Below are positions 1-64,000 of a stretch of DNA of 64,000 nucleotides, piece by piece. The stretch comes from an uncultured Erysipelotrichales bacterium. Its GTDB lineage: Bacteria; Bacillota_I; Bacilli_A; Erysipelotrichales; Coprobacillaceae. The translations under genes and the position numbers were made by a program. The DNA lies in NCBI GenBank assembly GCA_910579135.1, contig CAJTTM010000010.1, positions 716-64,715 of the forward strand, written 5' to 3'. How positions within the stretch are numbered: the first letter of the stretch is position 1; the number at the start of each line of letters is the position of its first letter. The notes beneath the pieces are model-generated. The model saw nothing but the letters and a program-made list of their open reading frames with translations. It was not told where the DNA came from and made no database searches.

Positions 1-724
1 AACCATAAAAAGTATGAATAGGACATCCCATTGCAACTCCTAAACGTGAAATCTCATGTATTCCTCTAGTCACTAAAGCAGCGGTCGCATTATCTCCATA
101 CCCCAATCCATGAGCAATCCCTGCTGATAAAGCAATGATATTTTTTAAAGCACCACATAACTCAACACCTTTAATATCATTATTTGTATAAACTCTCATA
201 AAAGAACTGGTAAAGATTTCCTGTACTCTTTTAGCAATCATATAATCTGCTGAAGCACTCACAATAGTTGAAGGAAGTCCTATTGAAACCTCTTCTGCAT
301 GCGTAGGTCCAGATAAAGCAACAATATGACCATAATCAAATTCTATAAATTGTTGTATTTCTTCATATATAATTTCTGACATTGTTAATAATCGTTCTGG
401 TTCAATACCTTTTGCGACATCTACAATAATTTGATCTTTATTTAAAAACTGCGCAACTTGTCTTATTGTATCTCTAACATAAATAGATGGAACTGCCATC
501 ACAATGACTTCAAAACCAACAACAGCCATTGATAAATCTTTTGTTAGTTCTATCTCATCTAATATCTTAGTATCTTTAAGCTTTGGATGTTTTCTATATT
601 TCTCTATAAAATCAATCTCATCTTCAATTGCTGAGTAAACAGTGACATCATGGTGAGATAAACATAACATATTCGCAAGAGCTATACCCCAAGTTCCTGC
701 TCCAATAATTGAAACTTTTGACAT
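1..724 (-). CDS. gpsA: NAD(P)H-dependent glycerol-3-phosphate dehydrogenase, N-terminal ~241 codons (3' end lies beyond window start)
   Basis: Own reverse translation from ATG 724..722: MSKVSIIGAGTWGIALANML (GxGxxG Rossmann) ... DIKGVELCGALKNIIALSAGI. SD AAGGAGG lies ~7 nt upstream. Absent from the ORF track because it is open at the window edge. Confidence 0.85.
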   Translation of the reverse strand, partial: MSKVSIIGAGTWGIALANMLCLSHHDVTVYSAIEDEIDFIEKYRKHPKLKDTKILDEIELTKDLSMAVVGFEVIVMAVPSIYVRDTIRQVAQFLNKDQIIVDVAKGIEPERLLTMSEIIYEEIQQFIEFDYGHIVALSGPTHAEEVSIGLPSTIVSASADYMIAKRVQEIFTSSFMRVYTNNDIKGVELCGALKNIIALSAGIAHGLGYGDNATAALVTRGIHEISRLGVAMGCPIHTFYG

Positions 725-799
725 TCCCATAACCTCCTTAAAACAGTATATCATAAAATATAAATGCACTAAAGGAAAAAGAATTGTCTTCTCTATTCC

Positions 800-3700
800 T
801 TATTGTTCATCCCAATCCATAAACTCACTAAATAATTCTACAACTCTAATTAACCAATCTGAAAGAGTTGGTAAAAGCAAAGCGATACATCCCTTAACAT
901 ATTTAAATTTAGCTTTAGGAAATAATCTATTCACTAATTCAAATAGTTGATCACCTTTTATCTTATTAGAAAAATCATTTGATAAAACAACTTCTAAACC
1001 ATCTCCTGTATCCTTTACACTTTCAAAGAATGGTAATACACACATGATCTCATATTTTCTTTTTAAAACAATATTCCTTACTTCCCTAGGTAAAGTCCCA
1101 TATAAATCTTTCAATTCTTCTTCTAAAATTGCAATCTCACCTAAATGTTTCGCCTTATAAATACGTTGATATAAATTTAATTTTTCAATATCACTTTCTA
1201 CATAATTTTCAGGAATATAACCATCTACCTGAACATTTTGAATAGGAACTTCTTGACGATCAGATACATCTTTCCCCATCTTTTCATCAATTGCTTCTTG
1301 TAGAATCTTCATATACATATCAAAACCAACAGTATCAATAAATCCTGCTTGTTCTCCCCCAAGTATATCTCCACTTCCTCTAATACTTAAATCTCTCATT
1401 GCTATTTTATAACCACTTCCAAGTTGAGCAAACTCTTTGATTGCTTTTAATCTTTTTGCAGCATCCTCATTTAACGATTTATTCTTTTGATACAATAAAT
1501 AAGCATAGGCAACTCTTTCACTTCGTCCAACCCTACCTTTAATTTGGTAAAGTTGAGCAAGTCCAAAACGATCAGCATCTTCTATTAGAATTGTATTCGC
1601 ATTAGGAATATCAATACCAGTTTCAATAATTGTTGTACAAACAAGAACATCATATTCTTTATTCACAAATGAATTCATGACATTTTCTAATTGTTCTTTT
1701 TTCATTTGACCATGTCCAATACCAATTTTTGCATGAGGTACAAGATGAGCAATCATATTCGCAACACTTTCAATATTTTCTGTTTTATTATATAAATAGA
1801 AAACTTGTCCATTTCGTGCTAATTCTCTTTCAATAACTTGTTTAATAAGAGCATTATTTTTTTCTACAACATAGGTTTGTACTGGTAATCTATTTAATGG
1901 AGGTGTTTCTATTTGAGATAGTCCTCTAATTCCCATTAAAGACATTTGTAATGTTCTAGGAATTGGTGTTGCAGTAAGCGTTAAAACATCAATTGTTTTA
2001 CGATATTCTTTAATTTTTTCCTTTTGTCTTACTCCAAAACGTTGTTCTTCATCAATACATAATAATCCTAAATCTTTAAAATCTATATCTTTTGATAAGA
2101 TTCTATGAGTTCCAACTAATATATCAATGCTACCTTCTTTGATTCCTTTTAAAATACGTTTTTTCTCTACTGTAGAAGTAAAACGATTCATTAAAGCAAT
2201 TTCAACTGGAAAGTTTTTAAAACGTTCTATCATTGTATGATAATGTTGAGAAGAAAGGATTGTCGTTGGACATAGAAAAGCAACTTGTTTATTTGATAAA
2301 ATCGCTTTAAAAGCAGCCCTTAAAGCAACTTCTGTCTTTCCAAAACCAACATCTCCACATAAAAGACGATCCATTGGACGAGGTAATTCCATATCTTTTT
2401 TAATTTCTATCACAGCTTCTTTTTGATCAGGAGTCAATTCATAACCAAAATCTTCTTCAAACTCTATTTGTGTTTCACTATCTGCCATAAATGCAAATCC
2501 TGGTTGTTTCATTCTTGCACTATACAATGCAATTAAATCATCCGCAAGTCCATCTACCTTTTGTCTAACTCTTTGTTTTTCTTTTTGCCATTTTGTACTT
2601 CCAAGTGAATGTAACTGTGGTTTCTTTCCTTCTTTAGAAGCATATTTCCTAACCAATCTAAAATTTTCTACTGGTATATATAAAGTATCATTTCCTTTAT
2701 AAGCAATATATAAATAATCCTTATGAACTCCTTTCACCTCTAAAGTCTTAATACCTAAATACTGCCCTATTCCATTAATATCATGAACAACATAATCTCC
2801 TATATTCAATTCATTATAATCTTTAATAATCTTCGCATCTTTATATTTTACATAACCCTTTTTAGATTGAACACCATTAAATAATTCAGTTTCACTATAA
2901 AAGATTGTTTTCTCTTCAACAAACTCAATACCTTTTTTTAATTCTCCTAAATAAATATTTACACCATTAAAACTTTCATCAGTAGAAGTTACAAGATAAT
3001 AAGGAATATGATTATTTTCCATTAAATTTGTCATAACTTTAATTTGATGTTGATTAGATAAACACATAAATACCTTATGCATAATTAAATCATCTTTAAT
3101 TTGTTTTATAAAAGTTTCTTCTTTTTGCATTGGTATATTAACTTCTCTTGTTTGAAAATAAATTTGTTTATCATGAGTTGAAAAAGAAAGAAAATCTATA
3201 TTGATCTTTTTTAATAAATGACGTGGATCATCATATAAAGATAGTCCTTTTAACATCTTTCCTATTCCTTGAAGCTCATGAAAATAAAAGAAATTTTCTT
3301 CTACATATCTATTATATTGATTGAATATTCCTTCTTGACTTCCAGTTATAATCATTGGATTATTTAAATAATCTAATAAAGTATATGTTTTAGAAAACAA
3401 TCCTAAATATTGATACATATGAGGTGTTAATTCATATTCTTTTAATGCTAATTTATCTAATTCAATATTTTCAGATAATTCTATCTCTATTTCTTCATTT
3501 ATACTCTCTTCATATAATTCATCTATCTTACATAAAACATCATTAACTTCACTTTCATCATATAACAAATCACTCGCAGGTAAGATTTCTACTATATCAA
3601 TCTTTTCTTTTCCTCTTTGGGTTCTTGTATCAAAAAAACGTATACTCTCTATTTCATCATCAAAGAATTCTATACGTATAGGTTCTTCATATTGAATAGA

Positions 3701-4231
3701 GAAAACATCTATAACCCCTCCTCTTTTAGCAAAATAGAAAGGTTGATCTACTCTTTGATTAGGTAAATATCCTGCTTTGATAAGTTTCTTTCTTAATTCT
3801 ATTGGATTTATGATCATACCAACACGAAGTTCAATAATATTATCTTTAAATAAAGATGGTGAAGGTAAATATCTAATAAGAGAATGCATATGACATATCA
3901 CAACACATGGTTCTTCTTTTGAAATATGATACAATGTATTAACACGTTCTCCTAATAATTCAAATGAATAAGCTAAAGCCTCTATACGTAATGATTCATC
4001 GCAAGGAAAATAAACAACTTGAGAATGTAATAAAGGTTTTAATGACTGATATAAAAGTTGTGCCTGATATTGACTTTCTTTGACAACAACGATTATTTCT
4101 GGATTCAAAATAAATCTAACAGCAATTAAATAAGCTTCATCATATTCATTATTAGTAATAATCTCTGCTTTTTTATTCATCATAGCATTTATTGCTTGAT
4201 TATCTTTCATAACAGAAAGCATTTTCCTCAT
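800..4231 (-). CDS. mfd: transcription-repair coupling factor
   Basis: 1143 aa. CarD-like RNAP-interaction segment [14 protein letters not shown]; SF2 motifs [11 protein letters not shown] and DEEQRFG. Classic pth-mfd adjacency. Confidence 0.95.
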
Positions 4232-4271
4232 TTTTCATTCCTCCTTTTAAAACCAAAAAAGACCTAGAAAA

Positions 4272-4835
4272 CTAGGCTTTCTTATTAAATTTGTTCATTG
4301 CTTTATTAAAATCTTTATCTAAATAAGTCATCACTGCTTGACAAGCATTTTCAATACCTTTTTGAATATCCCCCTGCTCATTATTCATAAACTTACCCAA
4401 AACATAATCAGCAGTAGGAATCAAAGGATTCCTATCAATTCCAACACGTATTCTTTTAAAATTCTGTGTTTTCACATGACTAATAATACTCTTTATTCCA
4501 TTATGACCCCCGGCACTCCCACTTTCTCTAAGTCTAAGCTTACCTACAGGCATATCTAAATCATCATAAATCACTAACAAATCTTCAACCTTTATCTTAA
4601 AAAAGTTCATTAATGCACTTACAGATTCACCAGATAAATTCATAAACGTCATTGGTTTCAATAAGATAACATCTTCACTTTTATATTTGAATTTCACATA
4701 TTCTCCTTTAAATTTAGAAGTAGATATCTGAACATTAAACTCATCCGCAAGTTTATCCATAACCATAAAGCCTGTATTATGACGTGTTTTTTCATATTCT
4801 TTTCCAGGATTTCCAAGTCCAACAATAAGTTTCAT
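4272..4835 (-). CDS. pth: peptidyl-tRNA hydrolase
   Basis: 187 aa, N-terminal signature MKLIVGLGNPGKEYEKTRHNTGF. Confidence 0.95.
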   Translation of the reverse strand: MKLIVGLGNPGKEYEKTRHNTGFMVMDKLADEFNVQISTSKFKGEYVKFKYKSEDVILLKPMTFMNLSGESVSALMNFFKIKVEDLLVIYDDLDMPVGKLRLRESGSAGGHNGIKSIISHVKTQNFKRIRVGIDRNPLIPTADYVLGKFMNNEQGDIQKGIENACQAVMTYLDKDFNKAMNKFNKKA

Positions 4836-4843
4836 AAACCCTC

Positions 4844-6937
4844 CTATTTCACAAGAATCACTAAACTTATACCTGTTACTTTAATCTTATTATCAACAAT
4901 CTCTTCATTGTCCATATGATAAAACAATTGATAATCTTCTAAAACATCAAATTCAAAAGTTTCTTTAGAAGGATTAAAATAAATGATAAATTCACTATAT
5001 TCTCCTTGTATTTGTTTTAATGTATATTTAATAATACGATGTTCTAAATTTTCTAATTTTACATTTTCACGAATTATATCATAATTATTATATCTAAAAC
5101 AAGGATTATTTTTTCTTAATTGAACTAACATTTTAAAATATTCAACAGCATCATTTCTTCTATCTCTTAAAGACCAATCTAATGCATTAATCGTATCTCC
5201 TGCATTATAAGTGTTTGTCTGCCCTCTTTTTGAACGATAGAATTCTTGTCCACTATGGATAAAAGGAACACCTTGTGATAACATAACAGCCGCTAACATA
5301 AGTCTTGTACGCTTTCTTAAATCCTCTTTTTCTTCATCATAATTTGATATCTTTAATTTATCATATGTTGTTGCATTATCATGACATTCTACATAATTAA
5401 TTGTTTGTTCTATATTATTAAACATATAAGTATTACAAATCACATTAATCATTTCATTTGTTTTATAAGTATCTCCAGAAAAATATCCTTTATTTTCCAT
5501 TTGATTCGTCCCACGACAAATATTTCTAAACACATCATTAAAGAAACCTATAGTAGGAACCTTTGCATTATTTTGAATCGTTGTTCTTTCATTTTCATCT
5601 AAAGCCGTTCCCATGTTCCATCCTTCTCCATAGACAATAAATGATGGATCTATAGCTTTTGCTTGTTTATCAATAAGTTTCATTGTTTCTATATCAATAA
5701 TACCCATTAAATCAAAACGAAAACCATCACAACCATAGAATGTTTGCCATCTTTTACACATATCCAAAATATATTTACGACACATCTTTGCTTTCGTATT
5801 TAAATCATTACCACACCATGAACCATTTGATAATGTTCCATCATTATTTCTTCTAAAGAAATAATGTGGTACTGTTTTTTCTAAGGCATTTTGATTCACA
5901 TCATGCATATGATTAAAAACAACATCTAAGACCACTCTTATTCCTCTTGAATGTAACGATTCTATCATTTGTTGTGCTTCTCTTATTCTTAAATACCCAT
6001 CATCAGGATCACTAACATAACTTCCTTCAGTGACATTATATTGTACAGGATCGTATCCCCAATTATATAAAATATGAGGGTTCGCTTCATCAACTGTCGC
6101 AAAATCGTTAATTGGCATCAATTGAACATGAGTTATACCTATTTCACTTAAATAATCTAATCCCGTTGTATGTCCAATATCAGTTGTTGTCCCTTCCTCA
6201 CTAAACGCTAAAAAGCGTCCTCTATTTTTCATTCTTCCTGCTTTATGCATAGAAAAATCTCTTACACTTGTTTCATAAATAATTGCATCTGTCTTTGATA
6301 CTAAAGGTGGTAAATCATAAGATTTCATCTTTAATTTTTCTTTATCAACAACAATACATGTTCTTCCATTTGAAGATGTAGCATAGGCATATGGATCCAT
6401 TGCGATATCATAGTTACCTGCAAATTTCACTAAATAGAAATAATGCATACCTTCAAAATCACCTTTTAATGTGATACTATATACCCCTTTTTCTCCTCTT
6501 TTCATAGGATATAAAACTTCTTCACCATGATATATTGTTTTTAAAATAATACCTGTTGATAATGGTGACCATACCTTAAACGTACACTCTTCCTTAGTAT
6601 AATGACAACCTAAATCATCACCATCATAATAATATAAATCATCAAATTCTTCAACTAAAGATAATCTTGTGAAATCTAAAAAACAAGAAAGTCCATAAGC
6701 ATCAACAACCCTATAAACCGAACCAATCTCAAATGAAGCATTTAATGTATAAATTCTAAAACCAGCCTCTTCATTATTTGGATTGACATCACCACTTAAT
6801 AACTCTATTTCATCACTCTTTAAATTCTTTAAATAAAACTTATTACTAATTCCATCATAATAATTCTTTGATAAATAAACCTTTATTTCATCAAATCCTG
6901 TTGCATAAGCAACCATACGTACTGCATTTTGTTCCAT
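4844..6937 (-). CDS. pulA: type I pullulanase (GH13 debranching enzyme), no signal peptide
   Basis: YNWGYDP pullulanase signature plus GH13 regions DVVFNH, GFRFDLMG, YGEGW, YVECHDN. Start moved to ATG 6937 (MEQNAV), 6 nt after GAGGTG. Confidence 0.85.
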   Translation of the reverse strand: MEQNAVRMVAYATGFDEIKVYLSKNYYDGISNKFYLKNLKSDEIELLSGDVNPNNEEAGFRIYTLNASFEIGSVYRVVDAYGLSCFLDFTRLSLVEEFDDLYYYDGDDLGCHYTKEECTFKVWSPLSTGIILKTIYHGEEVLYPMKRGEKGVYSITLKGDFEGMHYFYLVKFAGNYDIAMDPYAYATSSNGRTCIVVDKEKLKMKSYDLPPLVSKTDAIIYETSVRDFSMHKAGRMKNRGRFLAFSEEGTTTDIGHTTGLDYLSEIGITHVQLMPINDFATVDEANPHILYNWGYDPVQYNVTEGSYVSDPDDGYLRIREAQQMIESLHSRGIRVVLDVVFNHMHDVNQNALEKTVPHYFFRRNNDGTLSNGSWCGNDLNTKAKMCRKYILDMCKRWQTFYGCDGFRFDLMGIIDIETMKLIDKQAKAIDPSFIVYGEGWNMGTALDENERTTIQNNAKVPTIGFFNDVFRNICRGTNQMENKGYFSGDTYKTNEMINVICNTYMFNNIEQTINYVECHDNATTYDKLKISNYDEEKEDLRKRTRLMLAAVMLSQGVPFIHSGQEFYRSKRGQTNTYNAGDTINALDWSLRDRRNDAVEYFKMLVQLRKNNPCFRYNNYDIIRENVKLENLEHRIIKYTLKQIQGEYSEFIIYFNPSKETFEFDVLEDYQLFYHMDNEEIVDNKIKVTGISLVILVK

Positions 6938-7026
6938 TATCATCACCTCTTTTTAGCTCTCCTATTATATCATAAGAAAACTAAATAAACTATATCTTTT
7001 AATAAAAAACATGATGGCTTATCAGT

Positions 7027-7055
7027 AAAAAAAGATTAGACTTCAATCTAATCTT
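7027..7055 (-). terminator. rho-independent terminator after the decayed ABC locus
   Basis: Minus strand AAGATTAGA-TTGAAG-TCTAATCTT followed by T7. Confidence 0.6.
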
Positions 7056-7057
7056 TC

Positions 7058-7792
7058 CTACATACTCTCTCTTAATATTTTAGAAATATCTTTAGAGAAT
7101 ATTTGTTGCACTGATATTAATAATGGCAATATTCTTGTTATGAGTAGATAAATCATGGTTTCTCCTACTATAATCCCCATATTCTTTATAGATATATTCA
7201 TATCAAAGACAATAAAACTACATATCCCATTAAACAACATAATAATGTCATTATAATCATTATCCTATTTTCATAATAACACAAAGAATAGAAGGCTTGT
7301 TTATTTATCCCATTGATTCTTAAATTATTGATTTCTTTCTCTCTTGCTTTATTCTCCATGCTTTGAATGATATAAGCTATCGCTACTCTCTGTCTTTCTC
7401 CTCCCGATAAGCTACTTGGCATAGTTTTCTTCTTATCTGTTAGCTTAACCATATCTAACAGCTCATCTATCGTATAATCAATATAGGATTGTTTTAAATA
7501 AAACTCTATATTCTTTTCTACACTGATTGTATCTATTAATAAACTATTTTGTATAATAAAAGATATATGTTGATTTCTAAATTCTGATTTTCGTTATATT
7601 TTAACTTTTTTCATTATAGTAATATTCATGTTGTTGATTAGATAACATACCCAGAATATATAACAAAGAACTTTTACCTGTACCACTTTCACCATATATT
7701 CCTGTTATCTGTCCATCATATGCTTGAAAGTAACCTTTTCTTATACATTCTTTTTTATCAAATGAGATATTGATATTCTTTATTTCTAGCAT
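7058..7792 (-). pseudogene. decayed ABC transporter: ATPase fragments fused by internal deletion to the last FtsX-type permease segment
   Basis: 7792..7601 encodes Walker A (GESGTGKSS), then a stop. A second frame continues RNQHISFIIQ (Q-loop) ... LSGGERQRVAIA but lacks Walker B. It runs straight into an FtsX-like stretch KAREKEINNLRINGINKQ plus TM helices. Three short ORFs replace two genes. Confidence 0.75.
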
Positions 7793-7859
7793 TTTTTATA
7801 TTTCCTTTCTTATAACCCAATAAAGAAAAAGGAGAATTTTTTTTCTCCCTATTTCTTAA

Positions 7860-8139
7860 CTAAATTGCTAAGTATGCTGATGATTTTAATGTTCCATTAT
7901 ATTTGAAATTATCAGTTACTTTTGCAGTAAATTGACTAGGTCTTGTAATCGTACCAAACGACACAGTAACTTTACCTACTTGAGTCTTATTCGGTGATAC
8001 ATTACTAAGTCTGTCAGTAGAGTTATTTCTTCTACCATTTAAAACTGCTGTTCCATAATTATTTTTATCTTTCATATAGCCATGCTCATCTTTTACATTA
8101 GTATATGTTCCAGCAAATTTTTTCTTTATAGAAATTCAT
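7860..8139 (-). pseudogene. frameshifted ~93-codon gene of unknown function
   Basis: ATG 8139 with SD AAGGAGGGG 7 nt upstream gives MNFYKEKICWNIY-stop. Removing one A from the A6 run (plus-strand T6 at 8118..8123) joins it to track ORF 7860..8075 (KFAGTYTNVKDEHGYMKDKNNYGTAVLNG...). Confidence 0.6.
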
Positions 8140-8314
8140 GTATTTTCCCCTCCTTATACAGGATGTATCATTGTCTTTATTAAAGATATAAAATATTTCT
8201 TATATAAACATAACATCACATTAACTTGCGACTTAAAAGACCTTTTTAATTAAAAGTGCTCATGAAAATGCTCTTTAATATAAAGAGCATGAGATACTAA
8301 CGCAATCAAAACAT

Positions 8315-8556
8315 TTATTTAACCTTTCTTATTGGGAATTGATGAGATAACTCTTTAAAAGCATCTTTCATTTGACACAATTCTTTTTTATTCATCTTCT
8401 CTACAATATTGATTTCTCCCCATTCTTCTTTTCTATAATAATCAAACTGTACAATTAACCAATTCGCATCAAATTCATTCCTTTCTCTAATGGAAATTCA
8501 TATCCAACAATAGATAATTCTAATCGTTTATTATTTTCATTAAAAATCACTACCAT
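8315..8556 (-). pseudogene. frameshifted, truncated WapI-like immunity protein gene
   Basis: ATG 8556 gives MVVIFNENNKRLELSIVGYEFPLEKG, then a 1-nt frame change to NEFDANWLIVQFDYYRKEEWGEI... The hallmark I recall for WapI-type immunity proteins is GYEF...D-A-N-W-L. Confidence 0.4.
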
Positions 8557-8660
8557 TATTATTCTCCCTGCTAGCTCTCATTAATATATCCATAATCTTC
8601 TATTTATATTGTAAATGAAATATTCATCTTTCATAAATGATTTGTTTAAATCTGTATTTT

Positions 8661-9785
8661 CTAATTATTTAAGGATAGTTTAACTATACTTTCTATATGA
8701 TTTGTGTGAGGAAACATATCATACAAATAAATATCTTTAAAATCATATCCTAATCGTTTAAATTCTTTTAAATCTCTTACTTGAGTATGAGGATCACAAG
8801 AAACATAGATGACTTTCTTAGGTTTCATTATCCTTAAAGATTGTATAAACTCCTTTGTACTTCCACTTCTAGGAGGATCCATAATAATACAATCAACTTT
8901 CATATCTTTATTCTCACTCATAAATGCAGTCGCATCTTGATTTATAAAACGAATATTATTTAATTTATTCATTTTTGCATTATTAATAGCATCTTTATAG
9001 GCTTGATGATTAAATTCAACTCCTATAACTTTATAAGCATATTTTGATACAATCATACCAATTGTTCCAATACCACAATAAGTATCTAAGACAACATCTT
9101 TGTCTTTGATTTCCAGTAACTCAATAACTTTAGAATAGAGTTTCTCACATTGTTCATGATTAATTTGGTAAAAAGATTGAGAAGAGATCTTAAAAGTTAA
9201 GTCACATAATTCATCTACAATAAATCCTTTTCCATAAATAATCTTTTCGTCTTTCGATAAAACAATACTTGTTTTTCTTTTATTTATATTTAAAACAATA
9301 GATTTTACACTTGGACATCTCTTAGTAAGTTCATTACAAAAATTCTTAGAACCTTTAAACATTGAATCTGTTACAACTAATGTCACTAATGTTTGATTTG
9401 TCATCACTGTTCTTCTTATTAACACATACTTTAAAAAACCTTTATTTCTTTTTTCATCATAGATAGATACTCTATATCTTTTCAATATAAGAGATAGTTG
9501 ATTTAATATATAATTTGTTTCATCATCATGTAATAAACAAGATTGAATAGGAACAATACGATGACTCTTTTCTTCATATAATCCATATTCATAAGATTGA
9601 TTAAATGCAACAATCACTTTATTTCTATATTGATATGGATATTTCATCCCTACAATTTCATGAACTTTGACTTGAAATGGTTTATATAAGTTTTTATATT
9701 TATTATATTTTAATTTTAATTGTTCATTGTAATCTTTATTTATATATTGACAACTACCACATTTCTTTTCTATTAAACACTTCAT
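8661..9785 (-). CDS. 23S rRNA (uracil-C5)-methyltransferase, RlmD/RumA family, no TRAM domain
   Basis: 374 aa. N-terminal Fe-S Cys cluster (CGSCQY), SAM motif DTYCGIGTIG, catalytic region IIMDPPRSG ... YVSCDP. Confidence 0.8.
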   Translation of the reverse strand: MKCLIEKKCGSCQYINKDYNEQLKLKYNKYKNLYKPFQVKVHEIVGMKYPYQYRNKVIVAFNQSYEYGLYEEKSHRIVPIQSCLLHDDETNYILNQLSLILKRYRVSIYDEKRNKGFLKYVLIRRTVMTNQTLVTLVVTDSMFKGSKNFCNELTKRCPSVKSIVLNINKRKTSIVLSKDEKIIYGKGFIVDELCDLTFKISSQSFYQINHEQCEKLYSKVIELLEIKDKDVVLDTYCGIGTIGMIVSKYAYKVIGVEFNHQAYKDAINNAKMNKLNNIRFINQDATAFMSENKDMKVDCIIMDPPRSGSTKEFIQSLRIMKPKKVIYVSCDPHTQVRDLKEFKRLGYDFKDIYLYDMFPHTNHIESIVKLSLNN

Positions 9786-9850
9786 AATGACTCCTTTTTT
9801 TATTCCTACTAACAGTATACATAATTAAAAAGAGTTTGAAAATAAGGATT

Positions 9851-9874
9851 GTAAGATTTTCGTAAGAATTTTAT
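9851..9874 (+). promoter_or_regulatory. direct repeats GTAAGA-N5-GTAAGA (11-bp phase), candidate OmpR-family response-regulator box
   Basis: GTAAGA at 9851 and 9862, upstream of the RR gene. The 13-mer GTAAGAATTTTAT (9862..9874) recurs at 11692..11704. Confidence 0.45.
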
Positions 9875-9934
9875 CATGATTTTAAAAGATATTTTATAAA
9901 TAATCTTGTATAATAGATATGAGGTGAAAACAAA

Positions 9935-10624
9935 ATGAATGAAAAAATACTCGTTGTTGATGATGAAAAAGAAATTGCTGATTTATTAGAATTCTATCTA
10001 CAAAATGAAGGTTTTATTGTCACCAAAAAATATAATGGTCAAGATGCTTTTAATGAAATTAAAAAGCAATCATTTGATCTTGCATTATTAGATATTATGC
10101 TACCTGATATTAATGGTTATGCTCTTACAAAAACAATTAGAGAAAAATACTTTTATCCTGTTATCTTTTTAACTGCCAAAGTAGAAGATATTGATAAAAT
10201 TATGGGACTTACAATAGGAGCAGATGATTATATTACAAAACCCTTTAATCCTTTAGAAGTAATAGCAAGAGTCAAAACACAAGTAAGAAGATATAAACAG
10301 TACAATAAAAGTGAAATCAAAGAAATAAATAGATATGATATTAGAGGTTTAACAATTAATAAGGATAATCATAAATGTACTCTTTTTTCTAAGAATATTG
10401 ATTTAACACCAATAGAGTTTTCTATTTTATGGTGTTTATGTTCAAAACAAGGAAATGTTGTTTCTAGTGAAGAACTATTTGAAGCAGTCTGGAAAGAAAA
10501 ATATATAGATAATAACAATACAGTTATGGCACATATTGCAAGACTTAGAGAAAAATTAAAGGAGCCATCTAAGAATCCAAAATTTATTAAAACGGTATGG
10601 GGAGTAGGTTATACCATTGAATAA
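9935..10624 (+). CDS. OmpR/VanR-family response regulator
   Basis: 229 aa. Receiver domain (DLALLDIMLPDING) plus winged-helix output (FIKTVWGVGY). Confidence 0.9.
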   Translation: MNEKILVVDDEKEIADLLEFYLQNEGFIVTKKYNGQDAFNEIKKQSFDLALLDIMLPDINGYALTKTIREKYFYPVIFLTAKVEDIDKIMGLTIGADDYITKPFNPLEVIARVKTQVRRYKQYNKSEIKEINRYDIRGLTINKDNHKCTLFSKNIDLTPIEFSILWCLCSKQGNVVSSEELFEAVWKEKYIDNNNTVMAHIARLREKLKEPSKNPKFIKTVWGVGYTIE

Positions 10625-11687
10625 GAAACTAAAAAGAAATACTATCATTAAAACGATTATTGAATGCTTAGCCTATAGTACTAGTCTTCTTCTTCTCACT
10701 TATTTATGTTATCTATATTGTAAAAATAAAGTTTGGTATCCTGAAGATAATCTATATTATTTCTTAATTGCAATCCAGCAATTTATTATTCCTATTTTGA
10801 TTTTTCTTATTATTGTTGGTTCTTTAGCCATTATCTTTTATCATTTTAATAAAACATTCAATTATATAGATGCTATTTTACAAGCTTATGATGAAATTGA
10901 TAAAAATGATAATCAGTTGATTCAAATAGAATATGATGAATTAAAAGAACATGAAACTAAGATCAATCAAGTGAAACTTAATCTTTCTAATAATAAAAAA
11001 GCCGCTAAAGAAGCAGAGCAAAGAAAAAACGATCTAATTGTTTATTTAGCCCATGATTTAAAAACACCTCTTACATCTATTATTGGATATATGACTTTAT
11101 TAAAAGATGAGCCTCAAATAAGTGAAAGCATGAGAGAGCATTATCTTTCTGTTGTATTAGATAAATCTTTAAGATTAGAAGATTTAATTAATGAATTCTT
11201 TGAAATCACGAGATTTAATCTGACTCATCAAGAGTTAGAATATTCAACAGTTAATCTCACTAGATTATTAGAACAATTAATCTTTGAATTCCAACCAATG
11301 TTTAATCAAAAGAATATAACATGTGAATGTCAAATTCCTAAAGATTTAATGTTAAAATGTGATCCTAATAAAATGCAAAGAGTTTTTGATAATTTACTTA
11401 GAAATGCTGTAAATTATTCATTTCATAATAGTACTATTCATATTGATGTTAAACAAGATGACAAGATACATATGACTTTTTTAAATCAAGGAAATACAAT
11501 CCCAAAAGAAAAATTAGGACGTTTATTTGAACAATTCTATCGACTTGATACATCAAGAACAACTTCTACTGGTGGTGCTGGTTTAGGGCTAGCGATTGCT
11601 AAAGAAATCATAGAACAACATCAAGGAACAATTGAAGCAGAAAGTTATGATGAGAAAGTTATTTTTCATATTACCTTACCTTTATAA
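10617..11687 (+). CDS. VanS-like sensor histidine kinase
   Basis: 356 aa. Two N-terminal TM helices, H-box YLAHDLKTPLTSIIGY, N-box DNLLRNAVNYS, G-box GGAGLGLAIAKEI. TTG start overlaps the RR stop. Confidence 0.85.
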   Translation: MNKKLKRNTIIKTIIECLAYSTSLLLLTYLCYLYCKNKVWYPEDNLYYFLIAIQQFIIPILIFLIIVGSLAIIFYHFNKTFNYIDAILQAYDEIDKNDNQLIQIEYDELKEHETKINQVKLNLSNNKKAAKEAEQRKNDLIVYLAHDLKTPLTSIIGYMTLLKDEPQISESMREHYLSVVLDKSLRLEDLINEFFEITRFNLTHQELEYSTVNLTRLLEQLIFEFQPMFNQKNITCECQIPKDLMLKCDPNKMQRVFDNLLRNAVNYSFHNSTIHIDVKQDDKIHMTFLNQGNTIPKEKLGRLFEQFYRLDTSRTTSTGGAGLGLAIAKEIIEQHQGTIEAESYDEKVIFHITLPL

Positions 11688-11727
11688 AATTGTAAGAATT
11701 TTATAATTATTTCTTAAAAAATTCTTT

Positions 11728-11765
11728 CTTTACATCTTTTATAATAAAGATGTAAAGATTTTTTT
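11728..11765 (+). terminator. hairpin plus T-run between the kinase gene and the C39-like gene (terminator or attenuator)
   Basis: CTTTACATCTT-N8-AAGATGTAAAG followed by ATTTTTTT. The SD AAGGAG of the next gene follows immediately. Confidence 0.55.
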
Positions 11766-11780
11766 AAGGAGTGAAGATTT

Positions 11781-12533
11781 ATGAAAAATAAAAGATTTCT
11801 TATTCTTGTTTTAGTTGTGTTTATTGCCTTTATTGGATTTGAGCATATTCAACACACTTACAGTTTAGAACTTTATATGAAATCACAAGATAATAAACAA
11901 CTAGAATATATTTATCAACACCATCAACAATATCCAGAAGAACTCATTAATCTAGCAATAAAAAATGAAGAAACTATTGATTTTGTAAAAAATTATATTA
12001 ACTATAAAGAGAATCCAACCATTCCTACAAATATAGGTGAATTAAGTCATGAAGTCCCTCTTTTATTACAATGGGATCAAAGATGGGGTTATCTTGCTTA
12101 TGGTAATAATTGTATTGCTTTAACAGGATGTGGTCCAACTTGTTTATCTATGGTCATAAGTTATTTGACTCAAGATAATACTATTACCCCTTATACAATA
12201 GCTTCTTATTCATTAAAACATCATTATTATTTACAAGGTGTAGGAACAAAATGGGAATTAATGACAAAGGCAGCAAGTCATTTTGGTGTGAATGCTAGAC
12301 AGTTATCCTTATCTAAAGAAAATATGATTCAAGAATTAAATCTTCATCACCCTCTTATTGCTTCTGTTAGAAAAGGTGATTTTACCGATAAAGGTCATTT
12401 TATAGTTATTAGTCAATATAAAAATGGACAATTTAAAGTTAATGATCCTAATAGTATTTCTAAAAGCAATCAACTATATGATTATGAAAGATTAGAAGAA
12501 CAAATCAATAATATATGGGTTTATTCTTTATAA
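11781..12533 (+). CDS. membrane-anchored C39-like cysteine peptidase domain protein
   Basis: 250 aa. N-terminal TM and GCGPTCLSMV Cys context typical of the Peptidase_C39_2-like fold. Confidence 0.55.
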   Translation: MKNKRFLILVLVVFIAFIGFEHIQHTYSLELYMKSQDNKQLEYIYQHHQQYPEELINLAIKNEETIDFVKNYINYKENPTIPTNIGELSHEVPLLLQWDQRWGYLAYGNNCIALTGCGPTCLSMVISYLTQDNTITPYTIASYSLKHHYYLQGVGTKWELMTKAASHFGVNARQLSLSKENMIQELNLHHPLIASVRKGDFTDKGHFIVISQYKNGQFKVNDPNSISKSNQLYDYERLEEQINNIWVYSL

Positions 12534-12559
12534 GCAAACTATCAGGTTTGCTTTTTTTA
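12533..12559 (+). terminator. rho-independent terminator
   Basis: AGCAAAC-TATCAG-GTTTGCT followed by T7. Confidence 0.75.
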
Positions 12560-12630
12560 TTGAAATTTACTATTTATAGATTTATAATATTTTTTGAAGT
12601 TAGTTTATGTTAACGAATAGAGGTGAAAAA

Positions 12631-13500
12631 ATGAAATTATCTAGAAATGACGTATGTTGGTGTGGCAGTCAAAAGAAATATAAAAAATGTCATTTAGAAC
12701 TTGATAATAAATTAAGTGCATTAAGAAGAGTTGGTTATAAAATACCTCCTCATAGTATGATTAAAAATGAAGAACAAATTAAAGGAATTAGAGAAGCAGC
12801 AATTATCAATAATGGTTTATTAGATGAAATAGAAAAACAAATATGTGCTGGTATGAGTACCGAAGATATTGATAATATCACAACAAAATATCTTAAAGAA
12901 CATGATGCTTCTTCTGCTGATTATCAATATCAAGGTTATCCAAAGAGTATCTGTACTTCGGTTAATGATGAAATATGTCATGGTATCCCTTCTAAGAAAG
13001 TGATTTTAAAAGAAGGTGATATTATCAATGTTGATGCAACGACTTGTTATCATGGATATTATGCTGATGCATCAAGAATGTTTATGATTGGTAATGTAAG
13101 TGATGAGGCAAAACGCTTAGTAGAAGCAACAAAAGAGTGCTTGATTAAAGGTATAGAAAGTATCAAACCTTTTCAAAGTACAATTGGTGACATCGGTAAA
13201 GCTATTGAAGAATATGCAACAAGTCAAGGTTATAGTGTTGTAAGGGAATTCTGTGGACATGGTGTTGGACTTGCAATGCATGAAGATCCTTATATCTATC
13301 ATTATCATACTCATACTCCTACTTGTGTTCTTGTTCCTGGTATGGTTATTACAGTCGAACCCATGATTAATCAAGGAAAACGATTCCTTCATATTGGTAA
13401 AAATGGATGGACTGCTTATACTAATGATGGGTTACTTTCTGCACAATGGGAACATACTCTATTAATCACTGAAGATGGAGTTGAAATTATATCTCAATAA
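12631..13500 (+). CDS. map: type I methionine aminopeptidase with N-terminal SEC-C zinc motif
   Basis: SEC-C CWCGSQKKYKKCH followed by a MetAP pita-bread domain (DATTCYHGYYADASRMF, CGHGVG, VEPMI, QWEHT). Start set at ATG 12631 after AGAGGTG. Confidence 0.9.
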   Translation: MKLSRNDVCWCGSQKKYKKCHLELDNKLSALRRVGYKIPPHSMIKNEEQIKGIREAAIINNGLLDEIEKQICAGMSTEDIDNITTKYLKEHDASSADYQYQGYPKSICTSVNDEICHGIPSKKVILKEGDIINVDATTCYHGYYADASRMFMIGNVSDEAKRLVEATKECLIKGIESIKPFQSTIGDIGKAIEEYATSQGYSVVREFCGHGVGLAMHEDPYIYHYHTHTPTCVLVPGMVITVEPMINQGKRFLHIGKNGWTAYTNDGLLSAQWEHTLLITEDGVEIISQ

Positions 13501-13510
13501 TTTTGAAAAA

Positions 13511-13540
13511 CACAATAGCTAACTATTGTGCTTTTTATTT
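13511..13540 (+). terminator. rho-independent terminator of map
   Basis: CACAATAG-CTAA-CTATTGTG followed by CTTTTTATTT. Confidence 0.75.
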
Positions 13541-13544
13541 GATG

Positions 13545-13880
13545 AACATTTCTTGAATATATCTTTTTTATCTATATCTAAAAGGTTAAGTATTAAATCT
13601 TCTCGTTCTTCTTCATTATTATTATTGATTTTCTCAATAATATCCTTCGATAACAACCAGTTTATGCATCCTATAAATAAAAATACTATCTTTTATTACC
13701 TTTATTTTTTAATAGCATAATCTACAATTTTTCCTATTGCATAACCTTCTTTATATCCCATCTCTTTTAATCATTCACATATCTCACACATTACCATTTT
13801 TCTTTTCTCCTTTATAAAATGAATATATTTTTTTAATCATTCATTAAAACTATTCAATGTATCATATTTTGTATAAAAAA
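13545..13880 (-). pseudogene. orphan 3' remnant of a second Rpn-family gene (C-terminal cassette only, with in-frame stops)
   Basis: Reverse translation: FIKEKRKMVMCEICE*LKEMGYKEGYAIGK ... SKDIIEKINNNNEEEREDLILNLLDIDKKD. It parallels the C-terminus of the decayed copy at 62785..63090 (YYKQDERGVKKMCEITRKWMG ... INDSNEEDLDQLLLNISDIDKEED). Confidence 0.6.
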
Positions 13881-13884
13881 CCAC

Positions 13885-14706
13885 TTAAATCATTGCTAAT
13901 TGTTCTATAGTTAAACCTGTAAATTTTTGTATATCCTCATTACTAAATCTTTCATCCTTTTTCATCTCTATTGCAATTTTAAATTTCTCTTCTATCTTCC
14001 CCTCAGCTTTCCCATTGGTAAAACCTCTTTTTTCACCAATGATTTCTCCTTCAATCCTTCCCATTTCTTTTAATTGATCACATATCTCACACATTTCTAT
14101 CACACCTTTCCTTTCTTCTTTATAATATTTGACCCATTTTTTTAAGACTTCACTATACATCTCATTTGGATCAATACAATGAAAATCATGGATTAATCTT
14201 CCTAGTACTGTATCTTCATCCTGATAATCTCCATTCACATATATCATCTCTTGTCCTATATCTACTTCTTCTTTTGTTTCTTTATTCGTAAGTTTAAGAT
14301 GATATATTGGTAATCCCTTCTTAAAATAGTCTCCTTCACACATAAAAACGATATAACTTTCTGGAACTTCTTCATATTCTGAACTTTTCTTTATTTCTTG
14401 TGTATCTATAAGACTAAGATTCAATCTTCCTCTTTTTGGTGTCGCTCCTTTTTCTTTTCTCTGTATTTCTACATTGATTCTCATCTTTTCACTTTTGACA
14501 TAAATATCAAACTGAGCTTCTCTTCCTTTGATATTGCTCATATAATGCTCAACATGATGTTCATCAATATGTAGATGTCTTCCTAGTATGATATCAATCA
14601 TTTCATTAACACATTCCCTATGACCAAAGACAACTTTGATCATAGGAGAATGAAATAAAGTCATAGACTTAATAAGGGATAAAACATCTTGATTTTTAGC
14701 TTTCAT
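13885..14706 (-). CDS. Rpn-family recombination-promoting nuclease / PD-(D/E)XK putative transposase
   Basis: 273 aa. Family-typical N-terminus (MTLFHSPMIKVVFG) and PD-(D/E)XK core (REAQFDIYV ... INVEIQRKE). Same family as the TIGR01784-type 'putative transposase or invertase' proteins. Confidence 0.75.
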   Translation of the reverse strand: MKAKNQDVLSLIKSMTLFHSPMIKVVFGHRECVNEMIDIILGRHLHIDEHHVEHYMSNIKGREAQFDIYVKSEKMRINVEIQRKEKGATPKRGRLNLSLIDTQEIKKSSEYEEVPESYIVFMCEGDYFKKGLPIYHLKLTNKETKEEVDIGQEMIYVNGDYQDEDTVLGRLIHDFHCIDPNEMYSEVLKKWVKYYKEERKGVIEMCEICDQLKEMGRIEGEIIGEKRGFTNGKAEGKIEEKFKIAIEMKKDERFSNEDIQKFTGLTIEQLAMI

Positions 14707-14715
14707 TTATTTGAC

Positions 14716-14855
14716 CTCCTATTATTCTATACTAATAAAAAGAGGCTTTTTCTTTTTTTAAATGTATAATTTCATAATATGAAAATATAGACTTCTATAA
14801 ATCTATTATAAGAGTATAAAACAGAATTGTCATTGGACATTGTGTCCAAAGAAAA
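14716..14855 (-). repeat. ~140-bp conserved 5' flank of Rpn genes, copy A
   Basis: About 85% identical by eye to 63516..63659, e.g. CTTCTATAAATCTATTATAAGAGTATA and TTGTCATTGGACATT in both. Confidence 0.8.
14805..14833 (-). promoter_or_regulatory. promoter of the Rpn gene (ATGACA-17-TATAAT) overlapped by a palindrome
   Basis: -35 at 14833..14828, -10 at 14810..14805. The palindrome TTGGACA-N3-TGTCCAA (14833..14849) abuts the -35. Conserved in the second copy. Confidence 0.55.
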
Positions 14856-14889
14856 ACTAATAAATAACTCTAGATTACTTATTAGCTTA

Positions 14890-15387
14890 TTATAATTGAT
14901 AATTAAAAACAGAACATTGTAATGTTTGGTTAGCAGTATAAGAATCAATAACCTCTATTTCCTTTCCACCCATTACTTTATAAAACAAACAAGAAGGATT
15001 TTCTTTTAAACATTCTATTATCATTTCTTTATATCCTTGGTGTTTTAATAATTTCTTCCCTTCTTCAATTAAAGATCGACCAAGACCTTGACCTTGATAT
15101 TCTTTTAATACATATAAAGATTGTATTTCTCCAAAATCTTTATATTTTTCATTTCTACATTTCACACATGTCATAACTCCTACTACCTTATTATCAACTA
15201 CTGCAACAGTATATTTCATAGGATTATCTTTAATATCTTTTTCTCTTTTCTTTATATCTTTTTTAGTATTTGTAAGTTGATTTAAAAAAGAATCATTAAT
15301 AATTCCTTTATATGTATTTTTCCATGTCAATACATAAACTTCATTGATTTGATGAGCATCTTCTATCTTAGCCTTTCGTATTTCCAT
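14890..15387 (-). CDS. GNAT family N-acetyltransferase
   Basis: 165 aa. Acetyl-CoA motif QGQGLGRSLIEEG. Confidence 0.85.
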   Translation of the reverse strand: MEIRKAKIEDAHQINEVYVLTWKNTYKGIINDSFLNQLTNTKKDIKKREKDIKDNPMKYTVAVVDNKVVGVMTCVKCRNEKYKDFGEIQSLYVLKEYQGQGLGRSLIEEGKKLLKHQGYKEMIIECLKENPSCLFYKVMGGKEIEVIDSYTANQTLQCSVFNYQL

Positions 15388-15481
15388 TTTTACACTTCCC
15401 TATTTTATAGTATAACATAAATTCAATCATATTTATAGAAATTAATTTAAAGGAAGATTATAATATTAAAAGGAGGTTAAT

Positions 15482-17236
15482 ATGAATATTGAAGATATAA
15501 AATTACAATTAGACCAATTATATGATCAAGGACAAAGTCAAAAAGCATATGAGTTATTATTAAATCAATTAAATATTGCAATGAATCATCAAGATGATGA
15601 TACTGTTTTATTTTTACTTAATGAATTGATTGGTTATTATAGAGTCACTACACAATTTGAATTAGGTAATCAAGTATCACTTCAAGCTATTAGAATATTA
15701 GAAAATCATCAACTTTCTAAATCAATCATTGCAGCAACTACTTTTTTAAATATCGCAACACTTTATAGATCACAAGGAAATTATCATCAATCTTTACAAT
15801 ACTATCATCAATGTGAAAAAATCTATCAATTGTTATTGGATAGAAATGATATGAGATTTGCAGCTTTTTATAATAATTTTAGTTTACTTTATCAAGAAAC
15901 AGGTGATAAAGAAAAAGCATTAGATTATGAACTTAAAGCTTTACAAGTTATTCAAAAAGGTCATGATAATGAATTTGAAGAAGCTGTTACATATTCTAAT
16001 CTTTCACAAATATATTTTTCTTTAGATAAGAAAGAAGAAGGGAAAAATTATTTAGATAAAGCAATTCTATTATTTTATAAAAATAATATTTGTGATCATC
16101 ATTATTTTTCTGCATTAAATGCTTTGGCTCAATATCATTATATGAATCATGAATATGATAAATCTATTGAATTATATGATGAAATATTAGATCAATTTGA
16201 AAGAACATATGGAAAAACAAAAGATTATGATATTGTTTTAAAAAACAAAGAAAATGTCTTAAAACAAATACACAACCAACATATAAAGGGGTTAGAATTA
16301 TGTAAAAGATATTATGAAACTTATGGAAAAAAGATGATTGATGAAAAGTTTAGTGAATATAAACAATATATGGCAATTGGATTATTTGGAATGGGTTCTG
16401 ATTGTTTAGGATATGATGATGATATTTCTATGGATCATGATTTTGGACCAGGTTTTTGTATTATTATTCCTGATAATATCTATCAAAAAATTGGTAAAGA
16501 ACTGCAAAGAGAATATGATAATTTACCTCATCAATTTATGAATATACAACGAATCCAATCAAATCACGGACAAAATAGAGTTGGTGTTTTTTCAATAAAT
16601 CAAATGTTTGGACAATTTCTTCAATTTATCCCTCATACTTTACAAGAATGGTTATATAGTGATGAAAATGGTTTATTAGCTTGTACTAATGGAGAAATTT
16701 TTGATGATCATTATGGAAAAGTGACTCAAATAAGAGAAACTTTAAAATATTATCCTGAAGATATTAGAATCAAAAAAATTGTTCGTGCTATTTCAAAAAT
16801 GGCACAATCAGGTCAATATAATTATAGTCGATGTATGCAAAGAGGTGATATTGTTGCAGCTGTACTTGCTTTAAATGAATTTATTGATCAAACACTTTCT
16901 TGTATTTATTTATTAAATAAAAAATATAAACCATATTATAAATGGGCATTTAAAGGATTAGATGATTGTATAGTCCTAAATGATTTAAAAGAACTTATTA
17001 AAGAATTAACTGAATTACCTCATCAATATTCAGCATGGGATAATAATCATCTATTAGTTAATATCAACGATAAAAAAGTCATATTGATTGAAAAAATATG
17101 TCAAAGAATCATAACAGAACTTCATCATCAAAATTTAAGTGATAGCACCGATGACTTTTTAGAAAATCACACACTCATTATTATGAATAAAATCAAAGAT
17201 AAAGATATAAGATTAAAACATATAATGGAGGGATAA
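15482..17236 (+). CDS. TPR repeat - Pol-beta-type nucleotidyltransferase-like - DUF4037-like fusion protein
   Basis: 584 aa. N-terminal ~260 aa are TPR-like (ATLYRSQGNYHQSLQYY, SLLYQETGDKEKALDY). Then GMGSDCLGYDDDISMDHDFGPGF (GS-x12-DxD NTase-like). The C-terminal helical part resembles DUF4037. Confidence 0.5.
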   Translation: MNIEDIKLQLDQLYDQGQSQKAYELLLNQLNIAMNHQDDDTVLFLLNELIGYYRVTTQFELGNQVSLQAIRILENHQLSKSIIAATTFLNIATLYRSQGNYHQSLQYYHQCEKIYQLLLDRNDMRFAAFYNNFSLLYQETGDKEKALDYELKALQVIQKGHDNEFEEAVTYSNLSQIYFSLDKKEEGKNYLDKAILLFYKNNICDHHYFSALNALAQYHYMNHEYDKSIELYDEILDQFERTYGKTKDYDIVLKNKENVLKQIHNQHIKGLELCKRYYETYGKKMIDEKFSEYKQYMAIGLFGMGSDCLGYDDDISMDHDFGPGFCIIIPDNIYQKIGKELQREYDNLPHQFMNIQRIQSNHGQNRVGVFSINQMFGQFLQFIPHTLQEWLYSDENGLLACTNGEIFDDHYGKVTQIRETLKYYPEDIRIKKIVRAISKMAQSGQYNYSRCMQRGDIVAAVLALNEFIDQTLSCIYLLNKKYKPYYKWAFKGLDDCIVLNDLKELIKELTELPHQYSAWDNNHLLVNINDKKVILIEKICQRIITELHHQNLSDSTDDFLENHTLIIMNKIKDKDIRLKHIMEG

Positions 17237-17258
17237 TTTATCCCTCCATAGCTTTTTG
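17227..17258. terminator. hairpin between convergent genes
   Basis: GGAGGGATA-ATT-TATCCCTCC overlapping the stop of 15482..17236, followed by a T5 run. Confidence 0.5.
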
Positions 17259-17264
17259 TTCTAT

Positions 17265-18422
17265 TTAATCAGCAGCTTGTTTTGCTCCTAAACATTGATG
17301 AAAATCTTGAGAGATACAAATAGCATTTGTTTGGTATTTTGATTGATTCAATATCTTCTCAACAGCATTTTTTATTTCTATGACACTGTTATTCTTTAAA
17401 TAAATGCCTGCTTCTAATTCTTCTACTCGTTTCGCAACCACATTTTGTTCAGGGGTTTGTGGAAATAAGACAAGTGGTACTCCATAATATAAAGCTTCGT
17501 TAACACTATTCATTCCACAATGAGTAATAAAAACATCACAACATTGCAACACTTCCATTTGATTAACAAATCTTTCTACTTTAATATGATTTGAAAAAGG
17601 TTTTAAATCTTCTATATTCAAATAATTCCCAATAGAAATAATGACATCATAATTCGTATTTTCAAATGCTTCTATGCAATGATTATAAAAAGATAAAAAT
17701 TGATTATTAACAGTCCCTAAAGAAATATAGATTGTCTTTTGTTTTGATCTTTCAACTTGATAATCTAATTTTCTTATTAAAGGTCCTACAAATTCATATT
17801 TATCACTAAAAGTGTCACTATAAGGTTGAAACATTTTAGAAGTGTAAACAATGGTATCAGTATGATTATCATTAGAAATAATAGAAAGAATATTATCTAT
17901 AGGATATCCTTTATCTACCAATTTTTTTAATATCTTATTTGCTTTTCTAGTAGAAAACATTAATGAAATCATTTCTTTAAAAGTGTATTTTAACATCTTT
18001 GAACTATATTGATTAAATGCAAAAGTTGTTGTTGAACAAATATAGGGAATATTTAATTTTAAAGCAATCAGTTTTCCCCATAGAGCCATAGAATCAGAAA
18101 CAATACAATCAGGATGATATTCTTTCATATCAGCGAATATCATCCCATCTAATGCTAGTGTTGTATTCACCAATACATTCGTTGATAAAACAATATCTTT
18201 TCCCACTCTCGTAATTTCATCCTTACTCAATTGACTTTGAAAATCACATTGATCACATGATACAAATTGTGCTCCTGCCATTTCAATACTCTTTTTCATC
18301 ATATCATAGGAATAATATCTCACATCATGCCCTCGACTTACTAATTCACTGACAACCTGTAAAGTAGGATTTGTATGTCCATAGGCAGGAATATTAAAAA
18401 ATACAACCTTCACATTATTCAT
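17265..18422 (-). CDS. GT1 UDP-glycosyltransferase, macrolide glycosyltransferase (MGT/OleD-like) family
   Basis: 385 aa. N-terminal PAYGHTNPTL and C-terminal nucleotide-sugar motif THCGMNSVNEALYYGVPLVLFPQTPEQ. Confidence 0.8.
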   Translation of the reverse strand: MNNVKVVFFNIPAYGHTNPTLQVVSELVSRGHDVRYYSYDMMKKSIEMAGAQFVSCDQCDFQSQLSKDEITRVGKDIVLSTNVLVNTTLALDGMIFADMKEYHPDCIVSDSMALWGKLIALKLNIPYICSTTTFAFNQYSSKMLKYTFKEMISLMFSTRKANKILKKLVDKGYPIDNILSIISNDNHTDTIVYTSKMFQPYSDTFSDKYEFVGPLIRKLDYQVERSKQKTIYISLGTVNNQFLSFYNHCIEAFENTNYDVIISIGNYLNIEDLKPFSNHIKVERFVNQMEVLQCCDVFITHCGMNSVNEALYYGVPLVLFPQTPEQNVVAKRVEELEAGIYLKNNSVIEIKNAVEKILNQSKYQTNAICISQDFHQCLGAKQAAD

Positions 18423-18828
18423 CCTTTCCTAAAACAATATCTTTTATTTCATCAACTTTCATAATTGCAAGTCCTTTATGAATATCCCCCAAAATTAATA
18501 GTTGATCCCCAAAATGAATTTGAAATACTTTCCTTGCTTTAGAAGGAATAACAATTTGTCCTCTATCTCCTACCTTTACAATTCCAAATATATATTTTCC
18601 ATTTCTTTCTTCATCCAATAATTCATCATCTTCTAATAATAAACTATCTACTGACACATTATATAATACTGCTAACTTTTTACATTTTAAGATATCTGGT
18701 AATGTTTCTTCACTTTCCCATTTTGATATCGTTTGTCTAGAAACACCACATTTTTCTGCTACATCTTCTAAAGTCATTTTGTTTTCTTTTCTTAACTCTT
18801 TAAGCTTTTTACCAAGCATACTTTTCAC
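18415..18828 (-). CDS. XRE-family HTH fused to an AbrB/SpoVT-type domain
   Basis: 137 aa. HTH (MTLEDVAEKCGVSRQTISKWE) plus looped-hinge barrel segment VKVGDRGQIVIPSKARKVF. Overlaps the GT1 start by 8 nt. Confidence 0.75.
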   Translation of the reverse strand: MKSMLGKKLKELRKENKMTLEDVAEKCGVSRQTISKWESEETLPDILKCKKLAVLYNVSVDSLLLEDDELLDEERNGKYIFGIVKVGDRGQIVIPSKARKVFQIHFGDQLLILGDIHKGLAIMKVDEIKDIVLGKDE

Positions 18829-18932
18829 ATCCTTATTTCTTATTATAGGGTAATCATGTATTTATGCAACCAATTAATGTTAACTAAAAATGTAACAATT
18901 ATTAACATAAAAAGCATCCTTAATAAGGATAC

Positions 18933-19430
18933 TTAATGTTCTTTTTTTATATTCTCTATAATCTTATTAAGAATAGAGTTTAATTGTTCTTTTTCTTCTT
19001 TCGTTAATATATCAAGCATATCTTTTTCTTTCGTATAAGTTTTTAAATACTCCTTTCCATTTAATGTTAATTGAAGAATCAATTTTCTTTTATCATCTTT
19101 AGCCCTATACTTTTTTAATAAACCTTTTCTTTCTAGTTTAGAAAGAATTTCACTAAGCGAACCAGCTTGAACAGATAAAAGATTTTGTAAATCTCTTTGA
19201 GATAGAGATCCATGCTCATTAATAATTTCTAAGATTTTCTCTTGACTTCTCTTTCTTCCAGTCTTATGCATTAACATACGACCACACTTCATTAACTTAC
19301 TATTTAAATCATTATTATGAATAAACATAGGTCCTCTATTATTCTTTAAACCAAAATATTCTCTTCCTGCTCCACATTGAACTTTAGAAATATGGCAACG
19401 ATGAGAACATAAAGAACACACTTGTTTCAT
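18933..19430 (-). CDS. MarR-family regulator with Cys-rich N-terminal extension
   Basis: 165 aa. CSLCSHRCHISKVQC then a winged helix (LSQRDLQNLLSVQAGSLSEILSKLERKGLL). ATGA overlap with the MATE stop. Confidence 0.75.
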   Translation of the reverse strand: MKQVCSLCSHRCHISKVQCGAGREYFGLKNNRGPMFIHNNDLNSKLMKCGRMLMHKTGRKRSQEKILEIINEHGSLSQRDLQNLLSVQAGSLSEILSKLERKGLLKKYRAKDDKRKLILQLTLNGKEYLKTYTKEKDMLDILTKEEKEQLNSILNKIIENIKKEH

Positions 19431-20779
19431 CGCTGTTTCTCCTTAATATCGAATTCTTTTAATTGCTTGCTGATCATTAACATGGTAATGATAAAAGAAA
19501 TTATATCAGCAAGTGGCACAGAAAAGAAAATACCATTTAATCCAAATATTATTGATAGTATTAAAATGAGTGGAATTAAAACTAAACATTGTCTTAACAA
19601 ATTTAAAAAGCTTGATTGTTTGACTTGTCCAATAGCTTGAAAAAAATTGGCACACATCATTTGGCATCCTATGATTGGTAAGAAAACAAACCATATCCTT
19701 AATGAATAACTTCCCAATTCAATAATCTCCTTTTCTTGATTAAACATAGATATAATGAATGGTGAAAAAAGTTGAATCAATAAAAATCCAACAGTCGCAA
19801 TAACAGTAGAGCCTATAACTGTATATTTAAGCGTTTCTTTCATACGATCATACTGATGTGCTCCAAAATTATAACTAATAATAGGTTGTTGTCCATGAGT
19901 CATTCCTGTTAAAGGCATTAACATAAGTGTTTGTACACTTGTAATAATTCCCACTGTTGACACAGCACTATCTCCACCATATGATGATATCGTTCCATTA
20001 ATCACAATATTGAGTATACTTGTTGAAAGTTGCATTAGAAAAGCTGGAATACCTGTTTTTAAAATAGAAAAAGTAATACGTTTCTTTAATATTAAATGAC
20101 TTAATTGACATTGAATGATTCCTCTTTTCCCAAACAAAAATGAAAGTTGCCATATCATACTTAAAAATTGCCCACCAATAGTTGCAAGTGCTGCCCCTTC
20201 CATTCCCATATGTAATTGAATAATCAATATGTAATCAAATAATATATTAAAGCCGGCCCCCAACATTTGAGATATCATTGCATTTTTGGCATTACCTTGA
20301 GCTCTAGAAAAATTGTTTCCACACATTGATACCCCTTGAAAAGCAGCTCCAAACAAAATAATACTCAAATAGCTTCTAGCATAAGGTAATGTTTTTTGAC
20401 TTGCACCTAAAATCATTAAAATTTGATCCATAAACAAGTTACCAAATACAGTAAAAGTTAATCCAAATAAAACAGCTATCATCAAAGCATTTCCTTGATA
20501 ATATTTCGCATCATCTTCATTTTTAGCCCCCAATGCAATTGAAAAGCGCGTTGATCCTCCTACTCCTGCCATTAAACTTAATGCCATTAATATAAGTGTA
20601 ATTGGATAACTAATCGTAATCCCTGCAAGTCCATATGAACCTAATTGAGGAGCATTCCCAATAAACATTCTATCAACAATATTATAGATAGCATTCACTA
20701 ACATGCCTATCATTGCAGGAACTGATAATTCCACTAATAAAGGTAATATTTTTCCAGTTCCCATCCTCTCTTTATTCAT
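19427..20779 (-). CDS. MATE family efflux transporter
   Basis: 12-TM MATE profile (PAMIGMLVNAIYNIVDRMFIG). Start moved to ATG 20779 (MNKERMG) after GAGGGTGA; the track's TTG start is the -35 box. Confidence 0.85.
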   Translation of the reverse strand: MNKERMGTGKILPLLVELSVPAMIGMLVNAIYNIVDRMFIGNAPQLGSYGLAGITISYPITLILMALSLMAGVGGSTRFSIALGAKNEDDAKYYQGNALMIAVLFGLTFTVFGNLFMDQILMILGASQKTLPYARSYLSIILFGAAFQGVSMCGNNFSRAQGNAKNAMISQMLGAGFNILFDYILIIQLHMGMEGAALATIGGQFLSMIWQLSFLFGKRGIIQCQLSHLILKKRITFSILKTGIPAFLMQLSTSILNIVINGTISSYGGDSAVSTVGIITSVQTLMLMPLTGMTHGQQPIISYNFGAHQYDRMKETLKYTVIGSTVIATVGFLLIQLFSPFIISMFNQEKEIIELGSYSLRIWFVFLPIIGCQMMCANFFQAIGQVKQSSFLNLLRQCLVLIPLILILSIIFGLNGIFFSVPLADIISFIITMLMISKQLKEFDIKEKQR

Positions 20780-20801
20780 CACTTCACCCTCTTTTTTTAC
20801 A

Positions 20802-20830
20802 ATATTAAAACTATTTTTCAAAATTGTCAA
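20802..20830 (-). promoter_or_regulatory. sigma-A promoter of the MATE-marR operon
   Basis: TTGACA (20830..20825), 17-nt spacer, TAATAT (20807..20802). Confidence 0.65.
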
Positions 20831-20852
20831 GGTACCTAAATATTCTCAATAA

Positions 20853-20883
20853 CAAAAAAAATCCAAAGATTATATCTTTGGAT
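20853..20883 (-). terminator. rho-independent terminator ending the seven-gene TCS/ABC operon
   Basis: Minus strand ATCCAAAGATA-T-AATCTTTGGAT type hairpin followed by T8. Confidence 0.8.
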
Positions 20884-21302
20884 CATTTCATATTTCTAAA
20901 AATATCTAATATATCATTTTCTAAATTCTCAGTTAGAATAACCATATGATCTTTAATTTCAACATCAACATCTTTACCATCTTTTTTTAACTTTTTCTCT
21001 TTGACTATTCTATTAAAATCTTCTCCATCTTCAAAGCGATAAACCTCAATACTTCCATTATCTCCATCATATCGATATCCCTCTTTAGCTCCAATTTGAG
21101 AAACATCAATATTGGTTTTATTCTTATAATTGATGTTCTTGTTTTTTAGATTATCTTCAAATCTCGTATACCAATCATCAATATCATCTTTCGTTTTTTC
21201 TGATGATTGATTTATTTCATTTGTATTGGCAGTATCATTGTCTTTTTGAGAACATCCTAATAAAATAAATAAACATAGCATCATTGCAAATATTTTTTTC
21301 AT
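20883..21302 (-). CDS. small lipoprotein, unknown function
   Basis: 139 aa. Signal peptide with lipobox LLGC-S. Confidence 0.7.
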   Translation of the reverse strand: MKKIFAMMLCLFILLGCSQKDNDTANTNEINQSSEKTKDDIDDWYTRFEDNLKNKNINYKNKTNIDVSQIGAKEGYRYDGDNGSIEVYRFEDGEDFNRIVKEKKLKKDGKDVDVEIKDHMVILTENLENDILDIFRNMK

Positions 21303-21355
21303 TTGATTACCTCCACTTTTATCATGTGTTGATTATCAATAAAATATACAATTTT

Positions 21356-23737
21356 TTAAGCTTTATAACTTTTATTAATGTATTTTATTGAACATATCAT
21401 CAATAATAAATAACCAACAGAAGAATATAATAATTGCATCAATCCCTGATTCTCTATAGCGTATATTCCATTCATCAACAATGGATATAAACTTATCGAA
21501 TCAAATATATGATAATTACCATAAGTTAATAATATAGGCACTAAGAATAATAATACTGCTATAAAGGAAGTCAATATACTATTTCTTGTTTTTAATGCAA
21601 TCGCATGCGTCACAACAATCATGCAGATAATCGCAAATAATTTTAAAAGCAAACTTATCAAACATCCCATTCCTATAGAAAGATAGAACGGAAGATGTGA
21701 AAGTTGTTCAATAGATATAATAGATGCTCCTAAAGAAGAAAATCCATAAGATTGATGAAACAATACTATAATTGGACACATGGTAATAAGCAAAAATAAT
21801 AGACATACAACAAATGAAATAATATATTTATAATAAATAGTTGTTTTATTTCCTTTCACTGTTATCAAAGTTACTCTTTGTATATTATTTTGATATTCAT
21901 ATGGAAACATCTGAGAACCACAAACAATAACAAAAAGGCATAAAATAATGGTAGGAATCATTGTCCAAGTATTTTGTAAAAATACAGCTTGATACGCATA
22001 GGGAACAATAAATTCACATTGAGGATTATCTTTAATTCTTTGATATTGATCGAAAACTTCTAAAAATATATCTTCTCCTTCTAATTCTTGATAAATTGGT
22101 TCCAATAATAAATCCGCTTTTTGACTTGTTATTTCTTTATTGTCTTTTCTGTGCATAATCATTTCCTGTTGTTGGTGTAAAGATTTATAATATTGTTCTT
22201 GTTGATGAATCCATTTTTCTTTCTCTGGAGTCAGTTTCCCTGCTAATTTTTTCATATATTCCATATAAATCACTTCATTTTGATCTTTATAAAGAGTCAT
22301 ATCATGATACTGATAGAATGACAAACCTGTACATATCAAACACAATATCAAGACCTTTTGAATACAAAATGTCTTATAAAATTCTTGTACTAACAACGAA
22401 GATAATACACGATTACGCTTAAAATGAAATGATAATTCAAACGGTGTTATTAACATATTCTTTTTATAGTGATAAGTCAAAATACATGTTACTAGCATTG
22501 AAAGAAAACCTATCATCAAAACAACAAACATTATACCTTGTAAAGAAATCGCATGACCTAAAATATTGATATTGCGGTAGATTTGAAATAATGTTTGAAT
22601 TTGTAAAAAAGAAATAATATTTAAATACTTTAATAAATAGAACGGATTTAATGGTGGTATTAATACATATAATATAAACTCTATTCCTACAACAATAATG
22701 ATGATAAATAAGGCGAATATCTTATGATTCATTAATATAATAAGCCACATCATTAATAGTCCAACAAAACTAACGGCCATCCATTTCATTAAGAAAAATA
22801 AAAACAAAAACTGCCAAACATTGATATTTAAAGGACAATAAATATAACTAGACAAGGATTGAATACTTTTTGATAGGTTCCCTATTCCCATACTCATATT
22901 CATATAAAATAATTGTGATGTTATCATTACAATTATCATAATTCCTATAATAAGTACAAAAACAATACTTTTAGATAACATGAGTTTCCATTGTCCGTTT
23001 GGAGTTATTTTCATAATTGAAAACAATTTCTTTTCTTTTTCATCGACAATCATTGAGGATGCCAAAACAAACATACTTATCATAATGAGTAAATTTGTCA
23101 TAGGGAATGAAAGTGCATCATCGATTCCTTTTTCACTTTCATAAAGTAAATCAACATGATATAGATTTTGATAATCATATGCTGTTTTATTTATATTCTT
23201 GTGCAAGAAATCATCATTCTTTTGAAAAACTCCTATTTGTGTTATTGTTTTTGCTTTTTCTTGAATTTCTTCAAGATATTTAGGATATTGATGTAAAATA
23301 TGAAATTCATTATATATTTTTTCTAAAAATGATTCTTCACTTTCTATAGATTGTGTGTAATGGACCTGATGATTTTCTTGATACAATCTTTGATATTTTC
23401 TTTCTATATCAGGATTTTCACTCAGTAATAAATCAATTGTATTTTGATTATCCTCAGGGCTCTTTTTAAGTTGTTCGATAGTTTCTATGACTTGAAACGC
23501 ATGATATTTTTGATACTCATCATAAATATATTGATACCTTTGGTTATTAGGAATTTTATCTAAATGAGATTGTAATTTTGCATAAGCTGATGGTGGAAAA
23601 ATAGGATTTAATTGTTGATTATATATAAAAGCCCCAATATGAAGTATACAAATGATAATTAAAAAGAAGATAAGATTCTTTTTTTGCAGTACTTTTTGAA
23701 ACTCATATATAACTTGCAACATATTCATCTTCCTCAA
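21356..23737 (-). CDS. 793-aa polytopic membrane protein, tandem-duplicated ABC-2-like permease
   Basis: Two halves, each with one TM, a 130-190 aa Gln/Tyr/Glu-rich soluble segment and about 5-6 TM helices. Start overlaps the ATPase gene's end. Confidence 0.6.
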   Translation of the reverse strand: MRKMNMLQVIYEFQKVLQKKNLIFFLIIICILHIGAFIYNQQLNPIFPPSAYAKLQSHLDKIPNNQRYQYIYDEYQKYHAFQVIETIEQLKKSPEDNQNTIDLLLSENPDIERKYQRLYQENHQVHYTQSIESEESFLEKIYNEFHILHQYPKYLEEIQEKAKTITQIGVFQKNDDFLHKNINKTAYDYQNLYHVDLLYESEKGIDDALSFPMTNLLIMISMFVLASSMIVDEKEKKLFSIMKITPNGQWKLMLSKSIVFVLIIGIMIIVMITSQLFYMNMSMGIGNLSKSIQSLSSYIYCPLNINVWQFLFLFFLMKWMAVSFVGLLMMWLIILMNHKIFALFIIIIVVGIEFILYVLIPPLNPFYLLKYLNIISFLQIQTLFQIYRNINILGHAISLQGIMFVVLMIGFLSMLVTCILTYHYKKNMLITPFELSFHFKRNRVLSSLLVQEFYKTFCIQKVLILCLICTGLSFYQYHDMTLYKDQNEVIYMEYMKKLAGKLTPEKEKWIHQQEQYYKSLHQQQEMIMHRKDNKEITSQKADLLLEPIYQELEGEDIFLEVFDQYQRIKDNPQCEFIVPYAYQAVFLQNTWTMIPTIILCLFVIVCGSQMFPYEYQNNIQRVTLITVKGNKTTIYYKYIISFVVCLLFLLITMCPIIVLFHQSYGFSSLGASIISIEQLSHLPFYLSIGMGCLISLLLKLFAIICMIVVTHAIALKTRNSILTSFIAVLLFLVPILLTYGNYHIFDSISLYPLLMNGIYAIENQGLMQLLYSSVGYLLLMICSIKYINKSYKA

Positions 23738-24437
23738 ATAATTTTAAGTAAACTTCTTCTAAAGAAGAAACTTGATATTGATTCACCAATTCCTGTACAC
23801 TTCCACAACTTACTATTTTTCCTTTTTTTAAAAAGATAACCTCATCTGCAATACTTTCCACATCAGAAACAACATGAGTCGCGATTAAAAGAATATGATC
23901 TTTTGATAATTTTTCAAAAACATTTCTTAAAGATACCCTTTCTTTAGGATCTAATCCAGCTGTTGGTTCATCAAATAATAAGAGTTGAGGCTGTCCAAGT
24001 AATGCTTGAGCAACTAATATTCTTTGTTTCATTCCGCCAGAATATGTTTTACACTTTCTAAAAAGATAGGATTCCATATTCACTAATTTTGCAACTCTAG
24101 ATACTTCACCTTTAATATTATTTTTAGGTATACCTTTCAACAATGCCATATAAGTTAAAAAACGTAATCCACTCATTTCTTCATATAATCCTTGTTGTTG
24201 TGGAGCATATCCTAAAATAGAATAAAATTGATTTTTAAGTTTTTGGATTGGTTGTTGATCCCAATAAACTTCTCCAGATGTCATATTTAATTGATGAGTA
24301 ATAATATTCATAAGTGTAGACTTTCCTGCACCATTTGGACCAAGTAAAGCATAAATTCCTTTATCTATTCGAAGATGAATATGATCTAAAGCAAGAACAT
24401 CTTTATATTTTTTTGTAACATCTTTTATTTCTAACAT
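23703..24437 (-). CDS. ABC transporter ATP-binding protein (ABC-2/DrrA-like)
   Basis: Walker A GPNGAGKST, signature YSGGMKQR, Walker B LLLFDEPTAGLD. Start set at ATG 24437 (MLEIKDV), 5 nt after GGAGG. Confidence 0.9.
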   Translation of the reverse strand: MLEIKDVTKKYKDVLALDHIHLRIDKGIYALLGPNGAGKSTLMNIITHQLNMTSGEVYWDQQPIQKLKNQFYSILGYAPQQQGLYEEMSGLRFLTYMALLKGIPKNNIKGEVSRVAKLVNMESYLFRKCKTYSGGMKQRILVAQALLGQPQLLLFDEPTAGLDPKERVSLRNVFEKLSKDHILLIATHVVSDVESIADEVIFLKKGKIVSCGSVQELVNQYQVSSLEEVYLKLFEEDEYVASYI

Positions 24438-24447
24438 ACATTCCTCC

Positions 24448-25743
24448 TTATTGAATAATAGATACTTTTTTATAGTTTTTCTTGTTGTTAAAAAAGTCAT
24501 CAATAGAAATCAATCCCTTATATTCTTTTTTGGTTTCATATTGCATTGTTCCAGCCCATGTTTTTTCATAACCACCTTCTCTATCATATAAAACAAAGAA
24601 TTTATCAGAAGTCATAGAAATGATATTGACTGGTTCCTTAGGAACTCTTGTATATTGTTTCAATTCCTTTATTTTAGGTTTATCAATAGAGGAAATCAAT
24701 GTTTTTTGAAATTTATCATCTTTCCATTGATTTATCAAAAATCGATGACCATAAATATCTAAAGAATATTCATATCCTTTATCTAAACAAAGAAATTGAC
24801 TTTTCTTTTTAGTCGTTAAATCAAAACAATAAACATAGTTTTTATCTGTATAATAAATCTTATTTTGATAATAATTACATGGCATAGCTTCCTTTGTTTT
24901 CATTACCCTTTTTTGGAGAGTATCTATATTCACAATTTCATATAAAGACTGACTCTCTTCCATAATGCGATCATATCCACTAAAATCCTTTTTATCTAAA
25001 TATTTTTGTGGATCTTCTTGACAGCAATAACCAGATAAGATAAGCTTTCTTCCTTCTACAGCTGCAATATCCTTTTCAGATAATCCATCATATAAATCCA
25101 TAACTTTTTTCATTTGACCTGATTCTAAATTAATTTTAAATAATTCCTTTTGTGTTGTCACTTGCATATGAGCATTTTTACCTGTTTCAACACTGTCACT
25201 TTTACTGATAGATAAATACATATCATTACCATCAAACGCAATATTTCCAGCTTCAAATTGATAACCTTCTTCTAGTTGACAGAGTTCCTTCCGATTTTGT
25301 CCATCTAAATCCATTTGATAAATATGTGGTGAAGACTTCATTGGTGAGGCGAAACCATTACCTGAAAGTTGCATAACTTCACCTGTTAGTTCTAAAAAAT
25401 AAAGATGATCTTTATAAACAAACAATTCTGATATATTCCCAAAAGGAACATAAGATGTACATGATTCATCTTTATGTTTGCATTCTGGCTTATTACACAA
25501 ATAAATCTCCTGACCCGTTGAATAATCAGTGTAAAGAAGATGGGTTTCTCCATCATCATTATGAACTAATCGGTAATATCCATCATCATTTCCATCTCCT
25601 TCTTCTGATAAATACTTCCATTCCTTTAAAACTAAATTTTCTTTCTGTGTTGTTTTACTGTTTGTTTCTTTTTTATTCTTTATTTCTTGTTTTTGACAAG
25701 CAACCAACAAAAAACAACATAATATAAATATAACCTTTCTCAT
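24448..25743 (-). CDS. 431-aa lipoprotein, possibly beta-propeller-like, unknown function
   Basis: Signal peptide with lipobox LLVAC-Q. Repetitive Y/D/G-rich beta-strand-like segments. No family signature recognised. Confidence 0.6.
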   Translation of the reverse strand: MRKVIFILCCFLLVACQKQEIKNKKETNSKTTQKENLVLKEWKYLSEEGDGNDDGYYRLVHNDDGETHLLYTDYSTGQEIYLCNKPECKHKDESCTSYVPFGNISELFVYKDHLYFLELTGEVMQLSGNGFASPMKSSPHIYQMDLDGQNRKELCQLEEGYQFEAGNIAFDGNDMYLSISKSDSVETGKNAHMQVTTQKELFKINLESGQMKKVMDLYDGLSEKDIAAVEGRKLILSGYCCQEDPQKYLDKKDFSGYDRIMEESQSLYEIVNIDTLQKRVMKTKEAMPCNYYQNKIYYTDKNYVYCFDLTTKKKSQFLCLDKGYEYSLDIYGHRFLINQWKDDKFQKTLISSIDKPKIKELKQYTRVPKEPVNIISMTSDKFFVLYDREGGYEKTWAGTMQYETKKEYKGLISIDDFFNNKKNYKKVSIIQ

Positions 25744-25808
25744 TTTCATCACCCTCATCACTATAACAAATTCCTGTATCTAAATTGTAAATAGCACTCA
25801 TATGAGTG

Positions 25809-26576
25809 CTATTCTACAAATATATGAAATCGTTTTGGGGAAGGTAAATATAATATTGAAGTATTAATTCTAATATTTTGTTGTTGATCTATAATTTCAT
25901 TATAAAAAGATATACGCAATTTTGCTTGATATGATTCATAACCCTCTTGATTATAATTCCAATCATCTATATCATCTAATTCTAAATATTTAATCATATT
26001 CCATAGTAACTCTTTTATCTCTTTTTGATTGAAATCTAAATGATGATTTTGAGTTAATGAAATAGATGTTATTTTATGAGTTTTCCCATCCATATTGAAA
26101 TCAATAAATTTATCATTATCACTATTCAAACGATAAATTTGCTCTAAAAAATATTGTCCAATATTTTCTTTTTTATTTTTTTTAATTGTACCAAAAGTTA
26201 ATTGATAATCTTTTTTTGTAGATGTTTCTAATATATCATGGGATATTATTTTATTTTGAATAAGTTTTTGTATTTCTTGACTATATATTGTTTGTATTTT
26301 TTTCAAATCTTTTTGTTTCTCTTTTGAATATGAATAATATTTTTTAATATTATAACTTTCTTGTACAATTTCGTCATAGTCTTCCATAATATAATCATAT
26401 TGATATAAATAAGAGATAAGTGGGTGTTTTTTTAATATTTCTTGAGTCTTACCTCCATCTATTTCTCCTACTCTATTATGATTTGTATAATCCTGAATAA
26501 TAAAAGAAACTATTGGCAAACAAAAACATAGCCCAATAAGTAAAATTCCTATTATTCTCATTTTTATTTTATTCAT
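25809..26576 (-). CDS. membrane-anchored protein, unknown function
   Basis: Start ATG 26576 (MNKIKMRIIGILLIGL), 6 nt after GGAGG. Single N-terminal TM and a ~225-aa extracytoplasmic part. Confidence 0.55.
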   Translation of the reverse strand: MNKIKMRIIGILLIGLCFCLPIVSFIIQDYTNHNRVGEIDGGKTQEILKKHPLISYLYQYDYIMEDYDEIVQESYNIKKYYSYSKEKQKDLKKIQTIYSQEIQKLIQNKIISHDILETSTKKDYQLTFGTIKKNKKENIGQYFLEQIYRLNSDNDKFIDFNMDGKTHKITSISLTQNHHLDFNQKEIKELLWNMIKYLELDDIDDWNYNQEGYESYQAKLRISFYNEIIDQQQNIRINTSILYLPSPKRFHIFVE

Positions 26577-27975
26577 CCTTAACCTCCAATTCAAAAGATA
26601 TGATTGTACCTTCATTCAACTTTGATTCAATATTTAAATCAGTTTGATGAAGAGTGCATATACGTTTTACAATCGCTAAGCCTAATCCTGCTCCACCTTG
26701 TAAACGCGCTCTAGACTTATCTGCCATATAAAAAGCTTCAGTTACTTTTTTTGTATCTTCTTCACTCATTCCAATACCTTCATCTATAACAGAAAGAAGA
26801 ATTTTAGAATCATAACATTTTGTTTTCACTTTTATTGTTTGTCCTTTTTGACTTGCTTTGATTGCATTATCAATTAAATTACGAAGAAGTATAAACAGTA
26901 AATCATCATGAGATAAAACTTGAATATCTATAGAATCAAAGATAAACCTATACTCATTTGCTTTTGAGTCGTAATATTCTTTGAGTTGAGAAAAAACAGA
27001 TTGCAAAGAAATAAATTTTAATTCTGCTTGCGAATCCCCCATCGAAAGCAATTCCATTAAAGCATAAGAAAGTCTTTCTAATCGTTTAGCTTCTGTATAA
27101 ATATACTGAGCAGCTTTTTGTCTTGTTTCTATGTCACAATCACATGTTCTTAATAAATCTGAAAACCCTAGGATTGCTGTCATGGGGGTCTTAATTTCAT
27201 GAGAAAAACTCCCCATGAATTCTTCTTTTTGAATCACATTCTCTTTTAATTGATGAATTGTTAATTCATTCATTGCAGCCATCTTATCAAAACTTTGTGA
27301 AAGCTCACCAATTTCATCTTCACTCTTTATACATGTACGTACACCATATTCTCCTCTTGCTATACGTTGACTGACTTTATTGAGTTTGTGAATTGGTTTT
27401 GTTATATATTGAGCAACAAATTTTAAAATAAAAAATGCTAATGAAAACATGAATATGCTTGTGATGAAAAAGCTTTGAAGTTGTCTATCTCTTTCTTCAT
27501 AACAATAGCTCATATCATAATAAGCTGTTAAATAGAATTTTTCTTTGCCTAGTTGTATATCGGTTGTAATAAACATAAGTTCTTTATTATTAAATGCTTG
27601 AAAGTAATATTTTTGGTTATTTTTTTCTGATATAAAGGAATGATAATCTTTATTCATATTAGAAAATATAAATTTATTATTTTGACTTAATGCATAGCCA
27701 GTTTGATTTTTTGATAAATGATGGAATAATTCTAGATAATATGTCACCTGCTCAATCATTTCCTGTCTTTTTTTATTGTAATCTTCAGAATATGCCTTTT
27801 CTAAAAGATGTGTTTGTAAATTATAGATTTCTAATTCATAAGATGAAATGTTTTGTTGAATCGCACTCTCTAAAAGATGATGATGATTTTGCGATAAAAT
27901 AAATATTTCACCTATTGAAAAAACAACAACTAAAGTTAAAAGACAAGACCATATCATTTTTTCTACAAATTTCAT
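26569..27975 (-). CDS. sensor histidine kinase (2 TM, HAMP, HisKA, HATPase)
   Basis: H-box SHEIKTPMTAILGF, N-box NLIDNAIKAS, G-box GGAGLGLAIVKRI. Confidence 0.9.
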   Translation of the reverse strand: MKFVEKMIWSCLLTLVVVFSIGEIFILSQNHHHLLESAIQQNISSYELEIYNLQTHLLEKAYSEDYNKKRQEMIEQVTYYLELFHHLSKNQTGYALSQNNKFIFSNMNKDYHSFISEKNNQKYYFQAFNNKELMFITTDIQLGKEKFYLTAYYDMSYCYEERDRQLQSFFITSIFMFSLAFFILKFVAQYITKPIHKLNKVSQRIARGEYGVRTCIKSEDEIGELSQSFDKMAAMNELTIHQLKENVIQKEEFMGSFSHEIKTPMTAILGFSDLLRTCDCDIETRQKAAQYIYTEAKRLERLSYALMELLSMGDSQAELKFISLQSVFSQLKEYYDSKANEYRFIFDSIDIQVLSHDDLLFILLRNLIDNAIKASQKGQTIKVKTKCYDSKILLSVIDEGIGMSEEDTKKVTEAFYMADKSRARLQGGAGLGLAIVKRICTLHQTDLNIESKLNEGTIISFELEVKDE

Positions 27976-28628
27976 ATATGGTCCTCCAACATATATCCGA
28001 CTCTAAATATAGTCTTAATTTGATGATTCCAATTTAATTTCTTTCTTAATCTCTGTATATGTAAGTCTAATGTTCTACTTTTATCATTTTCTTCTCCCCA
28101 TACTTTTTCATAGAGAGTTTCACGATACAGTGCTAAATTCTTATTTTGTACAAGATATAATAAAAGATCATATTCTTTATAAGTAAGTTCTATAACTTTA
28201 TTATTTTGTTTCACTTGTCTTGCAGATGTATTGATTTCGATATCCAGTATATGAATAACTTCTCTTCCTTTATGATATCTTCTTAAAACACTTTCAACTC
28301 TTGCGATTAATTCATCAATAGAAAATGGTTTTACAAGATAATCATCAGCTCCCATATTTAATCCTTTGACACGCTCCTTAATACTTCCTTTTGCAGTTAC
28401 AAAAATAACTGGTATTCCTAATGGTTCTATATATTCTAATAGTTCATAACCATTGACATAAGGAAGCATAATATCTAATAAAACTAAATCATAATCATTC
28501 TCAGAAAGTAAATCTGCACCTTCTTCACCATTACTTGCACAAACACAATGATATCCTACTCTCTCTAAATTCATTTTTATTAAATCTAAAATAGCTTTTT
28601 CATCTTCTACAATTAATATATTTGTCAT
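27972..28628 (-). CDS. OmpR-family response regulator
   Basis: Receiver (DLVLLDIMLPYVNG) plus winged helix (IKTIFRVGY). Start set at ATG 28628 (MTNILIVEDE). Confidence 0.9.
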   Translation of the reverse strand: MTNILIVEDEKAILDLIKMNLERVGYHCVCASNGEEGADLLSENDYDLVLLDIMLPYVNGYELLEYIEPLGIPVIFVTAKGSIKERVKGLNMGADDYLVKPFSIDELIARVESVLRRYHKGREVIHILDIEINTSARQVKQNNKVIELTYKEYDLLLYLVQNKNLALYRETLYEKVWGEENDKSRTLDLHIQRLRKKLNWNHQIKTIFRVGYMLEDHI

Positions 28629-28691
28629 TTTTATCACCATTATTATTATAAGTCATAGTTTTATCCAAATTGTATCATATCTATATTTTAT

Positions 28692-28725
28692 CAAAAAAGA
28701 GTCAACTCATAATGAGTTAACCCTT
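28692..28725 (-). terminator. rho-independent terminator of the GH16 gene
   Basis: Minus strand AGGGTTAACTCA-TTA-TGAGTTGACTCT followed by T6. Paralogous to the terminator at 32035..32069. Confidence 0.7.
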
Positions 28726-28737
28726 CTGGCAGATTTC

Positions 28738-31700
28738 TTATTTATAATCAATTTTTTTGATTGTTATATAAGCTCCTATAGCACATAGTGCTAATATAGC
28801 ATATGGTACAATGATAAATGGATCATTTGTCTTTGCACTATTAACTTTCTTATTTTCTTTTTTATCAACTACTTGTTTGTTATCTAATTTTATTTTATCT
28901 CCTAATACATCTTTTTCTATTTCATCATCAGGTATTGCAATCGGTTCTTGAGGTGTTTCTTTATCATCTGGTTGAACAGGTGTTTGTGGTATATTAGGTT
29001 CAACTGGTTGATTTGGTTGTTCTATAACAACTTCCTTTAATCCTTTTATAGCATTTTGAAGTTCTAATACTGATGCTTCTACTTCATTTTGAGTTGCTGT
29101 TTCTTTATTCAATACAGCTTTAGCATCCTTTAATGCTTTACTAAATACTTCCCATGAATCAGCTGTATATTTTGATTCATCATATTCCTTGACTTCATCA
29201 TATAAAGTTTTTAATTGAGTCTTATCTGCTAATAATTGTAAACTATTCATTTTATCTTGAACTAAAGATTCCATTTCTGTTATCTTATCTTGTGAAGGAT
29301 AAGTTTGTAATAATTCTTTTGCTTGAGATAATACATCTTTTAAATCACTTATAGTTGATGATACATAATCTGCTTGATTAATCAATTTTTCTTTTGCTTC
29401 ATTAACCAAATCATTTAACTTAGAAAAATCTCTTACTTGTACATTAACTTCTACAACTTTACCACTTTCATGAACAACATTATATGTTTCATTATCATTA
29501 TTTAAAACTTCTTGCCCATTTTGCCATGACCATCCTTCTGGTAATGTGATTGTTGATAAAGTTTCGCCTTTTTTACCTCTTAATTCATATTCAGTTGGGA
29601 ATTTTCTTTCCTCTACAGTTAAAGTCATTGTACGTCTAGCAAATTTATAGTCTTTAGTACCATCTGGAACATGATTACTCTTATATTCTACATTGCTTGG
29701 AATCGCAGAATAATGAATATTATATGTACCAACTGGCAAATTAGCCAAACTATCTATATCATCTTTTCCATGACATAGCAAATCAACACTTGTACATCCT
29801 CCAACATTAGTAAACATTGGTTCGTTTTCTACTGAATAATCAACAAAATAACCCTTCGAAGTTGTAACTTCTTTAAGTAAATCAGGAGTATCTCCCTCTA
29901 TCATTGTTATATTTTTTAAACCATTAAGTTGAGGTGCAGACGCATAATATGCATCAGCAGCTGCTTGTTGTTCATTATTACGAGCATAATATACATAATC
30001 AATTAAAAATTCAGTTCCAGCTAAATTTGTACCTGCATCTCCAGGCCAATTTCCACCCATTGCTAAATTCATTTGAATATATTGTGGTCTATTCAATGCT
30101 TTTTGTGCAATTCTATTTTTAGCAATACTTGTATCACTATAATCTGCAGTACAAACAATTTGATCATCAACATACCATTCTACTTTATTTTCTGACCAAT
30201 TAATACCAAAAATATGATAATCGTTATAGAAATCTTCACTAATTGTATAACCTTGTCCAGCAAGTTTTCCATTATCCTCATTTAATCCATCATCTGTATG
30301 AATTGTCTGCCAAACAGTTCTATTACCTGCACCACTTTCAGTTCCAGTTAATTCCATAATATCAATTTCACCACAACGAGCCCAGCCATACCCTTGCTTA
30401 GAATCAATACGTCCATCTAAAACAAAATCAGCTCCTAATGTCCAAAATGCTGGAAACACACCTTTTCCTTTAGGTAATTTTGCTTTCATTTCAATTCTTC
30501 CATATAAAAATTCATATTTACCATGAGTTCTCACACTTCCAGAATCATAAATAACCTGTCTATTTCCTCTTGGATTTTTATATTGATCTTCTAACGCACG
30601 ATCTGTTGCTTTTAAAACTAATTTTCCATCTCTCATGAAAACATTTTCTTCACTATTTGTATAGTGTTGCTGTTCAACACCACGTATACTTCCAAGTTCA
30701 TAACCCCATTTAGAATTATCTAACTTTGTATCATTAAAATCATCAGCCCATATAATATTATAATTTTCATCTTTTGGTTCTTCAATATCCTTAGAGACCT
30801 CTTTTAATGAAACATTGTCAATATATACTTGTCCATCATAAACACCACCACTATTTGTATCGCTCCATTTAATAAACGCTACTCCAACAGAAGTTTGTGT
30901 TTTTGTAGTAAATTCATATTCAAAATCTACCCACTCTAATCCTGTACCTTCTATTTTCTTTTCAATAGCTCCTCCAGAATAATGACTTGATAAATCTGGA
31001 CTCTTAACAGCAAAAATCACTTCTCCTCCTGTTTGTACAGCCACTTTTGCTTTAAGCACATATGTTGTATTAGCCTTTAATTCTAATGTTTGATAAAGAG
31101 AAGCATTATTTGTTTGAGAAGGTAACATCCCATAATATTGACCTTCATATGCGATATATTGTCCATCCCACATGTTATTCGAAATTGTTGATGTTCCTAT
31201 CATTTTCCATGAATTATTTCCATTTTCAAAATTACCATTTGCTATCAACTCAGGCTTAGCCTCTTTAATACTAACATTATCTATGTATGCAGCATTTCTA
31301 TAAGCATTACTAGAAGTATTTTCTTCCCATTTTACTAATGATATAAGAATAGATGAATGACTTCCACTATTAAAAGTTGCTTCAACAGGTGTCCATTCAC
31401 TTCCACCATACTTCTCATCAAATAAAACAGTTCCAGAATTAGCTTGTAATTGAGCATTTGTTCCACCACGTACACATAAATTAACTTTTGCATCATCTGC
31501 ATTTGTTTTAATATAAGCTTTAATTGTATATTCTTTATTTGGTGTAACATTCACAATTTGTCCAATATAAGAATTCCCATTGTTACTTGGTAACATTCCT
31601 GAGTGAGTTCCATCTCCATAACTTACGCCACTTGCAATACTCTTATTTTTACCTTGATTCCAGGCAGAACCACCTTTTTCAAAATCTCCATCAGCTATTA

Positions 31701-31848
31701 ATTCATCTGACTTAGTTTGTCCCCTGTCAAGTTCAATTAAGTCATATTCTGTATCAACAGTATTTGCTGCTACAGGAAATACATTTCCCATCACCAAACT
31801 TGACATTAATAATAAAAATATCATTTTCATTTTTCTTTGTTTTCCCAT
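28738..31848 (-). CDS. surface-anchored GH16 endo-beta-glycanase with two N-terminal CBM4/9-like modules and a helical FIVAR-like stalk
   Basis: 1036 aa. Signal peptide; two repeats of the type DGDFE/NGNFE ... YIDNVS; GH16 beta-jelly-roll with catalytic EIDIME; C-terminal TM plus KKIDYK. Confidence 0.8.
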   Translation of the reverse strand: MGKQRKMKMIFLLLMSSLVMGNVFPVAANTVDTEYDLIELDRGQTKSDELIADGDFEKGGSAWNQGKNKSIASGVSYGDGTHSGMLPSNNGNSYIGQIVNVTPNKEYTIKAYIKTNADDAKVNLCVRGGTNAQLQANSGTVLFDEKYGGSEWTPVEATFNSGSHSSILISLVKWEENTSSNAYRNAAYIDNVSIKEAKPELIANGNFENGNNSWKMIGTSTISNNMWDGQYIAYEGQYYGMLPSQTNNASLYQTLELKANTTYVLKAKVAVQTGGEVIFAVKSPDLSSHYSGGAIEKKIEGTGLEWVDFEYEFTTKTQTSVGVAFIKWSDTNSGGVYDGQVYIDNVSLKEVSKDIEEPKDENYNIIWADDFNDTKLDNSKWGYELGSIRGVEQQHYTNSEENVFMRDGKLVLKATDRALEDQYKNPRGNRQVIYDSGSVRTHGKYEFLYGRIEMKAKLPKGKGVFPAFWTLGADFVLDGRIDSKQGYGWARCGEIDIMELTGTESGAGNRTVWQTIHTDDGLNEDNGKLAGQGYTISEDFYNDYHIFGINWSENKVEWYVDDQIVCTADYSDTSIAKNRIAQKALNRPQYIQMNLAMGGNWPGDAGTNLAGTEFLIDYVYYARNNEQQAAADAYYASAPQLNGLKNITMIEGDTPDLLKEVTTSKGYFVDYSVENEPMFTNVGGCTSVDLLCHGKDDIDSLANLPVGTYNIHYSAIPSNVEYKSNHVPDGTKDYKFARRTMTLTVEERKFPTEYELRGKKGETLSTITLPEGWSWQNGQEVLNNDNETYNVVHESGKVVEVNVQVRDFSKLNDLVNEAKEKLINQADYVSSTISDLKDVLSQAKELLQTYPSQDKITEMESLVQDKMNSLQLLADKTQLKTLYDEVKEYDESKYTADSWEVFSKALKDAKAVLNKETATQNEVEASVLELQNAIKGLKEVVIEQPNQPVEPNIPQTPVQPDDKETPQEPIAIPDDEIEKDVLGDKIKLDNKQVVDKKENKKVNSAKTNDPFIIVPYAILALCAIGAYITIKKIDYK
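30352..30369 (-). other. GH16 catalytic motif codons E-I-D-I-M-E
   Basis: Reverse complement reads GAA ATT GAT ATT ATG GAA, in frame with ATG 31848 (codons 494-499). Confidence 0.8.
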
Positions 31849-31898
31849 ACTATACTCCTTCTATTTTTCAACGTGTAAGTGCATACACATCTACATAT

Positions 31899-31926
31899 AT
31901 ATTAACATCTTTAAGTAAAATGTCAA
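31899..31926 (-). promoter_or_regulatory. sigma-A promoter of the GH16 gene
   Basis: TTGACA (31926..31921), 16-nt spacer, TAATAT (31904..31899). The -35 is the outer end of the palindrome arm. Confidence 0.65.
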
Positions 31927-32006
31927 TATATTTTACTAAAATATTATGGTTTTAGTAAAATATATTGACATTTTACTAAAATATTATGGTTTTAGTAAAA
32001 TATATT
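31910..32006. repeat. perfect 20-bp-arm palindrome plus a 40-bp tandem duplication: five phased TTTAGTAAAA/TTTTACTAAA half-sites
   Basis: 31921..31940 TGTCAATATATTTTACTAAA, spacer ATATTATGGT, 31951..31970 exact reverse complement. Unit 31931..31970 repeats at 31971..32006 (36/36 identical). Confidence 0.9.
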
Positions 32007-32034
32007 TCAGGCTTATAAAATATCAAATTCATAT

Positions 32035-32069
32035 AAAAAAGAGTCAATCCCTCATAATGAATCAACTCT
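32035..32069 (-). terminator. rho-independent terminator of the GH84 gene
   Basis: Minus strand AGAGTTGAT-N12-ATTGACTCT (two G-U pairs) followed by T6. Confidence 0.65.
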
Positions 32070-32082
32070 TCTATTAGATTAA

Positions 32083-35000
32083 TTATTTATAATCAAATTT
32101 CTTGATTGTTATATAAGCTCCTATAGCACATAATACTAATATAGTATATGGCATAATGATAAATGGATCATTTGTCTTGGCACCATCTGCCTTTTTATTG
32201 TTATCTTTTTGATCAACAACTTTTTCATTATCCACTTTTACCTTATCTCCTAATACATCTTTATCAATTTTATCGTTATCTCCAGGTTTTACTGAATCTT
32301 TTATAGCTGATTTTAATAATTCATCTATAACTTTTTGTAAATCTTTTGCATATTGATCAACTTCGCTTTGTTTAGTGAAATCCTTATTAAAATCTATACT
32401 ATTAATAACATCATTTAAATTTTTAACCTTACCTGCATCATATATTGATAAATCACTTGGAACTTTCTTTAATAATTCATTAACCTTTGTATAATTAGCT
32501 AATTTATATTTAAGCTCTTGAATTGCTTTAGAAATAGCCTTTGCATAACCATCTACTTTTTCCTGTTCATCAATCTCTTTATTATATACAACAGCTTGAA
32601 TTGCTTTGTTAAGATTTTGAACTGATTTTTCATCATAGATAGATAAATCATTTGGAACTTTTTCTAACACTTCTCTTATTCTTGTATAATCAGCCCCACC
32701 ATAAACAAGAATTTCATAAATAACAGGATCAACTGCCCTATCAAAAGTCAATTTCACTGCAAGAATAGATGATTGAATATCAAATAACTTCCATGCCCTA
32801 TCTAATGTACCAATATCTTTCCAATTTCCATTTAAATCTTGAACTCCCACCTTTGCATTAGTTATAGATTTTTGATCTTGTAAGATACCAATTTTTAATA
32901 CATCTTTACAAGTTGTCATTGGATAAATCAATTCTTGACCATCTTTTATTTCTAGAATATTTGAATGTGTTGTGATATTTTGATCATCAATAAAATGACT
33001 ATTGTTAATATTGATAGTGCTATTTTTATCAATATATTTTAAATCACTTGCATCAACGGTCTTATTAAATTCAATTTCATAAACCTGTAGCCAATTGCTA
33101 TTCTTTACAGTTGCGACAAATCTTATATATCTTGCAACAGTACCATTCAATGAAGATGTTGCTAAATATTTATCACCTTCAACAACATAATCAGAAACTG
33201 ACATTTTTTCACCAACATCAGACCAAGTTTTTCCATCTTGTGAAATTTGAACTTTCATTTCTTTAAATCCATCAACTTCTCCAACTTTTTTAGGATTAAC
33301 TGCAAACCATATTGAATAGTCATGTACAGAAATAGTTGAACCTAAATCGACTTGTATATAATTTCCTACCTTTGTTGCAGCTCCTGAATAGAATTTTGTA
33401 TCCATATTCCCATCCATAGCTTTATCAATTGCAAATTCAGATTTATATTCTTTCATATCTGTACTTAAAACAGAAGTATTGGCAGAAGTATCTAAAGTTT
33501 GATTATATTTGATTTCATAAACCTTTACAGGATTTTCACTTGATTCACCTGTTACAAAACGAATATATCTTACTAAGTTTCCATCTAATCCAAATGTAGC
33601 GATACTATGATTTCCACTAGTTGTATATTTATCACTTGATAAATAATCACTTGTATCTGTCCATGTTTTTCCATCTAATGATGTTTGAAGTTTCAAGTTC
33701 TTGAAAGCTTCATTTTTATCCAAATAAATACTTGCATCATATAATGGAACTAATGTACCAAAGTCTACACTTATATAATCACCATTTTGTGATACTCTAT
33801 TTGTAGTTAATGATGTATTCATATCATTATCCATGATTTTATCTGTTTTTGTATCAACAGGTATGTTTGTATCTACTTGAAGATGATTACCATAATCTAA
33901 ATAAGTTGCATCATAATCAATTTCATAAATCTTTGTCCATGTATCAGTTGTTCCTGAGGCAACAAAACGGAAATATCTTGCTGTTGCACCCTTTGCATCA
34001 AATACAATTTTCTTCATTGTATCATCTACATCAATATAGTCACTAACACTTTGAGCTTTTCCAACTTTTGTCCAAATCACACCATCTTTAGAAATTTCTA
34101 ATTCTGTAGAAACAAAACCATCAACTTTACCTTTACTGATACCATTGTATAATTCAACTTTATTTAAAGTTGCAAGATTTCCTAAATCAACAGTTATATA
34201 ATTATTATCTTTTGCATAACTATTTGACCAGAAACATGTTGTCATATCACCATCAACGGCGTTATTCAAAACATTTGTCTTATATGTTGATAAATCTGAT
34301 GTCACATTGACAAATAATGGTTGATATCCTTCAGTTATAGATAACTGTTTCATATCCAATTGTGCATTATCTTTTGTACTTACAATTCGTACATATGCGC
34401 CAGTCACAACTTCTTGATTTGTTATATGATTATCATCAACTGATCCAATATCATTCCATGACAAACCATTTAATGAATATTGTAATTTAAATGCATCATT
34501 TTGAGAAATATTGGCATCAATCTTATAAAGATTCATAGCTTTTGGTAAAGCAATAGTAATATAATCATCTTTATTCATTGTTGTTTTAATATTAGAAATT
34601 GAATATGTTGATCCATCTTTCTTTACTTTTTGAATATCTAGATTATCTACATTTGTTATCATTCTTTCATGAATTGTTGGATAATCAATATTTAAATTTA
34701 ATATTTCCCTTATACTATTTATACTCTTTTCTAATAAAGGAGTAATACGATAAGAACCAACAACAATATAAGATTGTCCTTTAATTGTATCAATAATATG
34801 AGAACCACTCTTAGATAATGTATTTTCTAATTCAGATATCTTATCAATTGTTTTTCCTATATCACCTTGTAATGCATATTCATAGCCTTCCATTGCAGCA
34901 ATTCCTGCTTTAGCCATATCTTCATAAGCATCTATATGTTTTTCAACTTCAGATAACAAATTCTGATTTTTAATTTTTCTTAATGCTTGAACATCATTCA

Positions 35001-38000
35001 ACATTTGTTTGAATTTTGCTTTCATATTAGCAATTTCAGTTTTAAAATTATCTCCATATTTTAAGGCATTTTCAAATCTATCAAGATCTTCTTTTAAATA
35101 TTGAGATTCTTCTAATTTAAATCCTGATTTTCTTTCTGGTAAATCAATATAACTAATATTATCTGCAAAACGTTCAAATTCTTCATTGGCTTCTGGAACT
35201 AACTCTTTAATTGAACGTTTCCAACTTGAAACACTATCAAACGCAGAAGTATTCCATGCATAGTCAGCACCACTAAAAACAGTCACTTTTGATGCATCTG
35301 CTTCTGACATAGGATTCAAGAAGAAACTATTAATATTATCAACATCATTATCTAAAATATCTAATGATCCCATCAATAATTTTCCATAACAATAATCTGT
35401 AACAGGATAATTCCACCAAACACCTAAATCTCTATCTACACCTGTTTTCTTTTTTGGTGTTTCAAAATAATCTTTAGTAATCGCAGACATTGTATGTTGC
35501 CCTGTCCACAATACAACTGTGTCAGGATGAATTGTTTTCATAAATGGAGTAAAATATTTTGCCCAATCTCCACCCCAGCTATTATTGTATCGTGATGTTA
35601 CAGTAATAAATGGTTTTACATCTCCATATTTTTCATTTAAATATTTATAAACATCATTAATAAGTTTAGCATGCTTTTCTCCATCAGCAATACTTAAATC
35701 TAAATCATCATAGAAAATACCAAACTGACGAACACCTAAGCTATAAACTTGTTCAAATTTCGCAATTAAAGTTTCATAATCTCCACTACCATTTGTAAAA
35801 TTATAATCTGCACCTGGATGAATTGTCCAACAGAAATCCATATTGTTTTCATGAGCAATTTTAACTAAATCAGAAATATGTTTAGCTTCTTGCGTTGGAT
35901 AGAGTTTTCTCCATTCATCTCTATGATAAATATCATCTTTTGGAGCATAAATATATGTTGTCATCTTATATTTTGATGTATCTTCAAATAAACTTGCTCT
36001 TTCTTCAAATGTCCAAGGGAATCCATAGAATCCTTCAACATATCCTCTAAACTCAACATCAGGATAATCTGAAATAGTAACTTCAGCTAAATGATTATCA
36101 GCTGTCTTTTGTTCAAAGATTTGTAATAATGACATAACTCCATAATATACACCATCTTCATCTGAACCAATGATTGTGATTTGACCACTCTTATGTTCAT
36201 CATTACTTAGATTCATGACATATCCTTGTTTCTTCTCTAAAGCCTTTTGACTATCTTTTACTGAATCACAAATAACACATTCTTTATCACAATCGTTTGC
36301 TAAAATAATTACTGGATTAGTTCCAACTTCATTAACAATCTGATATGTATATCCATTCTTCTCTAATAATTGTTGTACTTTTAGTAAAGTTGCTTGATCT
36401 TGTTCACCATGAACTAGAATATCAACTGTTTTTCCGTTAAGTAGCATACCATTATTAGAATCATAAGTAATATCTTGAACTGTTGGATAAATAGAAACTG
36501 TTGTCTTTGCAGTAATAATATCATTATCAATTGTTAATAATGCATTTCTTAATTCAATAATTGATAAACGAATATCATTATTAAAGCATTCTTTATCTGC
36601 TATCAATTTTTCTGCATTTGAAATCATCTTAGCATATTTTTGATAGTTTTGTCTTAACATTGTTCCTTCAACTGTACCAACTTCAATTTTATCAAGTTTT
36701 GCTTGAACTTCTTTTATTGCTTTTTCTAACTCTACATTTCGTTTTTCATATGCTTCAATTTCATAAATTGAATATCCATAATTTCCTGAAGGTTCTAAAA
36801 GTTCTAATTTAATATATCTTACAGATGTATCTATATCAGTAAATACTCTTTCTCCTTTATTTCCATCAGTAACCTCTTGAATCAAAGTATAATTTTGTCC
36901 ATCTTTTGAACCTAATACATTATATTTTTTAGCATATGAAGATTCAAATGTGACTATTACTCTATCAAGAGAATATTCTTTTTCTAAATCAACAACAACT
37001 GATTCAACTGGATTTTCTTTATATGCAGCACCATTGTATGCATTACCCCAACGTGAATCTAAATCACCATCTGTGATATGAGAATAATCAAATTTATTGT
37101 TTGTATTCTTATATGTTGAAGTTGTTGTTACTTTTTTATCAAGTGCTATATTTGTATAAATTCTTGAATCTGGATTTTTTTCATATACTTCTAATTCATA
37201 TAGTGCATATCCATATTTATACTTATCACTTTTTGGTGCATGGAAAGCTAATCGTACATACTGTGTTTTAACGTTTCCTAATCCATCATATTCTATTCTT
37301 TGTTTATCCTCATATGGTACATTATCTTTAATATCTTTAATATCAAAGAAAGTTTTTCCATCCAATGATCCTTGAATTGTAAAATCTTTAGCATAAGCTT
37401 TTTCCCATGAAATAGCTATCATATCTATTGGATACACTGCCCCTAAATTAACAGTTAAATTTTCTTCTAGATTACCATTACCATTGTTATAACCATTTGT
37501 ATCATTATATTTCACTTGCCATTTATTAGTATCTATCTTTCCATCAACAACATAATTTGCTCCATAACCAGTTTTTGCATAGGTTGAAGAAGCGCTTGTT
37601 TCTTTATTAAGGGCAAGATTTGGATATCTTGCTTCTAAATTATCAATTGCTTTTTGAATATCACTAACTGCTTGATCAATATCATCTTGTGTAGCAGTAG
37701 ATGATAATGACTTCGCTTTTTGTACCTTTTCTTTAACGATATTTAATGTAGCATCAGAATATTTTTCTTCATTGATTTCATCTACTTTTTTATAGATTTC
37801 ATCTAATGCTACTGTATCCTTTGCCTCATATACTTCTAATTCATAAATTGAATAACCATATTGGCTAGCAGGAGTATGCATAGCTAATCTTACATATCTT
37901 GTTTCTACTGCATCCAATTCATGAACTTCAGTTTCACCAGTACCTTTTGTAATATCTTTGATATCAAAGAAAGTTTCTCCATCAAGCGATCCTTGAAGAG

Positions 38001-39546
38001 TATAACTTGTCGCATGTGCTGCTTCCCATGAAATAGACACAGTTCCAATATTGTAAGTATCTCCTAAATCAACCGTTATTGTTTCTTCAGTGTCTCCTTG
38101 ACCTCTATTAAATGGTGCAACATTATATGCATTCCCCCAACGAGTACCCATGTCACCATCAACCGCATGAGCCACTGCAAATGTACTTTTAGCATAAGTA
38201 GATGAAGCAACTACATTCTTCATATATGCTAAATTACTTGTATTATATTCTAAATTCTTAGGAACATAAATTTGGAAAATCTCATTAATTTCATCATCTG
38301 AGACACTTGCTAGTGAAGATGTTGGATTCTTTGAAATATTAAAAGCTCTTTCTGTGAAATTTCCCCACCATGAAACATCAACGACAACTTGATTTGATGA
38401 AACATTCCCTGGTCTTACAGCTGCAGTATTCACTCCTCCATTGATCCATCCTTCTGGTCTATATTGCCATCCATCAGCAATCACAATGACAGAGCCAACT
38501 GGTAAAGTTGCTTTTGTAAATTTTTGTGTGACTACAAAATTTGGAGCAATAGCACTTGTTGTATCCATAGTATAATGTTTATCATTTTTTGCTGATGAAT
38601 TATAGAATCCACCATTTGTTAATGTAAGTGAAGCTCTCTCTAATTCAGAAAGATCTATCTGATATTGAGATTGAGTCACTTCATATGGTTTTGAAAAAGC
38701 ATTTTTTACTGATTCAATAGCCATTGCTTTTTCTTTATCACTCACACCACTTGGTTTATATGATAATTTATCAATATCTAAACCAGTAAAAGCATGTGCA
38801 AAAGTGATTCCTGCAATATATCTTCCTACATCATAAGTTAAATGATAACCATCTCTTGTAAGAGTATCTCCTATAAAAGATGATCTTGCATTTTGAACAG
38901 ATGTTCCTGTAGGAATTACAAAATCAATATCTTTATTTGTATCGATTTTGTTTTGAACAGCCGATACAATCGCATTATACATTGTTTTTTGATCTTTATT
39001 ATAATTTTTAAAATCTGCATGACTAGAATTACCTTGATATGCCCATGTCATATTCCAACCAAATTGAGCATCTGGTTGTAATTCTCTAACAATATCCATT
39101 AGTTCTTGTAAATCATCATAAGTATCAGGTAAACCACTACTTCCACTTGCTTGTTGAAAAGTAATATAATCCCAATCCTCACTTAATACAGCTGTTTTTA
39201 TGCTTGTACTTTTTGTTGTTACCCAACTACCACTATCATTAGTATAGTATGTATAAGCATTAGAATCGCTTTTTGCATTTTCAAGATGAGTTGCTAAAGC
39301 ACATCCACCAATGTATAAATTCCCTAATTTTACATTTTTTACACCTAAATCTTTAGCGATTTCATATAGATATTGTTGACTATCTACTGAAAAACTATTT
39401 CCTATACTTAATACTTTAAGGGTTTGATCTTCATTCCACTTTGAGTCAACTTCATATCCATAAGAGTTTTTAATATGCATTGGTAAAATCCCTATACATA
39501 ATACTAAAACCATTATTATTTTTAGAAATCTTTTACATTTTCTCAT
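32083..39546 (-). CDS. 2487-aa surface protein: SGNH/DUF4886-like esterase domain + several F5/8 type C (CBM32) modules + GH84 beta-N-acetylglucosaminidase + more CBM32 + FIVAR + TM anchor
   Basis: Signal peptide; GNSFSVDS block; repeated ...YGYSIYELEVYE ends of discoidin modules. GH84 core RGYVEGFYGFPWTFEE ... TYIYAPKDD ... FGIFYDDL. Two FIVAR-like repeats. Start set at ATG 39546 after AGGGAGGA; the track used an upstream TTG. Confidence 0.85.
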   Translation of the reverse strand: MRKCKRFLKIIMVLVLCIGILPMHIKNSYGYEVDSKWNEDQTLKVLSIGNSFSVDSQQYLYEIAKDLGVKNVKLGNLYIGGCALATHLENAKSDSNAYTYYTNDSGSWVTTKSTSIKTAVLSEDWDYITFQQASGSSGLPDTYDDLQELMDIVRELQPDAQFGWNMTWAYQGNSSHADFKNYNKDQKTMYNAIVSAVQNKIDTNKDIDFVIPTGTSVQNARSSFIGDTLTRDGYHLTYDVGRYIAGITFAHAFTGLDIDKLSYKPSGVSDKEKAMAIESVKNAFSKPYEVTQSQYQIDLSELERASLTLTNGGFYNSSAKNDKHYTMDTTSAIAPNFVVTQKFTKATLPVGSVIVIADGWQYRPEGWINGGVNTAAVRPGNVSSNQVVVDVSWWGNFTERAFNISKNPTSSLASVSDDEINEIFQIYVPKNLEYNTSNLAYMKNVVASSTYAKSTFAVAHAVDGDMGTRWGNAYNVAPFNRGQGDTEETITVDLGDTYNIGTVSISWEAAHATSYTLQGSLDGETFFDIKDITKGTGETEVHELDAVETRYVRLAMHTPASQYGYSIYELEVYEAKDTVALDEIYKKVDEINEEKYSDATLNIVKEKVQKAKSLSSTATQDDIDQAVSDIQKAIDNLEARYPNLALNKETSASSTYAKTGYGANYVVDGKIDTNKWQVKYNDTNGYNNGNGNLEENLTVNLGAVYPIDMIAISWEKAYAKDFTIQGSLDGKTFFDIKDIKDNVPYEDKQRIEYDGLGNVKTQYVRLAFHAPKSDKYKYGYALYELEVYEKNPDSRIYTNIALDKKVTTTSTYKNTNNKFDYSHITDGDLDSRWGNAYNGAAYKENPVESVVVDLEKEYSLDRVIVTFESSYAKKYNVLGSKDGQNYTLIQEVTDGNKGERVFTDIDTSVRYIKLELLEPSGNYGYSIYEIEAYEKRNVELEKAIKEVQAKLDKIEVGTVEGTMLRQNYQKYAKMISNAEKLIADKECFNNDIRLSIIELRNALLTIDNDIITAKTTVSIYPTVQDITYDSNNGMLLNGKTVDILVHGEQDQATLLKVQQLLEKNGYTYQIVNEVGTNPVIILANDCDKECVICDSVKDSQKALEKKQGYVMNLSNDEHKSGQITIIGSDEDGVYYGVMSLLQIFEQKTADNHLAEVTISDYPDVEFRGYVEGFYGFPWTFEERASLFEDTSKYKMTTYIYAPKDDIYHRDEWRKLYPTQEAKHISDLVKIAHENNMDFCWTIHPGADYNFTNGSGDYETLIAKFEQVYSLGVRQFGIFYDDLDLSIADGEKHAKLINDVYKYLNEKYGDVKPFITVTSRYNNSWGGDWAKYFTPFMKTIHPDTVVLWTGQHTMSAITKDYFETPKKKTGVDRDLGVWWNYPVTDYCYGKLLMGSLDILDNDVDNINSFFLNPMSEADASKVTVFSGADYAWNTSAFDSVSSWKRSIKELVPEANEEFERFADNISYIDLPERKSGFKLEESQYLKEDLDRFENALKYGDNFKTEIANMKAKFKQMLNDVQALRKIKNQNLLSEVEKHIDAYEDMAKAGIAAMEGYEYALQGDIGKTIDKISELENTLSKSGSHIIDTIKGQSYIVVGSYRITPLLEKSINSIREILNLNIDYPTIHERMITNVDNLDIQKVKKDGSTYSISNIKTTMNKDDYITIALPKAMNLYKIDANISQNDAFKLQYSLNGLSWNDIGSVDDNHITNQEVVTGAYVRIVSTKDNAQLDMKQLSITEGYQPLFVNVTSDLSTYKTNVLNNAVDGDMTTCFWSNSYAKDNNYITVDLGNLATLNKVELYNGISKGKVDGFVSTELEISKDGVIWTKVGKAQSVSDYIDVDDTMKKIVFDAKGATARYFRFVASGTTDTWTKIYEIDYDATYLDYGNHLQVDTNIPVDTKTDKIMDNDMNTSLTTNRVSQNGDYISVDFGTLVPLYDASIYLDKNEAFKNLKLQTSLDGKTWTDTSDYLSSDKYTTSGNHSIATFGLDGNLVRYIRFVTGESSENPVKVYEIKYNQTLDTSANTSVLSTDMKEYKSEFAIDKAMDGNMDTKFYSGAATKVGNYIQVDLGSTISVHDYSIWFAVNPKKVGEVDGFKEMKVQISQDGKTWSDVGEKMSVSDYVVEGDKYLATSSLNGTVARYIRFVATVKNSNWLQVYEIEFNKTVDASDLKYIDKNSTININNSHFIDDQNITTHSNILEIKDGQELIYPMTTCKDVLKIGILQDQKSITNAKVGVQDLNGNWKDIGTLDRAWKLFDIQSSILAVKLTFDRAVDPVIYEILVYGGADYTRIREVLEKVPNDLSIYDEKSVQNLNKAIQAVVYNKEIDEQEKVDGYAKAISKAIQELKYKLANYTKVNELLKKVPSDLSIYDAGKVKNLNDVINSIDFNKDFTKQSEVDQYAKDLQKVIDELLKSAIKDSVKPGDNDKIDKDVLGDKVKVDNEKVVDQKDNNKKADGAKTNDPFIIMPYTILVLCAIGAYITIKKFDYK
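35704..35709 (-). other. GH84 catalytic Asp-Asp codons
   Basis: Reverse complement reads GGT ATT TTC TAT GAT GAT TTA (GIFYDDL), in frame (codons 1280-1281). Confidence 0.75.
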
Positions 39547-39693
39547 GCCTTTTCCTCCCTTCAATAAGAAAACTCTGTATTTTTTTATATCCCTCCTTAT
39601 CTTATAAACCCAAAATATATATCATAATATGAATCATTTAATGAATTGTTATAATATCTCACACCCTTTCTTTTTTTTATTTCTGTATTTTAG

Positions 39694-39761
39694 ACAAAAA
39701 AAGGCCAGAAAAATACATCAATGTATTTCTCTGGTCTTGCCTAATTGAATAGTCACAATCC
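39694..39761 (-). promoter_or_regulatory. RAT (ribonucleic antiterminator) overlapping an intrinsic terminator, copy 1
   Basis: Minus strand GGATTGTGACTATTCAATTAGGCAAGACC (39761..39733), compared with the LicT/SacY RAT GGATTGTTACTG..CAGGCAAAACC. Its 3' GACC starts the hairpin GACCAGAGAAATACAT-TG-ATGTATTTTTCTGGCC, followed by T7. Confidence 0.8.
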
Positions 39762-39773
39762 TTGTCTACTAAA

Positions 39774-39802
39774 ATTATACACTTTTTAAAATCTTTTGTC
39801 AA
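39774..39802 (-). promoter_or_regulatory. consensus sigma-A promoter in front of RAT1
   Basis: TTGACA (39802..39797), 17-nt spacer, TATAAT (39779..39774). The RAT begins 12 nt downstream. Confidence 0.75.
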
Positions 39803-39824
39803 TTTGGATATGATATTTTGCTTA

Positions 39825-40658
39825 TTATTTCACATTTATGTTCCTCTTAATATGTATACATAAATATGTCTGTTCATCTGGAGAAAGTTCATAATTATAA
39901 TTTTTCTCAATTAAAGAAACTATTCTATTAATACACATAGACAATCTTGCATCATCTTTTAATAACATTCTTATATCATATGTTGTATCTATAAAGGATA
40001 TCTCTTCATTTCTAAAAATTCTTTCTCCTAAATATTTTAAATGCATAGAAATGCGTGCATATTCTAATGAACTTGTTTCTAATTCTATTTTCATTGTTTT
40101 TTGAATTAAATCAATAACTTCCTTAGTAAAAGTTAATATCTTAGTTGCATTATTCTCTTTATTTGATAAAGAGAAGTTAACAAGATGTAAAGCTATATAA
40201 CCAGCTTCATGTTCATCTAAAAGAATTCTCGTTTTTTTAAATATATATTGAATTGCCCATAATCCTACTTCAAATTCTTTTTTATATAAGACTTTTGTCT
40301 CATCAAGTATAATATTAGGTAAATAAACATGTTCTTTATATCGTTTCATAGCAAACGATATATGATCACTAATTGCAATAAATATCTCACTACTAAAATC
40401 TGTATCTAATTCTTTACTTGCCTTTTTTATAATTTGTTCAGTTATTTCAAAATAAACAACAGGTATATTACGTAAAGATTTTTCTAGTCTTTTTTTATGT
40501 TCATCTTGAAACACATATCTTTTTTCTATTTTACTTTCATCAACCAAATCTCCAGCTTTTTTTCTAAAACCAATGCCTGATCCAGTTAAAATAATATCTT
40601 GTTTATCTTCAGATAATGCAACTACACTATTATTATTAAATATTTTTAATATAATCAT
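39825..40658 (-). CDS. BglG/LicT/SacY-family PRD transcription antiterminator
   Basis: 277 aa. CAT domain MIILKIFNNNSVVAL...GSGIGFRKK followed by two PRDs. Confidence 0.9.
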   Translation of the reverse strand: MIILKIFNNNSVVALSEDKQDIILTGSGIGFRKKAGDLVDESKIEKRYVFQDEHKKRLEKSLRNIPVVYFEITEQIIKKASKELDTDFSSEIFIAISDHISFAMKRYKEHVYLPNIILDETKVLYKKEFEVGLWAIQYIFKKTRILLDEHEAGYIALHLVNFSLSNKENNATKILTFTKEVIDLIQKTMKIELETSSLEYARISMHLKYLGERIFRNEEISFIDTTYDIRMLLKDDARLSMCINRIVSLIEKNYNYELSPDEQTYLCIHIKRNINVK

Positions 40659-40668
40659 AACATTTCAC

Positions 40669-42129
40669 CTACCTAATAATATCATTCATCGCTTCAACTA
40701 TAAAATCAACTTGAGTTCCTATAATAGCTTGCAATCCATTTTTTCCCATCTTTACAATACCACTTACTCCAGTATTAATAATAGCTTGTTCATCAACTAA
40801 TTCTATATCTCTAAGCCTTACTCTTAATCTTGTAATACAACTATCTACTGCTATTATATTACTTTTACCACCTAATGCTTCCACATATAGAATAGCTAAT
40901 TCATCGTAATCTTGACTATCTAATGTTATGCCATTTTCTATATTTGTATCTTCAAATACAAGTTCATCTACTTCTCTTCCTGGTGTCATAAGATTATATC
41001 GAAGAATCATAAACTTAAATAAATAATAATATACAAAAGCAGATATAATTCCTAATGGAATCAACATATATGCATTATGTGAAAAAGGAGCCTTCATACT
41101 TAGGACATAATCAATAAAACCTGCAGAAAAACTAAATCCTGCCAACCATTTCATTGAGGCAGCTATAAAAACAAAGATCCCTGTTAAAATAGCATGCATC
41201 AAATATAATGATGGAGCTACAAACATAAATGCAAATTCTATTGGTTCTGTTACTCCTGTTAAAAAAGAAGCAATTGCACTAGATAATAATATAGCCCCTA
41301 CTTTTTTCTTGTTCTCTGGTCGAGCATATTGATACATAGCAAGTGCTGCAGCCGGTAATCCAAACATCATAACTGGAAAAAATCCAGCTTGATACATTCC
41401 AGTTTGTCCTAATATTCCTCCAGAAATTGATCCCCAGAATTTACCAATATCATTAATATTTGCAACATCAAACCAAAATACAGAATTTAAGGCGTGATGC
41501 AATCCTGTTGGTATTAGTAATCTATTAAAGAAGGCGTAAATACCAGCACCTGTAGCTCCTAATTTCGCAATCATTTCACTAAAAACAACAAATAGATTAT
41601 AAAGTATAGGCCACACTAAAATTAATATAATGGATAATAATAACATTGCGAATGTACACACTATAGGAGAAAAACGTCTCCCATTAAACAATGAAAATGC
41701 ATTAGGAAGTTGAATATTATGATAACGGTCATATATTTTAGCGCTTATTAACCCAACAAGTATTCCTATAAAAGCATTTGGTGTGCTTTCAAAACATTGT
41801 GGAACTTTTGAGATTGATACATTCATCAATAAAGATATTGTATCCTGTGATAATAATCTATTTACTAACAAATAGGATACGATTGTACTCATCATAATCA
41901 TAGAATCTTTTTGTTCTGCCATTCCAATCGCAATGCCCACTGCAAACAATATTGGTAAATTATCTATAATTGCTCCTCCTGATTCAATTAAAAAGGCAGC
42001 AATTATATTATTGGCTCCCCATCCAATTGGATCAATCCAATATCCTACCCCTTTTAATATTGCTGCAATAGGCATAATAGAGACAGGTAACATTAATGAT
42101 TTTCCTAATCGCTGTAAATAATTCAACAT
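40669..42129 (-). CDS. PTS glucose/GlcNAc-family EIICB component
   Basis: EIIC (LQRLGKSLMLPVSIMPIAAIL) plus C-terminal EIIB with the phospho-Cys motif SCITRLRV. Start probably ATG 42129 (9 nt after AAGGGAG); the track gives 42138. Confidence 0.85.
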   Translation of the reverse strand: MLNYLQRLGKSLMLPVSIMPIAAILKGVGYWIDPIGWGANNIIAAFLIESGGAIIDNLPILFAVGIAIGMAEQKDSMIMMSTIVSYLLVNRLLSQDTISLLMNVSISKVPQCFESTPNAFIGILVGLISAKIYDRYHNIQLPNAFSLFNGRRFSPIVCTFAMLLLSIILILVWPILYNLFVVFSEMIAKLGATGAGIYAFFNRLLIPTGLHHALNSVFWFDVANINDIGKFWGSISGGILGQTGMYQAGFFPVMMFGLPAAALAMYQYARPENKKKVGAILLSSAIASFLTGVTEPIEFAFMFVAPSLYLMHAILTGIFVFIAASMKWLAGFSFSAGFIDYVLSMKAPFSHNAYMLIPLGIISAFVYYYLFKFMILRYNLMTPGREVDELVFEDTNIENGITLDSQDYDELAILYVEALGGKSNIIAVDSCITRLRVRLRDIELVDEQAIINTGVSGIVKMGKNGLQAIIGTQVDFIVEAMNDIIR

Positions 42130-42171
42130 ATAACTCATCTCCCTTTTTATCTACAAATAAATATTTGTTTC

Positions 42172-42200
42172 TTGAAAATATAATGCTCACTAAGTATAAT
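42172..42200 (+). promoter_or_regulatory. near-consensus sigma-A promoter of the EIIA gene
   Basis: TTGAAA (42172..42177), 17-nt spacer, TATAAT (42195..42200). The palindrome ACAAATA-AA-TATTTGT (42153..42168) lies just upstream. Confidence 0.65.
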
Positions 42201-42269
42201 AAAATTATGAAACTAGTTTTCTTGAAAAAACATATCATTTATCTTTAATTTTAGAAAGGACAATATTAT

Positions 42270-42752
42270 ATGAAATCCTTACAACAATTGTTTAAAAATA
42301 AAATTAATACTATCTATGCTATTGCAGATGGAAACCTTATTCGTATAGAAAATATCCCTGATACAGCATTTTCTCATCGACTTATTGGTGATGGATTGGC
42401 ATTACAAATTCATTCATCGAACATTTATGCTCCTTGTGATGGTACAATATCTATGATAGCTTCAACAAAGCATGCTTTCATTATTACATTGTCTAATGGT
42501 ACAGAAATTCTTATTCATATAGGACTTTATCATGATAAACCTGTTTCCGAATACTTTCATTACCATGTACAAGTTGGACAACCAGTAACAACAAATAATC
42601 TTATTCTTACATTAGATGATAATTTTTTAAAATCAAATGACTATAAAATTATTGTTCCTATAGTTATTCTTAATTATCAAGAACATCCTATCAAATCATT
42701 AACAACTGTATCATATATTGAACATGGTAAAAAAATAATGACTTGTAAATAA
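42270..42752 (+). CDS. PTS glucose-family EIIA component
   Basis: 160 aa. DTAFSHRLIGDGLAL ... KHAFII ... ILIHIG, with both His of the Crr-type active site. Confidence 0.8.
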   Translation: MKSLQQLFKNKINTIYAIADGNLIRIENIPDTAFSHRLIGDGLALQIHSSNIYAPCDGTISMIASTKHAFIITLSNGTEILIHIGLYHDKPVSEYFHYHVQVGQPVTTNNLILTLDDNFLKSNDYKIIVPIVILNYQEHPIKSLTTVSYIEHGKKIMTCK

Positions 42753-42783
42753 TCATTATTTGAGCTTTTTTTATCATTAGGTG

Positions 42784-42854
42784 AAAAAACAAGCCTCAAA
42801 ATTATTAAAAAAATAAATATTTCGAGGTCTTTCCTAATTCAATAGTCACGATCC
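42784..42854 (-). promoter_or_regulatory. RAT overlapping an intrinsic terminator, copy 2
   Basis: Minus strand GGATCGTGACTATTGAATTAGGAAAGACC (42854..42826), 26/29 identical to RAT1. Hairpin AAGACCTCGAAATATT-N9-AATAATTTTGAGGCTT followed by GTTTTTT. Confidence 0.75.
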
Positions 42855-42862
42855 TTACACAT

Positions 42863-42891
42863 ATAATATATGATTTATCACAACTTTTCAA
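42863..42891 (-). promoter_or_regulatory. sigma-A promoter in front of RAT2
   Basis: TTGAAA (42891..42886), 17-nt spacer, TATTAT (42868..42863). The RAT starts 8 nt downstream. Confidence 0.65.
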
Positions 42892-42978
42892 TTCATTTTT
42901 ACTGATTTTTCGATAGTTCTTAAAAATTCTCATTCATGCTATAAATACACTTATATTTCATTTTTAGCATTTTTTTTA

Positions 42979-43012
42979 CAAAAAAACGAAGTAAAATCAC
43001 TTTTACTTCGTT
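42979..43012 (-). terminator. rho-independent terminator of rpoBC
   Basis: Minus strand AACGAAGTAAAA-GTGA-TTTTACTTCGTT followed by T7. Confidence 0.85.
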
Positions 43013-43021
43013 TTATTTTAT

Positions 43022-46000
43022 TTAATTAGTAAATGCTTCTTCTTCAACATTTTTAGCTTGTTCTAAAGTTTCATTGTTATCAATTTCATCTAATTGCTCA
43101 ACAATTGTTTCTAATTCTTCTAATTGTCTAGCTTCTTCATTTTCAGCAGTAATTGTTTCAGGAGATTTCAATGCACCTCTTAAACCAGTACCTGCTGGTA
43201 ATAATTGACCAATAATTACATTTTCTTTTAATCCACGTAAATCATCAACTTTTCCTTTAATAGCAGCATCAGTTAAGATTCTTGTTGTTTCTTGGAATGA
43301 TGCAGCAGATAACCATGAATCAGTTTCAAGTGAAGCTTTAGTTATACCTAGTAAGATAGGTCTAGCTACAGCTGGGTGTTTTCCATTTCTTAAAACGTCT
43401 CTATTGATTTCTGTAAATTTCGCAACATTAATACGAGTTCCTGGTAAAGCCCCCGTATCTCCACCTTCAACAATACGCATCTTTCTTAACATTTGTCGAA
43501 TGATAATTTCGATATGTTTATCAGAAATCTCAATACCTTGTAAACGATATACTTTTTGAACTTCTTTTAAGATATAGTTTTCAACTGCTTCAACATCTGC
43601 AACTTCTAATAATTCTTTTGGATCAATTGAACCTTCAGTAATCTTACCTCCAATTTCAACACTATCCCCAACACTAACTCTTAATTTTGCTCCATAAGGG
43701 GCTAAATAACTCTTAGTTTCTAAAACATTTGTAACAACGATTTCTGCTCTACCATTGTTATCAATAATGTTTGAAACTTCACCATCAATTTCAGAAATAA
43801 TTGATTTAGCTTTTGGATTTCTAGCTTCAAATAACTCTTGAATACGAGGAAGACCTTGAGTGATATCTGCACCACCTGCAACTCCACCCATATGGAAGGT
43901 ACGCATTGTAAGCTGTGTACCTGGCTCACCGATAGATTGAGCAGCCATAATACCAATTGTTTCTCCTAATTCAACTTCATTACCAGTTGCTAGATTACGT
44001 CCATAACAACGTTTACATACACCATTTTGAGCACGACATCCAAATATTGAACGAATTTCAACAGATGTAATTCCTGCATCACTTATTTTTTTAGCTGTAA
44101 TCTCATTCATCAATTCATTTGCATGAACAATGATTTCTCCACTTTGAGGATCTATGATATCTTTTAATGAGTAACGTCCAACTAATCTATCATATAATGG
44201 AACGATAACTGAGTTATCAGCAGTATTATATAATTCTGTTACAATAAATCCTCTATCAGTACCACAATCATCCTCTGTAATAATAACTTCTTGAGCAACG
44301 TCTACTAAACGTCTTGTTAAATAACCTGAATCAGCTGTCTTTAAGGCAGTATCTGTAGACCCTTTTCTGGCACCATGTGTAGAAATGAAGAATTCAGATG
44401 CTGTTAAACCTTCTCTAAATGAAGATTTGATAGGCAACTCAATAGTTTCACCTTTAGGGTTAGACATCAATCCACGCATACCTACTAACTGAGTAAAGTT
44501 TGAAATATTACCACGCGCTCCTGAATCAGACATGATGAAGATTGGATTATTTCTATCAGATTCGAATTCTTCTTTTACAACATCTTGAACTTCATCCTTA
44601 ACACCTTCCCATAATTTAATAACAGATGTCTTTCTTTCCTCTTCAGTTAATTTACCTTTACGATATAATTTAGTAATAACTTCTAGTTTATCATCAGCTT
44701 TATCAAATAATTTATATTTACTATGAGGAACCTGAATATCATATACAGATACAGTAATTCCTGCAATTGTAGAATAATAGAAACCTTGATCTTTTAATTT
44801 ATCAAGCATTGCACTAGTATCCTTCATTACAGAAGTCTTGAATACTTCATTAATGATATTACCTAATGCTTTTTTATTTAAAGGCATAATAATTGCTTGA
44901 TTCTTAATATGCTCTTTAATATCAGTTCCCATCGGTACAAAATATTTATCAGGAGTTCTCTCTAAGTTTTCTTTACTTGGATCGTTAATGAATGGGAAAG
45001 TCCCTTCAAAGATTTGATTAAATATAATCTTACCAACAGTAGTAATTAAATAACTGTTATTTTGTTCTTCAGTAAATGTAGAGTTATTTAATGATTTACC
45101 TCTAATTGCAACTCTTGTATGCAAATGTACAGTTTTTGCATCATATGCCATTAAAACTTCATTAACATCTGCAAATACAGTTCCTTCTCCAACTTTTCCA
45201 GCAACTTCTAATGTTAAATAGTAGTTACCAAGCACCATATCCTGTGAAGGAGTAACGATTGGTTTACCATCTTTAGGTCCTAAAATGTTATTAGATCCTA
45301 ACATTAATTGTCTTGCTTCTTGAATAGCTTCTTCTCCTAAAGGAACATGGACAGCCATTTGGTCACCATCAAAATCAGCATTAAATGCAGGTGTAACCAA
45401 CGGATGCAAACGAATTGCACGTCCTTCTACAAGTTTAGGCTCAAATGCTTGAATACCTAATCTATGAAGTGTAGGAGCACGGTTTAATAATACTGGATGC
45501 TGTTTAATGACTTCTTCAACAATTGGCCAAATACGGTCATCCATCTTTTCAATTAATCTTTCAGCAGCCTTAATATTTGTTGCGATTTCTTCTCTTACTA
45601 ATCCACTAATAACAAATGGTTTAAATAAATTTAATGCCATTTCACGTGGAATACCACATTGATACATTTTTAAAGTAGGTCCAACTGCAATAACTGAACG
45701 TCCTGAATAATCAACACGTTTACCCAAAAGGTTTTGTCTAAAACGACCTTGTTTACCTTTTAAAGTATGGCTTAATGATTTTAATGGTCTTCCTCCTGCA
45801 CCTGTAATAGGTTTAGAACGGCGTCCATTATCAATTAAAGCATCTACTGCTTCTTGTAACATACGTTTTTCATTTTGTACAATAATAGAAGGAGTTCCTA
45901 ATTCTAATAATTTCTTTAAACGATTATTACGTGTAATAACACGTCTATATAAATCATTCAAATCACTTGTCGCAAAACGTCCACCATCTAATTGTAACAT

Positions 46001-46720
46001 CGGTCTTAAATCAGGTGGTATAACTGGAAGAGCATCTAAGATCATCCATTCAGGTTGATTATTTGATGATCTAAACGCGTCAATTGCTTCTAATCTCTTC
46101 AATAATTTAGAACGTTTTTGTCCTTGAGCTTCTTTTAAAGCTTTGCTAACATTTTCAAACTCTTCATCTAAATCAACTTTTTGAAGCAATACTTTAATTG
46201 CTTCAGCACCAATTTTAGCCTCAAATTGATTACCAAATTTCTCATAACAACTACGATAATCTCTTTCAGATAAAACTTGTTTATATTCTAAAGGTGTACT
46301 TCCTTTATCAGTAACAACATATGAAACGAAATAAATAATTTCTTCAAGTTGTTTTGCAGTCATATCAAGAATAAGCCCCATTCTTGAAGGAATACCTTTT
46401 AAATACCAAATATGTGCAATAGGAGTTGCTAATTCAATATGCCCCATACGTTCACGACGTACAGATGATTTTGTAACTTCTACACCACAACGATCACAGA
46501 CAACACCTTTATATCTAACTTTCTTATACTTACCACAACTACATTCCCAATCCTTAGAAGGTCCAAAAATCTTTTCACAATATAAACCATCTTTTTCTGG
46601 CTTTTGTGAACGATAGTTAATTGTTTCTGGTCTTTTGACCTCACCATAAGACCACTCACGAATCTTTTCTGGTGAAGCCAAACCAATTTGAATTGCGGAA
46701 AAATTATTTACATCTGCCAT
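43022..46720 (-). CDS. rpoC: DNA-directed RNA polymerase subunit beta'
   Basis: 1232 aa. Zn-finger [20 protein letters not shown] and catalytic NADFDGDQM. Confidence 0.98.
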
Positions 46721-46734
46721 TTTGGTACTTCCTC

Positions 46735-49700
46735 CTATTCTTCTTCATTTTCTTCATCAAAACTAAACATACTGTCAATAACACTATCTAAAGTACTATC
46801 AGTATCTTCATCAAAGCTTTCGCTTTCTTCTAAACTTTCTTCAGGTAAGTCTTCCTCATTTTCTTCTACTTCTTTAGTTGGAGCAGTATCAATAGAAATA
46901 GGGAAACGACGTTCTTCATCTTCGATTTTTCTCTCTCCGATTTCATTACCTTCATCATCAATAAGTCTAATATCTAAAGCTAATGCTTGAAGTTCTTTCT
47001 TTAAAACTCTGAATGCTTCAGGAATTCCTGGTTCAGGTAATTTTTGTCCCTTAACAATAGCCTCATAAGTTTTAACACGTCCAACAACATCATCAGACTT
47101 AACTGTTAACATTTCACGTAATGTATAAGCAGCACCATAAGCTTCTAATGCCCAAACTTCCATTTCTCCAAATCTCTGACCACCATTTTGAGCTTTACCT
47201 CCTAATGGTTGTTGAGTAGTTAATGAATAAGGACCAACTGATCTTGCATGTAACTTATCATCAACCATGTGAGCAAGTTTAATCATATACATAACACCAA
47301 CAGAAATCTTAGAATCGAAATATTCACCAGTACGACCATCAATAACACTTTGTTTTCCATCAATAGGCATACCTGCTTCTTTCATGACTTCTTCTAAGTC
47401 TGAACTATTTAATCCATCGAAAGCTGGAGTTGCAAAATACATTCCTAATTCTCTTGCAGCATATCCTAAATGAAGTTCAAGAACCTGTCCGATATTCATA
47501 CGAGAAGGAACTCCTAATGGATTTAACATGATATCTAAAATAGTACCATCTTCAAGATGTGGCATATCTTCAATTGGTAAAATTTTTGAAATGACACCCT
47601 TATTACCATGACGACCTGCCATCTTGTCACCTTCACTAATCTTACGTTTTTGAACAATATAAACCTTTACAACTTTATTTACACCTGGTTGTAATTCATC
47701 ACCATTTTTTCTTGTAAAGACTTTAATATCATGAACAATACCTGCACCACCATGAGGAACACGTAAAGAATTGTCTTTAACCTCACGTGATTTTTCACCA
47801 AAGATTGCAAGCAATAATTTTTCCTCAGCAGATAATTCAGCTTGACCTTTTGGAGTGACCTTACCAACTAAAATATCTCCTTCTTTAACTTCAGCACCAA
47901 TCATAATGATACCTTCGCTATTTAAGTTCTTTCTTGCTTCCTCACCAACATTAGGAATATCTCTTGTAATTTCTTCAGGACCTAATTTTGTATCACGACA
48001 TTCAATACTATATTCTTCAATATGAATAGATGTATAAACATCATCTTTAACTAATCTTTCAGACATGATAACAGCATCTTCATAGTTATAACCATTCCAT
48101 GTCATGAAACCAACTAAAACATTTTGTCCTAGAGCTAATTCACCTTGTTCCATAGAAGGACCATCAGCTAGTACTTCACCTTTTAATACTTTATCTCCTA
48201 CTTTTACAATAGGCTTATGATTAATACAGCTTCCAGCATTAGAAATAATAAATTTTAATAAACGATAGTTCTTAGGACCATTTTCCCCTTCAACAATAAT
48301 CTTCTTTGCATCAACATAAGTAACAACACCATCTTCTTTTGCAACAACCGCTGCTCCAGAATCTCTTGCAGCTTGGAATTCCATACCTGTTCCAACAAAT
48401 GGAGCATGTGGATTCAATAATGGTACTGCTTGACGTTGCATGTTAGCACCCATTAAGGCACGAGTCGCATCATCGTTTTCAAGGAAAGGAATACATGAAG
48501 TTGCAACTGAAACGATCTGTTTTGGAGAAACGTCAATAAAATCAACATCTTCTGGCTTGGCCATAATGTTTTCTCCTAAATGACGAGCAATAACTTGTTC
48601 ATCTAACATTCTTCCATTTTCATCAACTTGTATCTTAGCTTGTGCAATAATATAATTCTTTTCTTCATCAGCAGTTAAATAACGCACATCATTTTCATCT
48701 ATAACACTATTATTAACCTTACGATAAGGTGTTTCAATAAATCCATATTTATTAATTTTAGCATAAGATGCTAATGTAGAAATCAATCCAATGTTTGGAC
48801 CTTCAGGAGTTTCGATCGGACAAATACGCCCATAGTGAGATGCATGAACGTCACGTACTTCATAACCTGCACGATCTCTTGATAAACCACCTGGCCCAAG
48901 CGCAGATAAACGACGCTTATTTGTCAACTCTGCAAGAGGATTAATTTGATCCATAAACTGTGATAATTGAGATGAAGAGAAGAACTCTTTAATAGCAGCA
49001 GTTAATGGTCTAATATTTGTAAGAGATTGTGGTGTTACACTATCAACTTCTGATAATGACATTCTTTCTTTTACAACTCTTTCCATTCTTGATAAACCAA
49101 TTCTAAATTGATTTTGAATTAATTCACCAACAGAACGAACACGTCTATTACCTAAATGATCAATATCATCTAATAAACCAATACGACTCATTAAACTAAC
49201 TCTATCATCAGCAGCTAAATCTAAAGAATCAAAAATATCAACTAAATTTAACATATATGAATAAGCAGCTAACATATCAGAAATAGTAATAAATTTACTA
49301 TCTAATGATAAATCAGTACCTATTACTCTCATTTTCTTTGCACGACTATCATCAACATAAACTTCAATGACTTGAATTCTACTATGTGAATTCAAAAACT
49401 CATTTGTTTTTACATCACGCATATGTGCTCCTGCTTGGAAAACAGGTCTTAAAATTTCAATTTTATCTTTTGTAAGTAATGTTCCTTCTTTCATAACAAC
49501 ATTACCATCAATATCTATAACATCTTGAGCTAAAATTCTATTTGTAATACGATCTAATAAATCAATCTTTTTACCTAATTTAAAACGTCCTGCTTTTGCT
49601 AAATCATATCTTTTTGCATCAAAAAACTTTGCAAACAATAAAGAATTAGCCCCTTCTAATGTTGCAGGTTCTCCTGGTCTTAACTTATTATATATCTCTA

Positions 49701-50424
49701 TTAATGCTTCATCAGTATCATGAGTAGGATCCTTAGCTAGTGTATTTGTTAAGAACTCATGTTCACCTAAAACGTCAATAATATCTTCATCACTACTTAA
49801 ACCAAGAGCACGTAAAAGAATTGTCCCTGGTATCTTACGTGTTCTATCAATACGAACATTTAATACATCCTTCGCATCATTTTCAAATTCTAGCCATGTA
49901 CCTCTAGATGGAATAATACTTCCTGTAAAAACAGTCTTACCACTTTTATCCATAGCATCTGCAAAATATGCTCCTGGAGAACGAACTAATTGTGATACAA
50001 TAACACGTTCAGCTCCATTAATAATAAATGTACCTGAGTCTGTCATTAATGGGAAATCACCCATAAATACTTCATTTTCTTTAATTTCTCCTGTACCATT
50101 ATTGATTAGACGTAAAGTAGCACGAATAGGTGCAGAATAATTTGCATCTCTATCTTTACTTTCGTCAGCCGAATATTTAGGTTTATCAAAACGACAATCT
50201 ACAAACTCTAATGTTAATGTTTCATTAAAGTTACTAATCGGATAAACATCATTAAATACTTCTTTAATACCCTCTTCTTTAAACCATTTGTAAGAATTTG
50301 TTTGAATTTCTACTAAATTTGGTAATTCCAATGCACCACTAACTCTAGAATAATTTTTACGAGTTATACGGCTTTTTGACTTTGTTGCACTTTTTTCCAA
50401 GTTCGATTCACTCCTTTTGTTCAT
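46735..50424 (-). CDS. rpoB: DNA-directed RNA polymerase subunit beta
   Basis: Rif-region and catalytic blocks present ([24 protein letters not shown]). Start set at ATG 50424 (MNKRSESN), 6 nt after AGAGGT. Confidence 0.97.
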
Positions 50425-50545
50425 CTCTATACCTCTGTTGAAAAAAGCTAAAAAACACTGCTTTTTATACATGGTTAGGCATTTTATTATACTAGCATAT
50501 TAGAATACATTAGTCAATAAAATTTTTAAATTCACATGTATATTT

Positions 50546-51148
50546 TTACAGTGCTTTTTTTAATGATTTCAATATATAATATCCTTTATCTTTTTTAACA
50601 ATCTCACAATTCCCAAATACTTTTTCCATTTCTTTTTTAGCAGAAGGAGCCCCTTGTTTTTTTTGAATGACAATCATTAGAAATCCATTATTATTTAAAT
50701 ATTGATATGCTTTATCCAAAATTTCAAAAACAACTTTTTTCCCCGCCCTTATTGGCGGATTAGAGATAATCACATCAAATAACCCATCAACATTTTCATA
50801 GGCAAAACTTTTATAAGCCTTGATATTTGTAAGTTTATTATATTTTATAGACTCATTTGTAAGGTGTATTGCTCTCTCATTAACATCTATCATTTCAACA
50901 TCAAGCCAAGGATATTCTTTTTTTAAAGAAATGCCTAAAGTTCCATATCCGCAACCTACATCAAGTAATCTTTTATGTCTTTCTTCTATTTCAATAGCAT
51001 CCAAAAGAACTCTAGACCCATAATCAACTTTGTCTTTTGAAAACACACCATAATCACTAATAAAAGTGATATTATGTTGACGATAACGAAAATGAATCTT
51101 CATTTCTTCTGATTTTAAATCTATATTGTTTGTATAATAATGAGCCAT
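50546..51148 (-). CDS. class I SAM-dependent methyltransferase, RsmC/YbxB-like
   Basis: LDVGCGYGTLG SAM motif and NPPIRAGK. Same position as B. subtilis ybxB between rplL and rpoB. Start set at ATG 51148. Confidence 0.8.
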   Translation of the reverse strand: MAHYYTNNIDLKSEEMKIHFRYRQHNITFISDYGVFSKDKVDYGSRVLLDAIEIEERHKRLLDVGCGYGTLGISLKKEYPWLDVEMIDVNERAIHLTNESIKYNKLTNIKAYKSFAYENVDGLFDVIISNPPIRAGKKVVFEILDKAYQYLNNNGFLMIVIQKKQGAPSAKKEMEKVFGNCEIVKKDKGYYILKSLKKAL

Positions 51149-51232
51149 TTTTTTCTTTCCTTTCACCTTCACTATTATGTCATAACCCTTTTTGAAAGTA
51201 AATAAAAACTTTTTTATATTATATAGACAAAA

Positions 51233-51260
51233 GAAAAAAAGCCTTTAATTAAGGCTTTTA
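51233..51260 (-). terminator. rho-independent terminator after rplL
   Basis: Minus strand AAGCCTT-AATT-AAAGGCTT followed by T7. Confidence 0.75.
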
Positions 51261-51269
51261 GATAATCAA

Positions 51270-51641
51270 TTATTTAACTTCTACAGTTGCTCCAGCAGCT
51301 TCAAGTTTTTCTTTGATTTGAGCTCCTTCTTCAGCTGGAATGTCTTTCTTGATTTCTGAAGGTACTTTATCAACCAAACCTTTAGCATCAACTAATCCTA
51401 ATCCAGTGATTTCTCTTACAGCTTTAATAACTGCAACTTTAGTTGCCCCAACATCTGTTAATGTAACAGTAACGTTAGCAGGTGCAGCGTCAGCAGCTTC
51501 AGCTGGTCCAGCAGCTACAGCTACAGGTGCAGCAGCAGTTACATCAAATTTTTCTTCAATTGCTTTTACTAATTCATTTAATTCTAAAATTGTAGCTTCT
51601 TCTAAATAAGCTAAGATTTCATCTTGTGTTAATTTTGCCAT
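51270..51641 (-). CDS. rplL: 50S ribosomal protein L7/L12
   Basis: 123 aa. Ala-rich hinge and C-terminal [14 protein letters not shown]. Confidence 0.97.
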
Positions 51642-51665
51642 TTTAATTTCCTCCTAATATTTTCA

Positions 51666-52178
51666 TTATTCAGCAGCAGGAGCTGCTTCTCCATCTTTAT
51701 CAGCAACAGCTTTAATAGCTCTCGCAACTTTTGCGACTGGTTCTTTTAAACAACATAATAACATTGAGTACATACCTTCACGTCCAGGTAACTTAGAAAC
51801 AGCCATAATTTCTTCTTTTGGTAATACTTTACCTTCAATAATACCAGCTTTAATAACTAAAGCTTCATGATCTTTTGCAAATTTTGCTAAAACTCTTGCA
51901 GGTGCAACTGCATCTTCATGACCAAAAGCAAAAGCATTTGGTCCAGTTAATGAATTATTTAATTCTTCATAACCTTGTTCAGCAGCAGCTCTTTGAACTA
52001 ATTTGTTTTTATAAACTTTTAATTCTACGTTTTCTTCTCTTAATGCACAACGTAATTCTGTTACTTCTGCAACTGTTAAACCACGATATTCAACAACTAC
52101 TGTTGATTGAGCATCTTTCATTTTTTCAGCGACTTCAGCAACAACTGCTTTTTTAGCATCAATAATTGCTTGATTCAT
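51666..52178 (-). CDS. rplJ: 50S ribosomal protein L10
   Basis: 170 aa. VVEYRGLTVAEVTELR. Confidence 0.97.
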   Translation of the reverse strand: MNQAIIDAKKAVVAEVAEKMKDAQSTVVVEYRGLTVAEVTELRCALREENVELKVYKNKLVQRAAAEQGYEELNNSLTGPNAFAFGHEDAVAPARVLAKFAKDHEALVIKAGIIEGKVLPKEEIMAVSKLPGREGMYSMLLCCLKEPVAKVARAIKAVADKDGEAAPAAE

Positions 52179-52350
52179 TGCTACACCTCCTATTAAATTT
52201 TAATATATGCAACAATATATCCGTCAAAAAAACTCCTATACATAGACAGGAGTTCATAGTCATCTCTATTGACTTTAAACACCTCGGTAACATTATTAAG
52301 GATAAACCCGTTACTGTCTACGGTATATTGATTGCGACTTTATTTTGTTA
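52179..52350 (-). ncRNA. rplJ (L10) leader with attenuator terminator
   Basis: The intergenic leader holds CCGTAGACAGTAACGGG...ACCGAGGTG and the hairpin AACTCCT-N11-AGGAGTT plus T7 (52255..52225), just before the rplJ SD. Confidence 0.6.
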
Positions 52351-53037
52351 TTACATTGAAGTAACAACTTTAATGCTAGGTCCCATTGTTGATGAAATAA
52401 CGATGTTTTTCATATAAACACCTTTAGATGAAGATGGTTTAGATTTAACAATTAAATCATAAACTGTCTTGAAGTTTTCAACTAATTTATCTTCATCAAA
52501 TGAAACTCTACCAATTGGCATGTGCACATTACCATCTTTATCAGTACGGTATGTAACTTTACCAGCCTTAGTTTCTTGAACTGCTTTAGCAACATCCATA
52601 GTTACTGTCCCAGTTTTTGGGTTAGGCATTAACCCTTTAGGCCCTAAGATACGACCTAATTTTCCTAATTGAGCCATCATATCTGGAGTAGCAATCATTA
52701 CTTCGAAATCCAACCAACCATTTTTGATATCTTCTAAGTATTCTTCTCCACCAACTAAGTCAGCACCTGCTGCTTTAGCTTCTTCGACTTTAGCCCCTTT
52801 AGCAATAACTAATACTTTTTTAGATTTACCAGTTCCATTTGGTAAAACAATAGCTCCACGTAATTGTTGATCAGCATGTCTAGGATCTACTCCTAATTTA
52901 AATACAACATCTACGCCAGCATCGAATTTTACATTACTTGTCTTTTTGACTAATGAAACAGCTTCTTCGATTGAATATGCTTTACCTTTTTCAATTAAAG
53001 CAGCAGCTTCGTTATATCTTTTACTTTTCTTTGCCAT
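52351..53037 (-). CDS. rplA: 50S ribosomal protein L1
   Basis: 228 aa. MAKKSKRY... [22 protein letters not shown]. Confidence 0.97.
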
Positions 53038-53051
53038 TTTCTATCCTCCTT

Positions 53052-53080
53052 AAGTGGTAATAGCGGATTTTCCTCCCACT
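53052..53080 (-). promoter_or_regulatory. L1-binding-site-like hairpin in front of rplA
   Basis: Minus strand AGTGGGAGGAAAATCCGCTATTACCACTT, directly 5' of the rplA SD. Confidence 0.5.
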
Positions 53081-53112
53081 ATACGATGAATAAAATTCAT
53101 CAAGCTTTTTTA

Positions 53113-53532
53113 CTAAGCATCTAAACCTTCAACTTTGATACCCATATTACGAGCAGTACCTGCAACAATCTTCATAGCACCTTCAATGTCGATTGCATTC
53201 AAATCAGGCATTTTATATTCAGCAACTTCTTTTAATTTATCTGCTGAAATAGTAGCAACTACCTGTTTAGAATCTGAAGCACCTTTTTTAATTCCACATG
53301 CTTTTAAAAGCATTTCTGCAGTAGGTGCAGTTTTTAATACGAAATCAAAGCTCTTATCTTCATAAACTGTTAAGACTACAGGTACAGTTTCACCAGCACG
53401 ATCTCTTGTTTGATCATTGAAAGCTGTACAGAATTTAGGCATTTGAATTCCTGCTCCTGCCAAAGCTGGACCTGGTTTAGCACCACCAGCTGGGAATTGA
53501 ATTTTCATAATTCTAGTAACTTTTTTACTCAC
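53113..53532 (-). CDS. rplK: 50S ribosomal protein L11
   Basis: GTG start 53532, 8 nt after GGAGG: (M)SKKVTRIMKIQFPAGGAKPGPALAGAGI. Confidence 0.95.
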   Translation of the reverse strand: MSKKVTRIMKIQFPAGGAKPGPALAGAGIQMPKFCTAFNDQTRDRAGETVPVVLTVYEDKSFDFVLKTAPTAEMLLKACGIKKGASDSKQVVATISADKLKEVAEYKMPDLNAIDIEGAMKIVAGTARNMGIKVEGLDA

Positions 53533-53562
53533 GAGACACACCTCCTAATTAAATTTGTCCGT

Positions 53563-53593
53563 GCAGTGGTAATTGGACAAAGTCCTCCCACGC
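53563..53593 (-). promoter_or_regulatory. L1-binding-site-like hairpin in the rplK leader
   Basis: Minus strand GCGTGGGAGGACTTTGTCCAATTACCACTGC. It shares GTGGGAGGA...ATTACCAC with 53052..53080. Confidence 0.5.
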
Positions 53594-53620
53594 ATTCAAC
53601 ACATACTGTGTCGATTAATT

Positions 53621-53648
53621 ATTATACATAAAATTACCAATAATGCAA
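53621..53648 (-). promoter_or_regulatory. sigma-A promoter of rplKA
   Basis: TTGCAT (53648..53643), 16-nt spacer, TATAAT (53626..53621). Confidence 0.65.
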
Positions 53649-53693
53649 GACTTTTCCTTGTTTTTTCTAATTAATTTTATATCCTTTATTTAA

Positions 53694-53727
53694 CACAAAA
53701 AACAATCCAGATTCAATCTGGATTGTT
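53694..53727 (-). terminator. rho-independent terminator after nusG
   Basis: Minus strand AACAATCCAGAT-TGA-ATCTGGATTGTT followed by TTTTG. Confidence 0.8.
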
Positions 53728-53729
53728 CA

Positions 53730-54287
53730 TTATAATTCTTCTTTTTCAAGTTTAATTAATTCAACTTCCATAGGTGTTTGATTACCTAAAAAATCAATTA
53801 ATACAATAGCATTCTCTTTTTCTAAATCAATAGATTCAACTTTTCCATGTTTACCTGCAAAAGGACCAGATAAGACTTTAACATCATCTCCTACTTCAAA
53901 GTTCAACTCTAATTGAGATGTACGAATCCCCATACTCTTTAAAATAGGATCAATTTCATGTTTTTGAAGTGGAAAAGGTTTAGCCCCTCCACCAGAAGAT
54001 CCAATAAACCCAGTTACTCCTGATGTATTACGAACAACATACCATGCCTCATCAGTCATAACCATCTCTACTAAAACATATCCAGGAAACATAATTTTTG
54101 ATTTATTTACTTTTTTTCCATCTTTGATTTCTGTTTCAATATGTTCAGGAATCACAATATTAAATAAAGTATCTTGTAACCCCATAGATTCAACACGTTT
54201 TTCTAAGTTCTCTTTTACTTTGTTTTCATGACCTGAATACGTATTAACAACATACCAGCGTCTTCCTTCATCATTCATTCCAGCCAT
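53730..54287 (-). CDS. nusG: transcription termination/antitermination factor NusG
   Basis: 185 aa. WYVVNTYSGHENKV NGN domain and KOW (GDDVKVLSGPFAGKHGKVE). Confidence 0.95.
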   Translation of the reverse strand: MAGMNDEGRRWYVVNTYSGHENKVKENLEKRVESMGLQDTLFNIVIPEHIETEIKDGKKVNKSKIMFPGYVLVEMVMTDEAWYVVRNTSGVTGFIGSSGGGAKPFPLQKHEIDPILKSMGIRTSQLELNFEVGDDVKVLSGPFAGKHGKVESIDLEKENAIVLIDFLGNQTPMEVELIKLEKEEL

Positions 54288-54288
54288 A

Positions 54289-54477
54289 TTATTTCATCCC
54301 CAATGTTTTTAATATAAACGCAATAATAATATCACTTAAATAAAAATATACACCAAACATAAAGCAGAAAACAAGCACGATTGCTGAATTCTTGATAAGT
54401 TCTTTCTTTGTTAACCAATGAACATTTTGAATTTCAGCTCTAATACCTTTTAAATTGCACCATTCCTTAATCTTCAT
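54289..54477 (-). CDS. secE: preprotein translocase subunit SecE
   Basis: 62 aa, single C-terminal TM, sits between rpmG and nusG. Confidence 0.85.
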   Translation of the reverse strand: MKIKEWCNLKGIRAEIQNVHWLTKKELIKNSAIVLVFCFMFGVYFYLSDIIIAFILKTLGMK

Positions 54478-54486
54478 ATAACCCTC

Positions 54487-54636
54487 CTATTTTGTCTCCT
54501 TGTGTAAAGTATGCTTACCACACTTCTTACAATATTTATTCAATTCTAATCGCTGTACATTTACACGTTTATTTTTTGTAACAGAATAATTACGTGATAA
54601 ACATTCACTGCATACCAATATTACTTTTTGTTTCAT
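54487..54636 (-). CDS. rpmG: 50S ribosomal protein L33 (not in the ORF track, 49 aa)
   Basis: Own translation: [49 protein letters not shown], with CxxC...CxxC zinc ribbon. Confidence 0.9.
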
Positions 54637-54655
54637 GTTCATCATTCCTTTTTCA

Positions 54656-55279
54656 TTATTTTAATGTATCACATTTTAATTCGCTAGTCAATCTCATATT
54701 ACAAATGTGTAATTTTTTTGAAACTCTATACGCTGCATTATAGCAACTTTTAGCACTAATATTTAAAATTTGTGTAATTTCATCTGTTGTATAGCCTAGC
54801 TCCATATAATGATATACTTTTCTTTCTATTGAAGTTAGTTCCTTTTGTGCATATTCCCCATACTCAACTTCATTTTCCTTAATAATCATGGCATTATCAG
54901 GTATTTGAGTAAAGGGCGCCTTTAAAGCATAGTCTTCATATGTTTTTTCATCTATAATATATTCATCTATAGATAGAGGAACCGATTTCAATTGACTATA
55001 ATATTGCTTTAACATTGTATATATACGATATCTAACACACTTCTTAAAAAAAGTACTTAAAGAAGCATTTTTATCACTTCGATATTGATATAGTATATTC
55101 ATAAAAATCATTGAAATTTCAGCCACCATCTCTTCCAGTTCTATTAAACACTGATTTCGACAAATTATTTCCCGGGCTATATTTCTTACATATCGACTAT
55201 ATGAATAATACAATTCCTCCATAGCCCATTCATTCCCACACATCATTAAATATAATAACTCTTCGTCGCTCATATTCAC
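54656..55279 (-). CDS. sigma-70 family sigma factor, SigH-like by position and domain layout
   Basis: 207 aa. Region 2-like segment [19 protein letters not shown] and region 4 [46 protein letters not shown]. Occupies the sigH slot of the Bacillus cysS-rpoC cluster. Confidence 0.6.
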
Positions 55280-55290
55280 ACAACTCCCTT

Positions 55291-56019
55291 CTACGATAAA
55301 GGATGACGTGAATTATAAACCTCATATAATATAACTGCTGTCGCAACTGATGCATTGAGCGAAGTCACATGACCTTCCATTGGTAAAACAACATTTATAT
55401 CACATTGTTTTTTTACCAAACGAGATATGCCAAAACCTTCAGACCCAATAACAATAACTAATGGCATATTGTAATCAACCTTACGATAATCCTGTGACTC
55501 ATTCAAATCACAGCCAACAACCCAAAAACCTTGTTTTTTTAAATCATCTAAAGTTCTTGATAAATTAGTCACTTGAGCAACCTTAATATAATCAATTGCT
55601 CCTGTTGATACTTTCGCAACAGTTGGTGTTAATCCAACACTTCTGTTTTTACCAATAATAACACCATCAACCCCAACAGCATCACAAGTCCTTAAGATTG
55701 CACCTAAATTATGAGGATCCTCCAAACCATCAAGCATAAGGAGTAAAGGTTGCTTATTACTAGGAATAGATGATAGGATTTGAGATAATGGTGTATAATC
55801 ATAACCTTTAACTTCAGCAACGATTCCTTGATGAACAACTTTACCAACCAAATTATATAAATGGTTTTTATCAGTAATCACATAATCAATTTTTCTTTTT
55901 TGACATACTTGTATAATTTTGTTATCCACAGCATTTTTTAATAAATAAAGTTTATAAATCTCTTTATCACCTTTTAAAGCTTCTAAAACTGTATTTTTAC
56001 CATAAATATATTGCTTCAT
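55291..56019 (-). CDS. rlmB: 23S rRNA (guanosine-2'-O)-methyltransferase, TrmH/SpoU family
   Basis: SpoU motifs DGLEDPHNLGAILRT, VIGSEGFGISR, SLNASVATAVILYE. Start set at ATG 56019. Confidence 0.85.
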   Translation of the reverse strand: MKQYIYGKNTVLEALKGDKEIYKLYLLKNAVDNKIIQVCQKRKIDYVITDKNHLYNLVGKVVHQGIVAEVKGYDYTPLSQILSSIPSNKQPLLLMLDGLEDPHNLGAILRTCDAVGVDGVIIGKNRSVGLTPTVAKVSTGAIDYIKVAQVTNLSRTLDDLKKQGFWVVGCDLNESQDYRKVDYNMPLVIVIGSEGFGISRLVKKQCDINVVLPMEGHVTSLNASVATAVILYEVYNSRHPLS

Positions 56020-56411
56020 AAACATTCTCCATCAACATAACCTTTATATAGTTCAAAAATCTCCTGAATTCTACTCATATTATCCAATAAATATAAATGA
56101 CCAATCAAAGTTTCAAAACCAGAGGATTGATTATGAGTAATAACACTCATATTCTTAACATGCCTTCTTCCTTTCGCATTCCTTCCTCTTTTATAAATAA
56201 CAATCTCTTCATCACTTAACCAACCACATTCAATAGCTTTTTGCATAAATCCTGCTTGAGCCTTTGCACTTACATATTGAACCGCCTCTTTTTGTAACAA
56301 ATCTGGTTTAACAATATGACATTCCTTAATCAAAAACTCTCTTACATAAACCTCAAAAACACTATCACCTAAATAAGCAACCGTTAAAGCTGGTAGTAAT
56401 TCTGGTTTCAT
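56016..56411 (-). CDS. mrnC: Mini-ribonuclease 3
   Basis: 131 aa. LAYLGDSVFEVYVREFL RNase III-like signature. Lies between cysS and rlmB as in Bacillus. Confidence 0.85.
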   Translation of the reverse strand: MKPELLPALTVAYLGDSVFEVYVREFLIKECHIVKPDLLQKEAVQYVSAKAQAGFMQKAIECGWLSDEEIVIYKRGRNAKGRRHVKNMSVITHNQSSGFETLIGHLYLLDNMSRIQEIFELYKGYVDGECL

Positions 56412-57748
56412 TATATAATACCCTTTTCAATCAAAGCAGTTCTTAAAACATCTGCTTTTTCAAAATTTTTCTCTGCTTTTTCCTTCATCCATTCATTATA
56501 CAAATCAACATCTTCTTGACTTAATACTTTTGTTTCATAAACAAATCCCATTACATCAAGCATCTTCATTAAAGTATTATATCCTACTAAAATAGCTTGA
56601 TTATCCTTTTCTCTTGTCCTCATTAATTGATTTAACACTTTAACCTGCCCTAAAATAGTTGTTAATGCTAAAGAAGTATTTAAATCATCCGATAAAGCCC
56701 CAACCATTTTATCCACTGATTCTTTACAACATCCATCACCATCAATATGATTGATTTGCAAATATAAAGATACCTGTTTTAAAATATTTTCTACCTTATC
56801 CACTTCTTTTTTGACTGCTTTTAATACATCATCAGTAAAATTAAGAGGATTACGATAATGAGTAGATAACATCAACCATTTATAAACATTGCATCCCAAT
56901 TCTTTTACAAGATCTTTAGCCCATAAAACATTACCTAATGATTTTGACATCTTTTGATTATCAATGTTAATCATCTGATTATGCATCCAAACATTTGCGA
57001 TTGGGTGTTGGTGATATGCCATTGATTGAGCAATTTCATTTTCATGATGTGGGAATTTCAAATCTTGTCCCCCACCATGTATATCAATCTTACCATCTTC
57101 AAAAATATCATTAATCATAACAACACATTCAGTATGCCAACCTGGCCTTCCCTTTGACCAAGGACTATCAAACTGAATACCTTCATCAGTCTTTTTCCAT
57201 AAAGCAAAATCAGTTGAACTTTCTTTTTTATCATTTTCATCCACACGTTCACTCGCTCCAGCAATTAAATCCTCAACTTTAATCCCTGATAACATTCCAT
57301 ATTCTTTAATTTTAGTCACTCTAAAATAAACATCCCCATCAACTTCATAAGCATATCCATTTTCCACAAGATTCTTAATAAAATCAATGATTGGAGTCAT
57401 TGTTTCTGTAACTCTAGGAGCAAATGTAGGAAACTTAAGATTTAAATCTCCTCTTACATCCTCATAAGCCTTAATATACTTATCAGTTAATTCTCTTTCA
57501 GTAATACCTTCTTCTTTTGCTGCTTTGATAATCTTATCATCAACATCTGTAAAATTAGAAACAAAAGTCACCTTATATCCTAAATATTCAAACATCCTTC
57601 TTAAAACATCAAAAACAATCATCGGTCTTGTATTACCTATATGTGCATGATTATATACTGTAGGACCACATACATAAATACTTACTTCATCTTTAATAAT
57701 AGGAACAAACTCCTCTTTTTGATTTGTTAGCGTATTAAATAATTTCAT
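56411..57748 (-). CDS. cysS: cysteine--tRNA ligase
   Basis: HIGN (HAHIGNTRP) and KMSKS motifs. Start set at ATG 57748 (MKLFNTL) after GGAGGT. Confidence 0.95.
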   Translation of the reverse strand: MKLFNTLTNQKEEFVPIIKDEVSIYVCGPTVYNHAHIGNTRPMIVFDVLRRMFEYLGYKVTFVSNFTDVDDKIIKAAKEEGITERELTDKYIKAYEDVRGDLNLKFPTFAPRVTETMTPIIDFIKNLVENGYAYEVDGDVYFRVTKIKEYGMLSGIKVEDLIAGASERVDENDKKESSTDFALWKKTDEGIQFDSPWSKGRPGWHTECVVMINDIFEDGKIDIHGGGQDLKFPHHENEIAQSMAYHQHPIANVWMHNQMINIDNQKMSKSLGNVLWAKDLVKELGCNVYKWLMLSTHYRNPLNFTDDVLKAVKKEVDKVENILKQVSLYLQINHIDGDGCCKESVDKMVGALSDDLNTSLALTTILGQVKVLNQLMRTREKDNQAILVGYNTLMKMLDVMGFVYETKVLSQEDVDLYNEWMKEKAEKNFEKADVLRTALIEKGII

Positions 57749-57957
57749 CTGTTTACCTCCTAAACAAAAAAGCAAATGATAAAGACATTTTCATGTTCAT
57801 CCACTTCATCATATGCTTAACTTCTACTTTTAACGCAAGTTTTACGTTCTTTCTTTTCAAAAGACTCAAATAAGTGCATCCAGAAACATTTATTAAACCA
57901 TTTCCACCAACAGGTTCTCTCTATAAACTATCTTTTCTATCATTCTTATCTCTAATT
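57749..57957 (-). ncRNA. T-box leader, Cys (UGC) specifier
   Basis: Minus strand holds AGAGAG-AACC-UGUUGGUGGAAAU-GGUU (AG bulge plus distal loop). Specifier context GGA-UGC-A-CUU at 57878..57876. T-box bulge UGGA at 57803..57800. Terminator AAGCATATGATGAAG...CTTTATCATTTGCTT followed by T6. Confidence 0.75.
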
Positions 57958-57964
57958 TATTTAT

Positions 57965-57993
57965 ACTATAGCAAATATCACCTATTTAATCAA
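57965..57993 (-). promoter_or_regulatory. sigma-A promoter of the cysS T-box leader
   Basis: TTGATT (57993..57988), 17-nt spacer, TATAGT (57970..57965). Confidence 0.6.
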
Positions 57994-58068
57994 GAAACTT
58001 ATTCACACATTTTAACTTTCATTTAAGATCCAATTATTTAATTTATAAAACATACCTTATTTATGTAT

Positions 58069-58102
58069 AAAAAACGAGACCAACATCAAAGTTTAGCCTC
58101 GT
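58069..58102 (-). terminator. rho-independent terminator of the glg operon
   Basis: Minus strand ACGAGGCTAAAC-TTTGA-TGTTGGTCTCGT followed by T6. Confidence 0.7.
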
Positions 58103-58124
58103 ATTTCTTATTATTTATATAAAT

Positions 58125-59552
58125 TTAATCTAATACAGAATTAAAAACCTTTAAATAAGCATCTGCACTCTTATCCCAATCTAACACAGTTTCCATAGCA
58201 CGTTTAACCAATCCATTCCATTGCTCTTTATCACTATATACATTAAGTGCATAATCAATAATATCCATCATTTCATGAGCATTATAGTTTTTAAAGCTAA
58301 ATCCTGTACCAGAATTTTCATATTCATTGTATGGTTCAACACTATCCTTTAAACCACCAGTTTCTCTAACAATAGGGATTGTTCCATAACGCATTGACAT
58401 CATTTGAGATAAACCACATGGTTCAAATAACGAAGGCATTAAGAACATATCACATCCTGCATAAATTCTACAAGACAACTTAAAATCATATTTAAGATTT
58501 AAAGAAATTTTTTGATTATGATAAGCAGCAATTCCCTTTAATGGTTCTTCATATTTTGCATCTCCAGAGCCTAAGATAACAAGCTGTACATCACGTTTCA
58601 TCAGTTCTTCTAAACGATTTAAAATTAAATCTAATCCCTTTTGCCAAGTTAATCTTGTAACAATTCCAATCAATGGAATATCTGGATCAACTGGCAATCC
58701 ACATTCCTCTTGTAATGCAGTCTTATTTTTAAGTTTCTTTTCTTCAACTGTATCAATGTCAAAATTTTCCACGATATTTGGATCTGTTGCTGGATTATTA
58801 GTATCATAATCAATACCATTTAAAATACCATATAAATCATGTCTTCTCATTCCAAGAATATTTTGTAACCCTTCACCAAATTCATCTGTTAAAATTTCTT
58901 GTGCATAAGTTGGTGAAACAGTAGTAACAGCATCACTATAATAAATAGCTGCTTTCATAAAGTTTAGACAACCATCATTTCTACAATTTCCATTATAATA
59001 TAAATAATTATCTAACCCAAAATGATCACTTAATAGAGCTGGATCACATTTCCCTTGGTAAGCAATATTATGAATTGTGAATGTAATTTTAATACCCTGA
59101 TAATATTCATAATAAGCATATCTTTCTTTATATAAAGTCGCAATCATAGCAGCTTGCCAATCATGCAAAGATAAAATATCAGGTTTAATATCAAGATGAG
59201 AAATTAATTCTAACACCGCAAAATCATAATATGCAAATCTTTCATTATCATCATCATAACCATATAATCCAGGTCTTCTAAAATATTGTTCATTATCAAC
59301 AAAATAATAAGTTACTCCATCATACTCAGCCTTAAAAACACCACAATAGCATTTTCTCCATCCTACCCAAATATCAAAATTCGTTACATATTCAATAGTA
59401 TCAGCTAATTTCATATCTTGATATTTTGGTAAAATAACAATACATTCATGACCTTTCTTTACCAATTCCTTTGGTAATGCACCTACAACATCTGCTAATC
59501 CACCTGATTTAATATATGGATTTCCTTCACTTGCCGCAAAAATAATTCTCAT
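58125..59552 (-). CDS. glgA: glycogen synthase (ADP-glucose type, GT5)
   Basis: 475 aa. N-terminal SEGNPYIKSGGLADVVGALPKEL (KxGGL motif). Confidence 0.95.
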   Translation of the reverse strand: MRIIFAASEGNPYIKSGGLADVVGALPKELVKKGHECIVILPKYQDMKLADTIEYVTNFDIWVGWRKCYCGVFKAEYDGVTYYFVDNEQYFRRPGLYGYDDDNERFAYYDFAVLELISHLDIKPDILSLHDWQAAMIATLYKERYAYYEYYQGIKITFTIHNIAYQGKCDPALLSDHFGLDNYLYYNGNCRNDGCLNFMKAAIYYSDAVTTVSPTYAQEILTDEFGEGLQNILGMRRHDLYGILNGIDYDTNNPATDPNIVENFDIDTVEEKKLKNKTALQEECGLPVDPDIPLIGIVTRLTWQKGLDLILNRLEELMKRDVQLVILGSGDAKYEEPLKGIAAYHNQKISLNLKYDFKLSCRIYAGCDMFLMPSLFEPCGLSQMMSMRYGTIPIVRETGGLKDSVEPYNEYENSGTGFSFKNYNAHEMMDIIDYALNVYSDKEQWNGLVKRAMETVLDWDKSADAYLKVFNSVLD

Positions 59553-60661
59553 TATACAATATCTCCTTCTTTGATCAATAATGGTTGATTTACATCACCA
59601 TGAAGATCATTTTTAGCAGTTACAATTGCGTGTTTATCAACAATAACATTTTCTAATACAGCCCCTGCTTCAACAGAAGAACCAGTTAGCATAATACAAT
59701 TCTTAACAACTGCACCTTTACCAATTTTAACTTCTCTACCAATAATACTCCTTTCAACAGTACCATCAACAATTGCACCATTCGCAACGAATGAAGAAAC
59801 AACTGATGAATTCTTCAAATATTTAGTTGGTGGTGTATCATTAGTATTTGTATAAATAGGCCAATTGCTTTTAAATACCTGTGAATTATTAACAACATCA
59901 ATTAACCCTAAAGAAGTTTCATAATAAGCTTCTAAAGAATCAATATTCTTTACATAACCTTTATATTGGTATACATGAATAACTTTTTCATCTAATAAAT
60001 ATTTCAACATATCTTTTAATGAGAAGAATGCTGAAACATTTTTAGCTTTCTTCATAATCATTTCTAAAGTAGAAACGTTAATTACATAAGTATCTAAAGA
60101 TACATCTCTACTCTTAGCAGTCCCTCTATTAACATCAATAGATACAACTTTACCATCTTTAATTTTAAGAATATCACTACCAATAAATTCTTCTTTTGCA
60201 TTATTTATCTTACTATAAACCATAGTAATTTCAGCACCAGCTTTTTCATGAGCCTCAACTACATCTGCATAATTTAAAGTGTTGATAATATGAGATGGAG
60301 CAATAACCGCAATATCAGCTTTAGCCCCCTTTAAAAACGCAATATTTTCTTTTAAGTTATTTAAATCATGATTATATTTAGTAGCTCCCGCATATTTTTC
60401 ATTATATAAAATTGAAAGTCCACCACGTTTTTGATTTAAATTCCAACTTGTTCCTCCACCTAAATGTTTAACAATTGATCTAGGTTTATTTTGGATTAAA
60501 ACACCCACTCTATCAATTCCTGAATTAGATAAATTTGATAATACAAAATCAACAATTGCATAACGCCCTAAGAAGCTTACTGAAGCCGCAGGTCTTCTTT
60601 CAGTTAATTCTGCATAATTTACATCTTCGTGTAAATTAACAATACCTATTACTTTTGCCAT
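59552..60661 (-). CDS. glgD: glucose-1-phosphate adenylyltransferase regulatory subunit GlgD
   Basis: GlgC paralogue lacking the GGxGxRL motif, with a left-handed beta-helix C-terminus. Sits between glgC and glgA. Start set at ATG 60661. Confidence 0.85.
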   Translation of the reverse strand: MAKVIGIVNLHEDVNYAELTERRPAASVSFLGRYAIVDFVLSNLSNSGIDRVGVLIQNKPRSIVKHLGGGTSWNLNQKRGGLSILYNEKYAGATKYNHDLNNLKENIAFLKGAKADIAVIAPSHIINTLNYADVVEAHEKAGAEITMVYSKINNAKEEFIGSDILKIKDGKVVSIDVNRGTAKSRDVSLDTYVINVSTLEMIMKKAKNVSAFFSLKDMLKYLLDEKVIHVYQYKGYVKNIDSLEAYYETSLGLIDVVNNSQVFKSNWPIYTNTNDTPPTKYLKNSSVVSSFVANGAIVDGTVERSIIGREVKIGKGAVVKNCIMLTGSSVEAGAVLENVIVDKHAIVTAKNDLHGDVNQPLLIKEGDIV

Positions 60662-60675
60662 TTTCAATAATCCCC

Positions 60676-61806
60676 CTATCCGTTTTTACTTACTAAAGCA
60701 ACTTCTTTAGCCTCTTTATTAATAACTTCATTCATCTTAACTGTATAATTTTCATCAACAATAGCTTTATAAATTTCAGCACCCTCTTCTACTAATACAC
60801 CTGGCATTAATACTGAATCAATAACTTTAGCGTCCTTGCCAATTTTAACATTAGAGAAAATAACTGAACCAGAAACTTCTCCATCAACAATACATCCTTG
60901 AGTAATCATGGAATTACTAATTTTAGCATCTGCTCCAATTTGTTGAGGAGTTCCCAATGTATCTTCTGTATAAATCTTCCAATCTTTCTTTTCATTATAT
61001 AAGTCTAAATCAGTATCATTTAATAAGTCCATATTGGCTTGCCATAAACTCTCAACAGTTCCTACATCTTTCCAATAACCATCAAATCTCCAAGCCATTA
61101 ATCTCTTACCATCATTCAACATAGCTGGAATAATATCCATACCAAAATCATGCTTACTTTCTTTATCTTTAGCATCCGCAATCAAATATTTCTTTAATTC
61201 TTTATATGTGAAAATATAAATTCCCATAGAAGCTAAAGTAGACTTAGGTTCAGCAGGTTTTTCTTCGAATTCATAAATAGTCTTTCCATCTTCTTTAACA
61301 TTCATTATACCAAAACGTTTAGCTTCTTCTAATGTAACATTTAATACTGCTACTGTTAAATCTGCATTATTTGCTTTATGTTCTGCTAACATTTCACTAT
61401 AATCCATTTTATAAATATGATCTCCAGATAAAATAACTATATATTTTGGATCATATTGGTCTAAGAAATCAATGTTTTGATAAATAGCATCTGCTGTTCC
61501 AGCATATGATGTAAATCCTACACCATCCCCTCTTTCACGAGCTGGTAAGTTTACAGCTTTAGATTGATCCCCATCAAGACCCCATTTTGTACCAGAACCT
61601 ACATATTGTCCTAATAATACTGACTCGTATTGTGTTGGTAAACCTACAACATCAACACCTGAGTTTGCGCAGTTACTAAGTGGGAAATCTATAATACGAT
61701 ATTTTCCACCAAAAGGAACTACTGGTTTTGCAACTTTAGCTGTTAAAGCGTATAAACGTGATCCACGCCCTCCAGCCAAAATCATTCCTACAATTTCTTT
61801 ACTCAT
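60676..61806 (-). CDS. glgC: glucose-1-phosphate adenylyltransferase
   Basis: 376 aa. ILAGGRGSRLYALT and FGGKYRIIDFPLSNC. Confidence 0.95.
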   Translation of the reverse strand: MSKEIVGMILAGGRGSRLYALTAKVAKPVVPFGGKYRIIDFPLSNCANSGVDVVGLPTQYESVLLGQYVGSGTKWGLDGDQSKAVNLPARERGDGVGFTSYAGTADAIYQNIDFLDQYDPKYIVILSGDHIYKMDYSEMLAEHKANNADLTVAVLNVTLEEAKRFGIMNVKEDGKTIYEFEEKPAEPKSTLASMGIYIFTYKELKKYLIADAKDKESKHDFGMDIIPAMLNDGKRLMAWRFDGYWKDVGTVESLWQANMDLLNDTDLDLYNEKKDWKIYTEDTLGTPQQIGADAKISNSMITQGCIVDGEVSGSVIFSNVKIGKDAKVIDSVLMPGVLVEEGAEIYKAIVDENYTVKMNEVINKEAKEVALVSKNG

Positions 61807-61985
61807 AAATTTTTCCTCCTAAACATCAATATGAAATCGCTTACCTATGTTTACATTCTACCATATTTTCATTAAAAAAAACATAGAAATCTTTAAGTTT
61901 TCATTTATAGAAAACAATTATATTGATATAATCAAGTATTTTTTTATCAACTTTTTTTAATTTGCTCATAAAATAAATTGAGGTG

Positions 61986-62414
61986 ATGGATTTGAGCCCA
62001 AGAATTCAATACTCTAACAATGATGTGGATTTACTTGCAAAGATCATGAAAGCCGAAGCTTTAGGCGAAGGTGAAGAAGGAATGTTGTTAGTGGGTAACG
62101 TTGTTGTCAATAGAGTTGTTGCAAATTGTGATGTTTTTAAGAATACAAGAAATATCTCTGAAGTTGTTTATCAAAAGAATGCTTTTTCTGGAGTGGGTCA
62201 ACCTTTATTCAATGCTCCAGTTAATGCCAAAGAAAGAGAACTTGCTCTTAAAAACATTAATGGTTATCGTAATTCTCCAGCAACCAATGCCTTATGGTTT
62301 AAAAACCCTGGAAGAAATGTATCATGCCCTCAAAAATTTTATGGGTCACTTAGCGGCCGTTATAAGAACCATTGTTTTTATAGTCCTGGTTCGAATTTGA
62401 AATGCGATTTATAA
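61986..62414 (+). CDS. cwlJ: spore cortex-lytic cell wall hydrolase, CwlJ/SleB catalytic family
   Basis: VDLLAKIMKAEALGEGEEGMLLVGNVVVNRV ... HCFY aligns by eye with B. subtilis CwlJ. Followed by gerQ. Confidence 0.8.
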   Translation: MDLSPRIQYSNNDVDLLAKIMKAEALGEGEEGMLLVGNVVVNRVVANCDVFKNTRNISEVVYQKNAFSGVGQPLFNAPVNAKERELALKNINGYRNSPATNALWFKNPGRNVSCPQKFYGSLSGRYKNHCFYSPGSNLKCDL

Positions 62415-62426
62415 AGGAGATTAAAT

Positions 62427-62726
62427 ATGGATACAAATAACAATAATATTATGGAAGGTAATCAAACACCTTCTTCCCCTTCTCCCATTGTGGAACAAAC
62501 CTATATCGAAAACATTTTAAGATTAAATATCGGAAAATTAGGCACTTTTTATTTCACTTATACAGGTAGTGATGACTGGAGAGATCGTGCATATAAAGGT
62601 GTTATAGAACAAGTTGGACGAGATCATTTTATTGTCAGCGATCCAAAAAACAACAAACATTATCTTTTCCAATTCGTTTATTTTGATTGGGCAGAATTTG
62701 ATGATGAATTAAATTACAGATTCTAA
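62427..62726 (+). CDS. gerQ: spore coat protein GerQ
   Basis: 99 aa. N-terminal Asn/Gln/Pro-rich tail, then YIENILRLN.GK...F.YTGS...RD..YKG.IE..GRDH.I, typical of GerQ/YwdL. Confidence 0.75.
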   Translation: MDTNNNNIMEGNQTPSSPSPIVEQTYIENILRLNIGKLGTFYFTYTGSDDWRDRAYKGVIEQVGRDHFIVSDPKNNKHYLFQFVYFDWAEFDDELNYRF

Positions 62727-62730
62727 AAAA

Positions 62731-62779
62731 AGGCTGTAACGTATAGATAGAACTCTATTTATAACGTTCAGCCTTTTTG
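62731..62779. terminator. hairpin between convergent genes
   Basis: AGGCTGTAACGT ... ACGTTCAGCCT, flanked by A6 on the left and T5 on the right. Confidence 0.55.
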
Positions 62780-62784
62780 ATTAA

Positions 62785-63504
62785 CTAATAAATATATTTT
62801 AATATATCTTCTTCCTTATCAATATCAGAAATATTTAATAAAAGTTGATCTAAATCTTCTTCATTACTATCATTGATTTTATTAATAATGTATTCTAATA
62901 TAGATCCTAAGTTTTTCGTTAATTGATTAATAATTGTTTTCGTTATACCTTGACCCATACCTTGGGCTATTCCATAAACCAAACCATTATCATACTCAAT
63001 TCCCATCCATTTTCTTGTTATCTCACACATCTTTTTGACTCCTCTTTCATCTTGTTTATAATACCTAAAACATTTCTTTGATCTACACAATGAAAGTCAT
63101 GGATCATTCTTCCTATTTTGGTTTCTTCATCTTTATATTCTCCATTAACAATCAGTATCTCTTATCAATCATCAACTTCTTCTTGACTTTCCAGCTCTAC
63201 TCTCTTGACTCTATATATTTGGTAGTCCCCTTTTAAAATAATCTTTATAGTAGATATAAATCACATAGCTATCTGGTATATCTTTATACTTTGTTCCTTT
63301 TAAACTTCTATATCAATAATTTCTCCTTCACTGCTTTCTACGAGAATATCCAATCGTAATTCTTTTCCATGAAGATTACTGATATAGTATTCCACTTGAG
63401 AATCTTTGATATGTATAGGTTTATTAAAGAGAGACGAGAGAGGACTACCCTCATCATAGGGTTATTAAATAAAGTCATAGACTTCATATTTCTAATAAGT
63501 TCAT
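62785..63504 (-). pseudogene. decayed Rpn-family nuclease gene with multiple frameshifts
   Basis: ATG 63504 behind AAGGAGA stops after 6 codons. Other frames carry KSMTLFNNPMMRVV, IGRMIHDFHCVDQ and YYKQDERGVKKMCEITRKWMG, matching the intact copy at 13885..14706. Confidence 0.75.
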
Positions 63505-63515
63505 ATTTTTTATTT

Positions 63516-63659
63516 CTCCTTATTATTACATACAAATAAAAAGAAGATTTTTCTTTTTTTAATGACATGATTTCATCATATGAAAATAATAACTTCTATA
63601 AATCTATTATAAGAGTATAGAAGAGTGTTGTCATTGGACATTTTGCCCAAAAAGAAAAG
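63516..63659 (-). repeat. ~140-bp conserved 5' flank of Rpn genes, copy B
   Basis: Aligns with 14716..14855 and includes the ATGACA-17-TATAAT promoter and a degenerate palindrome TTGGGCAAAATGTCCAA. Confidence 0.8.
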
Positions 63660-63684
63660 AAGTTATTTTTTATAACTCCCTTTA

Positions 63685-64000
63685 TTATATAATTTGAAAA
63701 ATATAAAATTTTAAATACGATGTTTCTTCCATGGTCCACAAAATTGGATGATCGTGATTCTGCTGGGTTACAGAAACTTGTTTTAAAGTCACATTAGCTT
63801 CACTTGCAGCCTCCCTTAACATCTTTTCAAAATTATCAGTTTCCATAAAACGAGAACAGCTACAAGTAATCAAATAACCACCATTTTTTAATAATTCCAT
63901 TGCTCTCATATTAATTCTTTTATAACCATTATATGCACGATTTATTGTTTTTCTTGATTTGGTGAAAGCTGGAGGGTCTAAAACAATAATATCAAATTCA
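63685..64000 (-). CDS. class I SAM-dependent rRNA methyltransferase, RlmI-like, C-terminal part (5' end beyond window)
   Basis: Reverse translation: FDIIVLDPPAFTKSRKTINRAYNGYKRINMRAMELLKNGGYLITCSCS... Confidence 0.7.
   Translation of the reverse strand, partial: EFDIIVLDPPAFTKSRKTINRAYNGYKRINMRAMELLKNGGYLITCSCSRFMETDNFEKMLREAASEANVTLKQVSVTQQNHDHPILWTMEETSYLKFYIFQII

Follow-up and report, generated by a model that had tools for sequence, protein, structure and literature searches.

We found that a gene on the minus strand of an uncultured Erysipelotrichales genome (positions 13885–14706 of the window, by which we mean the whole 64,000-nt stretch of DNA that was analyzed) is probably a member of the Rpn family, in its PDDEXK_2 branch, that is built like the gene-within-a-gene toxin-antitoxin RpnL/RpnS of E. 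coli. The full-length, RpnL-like rpn ORF encodes 273 aa, and an in-frame ORF inside its 3′ part (13885–14094, minus strand; 69 codons and a stop, counted from the ATG at 14094–14092, which is M205 of the long protein) would encode a small RpnS-like protein.

The intact rpn gene and its nuclease part

The GC content of the window is 29%, and by tblastn it holds three copies of the same family, all on the minus strand. The 273-aa protein encoded by the intact copy matched the Pfam family PDDEXK_2 (PF12784) at 34.6 bits against a cut-off of 27.4, and the NCBIfam model TIGR01784, [quoted passage not shown] at an E-value of 8e-11 across profile positions 5–271 of 273, with a score of 42.2 bits that lies under the curated 52.1. 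Among 33 representative homologues, D67 and E80 were 100% conserved and Q82 was 97% conserved, and these residues correspond to the predicted catalytic D...E-x-Q/K of PD-(D/E)XK enzymes. An AF2 model of the protein, built on 24 homologues, reached a pLDDT of 82.8, and its best PDB folds were the PD-(D/E)XK nucleases McrC (E = 2e-3), R.BspD6I and Can2, all of them weak matches. A search of a plasmid collection returned just two matches, which were distant, came from Ligilactobacillus and were annotated as Rpn family. These data show that the long ORF joins an N-terminal PD-(D/E)XK nuclease domain to a C-terminal module that is small and helical.

A strong internal Shine-Dalgarno sequence precedes an in-frame ATG

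Eight nucleotides before the ATG at 14094 lies the Shine-Dalgarno (SD)-like element GGAAAGGTG (14103–14111, minus strand), with a duplex energy of −14.3 kcal/mol, where the score is the pairing of positions −20 to −4 with the 3′ tail of 16S rRNA as calculated by ViennaRNA duplexfold. This element is the strongest SD-like site within the window rpn gene. The window’s 37 long ORFs contain 419 internal in-frame ATGs, of which the one at 14094 scores best, with the runner-up reaching −11.0 kcal/mol. A value of −14.3 kcal/mol is attained by just 0.04% of the 16,029 internal codon positions in the window, and it beats both the gene’s own start (−11.4) and the median first start codon (−8.8). Some of the strength of the SD is owed to conservation of the protein, since it overlaps the conserved motif K-E-x-x-(E/K)-G-V-x-x-M-C. 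The preliminary description had reported an internal SD and ATG in all three Rpn-family copies and, for the intact gene, GGAAAGGTG 8 nt upstream of ATG 14094 with 69 codons to the stop; both observations were borne out. The 12-mer ATGTGTGAGATA is exact in all three copies and absent from the rest of the window.

Conservation of the internal start among homologues

A homologue scan that took one genome per species yielded 80 loci, mostly from Clostridia, Erysipelotrichaceae and Selenomonadales at 29–41% identity, with one of the 80 being a 97% identical “uncultured Bacilli” contig; 76 of the genes were usable. The codon aligned to M205 was ATG in every one of these 76, inside the K-E-x-x-(E/K)-G-V-x-x-M-C motif. 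Mean SD pairing at the M205 site was −13.4 kcal/mol, compared with −4.0 at other positions in the same genes and −9.7 in a null in which the seven upstream codons were resampled synonymously by the codon usage of each locus.

For a non-redundant set we took the 33 representatives, which share less than 60% mutual identity. In every one of the 33, observed pairing was stronger than the null mean (Stouffer z = −8.9), and the SD at M205 was the strongest of its gene in 24 of the 33 and within the top 2.5% in all of them. Codon choice just upstream was biased in the same region, with Gly(−4) encoded as GGA 19 times against 9.8 expected (z = 3.6) and Val(−3) as GTG 13 times against 6.3 expected (z = 3.2). 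Both columns ranked in the top 7 of 136 conserved columns by codon bias, with a few unrelated columns higher, and the per-column synonymous signal is moderate. As a control we used M183, which is likewise invariant yet has no SD (mean pairing −3.4). M205 is also the final invariant column of the protein, in that all columns beyond it vary among the 33 representatives. Comparison of the homologues shows that, at the level of sequence, the start signals at M205 are conserved beyond coding needs.

Repeats, fold and free-standing relatives of the small module

Thirteen residues past M205, the module carries five four-residue units, RIEG EIIG EKRG FTNG KAEG (residues 217–236; 13999–14058, minus strand), which fit the pattern xxxG and come after MCEIC(D/E)QLKEMG. 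Among close homologues (approximately 80–95% identical in the nuclease part, or approximately 53% for the database protein P0019), the number of xxxG units ranged from 0 to 7 and all indels were multiples of 4 aa. Tandem Repeats Finder (TRF) detected no period-12 DNA repeat beneath the four-residue units, and the repeats are seen at the protein level only.

The AF2 model of the 69-aa protein had a mean pLDDT of 67, with values below 50 for the first helix and the repeat tract, and placed helices at residues 31–46, 52–59 and 63–68 with pLDDT 71–86. These RpnA-S-like C-terminal helices correspond to approximately 13888–14004 (minus strand). When the model was compared with 350,542 PDB chains, the top fold match was 7TH0, the helical bundle of E. 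coli RpnA-S with its long first helix (E = 0.45, probability 0.99, target-normalized TM 0.76, rmsd 0.5 Å over 37 columns with 38% identity). PDB sequence searches with the 69-aa protein and with a profile returned nothing relevant, and 7TH0 came from the fold comparison alone. At an E-value of 0.45, this best PDB match is a resemblance, and it suggests that the C-terminal module would fold like RpnA-S.

Free-standing versions of the module occur in related loci. Intact ORFs of 55–75 aa lie 0–60 nt past the rpn stop in L017, L026, L033, L035, L050 (which has two copies) and L074. All of them start at the homologous Met, carry SD-like sequences of −8 to −11 kcal/mol and are 50–78% identical to the C-terminal module of the adjoining rpn. 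A similar downstream small ORF with a weak SD was present in L041, and PF14261 (DUF4351) is listed in the precomputed Pfam assignments of several close homologues, whose tails are of the kind that the orphan copy described below resembles. The L050 locus (4770–5190) has its two small ORFs in tandem after one rpn, with homologous Met starts and 51–60% identity to the rpn tail, and these ORFs are an array of RpnSs-like genes. Two database proteins that begin with MCEIC, P0028 and P0029, were considered as stand-alone small genes and rejected, since they lie 42–72 nt from contig ends and are truncation artefacts.

Promoter, leader and gene neighborhood

A promoter-like site for the full-length transcript, ATGACA-17-TATAAT (14805–14833, minus strand), agreed with the consensus at 11 of 12 positions and is kept upstream of the paralogues. 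Just upstream of it, and overlapping the −35 element, is the palindrome TTGGACAcaaTGTCCAA (TTGGACA-N3-TGTCCAA), and the same overlap is present in all paralogues. A consensus scan, which can miss real promoters, found no sigma-70-like internal promoter upstream of 14094 on the coding strand, and among homologues such a promoter was found in just 3 of 33, with no clear enrichment. As no internal promoter was found, the full-length mRNA would probably be the template for RpnS here, in contrast to E. coli.

The promoter and the approximately 100-nt leader are 86–100% identical between paralogues whose proteins are just ~40% identical; the regions compared were 14707–14860 and 63505–63660 of the window (both minus strand), L081 2450–2597 and L001 1380–1530. 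In a predicted leader hairpin (14714–14746, minus strand; fold z-score −2.55), the SD of the full-length start, AGGAGGU, is base-paired to GCCUCUU. Three distinct sequences, a small sample, retain this hairpin, with two compensatory pairs among them. If real, the hairpin would hold translation of RpnL below that of RpnS, a suggestion that we make tentatively. Rfam gave nothing credible in 13400–15000 and no family for the promoter or leader.

The neighboring genes are those for a methyltransferase, a two-component system, a C39-like peptidase and methionine aminopeptidase, and further those for a GNAT protein, a DUF4037/TPR protein, a glycosyltransferase and a MarR regulator. These surroundings are made up of housekeeping genes, with no defense island, and PADLOC produced no model match. 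Elsewhere in the window, the ORF list includes a very long ORF of 2493 aa with a TTG start (32083–39564, minus strand).

The orphan and decayed copies

The orphan copy (13519–13863, minus strand) adjoins the intact gene on its downstream side and is a 3′ remnant of a DUF4351-type rpn, running from approximately residue 179 to the end in one frame with five in-frame stops. The C-terminal portions of P0013, P0004 and P0019 recovered it in tblastn at E-values of 1e-12 to 1e-18. Its SD, AAAGGAG (GGAG at 13810–13807), is followed after 9 nt by ATG 13797, GTA and ATG 13791; the latter ATG is the homologue of M205, while the former is an extra start. The reading frame gives MVMCEICE and then a TGA at 13773–13771 (TGT GAG ATA TGT GAA TGA after ATG 13791). 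The preliminary description was right about an SD before MVMCEICE in this copy, but its position for the start, “about 13815,” was ~18 nt off. With its five in-frame stops, the orphan leaves no intact separate small ORF downstream of the window rpn gene. It is either a dead second copy (RpnSs-like) or a displaced older 3′ end; it includes ~26 codons upstream of the Met, and so may be the latter instead of a duplicated small gene.

The decayed copy retains an intact 81-aa RpnS-type ORF (MCEITRKW...ILKYIY; 62785–63030, minus strand), whose SD, GAGGAG at 63044–63039, lies 8 nt before ATG 63030, just as had been described. Its nuclease part (63031–63504, minus strand, starting at 63504) is pseudogenized, with stops and frame changes evident by tblastn. 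Compared with the intact P0020 gene in L081, this part shows 87.1% identity in an alignment that has 149 gap columns, which comprise deletions of ~22, 28, 73 and 25 nt and a single 1-nt insertion. From the ATG on, the two loci are identical at 244 of 245 nt, followed by 83 of 83 nt in the 3′ flank, while the leaders are 86.5% identical and the upstream flanks are unrelated.

Survival of the small ORF in the decayed copy was considered as a sign of selection for an orphan antitoxin, and this was rejected: the ORF is intact because it is young, as its near-identity to the intact homologue indicates, and it has had no time to decay. The preliminary description had given weight to both additional copies, but with the youth of this ORF and the five stops of the orphan, neither is independent evidence of selection.

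Mosaic structure of the C-terminal module

When the decayed copy (62785–63504, minus strand) was aligned with L081 2598–3464, a sharp mosaic boundary was seen within ~7 nt of the internal ATG. This sharp boundary, together with the unrelated upstream flanks, indicates that paralogues recombined at the conserved junction to give this locus. As judged from these alignments, the locus at 62785–63504 is a mosaic of a dead nuclease part and a small ORF that is still intact.

The final ~100 nt of the intact gene (13885–13985, minus strand) are ~93% identical to the tail of the database protein P0025 (L086, 1160–1259). The N-terminus of P0025 has no similarity to the window protein, and its precomputed Pfam assignment is PF04754, which we take to be the family of the E. 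coli Rpn proteins. The shared tail indicates that the C-terminal module has been exchanged between Rpn genes, across Pfam families. This sharing begins after the repeat tract, and the displaced older 3′ end downstream begins near codon 179. With mosaic boundaries at several places in the module, the C-terminal part is mosaic overall.

It is conceivable, though we hold it to be doubtful, that the internal start is also a module joint for diversification, combining cassette exchange at the ATGTGTGAGATA junction with a leader hairpin that biases output toward the antitoxin. Rpn loci would then renew their toxin-antitoxin specificity by swapping cassettes around the invariant ATGTGTGAGATA junction, the exchange would leave orphan tails behind, as in Rhs and CDI loci, and the conserved leader hairpin, by masking the RpnL SD, would tilt output to the antitoxin. 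At Rhs/CdiA loci a variable C-terminal module is swapped at a conserved junction and older modules are left downstream. We draw on these loci as an analogy only: there is no sequence relationship, and the part swapped here would be the specificity/antitoxin part of the same polypeptide and not a toxin tip.

Alternative explanations for the internal start

Two alternatives would leave the gene with a single product. The K-E-x-x-(E/K)-G-V-x-x-M-C motif could owe its conservation to some structural function where the domains of the full-length protein meet, with the SD-like sequence a by-product and no separate protein made. This account has some appeal: purine-rich Lys, Glu and Gly codons resemble an SD, the SD coincides with the conserved K196 and G201, pairing in the synonymous null already reaches −9.7 kcal/mol, which is fairly strong, and M183 is also invariant, so that invariance by itself does not mark a start codon. 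It would not, however, lead one to expect an SD that exceeds the synonymous null in 33 of 33 genes (z = −8.9), with an excess of GGA and GTG at codons −4 and −3, nor the lack of an SD at M183, nor the free-standing intact ORFs that start at exactly the M205-equivalent Met in at least six related loci. Alternatively, the internal SD might make elongating ribosomes pause, or provide a folding checkpoint, where the nuclease domain meets the tail, given that it is located exactly at the domain boundary; SD-like pausing has been proposed in the literature and is contested. Yet an invariant ATG 8 nt further on would not be needed for pausing, and the stand-alone downstream ORFs would be left unexplained. 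Published mutational data weigh against both accounts, as the small protein of E. coli rpnA and that of a C. difficile rpn were lost when the equivalent RBS and ATG were mutated (PMC10400941). We therefore judge the structural explanation to be quite unlikely and the pausing explanation to be highly improbable.

A different possibility is that the small protein is made but that its main role is something other than that of an antitoxin, either as an HTH-like autoregulator acting on the promoter palindrome or as a required subunit of a nuclease complex. Cas11d, a subunit made from within cas10d, offers a parallel, and many antitoxins autoregulate too. The tail has a weak Pfam match to HTH_60 (E = 0.06), low-probability Foldseek matches include TrpR-like and DeoR DNA-binding domains, and the conserved palindrome overlaps the −35 element in all paralogues. 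These HTH matches are nonetheless below significance, nothing in these data ties the palindrome to the small protein, and the best structural match is to RpnA-S, which is known to bind RpnA-L and block its cleavage (PMC10400941). We regard a main role of this kind as unlikely, and return to the reading of the gene as an RpnL/RpnS pair.

Comparison with known systems

Zhong et al. (PNAS 2023; PMC10400941) described how five rpn genes of E. coli and one of C. difficile yield RpnS proteins from internal translation initiation sites (iTIS). In their account, four-residue repeats, which occur in B. cereus and C. difficile too, start 8–20 residues past the initiating Met; every E. coli rpn gene has an internal promoter or transcription start that gives a short RpnS transcript; in RpnA the SD is encoded by K240–E241 and the start is M244; and downstream RpnSs copies occur, as in rpnE-ypaA and at rpnC, with DUF4351 as a free-standing RpnS (PMC10400941). 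Co-expression of RpnL and RpnS was stated to be probably broadly conserved (PMC10400941 and commentary). A literature search found no work later than Zhong et al. (2023) and its commentary.

The window gene shares with E. coli RpnA–E a PD-(D/E)XK domain followed by a small variable C-terminal module that has an in-frame SD and ATG at its start, four-residue repeats within the published range past the Met (at 13 residues in the window gene), and the occurrence of second copies of the small module downstream; its tail, as modeled, may also have the fold of RpnA-S (7TH0). It differs in that its N-terminal domain is PF12784 and not PF04754, its genome is that of a member of the Bacilli with 29% GC, and it has no detectable internal promoter, while toxicity through DNA cleavage with SOS induction, inhibition by the cognate RpnS and phage defense are known for the E. 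coli side. The C. difficile rpn gene (SI Fig. S2C–D) is likewise a Bacillota rpn, from which a predicted internal RBS and ATG yields RpnS in E. coli, and it shows four-residue repeat variation between strains, although this likeness is taken from the published description only. The orphan of the window, together with the small ORFs of L017, L026, L033, L035, L050 and L074, resembles RpnSs/YpaA and DUF4351 (PF14261) in being a duplicated small module after rpn; the window copy is different in that it is dead, with five stops, and has ~26 extra codons upstream of the Met.

The view of the internal start as RpnS-like, put forward in the preliminary description, is upheld by the ATG in 76/76 genes, the SD in excess of the synonymous null and the lack of an SD at M183, and further by the repeats, the 7TH0 fold match and the free-standing ORFs in related loci. 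What does not hold is the novelty for Firmicutes that was implied, as RpnS of C. difficile and the repeats of B. cereus and C. difficile had already been reported (PMC10400941). That the window gene is a further Rpn gene of the known antitoxin-inside-toxin-gene design is well supported, and since this design has already been shown in E. coli and in a C. difficile gene (PMC10400941), the novelty is low and no new mechanism is involved.

By extension from Zhong et al. (2023), ribosomes would initiate at 14094 on the full-length mRNA to produce the 69-aa RpnS, whose repeat-bearing first helix would pair with the identical segment of the 273-aa RpnL. This pairing would keep the RpnL nuclease inactive and block DNA cleavage, and the number and sequence of the repeats would make it cognate-specific. 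Phage infection would release the nuclease, and the pair would in this way defend against phage.

Our findings mean that the RpnL/RpnS design is recognizable from sequence alone in the genome of an uncultured low-GC member of the Bacilli, where a predicted 69-aa small protein had been missed by automatic annotation, and that within the PDDEXK_2 branch every gene sampled (76/76) has the internal start. Two small leads accompany this result: the SD-masking leader may bear on how the ratio of toxin to antitoxin is set, and the mosaic junction at the start codon may bear on how rpn loci diversify. The window gene leaves the published picture unchanged and is a further argument for including internal starts when Rpn genes are annotated.

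What the first reader, a model, noticed from the sequence alone, without database searches (positions are those of the whole stretch)
39694..39802. PRD-antiterminator RAT/terminator gate in front of a 7.5-kb secreted GH84 glycosidase gene
On the minus strand a textbook promoter (TTGACA-17-TATAAT) is followed after 12 nt by GGATTGTGACTATTCAATTAGGCAAGACC. This closely matches the LicT/SacY-type RAT (GGATTGTTACTG..CAGGCAAAACC). Its last four bases are also the first bases of a 16-bp-arm terminator followed by U7, so RAT folding and terminator folding are mutually exclusive. The BglG/LicT-family gene ends 63 nt upstream. Known RAT gates control PTS permeases and cytoplasmic phospho-glycosidases or sucrases. 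Here the first gene downstream is a 2487-aa cell-surface SGNH + GH84 + CBM32 enzyme. That would couple PTS phosphorylation status directly to deployment of an extracellular glycan-harvesting enzyme, a wiring I do not know to have been described.
Basis: partly seen in the sequence, partly recalled or inferred. Interest (0 to 1): 0.75.

Follow-up and report, generated by a model that had tools for sequence, protein, structure and literature searches.

The report
Sugar-sensing RNA switch before secreted glycosidase
A gut Coprobacillaceae bacterium has a real, conserved antiterminator RNA switch in front of a giant secreted GlcNAc-releasing enzyme, but this kind of wiring is already known (SacY/sacB, LicT/licS, NagY/hylA), so it is a new example and not a new principle.

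Summary
On the minus strand a 12/12 promoter (39802-39774) is followed 12 nt later by a 29-nt RAT (39761-39733). The RAT's 3' end forms the foot of an intrinsic terminator with a U7 tract (39736-39696). A CAT-PRD-PRD antiterminator gene ends 63 nt upstream, and a 2487-aa secreted DUF4886 + 6xCBM32 + GH84 protein follows.

The gate is not chance. In related Coprobacillaceae genomes the same RAT type follows the orthologous antiterminator gene and precedes GH84, GH20 or other giant secreted proteins. In 48 of 55 distinct leaders, the 5' arm of an otherwise unrelated terminator starts inside the RAT. The basal RAT pairs covary.

The PTS gene upstream of the antiterminator gene scores as GlcNAc-specific EIICB, so GlcNAc is the likely inducer.

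The novelty claim fails. SacY/sacB and LicT/licS already link RAT gates to secreted enzymes. E. faecalis NagY/NagE (2023, 2025) links a GlcNAc PTS to cell-wall-anchored and secreted glycan-degrading enzymes.

Verdict: a new member of a known kind, and modestly interesting as a gut-commensal regulon. A second, partly degraded RAT (42854-42826) points antisense into the EIIA gene and is unexplained.

The parts
39774..39802 (-). Sigma-70-type promoter, TTGACA-17-TATAAT
   Evidence: 12/12 match and the best in the 39000-43200 scan. Most related leaders have a promoter-like site ending 7-25 nt before the RAT.
39733..39761 (-). RAT1, a 29-nt ribonucleic antiterminator hairpin: GGAUUGUGACUAUUCAAUUAGGCAAGACC
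   Evidence: 49.5 bits, E 3.5e-11. Across 20 distinct RATs the canonical structure is 93.8% paired, with changes on both sides at pairs 1-29, 2-28, 4-25 and 12-19. The free hairpin is weak, at -1.3 to -3.3 kcal/mol.
39696..39736 (-). Intrinsic terminator. The core stem is 39734-39705, the extended stem starts at G26 of the RAT (39736), and the U7 tract is 39702-39696.
   Evidence: It is also the first terminator after the EIICB-antiterminator operon, because only 22 nt separate the antiterminator stop codon from the -35 hexamer.
39825..40658 (-). CAT-PRD1-PRD2 transcription antiterminator, 277 aa
   Evidence: Pfam CAT_RBD E 9.4e-21 and two PRD stretches, E 4.2e-30. PDB matches are LicT, GlcT and SacY. 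His99, His158, His206 and His269 are invariant in 8 orthologues. It scores below the NCBIfam cut-offs for LicT (246 vs 300) and GlcT (178 vs 320).
40669..42138 (-). PTS EIICB, GlcNAc-specific type (NagE-like); the presumed sensor
   Evidence: Pfam PTS_EIIC + PTS_EIIB. TIGR01998 'N-acetylglucosamine-specific IIBC' scores 578.2 bits, above its 553.2 cut-off; the glucose model fails its cut-off.
42270..42752 (+). PTS EIIA (Glc family), transcribed divergently
   Evidence: Pfam PTS_EIIA_1, E 2.7e-36. In more distant relatives this gene has its own sense-strand RAT.
32083..39546 (-). Gated gene: a 2487-aa secreted, membrane-anchored DUF4886 + 6xCBM32 + GH20b + GH84 beta-N-acetylglucosaminidase
   Evidence: The ATG at 39546 has a GGGAGG ribosome-binding site, and the N-terminus MRKCKRFLKIIMVLVLCIGILP looks like a signal peptide. 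The C-terminus has a hydrophobic segment and FIVAR-like repeats. A weak terminator-like hairpin with a T run follows the stop codon.
42826..42854 (-). RAT2, a second and partly degraded RAT: GGAUCGUGACUAUUGAAUUAGGAAAGACC
   Evidence: 41.5 bits. C5 and A23 break two of the three middle-stem pairs, and the canonical structure costs +2.8 kcal/mol.
42784..42831 (-). Terminator-like hairpin plus GUUUUUU, overlapping RAT2 by 6 nt
   Evidence: (-11.2 kcal/mol). It faces the 3' end of the EIIA gene, so read-through would run antisense to EIIA before reaching EIICB.
42863..42891 (-). Promoter-like site TTGAAA-17-TATTAT, ending 8 nt upstream of RAT2
   Evidence: 10/12 match.

Best explanation
This is a BglG/SacY-type antitermination switch.

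Proposed mechanism:
1. Transcription starts at the 39802-39774 promoter, and probably also reads in from the upstream EIICB-antiterminator operon.
2. By default it stops at the terminator at 39736-39696.
3. When GlcNAc is being taken up, the NagE-type EIICB no longer phosphorylates PRD1 of the adjacent antiterminator.
4. The antiterminator dimer then binds and stabilises the weak RAT hairpin (39761-39733).
5. That withholds the G/CC foot of the terminator, so the stem no longer reaches the U tract.
6. RNA polymerase reads into the gene for a 2487-aa surface-anchored GH84 N-acetylglucosaminidase.

The enzyme's product, GlcNAc, is the presumed inducer, so the circuit would be a product-induced feed-forward loop for harvesting host glycans.

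Shown here: the sequence elements, the competing folds, the domain content, and conservation of the protein-RAT-terminator-glycosidase arrangement.
Inferred: the RNA-protein pairing, GlcNAc as the signal, and the direction of phospho-control.
For: - Elements and folds.
- Antiterminator: CAT domain, two PRDs and four invariant histidines.
- EIICB passes the GlcNAc-specific model cut-off.
- Orthologous antiterminators (68-84% identity) occur in Coprobacillus and Thomasclavelia relatives.
- In relatives the same RAT type follows the antiterminator gene and precedes different secreted enzymes: GH20+CBM32 in L009/L010, a 1260-aa DUF4082 protein in L017/L053, GH84 in L018/L141 (C. cateniformis) and in L140. 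L048 has the same RAT after its antiterminator gene, but the downstream gene was not checked.
- The L010 RAT keeps pair 2-28 through G-C to A-U.
- 48 of 55 distinct leaders (135 of 144 instances) have a terminator of -8 kcal/mol or better whose 5' arm starts inside the RAT. The start is usually at position 26, and the terminator sequences are otherwise unrelated.
- Of 126 RAT instances with a downstream ORF, most precede signal-peptide-bearing proteins of 1000-2500 aa: GH20, GH84, GH3, GH141, a GH51-like protein and beta-helix proteins.
- Experimental precedent: the NagY/NagE/hylA system (PMC9981650, PMC12502629).
Against: - There is no transcript or binding data for this organism.
- The same RAT core also precedes beta-glucoside-type PTS EIIBCA genes that sit next to only 30-37%-identical antiterminators (L128, L083, L107). 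The RAT sequence alone therefore does not identify the cognate protein.
- The wiring is not universal. The T. spiroformis GH84 leader has no RAT. L015, L016 and L139 have no glycosidase after the antiterminator gene.
- RAT/terminator overlap is only 2-4 nt, which leaves an 11-bp residual hairpin.
- The metagenome hits are redundant, since 83 fall in one GH20 cluster. The search pattern fixed RAT positions 6-26, so covariation could only show at the outer pairs and against outgroup RATs.
Confidence: 0.75

Rival explanations
1. The gate is real but is served by a different, paralogous BglG-family antiterminator encoded elsewhere in the genome, for example a beta-glucoside-type one. The inducer would then not be GlcNAc, and adjacency to the NagE-type operon would be incidental.
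For: The same RAT core (ACUAUUNAAUUAGG) precedes EIIBCA beta-glucoside-type PTS genes and antiterminators that are only 30-37% identical to this one. No position distinguishes the two sets of RATs. In B. subtilis, SacT, SacY and LicT cross-recognise similar RATs (PMC1635312).
Against: The antiterminator-RAT-glycosidase adjacency recurs in at least five species-level lineages, while the surrounding genes and the enzyme family change. The EIIA gene of the same PTS carries a sense-strand RAT in six loci. The gated enzymes are mostly HexNAc-releasing (GH84, GH20), which fits a GlcNAc sensor.
Confidence: 0.15
2. The hairpin is simply the terminator of the EIICB-antiterminator operon. The RAT would be a decaying relic, and GH84 would be expressed from another promoter downstream of 39694.
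For: There is no other terminator between the antiterminator stop codon and the hairpin. A 9/12 promoter-like site lies at 39652-39624. RATs do decay in this family: RAT2 is degraded, the L016 copy is further degraded, and T. spiroformis has lost the RAT in its GH84 leader.
Against: RAT1 is intact and is among the best-scoring members of the family (49.5 bits). It sits 12 nt behind a perfect promoter. 9/12 promoter matches occur at the chance rate, 32 found against 32.1 expected. The same promoter-RAT-terminator unit recurs before glycosidase genes that are not preceded by an antiterminator gene.
Confidence: 0.07
3. The match to the RAT consensus is a chance resemblance in AT-rich DNA.
For: None beyond the low G+C content of the region.
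Against: Shuffles give 0.00 expected matches against 2 observed. The model E-value is 3.5e-11, and the next-best hit in the window scores 15.8 bits. The element is conserved with covariation.
Confidence: 0.01

Closest known systems
NagY / NagE / hylA of Enterococcus faecalis (PMC9981650, 2023; PMC12502629, 2025)
   Same: A BglG/SacY-family antiterminator is encoded beside a GlcNAc-specific PTS gene. RAT/terminator gates sit in front of a large signal-peptide-bearing, surface-anchored glycan-degrading enzyme with F5/8-C and FIVAR domains. The regulon has several targets, including glycosyl hydrolases. GlcNAc, a breakdown product, acts as inducer.
   Different: - Gene order is EIICB then antiterminator here, against nagY then nagE in E. 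faecalis.
- The PTS is split into EIICB plus a separate divergent EIIA here, against a fused EIICBA.
[quoted passage not shown]
- The targets are GH84/GH20 exo-hexosaminidases of 1500-2500 aa, not a PL8 lyase.
- The lineage is Erysipelotrichales.
- Orthology to NagY was not tested, because no NagY sequence was available.
LicT / bglPH + licS of Bacillus subtilis
   Same: The protein architecture is the same, and LicT is the best NCBIfam and PDB match. Both have a 29-nt RAT overlapping a terminator. One target, licS, is an extracellular glycanase that has its own RAT (PMC12591593).
   Different: The protein scores below the LicT equivalog cut-off (246 vs 300). The RAT has G26, whereas LicT targets need A26 (PMC1635312). 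The sensor is a GlcNAc-type PTS, not a beta-glucoside-type one.
SacT/SacY with sacPA and sacB of Bacillus subtilis
   Same: RAT1 has A3, G8 and G26, the combination found in the sacPA (SacT) RAT according to PMC1635312. sacB encodes a secreted enzyme under RAT control.
   Different: The top stem uses A12-U19 where the B. subtilis RATs have G12-C19, and the loop is UUCAAU, not the UAAA tetraloop. The system concerns an amino sugar and not sucrose.

Membership tests
BglG/SacY-family PRD antitermination system | N-terminal CAT (co-antiterminator) RNA-binding domain | tested here: met
   PF03123, residues 1-56, E 9.4e-21. It aligns to the LicT and SacY CAT structures 1l1c and 1auu.
BglG/SacY-family PRD antitermination system | Two PRDs, each with two conserved phosphorylatable histidines | tested here: met
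   PF00874 matches two stretches. His99, His158, His206 and His269 align with the histidines in the DH(I/N)F, ALH, HLK and IHI motifs of LicT. All four are invariant in 8 orthologues.
BglG/SacY-family PRD antitermination system | A ~29-nt RAT hairpin with lower and upper internal loops, matching the consensus GGAUUGUNACU...AGGCAANACC | tested here: met
   The canonical structure is 93.8% paired across 20 RATs, with changes on both sides at 4 of 8 pairs. The structure string itself was taken from the literature and from memory.
BglG/SacY-family PRD antitermination system | The 3' end of the RAT overlaps the 5' arm of an intrinsic terminator in the leader | tested here: met
   The overlap is 2 nt of the core stem or 4 nt of the extended stem. 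The same design occurs in 48 of 55 related leaders.
BglG/SacY-family PRD antitermination system | A cognate sugar-specific PTS EII is encoded with the antiterminator | tested here: met
   The EIICB gene lies immediately upstream on the same strand, and the EIIA gene is divergent. The layout is conserved in the orthologous loci examined where that region is present; L011, a pseudogene copy, lacks the PTS genes.
BglG/SacY-family PRD antitermination system | The protein binds the RAT, and antitermination depends on the sugar and on phosphorylation | not testable with these tools
   This needs EMSA or MST, reporter fusions and Term-seq.
LicT proper (NCBIfam NF046042 equivalog) | Whole-protein score at or above the curated cut-off | tested here: not met
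   246.4 bits against a cut-off of 300. GlcT scores 177.7 vs 320, BglG 152.8 vs 322 and LacT 110 vs 500.
LicT proper (NCBIfam NF046042 equivalog) | The target RAT has A at position 26 (PMC1635312) | tested here: not met
   RAT1 and nearly all related RATs have G26.
NagY-type GlcNAc antiterminator (E. faecalis) | The partner PTS is GlcNAc-specific | tested here: met
   TIGR01998 scores 578.2 bits, above its 553.2 cut-off. This rests on annotation; transport was not tested.
NagY-type GlcNAc antiterminator (E. faecalis) | Orthology to EF1515 and a NagY-type RAT (atypical, with foot consensus GCRUGGA) | tested here: inconclusive
   No NagY sequence was available. The RAT here is the classical type with a GACC foot, unlike the one described in PMC9981650. 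This suggests an analogous recruitment and not orthology.

The most novel reading that the evidence does not exclude
In gut Coprobacillaceae/Erysipelotrichales, one GlcNAc-PTS-coupled antiterminator may be the master switch for a dispersed regulon of giant secreted host-glycan-degrading enzymes. These include GH84, GH20, GH3-esterase, GH141, GH51-like and beta-helix proteins, each behind its own promoter-RAT-terminator cassette. In the window's lineage the circuit would also include a RAT-gated transcript that runs antisense through the EIIA gene before reaching the EIICB-antiterminator operon. That transcript would couple autoinduction to antisense damping of EIIA.
Probability: 0.35. Interest if true: 0.45.

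Novelty: new member of a known kind. Interest (0 to 1): 0.3.

Why it matters
The finding gives a concrete, testable regulatory handle on how common gut Erysipelotrichales (Coprobacillus and Thomasclavelia relatives) decide when to deploy very large mucin/host-glycan hexosaminidases. The short RAT motif can also be used to enumerate that regulon in genomes and metagenomes. It does not change what is known about PRD antitermination. It extends the NagY-type logic from Enterococcus to another order and to GH84/GH20 enzymes.

Tried and rejected
- **Wrong spacer.** My first RAT patterns used a 9-nt spacer where 8 is correct and found nothing. This was my error, corrected.
- **Flawed terminator heuristic.** The first version picked U runs inside hairpin loops and under-counted terminators. 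It was replaced.
- **Rfam.** No family covers the RAT, either at gathering thresholds or at E up to 10 over 39500-43000.
- **Catabolite control.** A cre-like site search found nothing near the gate: 5 hits in the window against 4.4 expected, none in 39500-43000.
- **Further RATs in the window.** None were found; the next-best model hit scores 15.8 bits. GH16 (28738-31848) has no RAT and appears to have its own promoter region.
- **Literature.** No paper combines 'antiterminator' with GH84, with hexosaminidase + mucin + PRD, or with a PRD-type antitermination system in Coprobacillus or Thomasclavelia.
- **Orthologous loci that lack the wiring.**
  - T. spiroformis: the GH84 leader has no RAT.
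  - L015, L016 and L139: no glycosidase follows the antiterminator gene.
  - L011: the antiterminator is frameshifted.
- **Not done.** I did not identify the species that carries the dominant GH20 cluster.

Full report
**Observation**

- TTGACA lies at 39802-39797, then a 17-nt spacer, then TATAAT at 39779-39774. This was the only 12/12 promoter match in the 4.2 kb scanned.
- Twelve nt later comes GGATTGTGACTATTCAATTAGGCAAGACC at 39761-39733.
- A hairpin follows (stem 39734-39705, 13 pairs, 4-nt loop), then CC and U7.
- The 89-nt leader folds at -25.6 kcal/mol, z = -5.2 against dinucleotide shuffles.
- The RAT pattern with up to 3 mismatches occurs twice in the window against 0.00 expected.

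Two details need correcting.
- The '16-bp arm' is 13 contiguous pairs, extended by one G-C pair across an A-C mismatch.
- The two folds are not fully exclusive. With the RAT nucleotides blocked, an 11-bp A/U-rich hairpin (-9.7 kcal/mol) still forms, but it ends 4 nt before the U tract. From general knowledge of intrinsic terminators, that gap should cripple termination.

The free RAT hairpin is weak, at -1.3 to -3.3 kcal/mol, as expected for a structure that needs a protein to hold it.

**Gene context**

Read along the minus strand, the order is:

| Position | Feature |
|---|---|
| 46735-50472, 43022-46720 | two large ORFs whose counterparts in the same-species contigs carry RNA polymerase beta and beta' domains (rpoB, rpoC) |
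| 42270-42752 (+ strand) | divergent EIIA-Glc gene |
| 40669-42138 | EIICB |
| 39825-40658 | CAT-PRD-PRD antiterminator |
| 39696-39802 | the gate |
| 32083-39546 | 2487-aa DUF4886 + six F5/8-C (CBM32) + GH20b + GH84 protein |
| 28738-31848 | 1036-aa GH16/FIVAR protein |

- The EIICB passes NCBIfam's curated cut-off for the GlcNAc-specific IIBC model (578.2 vs 553.2) and fails the glucose model.
- The antiterminator matches LicT best but lies below every equivalog cut-off.
- Its four PRD histidines (99, 158, 206, 269) align with those of LicT and are invariant in eight orthologues.
- The GH84 protein starts MRKCKRFLKIIMVLVLCIGILP, which looks like a signal peptide. It ends in FIVAR-like repeats and a hydrophobic segment.
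- Only 22 nt separate the antiterminator stop codon from the -35 hexamer. The gate's terminator is therefore also the first terminator after the EIICB-antiterminator operon.

**Source and relatives**

The exact antiterminator protein occurs on gut metagenome contigs and on two MAGs with identical gene order. Orthologues at 68-84% identity are named by their sources as Coprobacillus sp., C. cateniformis, Thomasclavelia spiroformis and T. saccharogumia, and Erysipelotrichaceae.

**Comparative test of the gate**

In relatives the same unit follows the antiterminator gene, but the gated gene differs.
- L009/L010 (69% identity): TTGCAT-17-TATAAT, then the RAT GAUUUGUUACUAUUUAAUUAGGCAAGAUC, then an unrelated terminator that starts at GAUC. 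The gated gene is a 1468-aa GH20 + CBM32 protein. A second RAT lies before another GH20 gene.
- L017/L053: a 1260-aa DUF4082 protein.
- L018/L141 (C. cateniformis): a 2014-aa GH84, and a further RAT before a 1514-aa beta-helix/Flg_new protein.
- L140: a 1717-aa GH84 behind a RAT with a shorter loop.
- L048: the same short-loop RAT follows its antiterminator gene, but the gene after it was not examined.

The L010 RAT keeps pair 2-28 by changing G-C to A-U.

Twenty distinct RATs were aligned, including two streptococcal outgroup RATs. On that alignment the classical RAT structure is 93.8% paired. Pairs 1-29, 2-28, 4-25 and 12-19 show changes on both sides, and the structure beats all shifted registers.

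**Metagenome survey**

Together with the earlier loci this gave 144 instances and 55 distinct leaders.
- In 48 of the 55 leaders (135 of 144 instances), a hairpin of -8 kcal/mol or better followed by a U run starts inside the RAT. The start is usually at position 26 (GACC), and the hairpin sequences fall into many unrelated types.
- Most leaders have a promoter-like site ending 7-25 nt upstream of the RAT.
- The 126 downstream ORFs cluster as follows:

| Count | Downstream protein |
|---|---|
| 83 | GH20 + CBM32 + Flg_new, about 1700 aa |
| 9 | the window-type GH84 |
| 5 | GH20 + FIVAR |
| 5 | a second GH84 type |
| 5 | PTS EIIBCA (L128 type) |
| 4 | beta-helix/Flg_new |
| 3 | GH51-like/FIVAR |
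| 2 | another GH20 (L010 second RAT) |
| 2 | DUF4082 protein, 1260 aa |
| 2 | antiterminator gene |
| 1 each | GH3 + esterase; GH141; a second PTS EIIBCA type (L075) |
| 1 each | three doubtful or unassigned ORFs (L047, L051, L102) |

Caveats: these counts are of contigs, not species. The search pattern fixed RAT positions 6-26.

**Specificity caveat**

The same RAT core sits next to antiterminators that are only 30-37% identical to this one and are paired with beta-glucoside-type PTS genes. The RNA sequence alone therefore does not name its protein. Assigning RAT1 to the adjacent antiterminator rests on three things: recurrent adjacency across lineages, the HexNAc-releasing nature of most targets, and the fact that the EIIA gene of the same PTS carries a sense-strand RAT in six loci.

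At the positions that set specificity in B. subtilis, RAT1 has A3, G8 and G26. That is the sacPA/SacT combination. LicT needs A26, and the SacY target sacB has U3 and U8 (PMC1635312).

**Mechanism**

The best reading is the canonical one. Without GlcNAc, the phosphorylated EIICB keeps PRD1 phosphorylated and the protein inactive, so transcripts end at 39696. With GlcNAc uptake, the protein binds the RAT and withholds the foot of the terminator, and GH84 is made. GH84 releases GlcNAc from host glycans, which closes a feed-forward loop.

Sequence, folds, domains and conservation are shown. Binding, the inducer and the phospho-logic are inferred from the family.

**What is known**

- SacY/SacT control sacB, a secreted levansucrase, and LicT controls licS, an extracellular beta-glucanase (PMC12591593, PMC1635312).
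- In E. faecalis the antiterminator NagY is encoded with the GlcNAc PTS gene nagE. It binds RAT/terminator leaders of nagY-nagE and of hylA, a cell-wall-anchored PL8 lyase with F5/8-C and FIVAR domains. hylA expression depends on nagY, and nagE is induced by GlcNAc (PMC9981650).
- The NagY regulon found by RNA-seq and RIP-seq includes glycosyl hydrolase genes such as ef0114 and ef2863 (PMC12502629).
- No paper in the searchable library links an antiterminator to GH84, or describes a PRD-type antitermination system in Coprobacillus or Thomasclavelia.

The finding is therefore a new member of a known kind.

**Loose ends**

A second promoter-RAT-terminator unit (42891-42784) lies after rpoC and points into the antisense strand of the EIIA gene before reaching EIICB.
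- Two of its three middle-stem pairs are broken.
- The same position holds an intact RAT in L015 and a badly degraded one in L016.
- More distant relatives instead gate EIIA on its sense strand.
- Whether RAT2 autoregulates the operon, damps EIIA by antisense transcription, or is a relic of a rearrangement cannot be decided here.

Noticed in passing
window 42784-42891 (-), relative to EIIA at 42270-42752 (+): A second promoter + RAT + terminator unit (RAT2, 41.5 bits) would send read-through transcripts antisense across the whole EIIA gene before reaching EIICB. RAT2 carries C5 and A23, which break two middle-stem pairs. The same layout occurs in L015 (intact RAT) and L016 (degraded RAT). Six more distant loci gate EIIA on its sense strand instead.
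   Followed up: partly
window 31907-32006: Upstream of the GH16/FIVAR gene there are two tandem 40-nt units (83% identical). They form long inverted repeats around TTTTACTAAAA / TTTTAGTAAAA (35-37-nt arms, 84-94% complementary). This could be an operator array or a bidirectional hairpin. A response-regulator gene (27972-28640) lies just downstream of GH16, followed by a 468-aa ORF (26569-27975) that I did not annotate.
   Followed up: partly
L138 8890-9070 (Thomasclavelia spiroformis CP102275): The orthologous antiterminator-to-GH84 leader has a strong promoter and starts with GGATTGT. It then continues as a long AT-rich hairpin with no RAT, and the model finds no hit. The EIIA gene of the same locus does have a sense-strand RAT at 6372-6400. 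The gate seems to have been lost or replaced at GH84 in this species.
   Followed up: partly
L011 9983-10824: In one Erysipelotrichales genome the antiterminator orthologue (68% identity) is split by a frameshift into two ORFs. It sits next to an rplK-like gene with no PTS genes and no glycosidase, so it is probably a pseudogene.
   Followed up: no
L006 4087-11550: In one JGI metagenome contig of the same species the GH84 gene is called as two ORFs (1047 and 1377 aa). RAT2 there carries C28U. This is either a real disruption or an assembly error.
   Followed up: no
L048 3332-10588: In this relative a RAT-gated 1296-aa GH51-like/FIVAR gene lies directly upstream of the inverted EIIA gene and the EIICB-antiterminator operon. 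A second RAT follows the antiterminator gene. The operon is thus bracketed by two gates, and any read-through from the first would also run antisense to EIIA.
   Followed up: no
window 52217-52341 (-): Ribosomal protein L10 leader (Rfam RF00557, 65.5 bits) in the ribosomal protein / RNA polymerase gene region upstream of rpoB and rpoC. An ordinary feature.
   Followed up: no
L025/L042, L050/L063, L074/L095 (pairs of loci from single metagenome contigs): Several long metagenome contigs carry two RAT cassettes tens of kilobases apart, in front of different glycosidases. This fits a dispersed multi-target regulon.
   Followed up: no

What the first reader, a model, noticed from the sequence alone, without database searches (positions are those of the whole stretch)
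42139..42863. An EIIA gene lies in the opposite orientation between gate 2 and the EIICB gene it should control
Transcripts released from gate 2 (minus strand) must cross 42752..42270 antisense to the EIIA gene before reaching EIICB (start about 42129). EIIA has its own near-consensus plus-strand promoter (TTGAAA-17-TATAAT, 42172..42200). I could not find a convincing separate minus-strand promoter for EIICB in 42139..42269. Induction of EIICB and the antiterminator would then create a ~480-nt antisense RNA, with head-on polymerase collisions against the EIIA promoter. This is either a built-in antagonism between EIIA and EIICB expression or the scar of a recent inversion. The palindrome ACAAATA-AA-TATTTGT (42153..42168) next to the EIIA -35 is a candidate operator.
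Basis: partly seen in the sequence, partly recalled or inferred. Interest (0 to 1): 0.6.

Follow-up and report, generated by a model that had tools for sequence, protein, structure and literature searches.

The report
Sugar-gated promoter reading backwards through EIIA
In this gut bacterium's N-acetylglucosamine uptake locus, the only well-conserved promoter for the transporter and regulator genes lies beyond an oppositely oriented EIIA gene, so its transcripts probably run antisense through EIIA; relatives show this is an old, inherited layout and not an inversion scar.

Summary
On the minus strand there is a promoter (42891..42863), a RAT (42854..42826) and a terminator (42831..42784). They point into the 3' end of a plus-strand EIIA gene (42270..42752), which has its own near-consensus promoter. 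The NagE-type EIICB gene (42129..40669) and a LicT/NagY-type antiterminator gene follow.

The inversion idea fails. In 16 related lineages EIIA always diverges from EIICB, and its GC skew shows long residence on that strand. Most relatives carry the RAT in EIIA's own leader and a consensus promoter before EIICB. A monophyletic clade of six lineages, including the window, has the derived layout. It has no EIIA-leader RAT, a short intergenic region with no conserved EIICB promoter, and a convergent promoter 3' of EIIA.

Within the window's four-lineage subclade that promoter is invariant, although the RAT is broken in one lineage and the RAT and terminator are deleted in another.

Best reading (about 50%): an excludon-like long leader that drives EIICB-licT through antisense EIIA. 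The window's RAT 2 carries two pair-breaking changes. The palindrome "operator" is at chance level and is not conserved.

The parts
42863..42891 (-). Gate-2 (convergent) promoter, TTGAAA-17-TATTAT. The predicted transcription start is near 42856.
   Evidence: 10 of 12 matches. Both hexamers and the flanking AATTGAAA and CxTATATTAT blocks are invariant in the window, G012, G081 and L139. Neutral invariance is 0.21 at 4-fold sites and 0.48 at all synonymous sites.
42826..42854 (-). RAT 2, GGATCGTGACTATTGAATTAGGAAAGACC. It belongs to the 'glycosidase-gate' RAT class. Two substitutions break otherwise invariant stem pairs.
   Evidence: pairs (7,26) and (8,25) are intact in 18 of 19 RATs and broken only here. 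An alternative register folds at -3.0 kcal/mol, against -3.3 for RAT 1. The sequence is identical in 8 conspecific contigs.
42784..42831 (-). Gate-2 intrinsic terminator. Its 5' arm overlaps the last 6 nt of RAT 2, and it is followed by GUUUUUU. It is also the only sizeable hairpin 3' of EIIA.
   Evidence: the 77-nt gate-2 leader folds at -14.5 kcal/mol, with this hairpin as the main stem. Different sequences form the same kind of hairpin in G012 and G081.
42733..42761 (.). AU-rich 11-bp hairpin across the EIIA stop codon, with U runs on both strands. It is weak, could leak in both directions, and is not conserved in relatives.
   Evidence: folds 5 and 6; absent in G012 and G081.
42270..42752 (+). 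EIIA of the glucose/GlcNAc family, 160 aa. It lies opposite to all its neighbours.
   Evidence: The orientation is conserved in 16 lineages. Sense-strand GC skew is -0.17.
42172..42200 (+). EIIA's own promoter, TTGAAA-17-TATAAT, with no RAT in the 69-nt leader.
   Evidence: Conserved in G012, G081 and L139. L145 and L146 have analogous TTGACT/TTGACA-17-TAGAAT promoters.
42196..42201 (-). Reverse face of the symmetric EIIA -10 (TATTAT on the minus strand, offset by 1 nt). It is a candidate basal start for EIICB near 42189.
   Evidence: Read directly from the sequence. The TTTATTATAC block is invariant in alignment A2. The geometry matches the 18-bp bidirectional-promoter rule (PMC10268837). No conserved -35 accompanies it, and L145 and L146 lack this symmetry.
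42153..42168 (.). It is probably chance.
   Evidence: it lies in a window-specific insertion. (one such palindrome per 790 nt; present in 398 of 2000 shuffles).
40669..42129 (-). NagE-type EIICB, a GlcNAc-specific PTS permease. RBS GGGAG at 42143..42139.
   Evidence: (TIGR01998 at 578 bits, cut-off 553). Gene callers give 486 aa.
39825..40658 (-). BglG/LicT/NagY-type PRD antiterminator (CAT plus two PRD domains).
39705..39802 (-). Gate 1: promoter TTGACA-17-TATAAT, RAT 1 (39761..39733) and terminator, placed before the GH84 gene.
32083..39564 (-). Giant secreted GH84 beta-N-acetylglucosaminidase, the target of gate 1.

Best explanation
Gate 2 is probably the operon promoter of EIICB-licT, placed on the far side of an oppositely oriented EIIA gene. 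The proposed steps are as follows.

1. RNA polymerase starts near 42856 (inferred).
2. The nascent RNA forms either RAT 2, bound by the locus's LicT/NagY-type antiterminator, or the overlapping terminator. This step is inferred from the established BglG/SacY mechanism.
3. Transcripts that pass the terminator meet no other predicted terminator. They run about 480 nt antisense through EIIA, cross the EIIA promoter and become the EIICB-licT mRNA, with a leader of about 727 nt (inferred).
4. Induction by GlcNAc would then raise the permease and the antiterminator. That is positive autoregulation, as in nagY-nagE.
5. The same transcription would oppose EIIA expression, through polymerase collision, promoter occlusion or cleavage of the sense-antisense duplex by RNase III. 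This is the behaviour of an excludon (inferred).

The layout is old and inherited. It probably arose when the promoter-RAT-terminator gate of an upstream GH84/GH16 operon came to lie against the 3' end of EIIA, while EIIA's own leader RAT and the EIICB promoter were lost.

Shown here: the anatomy, its phylogenetic distribution, and conservation of the promoter. Not shown: any transcript.
For: 1. Ancestral layout. Eleven genome loci from five genera, plus two metagenome lineages (L142, L144), have the RAT and terminator in EIIA's own leader. Genus g4 also has a perfect TTGACA-18-TATAAT before EIICB, within intergenic regions of 235-510 nt.

2. Derived layout. It occurs in the window, G012, G081, L139, L145 and L146, which form one clade (97/98) nested among ancestral-type loci. 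The EIIA-EIICB spacer is about 100-140 nt (140 nt in the window). EIIA has its own promoter and no RAT. No positionally conserved SigA-like EIICB promoter is present.

3. Promoter conservation. The convergent promoter TTGAAA-17-TATTAT is invariant in the window, G012, G081 and L139. Synonymous divergence between the window and G012 is 0.8-0.95, and only 21% of 4-fold sites are invariant across the four lineages. The chance of 12 of 12 invariant hexamer positions is between 6e-9 and 1e-4.

4. The promoter outlasts the gate. The RAT is destroyed in G081, as seen in three independent assemblies. RAT and terminator are absent in L139, where the -10 lies about 30 nt from the EIIA stop. A constitutive convergent promoter makes sense as an operon promoter. 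It makes little sense as an orphan or as a pure antisense regulator.

5. L145, from the deep sister branch, has an intact promoter-RAT-terminator aimed at the 3' end of EIIA. The gated form is therefore ancestral to the clade.

6. No terminator-like site lies on the EIICB-sense strand between the gate and EIICB in the window, G012 or G081. The antisense EIIA RNA has more G than C (C/G 0.72, against 1.5 for antisense rpoC), so it is a poor Rho substrate. Rho is present in these genomes.

7. Origin. Gate 2 belongs to the glycosidase-gate RAT class (GGATTGT..GGCAAGACC) and not to the EIIA-leader class (RATGT..GGCATNAG). In G021 and G089 a RAT-gated GH84 (+GH16) operon converges on EIIA at the same position.
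Against: - No transcript evidence exists.
- The window's RAT 2 has two substitutions that break stem pairs intact in the 18 other RATs compared. Only an alternative register restores similar predicted stability. If the antiterminator binds poorly, the fairly good terminator would stop most transcripts.
- In G081 the RAT is dead but a terminator hairpin remains (the gate leader folds at -13.5 kcal/mol). EIICB-licT there must depend on terminator leak or on another promoter.
- The symmetric EIIA -10 (TATAATA) offers a minus-strand TATTAT in canonical bidirectional geometry. TAAACA-18-TATAAT at 42294..42265 is a 10-of-12 match. Either could supply EIICB transcription.
- In AT-rich DNA promoter-like matches are at background frequency (32 found, 30 expected), so 'no promoter found' is weak evidence.
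- The promoter-like element in L146 is only a 9-of-12 match.
- Lowering EIIA just when the sugar arrives has no obvious physiological logic.
Confidence: 0.5

Rival explanations
1. Gated antisense only. Gate 2 exists to make a conditional antisense RNA, or transcriptional interference, against EIIA. This would resemble the S-box element behind ubiG in Clostridium acetobutylicum, or AspocR in Listeria. EIICB-licT would be transcribed from an unrecognised promoter in or near the EIIA-EIICB spacer. Candidates are the reverse face of the symmetric EIIA -10 (42196..42201, start near 42189) and TAAACA-18-TATAAT at 42294..42265.
For: - The convergent geometry matches known riboswitch-gated antisense systems (PMC2566862 and PMC7154746).
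- TATAATA is invariant in the window subclade and gives a minus-strand TATTAT at the canonical offset.
- The antiterminator must be present before induction, so some gate-independent expression of EIICB-licT is needed anyway.
- G081 keeps a terminator without a RAT, yet has intact EIICB and licT genes.
Against: - No conserved -35 accompanies the reverse -10.
- L145 and L146 have an asymmetric TAGAAT -10.
- The 42294..42265 match is not conserved.
- A constitutive antisense promoter with no gate, as in L139, is hard to explain as a regulator of EIIA.
- With no terminator before EIICB, any antisense transcript would run into EIICB regardless.
Confidence: 0.25
2. Decaying orphan. Gate 2 is the leftover front end of a GH84/GH16 operon whose body was lost or moved. 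It has no regulatory role now, and its hairpin survives only as the terminator for EIIA.
For: - Gate 2 is of the glycosidase-gate RAT class.
- G021 and G089 have a RAT-gated GH84 operon converging on EIIA at that position.
- The RAT is degenerate in G081, deleted in L139, absent in L146, and carries two pair-breaking changes in the window.
- EIIA has no other strong terminator in the window, G012 or G081.
Against: - The promoter is the best-conserved part. It is invariant in four lineages at near-saturated synonymous divergence. It is kept even where the hairpin is gone, as in L139.
- An orphan should lose its promoter as fast as its RAT.
- On the EIIA strand the hairpin is followed by only UCUUUCC, a poor U tract.
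- Canonical RATs remain in G012 and L145, on both deep branches of the clade.
Confidence: 0.15
3. Recent inversion or an invertible segment. The EIIA gene was flipped out of a canonical promoter-RAT-EIIA-EIICB-licT operon.
For: - Flipping 42139..42790 would produce a textbook operon.
- An 18-nt inverted repeat, 83% complementary, flanks the segment (42159-42176 and 42805-42822).
Against: - EIIA is divergent from EIICB in all 16 lineages examined, and no co-directional relative was found.
- EIIA's sense-strand GC skew is negative in both layout types (overall about -0.27 to +0.04; third positions -0.08 to -0.69). EIICB and licT are positive overall. This indicates long residence on that strand.
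- The inverted repeat is AT-only, centred on the self-complementary AAATATTT, and one arm lies in a window-specific insertion.
- Both flanks of the locus are ordinary genes, rpoC on one side and GH84 on the other.
- Eight conspecific contigs all show one orientation.
Confidence: 0.02

Closest known systems
NagY / nagY-nagE / hylA regulon of Enterococcus faecalis (BglG/SacY-family antitermination responding to GlcNAc; PMC9981650, PMC12502629)
   Same: A PRD antiterminator is encoded next to a NagE-type GlcNAc PTS permease. RAT-terminator gates precede both the transporter operon and secreted glycan-degrading enzymes. The regulator and the permease are autoregulated.
   Different: In E. faecalis the order is promoter-RAT-terminator-nagY-nagE, with a fused EIICBA and nothing in between. 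Here EIIA is a separate gene in the opposite orientation, placed between the gate and EIICB-licT. The gene order is EIICB then antiterminator.
Excludon with a long 5' UTR over a divergent neighbour (Listeria; Sesto et al. 2013, reviewed in PMC7154746)
   Same: A promoter lies beyond a divergently oriented neighbour. Its transcript would be antisense to that neighbour and also the mRNA for the next gene. The two genes are functionally linked.
   Different: No RNA evidence exists here. The long transcript would be released by a protein-dependent RAT attenuator, which has not, to my knowledge, been described for an excludon. A full-text search for 'ribonucleic antiterminator' together with antisense, PRD and phosphotransferase found no paper.
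Riboswitch-gated antisense RNAs: the S-box element behind ubiG-mccBA in Clostridium acetobutylicum (PMC2566862) and the B12 riboswitch with AspocR in Listeria (PMC7154746)
   Same: A conditional terminator with its own promoter sits 3' of a gene and converges on it, so read-through makes an antisense transcript.
   Different: Those sensors are metabolite-binding RNAs, and the antisense RNA is the end product. Here the sensor is a PTS-controlled RNA-binding protein, and the transcript would continue into two coding genes.
Noncontiguous operon (menE-menC-MW1733-ytkD-MW1731 of Staphylococcus aureus; PMC7154746)
   Same: [quoted passage not shown]
   Different: A noncontiguous operon has coding genes on both sides of the embedded gene. 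Here the upstream part is only a regulatory leader.
Bidirectional promoters arising from -10 symmetry (Warman et al. 2021, cited in PMC10268837)
   Same: The EIIA -10 reads TATAATA, which gives TATTAT on the other strand at the canonical 1-nt offset (starts 18 bp apart).
   Different: This is only a sequence match. There is no mapped start and no conserved -35, and the symmetry is absent from the L145 and L146 branch of the same clade.

Membership tests
BglG/SacY/LicT-type RAT-terminator attenuator | A cognate antiterminator with a CAT RNA-binding domain and two PRDs is encoded in the genome, usually nearby. | tested here: met
   Gene 39825..40658 (-) matches PF03123 and PF00874 (two stretches). 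It matches the LicT model at 246 bits, below the equivalog cut-off of 300, so it is a family member and not LicT itself.
BglG/SacY/LicT-type RAT-terminator attenuator | A RAT hairpin of about 29 nt lies shortly after the transcription start and matches the regulon's RAT consensus and structure. | tested here: inconclusive
   RAT 2 is identical to RAT 1 at 26 of 29 positions and starts about 8 nt after the -10. However, it alone among 19 RATs breaks pairs (7,26) and (8,25). An alternative register folds at -3.0 kcal/mol, against -3.3 for RAT 1.
BglG/SacY/LicT-type RAT-terminator attenuator | The 3' end of the RAT overlaps the 5' arm of an intrinsic terminator, so the two structures exclude each other. 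| tested here: met
   The terminator stem starts at 42831 and the RAT ends at 42826, a 6-nt overlap. A U6 tract follows.
BglG/SacY/LicT-type RAT-terminator attenuator | A sense-oriented gene lies directly downstream and is the regulated target. | tested here: not met
   The first downstream ORF is EIIA on the opposite strand (42752..42270). The first sense gene, EIICB, starts about 655 nt beyond the terminator.
BglG/SacY/LicT-type RAT-terminator attenuator | The antiterminator binds the RAT and gives sugar-dependent read-through. | not testable with these tools
   This needs binding assays, reporters or RNA-seq.
Excludon (long 5' UTR over a divergent neighbour) | Two adjacent, divergently transcribed genes or operons with related functions. 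| tested here: met
   EIIA (+) and EIICB-licT (-) belong to one PTS. The ATG codons are 140 nt apart.
Excludon (long 5' UTR over a divergent neighbour) | A long transcript starts beyond the neighbour, overlaps it antisense and serves as mRNA for the distal gene. | not testable with these tools
   The support is indirect only. The convergent promoter is conserved. No terminator intervenes. No conserved EIICB promoter is present.
Excludon (long 5' UTR over a divergent neighbour) | Reciprocal (mutually exclusive) expression of the two partners. | not testable with these tools
   No expression data were available.
Noncontiguous operon | Co-transcribed coding genes lie on both sides of an oppositely oriented embedded gene. 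| tested here: not met
   Upstream of EIIA on the minus strand there is only the gate-2 leader, about 70 nt long. rpoC ends in its own terminator at 43014..42983.
Riboswitch-gated antisense RNA | A conditional terminator with its own promoter lies 3' of the target gene and converges on it. | tested here: met
   Gate 2 ends 32 nt from the EIIA stop codon.
Riboswitch-gated antisense RNA | The sensor is a ligand-binding RNA. | tested here: not met
   No Rfam family matches in 30000..52000 at E <= 1. The element is a protein-dependent RAT.
Invertible DNA segment / recent inversion | Specific inverted repeats at both borders and a nearby recombinase. | tested here: not met
   Only AT-rich repeats of 79-83% complementarity are present, and one arm lies in a non-conserved insertion. 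The genes flanking the locus are rpoC and GH84.
Invertible DNA segment / recent inversion | Both orientations occur among strains or close relatives, or the gene's composition betrays a recent strand change. | tested here: not met
   One orientation is seen in 8 conspecific contigs and in 16 lineages. EIIA's GC skew is equilibrated to its present strand.

The most novel reading that the evidence does not exclude
This would be a PRD-antiterminator-gated excludon. GlcNAc, sensed through the PTS, opens a RAT gate. Its read-through transcript is both the mRNA for the EIICB permease and the antiterminator, and a full-length antisense RNA against the cognate EIIA. One sugar signal would then raise EIICB and LicT while lowering EIIA. 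That resets the phosphorelay feeding the antiterminator's own PRD and could give feedback or bistability. The design arose once, by capture of a glycosidase gate, and has persisted across a clade of gut Coprobacillaceae-like bacteria.
Probability: 0.35. Interest if true: 0.7.

Novelty: new variant of a known kind. Interest (0 to 1): 0.55.

Why it matters
PRD antiterminators are textbook regulators, always drawn as gate then sense gene. Excludons and gated antisense RNAs have so far been tied to alternative sigma factors or to riboswitches. If read-through is confirmed, this locus would join the two ideas. A protein-dependent, PTS-controlled attenuator would release a transcript that is both an operon mRNA and an antisense RNA to a partner gene of the same phosphorelay.

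The comparative series is also useful. It runs from the ancestral layout, through the gated convergent promoter, to a convergent promoter with no gate. It shows step by step how a regulatory module can be captured from a neighbouring glycosidase operon and rewire which PTS component is sugar-inducible, from EIIA to EIICB plus the regulator.

The locus also controls secreted GH84 enzymes, which release GlcNAc from glycans, in a gut commensal. Its input logic therefore bears on glycan foraging.

Tried and rejected
- Rfam search over 30000..52000 at E <= 1 found nothing. RATs are not in that library.
- Inverted repeats or recombinase sites around EIIA: only low-complexity AT matches. Rejected.
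- Palindrome operator at 42153..42168: chance level and not conserved. Rejected.
- Conserved internal antisense promoter inside EIIA: TTGATA-18-AAYRAT sits at the same codon position in three species. TTGATA is the reverse of the conserved N-Y-Q codons and the -10 is poor, so coding constraint explains it. Not pursued.
- GC-skew signature specific to the derived layout, as a proxy for antisense transcription: both layout types show the same negative skew. It dates the orientation but says nothing about read-through.
- Population variation in 8 conspecific contigs: only 4-8 SNPs in 2.9 kb and none in the non-coding parts. This is too little to test selection.
- Single-inversion routes from the ancestral to the derived layout were worked through on paper. 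None reproduces the observed order. Capture of a glycosidase gate plus loss of the central spacer fits better.
- A literature search for RAT plus antisense plus PRD plus phosphotransferase returned no paper.
Full report
**1. What is there**

The locus lies just downstream of rpoB-rpoC on the minus strand. Its parts are listed below in minus-strand reading order.

| Feature | Coordinates | Strand | Basis |
|---|---|---|---|
| rpoC terminator | 43014..42983 | - | |
| Gate-2 promoter TTGAAA-17-TATTAT | 42891..42863 | - | |
| RAT 2, 29 nt | 42854..42826 | - | |
| Gate-2 terminator with U6 tract | 42831..42784 | - | |
| EIIA (PF00358, 2.7e-36) | 42270..42752 | + | |
| EIIA promoter TTGAAA-17-TATAAT, 69-nt leader, no RAT | 42172..42200 | + | |
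| EIICB, NagE type (TIGR01998 at 578 bits, cut-off 553) | 42129..40669 | - | |
| LicT/NagY-type antiterminator (CAT plus two PRDs) | 40658..39825 | - | |
| Gate 1: perfect consensus promoter, RAT 1, terminator | 39802..39705 | - | |
| GH84 beta-N-acetylglucosaminidase, 2493 aa | 39564..32083 | - | |

- The terminator's 5' arm overlaps the last 6 nt of RAT 2.
- The degenerate RAT pattern has only two matches in the window and none in shuffles.
- A third RAT of the same type precedes a second GH84 gene on another contig of the genome.
- The EIICB open frame begins at 42138. The start at 42129 fits the ribosome-binding site, the orthologues and the gene callers.
- Eight contigs of the same species from other samples have an identical gate 2, EIIA-EIICB spacer and gene order.

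That includes the lack of a convincing minus-strand promoter in 42139..42269.

**2. It is not an inversion**

I collected the orthologous EIICB-antiterminator loci from the family's species genomes. I added metagenome and Logan assemblies. Where an EIIA gene is adjacent, it diverges from EIICB in all 16 lineages. No relative has a co-directional EIIA.

GC skew points the same way. Overall, EIIA's sense strand ranges from about -0.27 to +0.04, and third positions range from -0.08 to -0.69. EIICB and licT are positive overall, +0.10 to +0.35. This holds in both layout types. The strand placement is therefore old.

The inverted repeats around EIIA are AT-only and 79-83% complementary. One arm lies in an insertion unique to the window.

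**3. What differs is the position of the RAT**

Ancestral layout. It is seen in eleven genome loci from genera g3, g4, g10, g20 and g46, plus metagenome loci L142 and L144.
- EIIA's own leader carries a promoter, a RAT and a terminator on EIIA's strand.
- The EIIA-EIICB spacer is 235-510 nt.
- In genus g4, EIICB has a perfect TTGACA-18-TATAAT.

Derived layout.
- EIIA has its own promoter and no RAT.
- The spacer is about 100-140 nt.
- A promoter, with or without a RAT and terminator, lies 3' of EIIA and points into it.

The derived layout occurs in the window, G012 (a Candidatus Stoquefichus MAG), G081 (a mouse-gut MAG, plus three metagenome contigs), L139, L145 and L146. In a tree of EIICB plus antiterminator these six form one clade (97/98). 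It is nested among ancestral-type loci, sister to L142/L144 and then to G021. The derived layout therefore arose once and has persisted down to about 68% EIICB identity.

**4. State of the gate within the clade**

| Lineage | Convergent promoter | RAT | Terminator |
|---|---|---|---|
| G012 | TTGAAA-17-TATTAT | canonical | present |
| L145 | TTGACT-17-TATCAT | canonical | present |
| Window | TTGAAA-17-TATTAT | complete gate; 3 substitutions in the RAT | present |
| G081 | TTGAAA-17-TATTAT | 3' half destroyed (TTAGGCAAG to TAAAAAAAG), in three independent assemblies | hairpin kept |
| L139 | TTGAAA-17-TATTAT, -10 about 30 nt from the EIIA stop | absent | absent |
| L146 | only a weaker TATAAT element at the equivalent place | absent | absent |

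Across the window, G012, G081 and L139, both promoter hexamers and their immediate flanks are invariant. Synonymous divergence between the window and G012 is 0.8-0.95. Only 21% of 4-fold sites and 48% of all synonymous third positions are invariant across the four lineages. The chance that 12 of 12 hexamer positions stay invariant is between 6e-9 and 1e-4.

The promoter is thus the most strongly conserved part of gate 2. It outlasts both the RAT and the terminator.

**5. Where gate 2 came from**

The RATs fall into two classes.
- Glycosidase gates read GGATTGT(G/T)ACTATT..ATTAGGCAAGACC.
- EIIA-leader RATs read ..RATGT(G/T)ACTATT.AATTAGGCAT.AG.
- The two classes differ by a compensatory U-A to A-U swap at pair (6,27).

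The three intact gates aimed at the 3' end of EIIA (window, G012, L145) belong to the glycosidase class.

In G021 and G089 a RAT-gated GH84 operon, with GH16 as well in G021, runs towards EIIA and ends about 100-130 nt from its stop codon. Strong terminators lie between them.

The simplest history has three parts. The body of such an upstream glycosidase operon was lost or moved, which left its gate against EIIA. The middle of the EIIA-EIICB spacer was lost, taking EIIA's RAT and the EIICB promoter with it. In the window, GH84-GH16 now lies downstream of licT behind gate 1.

No single inversion reproduces the observed order.

**6. How it most likely works**

The convergent promoter is conserved whether or not a gate follows it. 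No conserved SigA-like EIICB promoter exists in the short spacer. No terminator-like site lies on the EIICB-sense strand between the gate and EIICB in the window, G012 or G081.

The best reading is therefore that this promoter is the EIICB-licT operon promoter. Its transcripts run antisense across the whole EIIA gene and the EIIA promoter.

The antisense RNA has more G than C (C/G 0.72, against 1.5 for antisense rpoC). It is a poor Rho substrate, and Rho is present in these genomes.

By analogy with SacY, LicT and NagY (PMC9981650), GlcNAc would open the gate where one exists. EIICB and the antiterminator would rise. Convergent transcription and sense-antisense pairing would oppose EIIA. That is an excludon-type arrangement (PMC7154746).

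The effect may be reciprocal. EIIA has no strong terminator of its own in the window. EIIA transcription from its near-consensus promoter probably runs over the gate-2 promoter and could occlude it. Every step in this section that involves RNA is an inference.

**7. Caveats and rivals**

1. No transcript data could be obtained.
2. The window's RAT 2 is the only one of 19 RATs that breaks pairs (7,26) and (8,25). A shifted register gives similar predicted stability. Whether the antiterminator binds it cannot be judged from sequence.
3. G081 keeps a terminator hairpin without a RAT. Its intact EIICB and licT genes must rely on terminator leak or on another promoter.
4. The EIIA -10 reads TATAATA, which gives TATTAT on the other strand in the canonical bidirectional geometry (PMC10268837). 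This could provide basal EIICB transcription in the window subclade. L145 and L146 lack the symmetry.
5. Promoter-like matches are at background frequency in this AT-rich DNA.

I put the long-leader/excludon reading at about 0.5. The other readings are: antisense-only with an unrecognised EIICB promoter, about 0.25; a functionless orphan, about 0.15; inversion, about 0.02.

**8. The proposed operator**

ACAAATA-AA-TATTTGT (42153..42168) is real. Palindromes of this kind occur once per 790 nt in the window and in 20% of shuffles of the spacer. This one lies in a stretch absent from G012 and G081. Nothing supports it as an operator.

**9. Comparison with known systems and novelty**

- The parts are ordinary. 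They are a NagY-like GlcNAc regulon with gates before secreted GH84 enzymes (PMC9981650, PMC12502629).
- The unusual feature is the wiring. A RAT-gated promoter has, as its first downstream gene, the oppositely oriented EIIA of the same PTS.
- The closest concepts are the excludon, the noncontiguous operon and riboswitch-gated antisense RNAs (PMC7154746, PMC2566862).
- The locus fails the strict definition of a noncontiguous operon, because no coding gene lies upstream. It also fails that of a riboswitch-gated antisense RNA, because the sensor is a protein.
- Excludon membership cannot be tested without RNA data.
- A full-text search for RAT together with antisense, PRD and phosphotransferase found no paper.

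I rate the finding as a new variant of a known kind, conditional on experimental confirmation, with moderate interest.

Noticed in passing
Relatives: L003, L004, L017-L023, L034, L035, L140, L142, L144 (EIIA leaders): In most of the family the stand-alone EIIA gene, not the EIICB-antiterminator operon, is under RAT control. Genus g4 has a perfect TTGACA-18-TATAAT before EIICB-licT. EIIA-leader RATs form their own sequence class, with a compensatory U-A to A-U swap relative to glycosidase gates. Making only the EIIA component sugar-inducible by antitermination is itself unusual.
   Followed up: partly
G000 contig C14:58942-58963 (locus L050): A third RAT in the window's genome, with the same core as RAT 1, precedes a second secreted GH84-like gene. 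G012 and G081 each have an equivalent.
   Followed up: partly
Whole genomes G000, G012, G081 versus G021, G005: A Rho factor above the family cut-off is present in the three derived-layout genomes searched. It is absent from the two ancestral-layout genomes searched, which gave only ATPase-level hits. The sample is too small to say whether this is linked.
   Followed up: no
G021:C30:2216255-2217523 (L004 1504..2959): The EIICB orthologue in G021 is interrupted by a TAG and is split into two tblastn pieces (residues 4-424 and 423-488). It may be a pseudogene or an assembly error.
   Followed up: no
L139 4135..5419: In the gate-less lineage a perfect promoter-RAT-terminator, with a RAT identical to the window's RAT 1, lies about 210 nt beyond EIIA. 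It points away from EIIA and precedes a secreted protein that was not identified here (355+ aa, open at the contig end).
   Followed up: no
window 42733..42761: An 11-bp, almost pure A-U hairpin spans the EIIA stop codon, with U runs on both strands. It could act as a weak bidirectional terminator. It is absent from G012 and G081.
   Followed up: partly
L145 3428..6545 and L142 5945..7318: In two metagenome relatives the PTS block is flanked by phage-type integrases, a CHAP-domain gene or a serine recombinase. The neighbours upstream of the block differ in every derived-layout lineage: rpoC, an rRNA methylase-like gene, integrases, or a large unidentified gene. The block therefore seems to move as a unit.
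   Followed up: no

What the first reader, a model, noticed from the sequence alone, without database searches (positions are those of the whole stretch)
42784..42891. Second, 26/29-identical RAT-terminator module with its own promoter, so one antiterminator likely serves two gates
GGATCGTGACTATTGAATTAGGAAAGACC differs from RAT1 at only 3 of 29 positions, and the flanking bases are also alike. It sits 8 nt after a TTGAAA-17-TATTAT promoter and overlaps a 16-bp-arm terminator followed by GUUUUUU. The two gates bracket the EIIA / EIICB / antiterminator block. The locus therefore looks like a small regulon: gate 2 leads to the PTS and regulator genes, and gate 1 leads to GH84. This gives a feed-forward layout in which the regulator must first induce itself.
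Basis: seen in the sequence. Interest (0 to 1): 0.6.

Follow-up and report, generated by a model that had tools for sequence, protein, structure and literature searches.

The report
Second sugar switch aimed through reversed gene
A gut bacterium carries a real second (of three) copy of a known sugar-sensing RNA switch, but this copy can only reach the transporter and regulator genes by reading backwards through an oppositely oriented partner gene; several relatives share this layout, and the switch itself looks weakened.

Summary
A 29-nt BglG/LicT-type RAT lies at 42826-42854 on the minus strand and matches RAT1 at 26 of 29 positions. It sits 8 nt after a TTGAAA-17-TATTAT promoter and overlaps a hairpin plus U6 terminator by 6 nt.

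A covariance-model scan of the whole genome finds three such gates: RAT1 and RAT3 at 52 bits, RAT2 at 43 bits, and the next hit at 22 bits. RAT1 and RAT3 each precede a giant GH84 gene.

The interpretation needs three corrections.
- The EIIA gene (42270-42752) is on the opposite strand. Gate 2 reaches the GlcNAc-type EIICB and antiterminator genes only through a leader of about 0.72 kb that is antisense to EIIA.
- There are three gates, not two.
- The logic is positive autoregulation, a known design (NagY, SacY, BglG), not a new feed-forward circuit.

Seven related loci carry a promoter-like site (9-11 of 12) on the EIICB strand beyond the 3' end of EIIA. In the closest clade this promoter is invariant, while the RAT/terminator is weakened, dead or absent.

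RAT2 is the only one of 18 distinct RATs with two broken canonical pairs, and its terminator is weak.

The parts
42863..42891 (-). Promoter P2: -35 TTGAAA (42891-42886), 17-nt spacer, -10 TATTAT (42868-42863). The predicted start is near 42856.
   Evidence: Consensus scan, 10 of 12. The hexamers, spacing and flanks are invariant in four related loci (G000, G012, L058, L052). The start site is inferred, not measured.
42826..42854 (-). RAT2: a 29-nt ribonucleic antiterminator of the BglG/LicT class. It has non-compensated C5.A24 and G6.A23 in the middle stem.
   Evidence: 42.6 bits against 52.1 for RAT1 and RAT3; covariation; the only outlier at pairs 5-24 and 6-23; canonical fold +2.8 against -1.3 kcal/mol.
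42784..42831 (-). Gate-2 intrinsic terminator: hairpin 42831-42791, G at 42790, U6 at 42789-42784. Its 5' arm overlaps RAT2 by 6 nt. Read on the + strand, the same hairpin lies just after the EIIA stop codon and may also end EIIA transcripts weakly.
   Evidence: Folds (-13.0 kcal/mol). The + strand fold is -9.4 kcal/mol with a poor U tract.
42270..42752 (+). PTS EIIA gene (glucose-family EIIA, 160 aa). It is convergent with gate 2, so transcripts that pass gate 2 are antisense to it.
   Evidence: Pfam PF00358, E = 2.7e-36. Orientation. EIIA is divergent from EIICB in all 10 related loci that carry an adjacent EIICB.
42172..42200 (+). EIIA's own promoter, TTGAAA-17-TATAAT.
   Evidence: 11 of 12. 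Both hexamers are conserved in five loci.
42139..42856 (-). Predicted read-through leader of about 0.72 kb, from the P2 start to EIICB. No terminator-like site on this strand beyond gate 2, no long ORF, G>C.
   Evidence: Its existence as RNA is inferred.
40669..42138 (-). GlcNAc-type PTS EIICB (NagE/NagP-like). The likely true start is ATG 42129, which has better spacing from the GGGAG Shine-Dalgarno sequence.
   Evidence: Pfam EIIC + EIIB. NCBIfam TIGR01998, 578.2 bits against a cut-off of 553.2. Sequence.
39825..40658 (-). BglG/LicT-family antiterminator (CAT + PRD1 + PRD2), the presumed binder of RAT1, RAT2 and RAT3.
   Evidence: Pfam CAT_RBD + PRD. Aligns to LicT structures, and the four regulatory histidines are conserved.
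39705..39802 (-). Gate 1: promoter TTGACA-17-TATAAT (39802-39774), RAT1 (39761-39733) and a terminator (39734-39705 plus a U run), ahead of the 2493-aa GH84 gene (32083-39564).
42983..43014 (.). Bidirectional terminator after rpoC. It insulates P2 from rpoBC transcription and could stop EIIA transcripts that pass the gate-2 hairpin.
   Evidence: I1.

Best explanation
The segment 42784-42891 (minus strand) is a genuine promoter / RAT / intrinsic-terminator gate of the BglG/LicT class. It is one of three such gates in this genome.

Proposed mechanism:
- Without N-acetylglucosamine, RNA polymerase starting at P2 (near 42856) stops at the hairpin plus U6 and releases a leader of about 70 nt.
- When GlcNAc uptake drains phosphate from EIIB, the adjacent LicT-like antiterminator binds RAT2. 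This holds AAGACC out of the terminator stem, and transcription continues.
- The next gene, EIIA, lies on the other strand. The read-through RNA is therefore first a leader of about 0.72 kb antisense to EIIA, and only then the mRNA for the GlcNAc-type EIICB and for the antiterminator itself. That is positive autoregulation.
- The same transcript then meets gate 1 before GH84. Gates 1 and 3 also have their own promoters and control two giant GH84 glycosidase genes.
- Gate 2 is the weak member of the set. It has two unpaired positions in the RAT middle stem and a terminator of -13 kcal/mol. It probably leaks enough to supply the basal sensor and regulator that autoregulation needs.
- Convergent transcription across EIIA probably couples induction of EIICB and the antiterminator to interference with EIIA, in the manner of an excludon.

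Shown: the sequence elements, their rarity, RAT covariation, gene identities and orientations, and conservation of the convergent promoter.
Inferred: the transcription start, binding by this antiterminator, read-through into EIICB, and any effect on EIIA.
For: - RAT2 matches RAT1 at 26 of 29 positions, with 0 chance matches expected.
- The genome-wide covariance-model scan gives three hits (52.1, 52.1 and 42.6 bits) and then a gap to 21.9 bits. Pattern scans agree.
- The canonical RAT fold is supported by covariation at 4 of 5 lower-helix pairs. 97% of cells are paired, and 0 of 500 shuffles reach the observed score.
- The RAT 3' end is part of the terminator 5' arm.
- The antiterminator has CAT + PRD1 + PRD2 and the four LicT histidines. 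EIICB passes the GlcNAc-specific IIBC cut-off.
- RAT1 and RAT3 precede GH84 genes.
- No terminator-like site lies on the minus strand between gate 2 and EIICB.
- All seven related loci with a short EIIA-EIICB spacer carry a promoter-like site on the EIICB strand beyond the 3' end of EIIA. It scores 10-11 of 12 in six of them and 9 of 12 in L050. It is followed by a RAT plus terminator in G000, G012, L055 and L056.
- In the closest clade this promoter is invariant in four of four taxa. No minus-strand promoter is conserved in the spacer, and L052 has none there at all.
- Loci with a long spacer instead have a spacer promoter and no strong convergent one.
- The P2-RAT2-terminator sequence is identical in 10 independent metagenome contigs of this species.
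- Precedent: NagY binds RATs before its own nagY-nagE operon and before hylA.
Against: - There are no expression data.
- RAT2 is the only one of 18 distinct RATs with pairs 5-24 and 6-23 broken, and the only one lacking C23.
- In B. subtilis, a RAT with 2 instead of 3 base pairs between the two loops was inactive (ptsG-R3, PMC1635312).
- Within the same clade the RAT is degenerate in L058 and absent in L052. The gate may therefore be decaying rather than working.
- A promoter-like site, TAAACA-18-TATAAT (42294-42265, 10 of 12), exists just upstream of EIICB in this genome. It is not conserved in relatives.
- The species-level identity reflects very low overall diversity (0-3 SNPs in 884 nt), so it is not evidence of selection.
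- A long untranslated leader facing a near-consensus convergent promoter may rarely reach EIICB.
Confidence: 0.58

Rival explanations
1. Gate 2 is an eroding relic. The convergent promoter still drives EIICB and the antiterminator through the antisense leader. RAT2 no longer binds the antiterminator usefully, and the weak terminator merely attenuates transcription. EIICB and the antiterminator are then expressed more or less constitutively, and only the GH84 gates are truly regulated.
For: RAT2 has two non-compensated mismatches in the three-pair middle stem, and A replaces the otherwise invariant C23. Its canonical fold is +2.8 kcal/mol and its terminator only -13.0 kcal/mol. Sister lineages keep the promoter but have a dead RAT (L058) or no RAT and no terminator (L052). 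A RAT with 2 instead of 3 base pairs between the two loops is inactive in B. subtilis.
Against: RAT2 keeps every invariant loop and upper-stem base except C23 and still scores 42.6 bits, far above background. The U4-A25 pair shown to matter for LicT binding is kept. The 6-nt overlap between RAT and terminator is intact. An alternative register (U4-A27, C5-G26) restores pairing.
Confidence: 0.24
2. RAT2 gates an antisense RNA whose main job is to control EIIA by transcriptional interference or by RNase III cleavage of the duplex. EIICB and the antiterminator are made mostly from a separate promoter in the 131-nt spacer.
For: The read-through RNA covers the whole EIIA gene in antisense. In a sister clade (L048, L049, L053, L054) the RAT of this locus sits in EIIA's own leader, so EIIA is the RAT-controlled gene there. 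A 10-of-12 promoter-like site lies at 42294-42265. G012 has TTGCAA-18-TATTAT in its spacer.
Against: The spacer promoter-like sites are not conserved, and L052 has none. No terminator separates the antisense segment from EIICB, so read-through would enter EIICB anyway. The sign of regulation would be opposite to that in the sister clade.
Confidence: 0.13
3. The hairpin is simply the terminator of EIIA (and a bidirectional one), and the RAT-like 29-mer beside it is a non-functional duplicate with no regulatory role. P2 is a chance AT-rich match.
For: The promoter scan finds as many sites as in shuffled sequence in this AT-rich region (32 found against 30.3 expected). The hairpin lies 39 nt after the EIIA stop codon and folds on the + strand (-9.4 kcal/mol).
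Against: The P2 hexamers and spacing are invariant in four taxa whose surrounding non-coding sequence has diverged. The RAT plus terminator in the same place and orientation recurs in L055 and L056, which are only 54-56% identical in EIIA. On the + strand the hairpin has a poor U tract. L055 has a separate EIIA terminator in addition to the gate.
Confidence: 0.05

Closest known systems
NagY / nagY-nagE / hylA of Enterococcus faecalis (PMC9981650; PMC12502629)
   Same: One BglG/SacY-family antiterminator responds to GlcNAc. One RAT/terminator precedes the operon that encodes the regulator and the GlcNAc PTS permease (autoregulation). A second, about 88% identical, precedes a gene for a large secreted or anchored host-glycan-degrading enzyme. 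The regulon there was also found by a covariance-model scan.
   Different: In E. faecalis the order is RAT-nagY-nagE, all on one strand, and NagE carries its own EIIA domain. The RAT sequence there has low similarity to the classical consensus. Here the order is RAT-[EIIA reversed]-EIICB-antiterminator, the RAT is near-classical, the enzymes are GH84 rather than PL8, and there are three gates. Orthology between this antiterminator and NagY was not tested.
LicT / SacY / SacT RAT-terminator systems of Bacillus subtilis, and bglGFB of E. coli
   Same: A 29-nt RAT with two internal loops. Its 3' end overlaps the terminator. The regulator has CAT-PRD1-PRD2 domains with four histidines. One regulator serves several RATs (LicT: bglPH and licS; SacY: sacXY and sacB). 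In bglGFB, terminators flank the regulator gene.
   Different: In those systems the gate lies directly upstream of, and on the same strand as, the first controlled gene. None is known to me, from memory, to read through an oppositely oriented gene. A 2025 review of RNA-binding antiterminators contains no occurrence of the word 'antisense'.
Excludons (long antisense 5' UTRs spanning a divergently or convergently oriented neighbour, first described in Listeria; PMC4179725, PMC12288877)
   Same: A long leader that is antisense to a neighbouring gene and at the same time is the mRNA of the genes beyond it. The expected consequence is mutually exclusive expression through interference or RNase III.
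   Different: Here the antisense leader would be switched on by a protein-RNA antitermination gate, and the overlapped gene is a subunit of the same transport system. No transcript data exist for this locus, so the excludon behaviour is an inference.

Membership tests
BglG/LicT-class RAT-terminator gate | A sequence of about 29 nt matching the RAT consensus (GGNUUGUNACU...AGGCAAGACC), with invariant loop bases | tested here: met
   26 of 29 identical to RAT1. All columns that are invariant across 18 distinct RATs are kept; the nearly invariant C23 is A in RAT2. The covariance model scores it 42.6 bits, against 21.9 for the best unrelated hit.
BglG/LicT-class RAT-terminator gate | Canonical hairpin: a bottom stem of 2 pairs, a lower loop, a middle stem of 3 pairs, an upper loop, then a top stem | tested here: inconclusive
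   The fold is supported for the class by covariation. RAT2 itself has C5.A24 and G6.A23, so only 1 of 3 middle pairs forms. An alternative register exists.
BglG/LicT-class RAT-terminator gate | The 3' part of the RAT is shared with the 5' arm of an intrinsic terminator, so the two structures are mutually exclusive | tested here: met
   AAGACC (42831-42826) belongs to both. The hairpin is followed by G and U6.
BglG/LicT-class RAT-terminator gate | Located in the 5' leader of a transcript, shortly after a promoter | tested here: inconclusive
   A conserved promoter-like site ends 8 nt upstream.
BglG/LicT-class RAT-terminator gate | Bound by a cognate CAT-PRD antiterminator, with sugar-dependent read-through | not testable with these tools
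   A cognate-type gene (CAT + 2 PRD, four histidines) lies 2.2 kb downstream. Binding and induction need experiments.
BglG/LicT-class RAT-terminator gate | The gate directly precedes, on the same strand, the gene it controls | tested here: not met
   The next gene, EIIA, is on the opposite strand. The first same-strand gene, EIICB, starts about 650 nt after the U tract.
Excludon | A long transcript fully overlapping an oppositely oriented neighbouring gene and continuing into downstream genes | not testable with these tools
   The geometry allows it: there is no terminator between gate 2 and EIICB, and the layout recurs in seven loci. No RNA data are available.
Excludon | Reciprocal (mutually exclusive) expression of the overlapped gene and the downstream operon | not tested
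   Needs strand-specific expression data with and without GlcNAc.

The most novel reading that the evidence does not exclude
An antiterminator-gated excludon. The RAT switch releases a 0.7-kb RNA antisense to the PTS EIIA gene, and this same RNA is the leader of the EIICB-antiterminator mRNA. Induction by GlcNAc would then raise the permease and regulator while lowering their own phosphoryl donor, EIIA. With less EIIA, the antiterminator stays unphosphorylated on PRD1 and the system locks ON, a hysteretic switch for host-glycan foraging. The layout is old (two clades; EIIA only 54-56% identical). It is being remodelled in different ways: the RAT has moved to EIIA's own leader in one clade, and it is decaying or lost in another.
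Probability: 0.3. Interest if true: 0.65.

Novelty: new variant of a known kind. Interest (0 to 1): 0.45.

Why it matters
One antiterminator serving several RAT gates, including its own operon and a secreted glycan-degrading enzyme, is established biology (SacY, LicT, BglG, NagY). On that level this is one more example, in a little-studied group of gut Erysipelotrichales. It adds a defined three-gate GlcNAc/GH84 regulon for host-glycan foraging.

The part that deserves attention is the geometry. The gate for the sensor and regulator genes is separated from them by a reversed gene for the system's own EIIA. This arrangement, rather than the RAT itself, is what relatives conserve. If the antisense leader is real, it joins two regulatory principles, protein-RNA antitermination and excludon-type antisense interference. 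It also gives a natural series (strong gate, weak gate, dead gate, no gate) for studying how autoregulatory loops are tuned or dismantled.

Tried and rejected
- Alternative genetic code. Table 4 was tried because of the 29% GC content. It gives no better gene on the minus strand below gate 2, and rpoB, rpoC and the PTS genes are open under table 11. Rejected.
- Rfam. There is no curated RAT family; only sub-threshold chance hits appeared.
- Inversion scars. No meaningful inverted repeats flank EIIA, only AT-rich noise, so a recent inversion of EIIA is not supported. The divergent EIIA/EIICB orientation is in fact shared by all relatives.
- Genome-contig scan with the EIIA alignment. It returned only one locus (Candidatus Stoquefichus MAG). 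Wider sampling came from the protein database and from contig look-ups.
- Rho-dependent termination of the untranslated leader. rho is present, but the leader has G>C and no C-rich, G-poor stretch, so there is no sign of a rut site. This is weak, inference-only evidence.
- Strain variation in RAT2. Ten contigs are identical in the gate, but overall diversity is too low to be informative.
- Literature search for RAT plus antisense plus EIIA. Nothing relevant was found.

Full report
**What is at the site**

On the minus strand the sequence runs as follows:
- the rpoC stop codon (43022) and a strong terminator (43014-42983);
- a TTGAAA-17-TATTAT promoter-like site (42891-42863);
- 8 nt of spacer;
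- the 29-mer GGATCGTGACTATTGAATTAGGAAAGACC (42854-42826);
- a hairpin (42831-42791) whose 5' arm begins with the last six RAT bases, AAGACC;
- G and then U6 (42789-42784).

The 29-mer has one other match in the window with up to 3 mismatches, RAT1 at 39733-39761. None is expected by chance. Two qualifications apply. The hairpin is largely A-U, at -13.0 kcal/mol against -20.8 for the other two gates. The simple terminator scan did not flag it. Rfam has no RAT family.

**Is it a RAT of a real class?**

I collected 18 distinct RAT sequences of this type from the family and from metagenome contigs. The classical LicT/SacY secondary structure pairs 97% of cells. It shows double-sided changes at 4 of the 5 lower-helix pairs:
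- pair 1-29: GC, GU, AU;
- pair 2-28: GC, AU, UG;
- pair 4-25: UA, AU;
- pair 5-24: UA, CG, UG.

None of 500 shuffles reaches the observed covariation score, and all slid registers score far lower.

A covariance model built from this alignment was run on the whole genome (2.8 Mb, 72 contigs). It gives exactly three strong hits: RAT1 at 52.1 bits, an identical copy on contig C14 at 52.1 bits, and RAT2 at 42.6 bits. The next hit scores 21.9 bits and lies beside a different antiterminator gene on contig C40. Pattern searches with up to 7 substitutions agree.

RAT3 has its own TTGACA-17-TATACT promoter and terminator. It precedes a second GH84 gene (2203 aa) followed by a GH20 gene. The regulon has three gates, not two.

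**The genes**

| Coordinates | Strand | Gene | Evidence |
|---|---|---|---|
| 39825-40658 | - | CAT + 2 PRD antiterminator; the four regulatory histidines of LicT align (DH, LH, MH, IH) | |
| 40669-42138 | - | EIICB; passes NCBIfam's GlcNAc-specific IIBC cut-off (578 against 553 bits) | |
| 32083-39564 | - | 2493-aa DUF4886-GH84 multi-CBM protein | |
| 42270-42752 | + | glucose-family EIIA | |

Gate 2 points at the 3' end of EIIA. EIIA has its own near-consensus promoter (TTGAAA-17-TATAAT, 42172-42200). Anything that passes gate 2 is antisense to EIIA for 483 nt before it reaches EIICB.

The predicted leader is about 718 nt. It has no terminator-like site on that strand, no long ORF, and G>C. 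Table 4 does not rescue a minus-strand gene there.

**Comparative evidence**

EIIA homologues (51-76% identical) were traced to their contigs. In every locus that carries the PTS, EIIA is divergent from EIICB-antiterminator. An EIICB tree gives three well-supported clades.

| Clade | Loci | State of the site beyond the 3' end of EIIA |
|---|---|---|
| C (this genome's clade) | G000, G012 (a Candidatus Stoquefichus MAG), L058, L052 | All four carry the convergent promoter, invariant in both hexamers, the spacing and the flanks (AAAAT.AATTGAAA-N17-TATATTAT) |
| A | L055, L056, L050 | L055 and L056: canonical convergent promoter-RAT-terminator, with C5-G24 compensated in L056. L050: only weak promoter-like sites |
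| B | L048, L049, L053, L054 | The RAT/terminator lies in EIIA's own leader on EIIA's strand. Where the EIICB side is held (L048, L049, L053), the EIIA-EIICB spacer is long (470-530 nt) and holds its own promoter-like site for EIICB; L054 ends just upstream of EIIA |

Downstream of the clade C promoter, the four loci differ:
- G000 has RAT2.
- G012 has a RAT with an altered 3' end and a -12.4 kcal/mol terminator.
- L058 has a RAT whose top-stem 3' strand is destroyed.
- L052 has neither a RAT nor a terminator.

In the short spacers, the only conserved elements are the two hexamers of the EIIA promoter. L052 has no minus-strand promoter-like site there at all.

The simplest reading is that the convergent promoter is the promoter of EIICB-antiterminator. 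On this reading the antisense passage through EIIA is an old, retained feature, and the RAT/terminator is an add-on that is kept, weakened or lost.

**How good is RAT2?**

Two of its three differences from RAT1 fall on the three-pair stem between the two loops and are not compensated (C5.A24, G6.A23). It is the only one of the 18 RATs broken at these pairs, and the only one without C23. The canonical fold costs +2.8 kcal/mol, against -1.3 for RAT1. RNAfold prefers a shifted register, U4-A27 and C5-G26.

In B. subtilis a RAT with two instead of three pairs between the loops was inactive. [quoted passage not shown]

RAT2 is therefore probably a lower-affinity site. Together with its weak terminator, this fits a leaky gate that supplies basal sensor and regulator. 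It fits equally well a gate on its way out, as in L058 and L052. Ten contigs of the same species from independent samples are identical across the gate, but overall diversity is only 0-3 SNPs in 884 nt, so this says little about selection.

**Mechanism proposed**

Shown: the elements, their rarity, the fold of the class, the gene identities and orientations, and conservation of the promoter.

Inferred: P2 starts transcription near 42856. Without GlcNAc the terminator stops it after about 70 nt. With GlcNAc the dephosphorylated antiterminator binds RAT2, and transcription runs antisense across EIIA into EIICB and the antiterminator gene. Only 22 nt after the antiterminator stop codon it reaches gate 1. 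Gate 2 and gate 1 therefore act in series, and P1 and P3 act in parallel.

Convergent transcription with the strong EIIA promoter should cause mutual interference. If it lowers EIIA, EIIB and PRD1 stay unphosphorylated and the loop reinforces itself.

I rate the explanations as follows:
- working, attenuated gate for EIICB-antiterminator: 0.58;
- relic gate: 0.24;
- antisense-only role: 0.13;
- no function: 0.05.

**Comparison with what is known**

The multi-gate autoregulated design is known. In E. faecalis, NagY binds RATs before nagY-nagE and before hylA; the two RATs are 88% identical, with Kd of 4 and 7 nM, and the regulon was found by cmsearch (PMC9981650). From general knowledge, SacY (sacXY, sacB), LicT (bglPH, licS) and bglGFB work the same way.

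The difference here is the reversed EIIA gene between the gate and its operon. This resembles an excludon (PMC4179725, PMC12288877). I found no description of a RAT-gated antisense leader. A 2025 review of RNA-binding antiterminators does not contain the word 'antisense'. I therefore file the RAT itself as a new member of a known kind and the architecture as a new variant.

Another note recorded the reversed EIIA gene. I checked both claims here.

**Limits**

Promoter-like matches are as common as in shuffled sequence in this AT-rich region, so the case for P2 rests on its conservation, not on its score. RAT2 was part of the training set of the covariance model. The comparative set is about a dozen loci, mostly metagenome contigs.

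Noticed in passing
G000 contig C14:58937-58965 (L003; L019 3307-9918 and 3-3197), outside the window: A third gate: an exact copy of the RAT1 29-mer with a TTGACA-17-TATACT promoter and a -20.8 kcal/mol terminator. It lies upstream of a second GH84 gene (2203 aa), which is followed by a GH20 gene with CBM32/discoidin modules.
   Followed up: partly
L048 4931-4959, L049 4926-4954, L053 4926-4953, L054 94-121: In a sister clade the RAT/terminator sits in the leader of EIIA itself, on EIIA's strand. It has a compensatory A4-U25 pair and an altered bottom stem. The same regulator seems to control EIIA positively there, while EIICB has a long spacer with its own promoter.
   Followed up: partly
L052 5650-5690: The promoter of the + strand RAT gate after EIIA has a run of 10 G in its -35/-10 spacer (TTGACA-aaaaccatgggggggggg-TATAAT). 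This could be a slippage-prone tract that varies the spacer length, or a poly-G assembly artefact.
   Followed up: no
G000 contig C40:20882-20901 (L059), and antiterminator genes on C20:8520-8681 and C40:20647-20811: Two further CAT-PRD antiterminators are encoded elsewhere in the genome. A weak hit (21.9 bits) to the RAT model lies just upstream of the C40 gene and is probably a RAT of a different class.
   Followed up: no
window 42983-43014: The rpoC terminator is a near-perfect bidirectional hairpin with U/A runs on both sides. It would also stop EIIA transcripts that pass the gate-2 hairpin.
   Followed up: no
window 42129-42138: The longest EIICB ORF starts at ATG 42138, directly after the GGGAG Shine-Dalgarno sequence. 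The ATG at 42129 has normal spacing and is the start used by gene callers on related contigs (486 aa).
   Followed up: partly
L048 3050-4470: The EIICB gene of this metagenome contig is called as two pieces (406 aa + 66 aa). This suggests a frameshift or an assembly error.
   Followed up: no
L031 (G087:C29:64142-64170) and L035 (G093:C61:13253-13281): Another genus of the family has RATs reading GGATCGTGACTATTGAATTAGGCGAGACC before GH84 genes. They are 27 of 29 identical to RAT2 and share its C5 and G15, but have an intact C5-G24 pair and C23. RAT2 looks like this variant with CG changed to AA at positions 23-24.
   Followed up: partly
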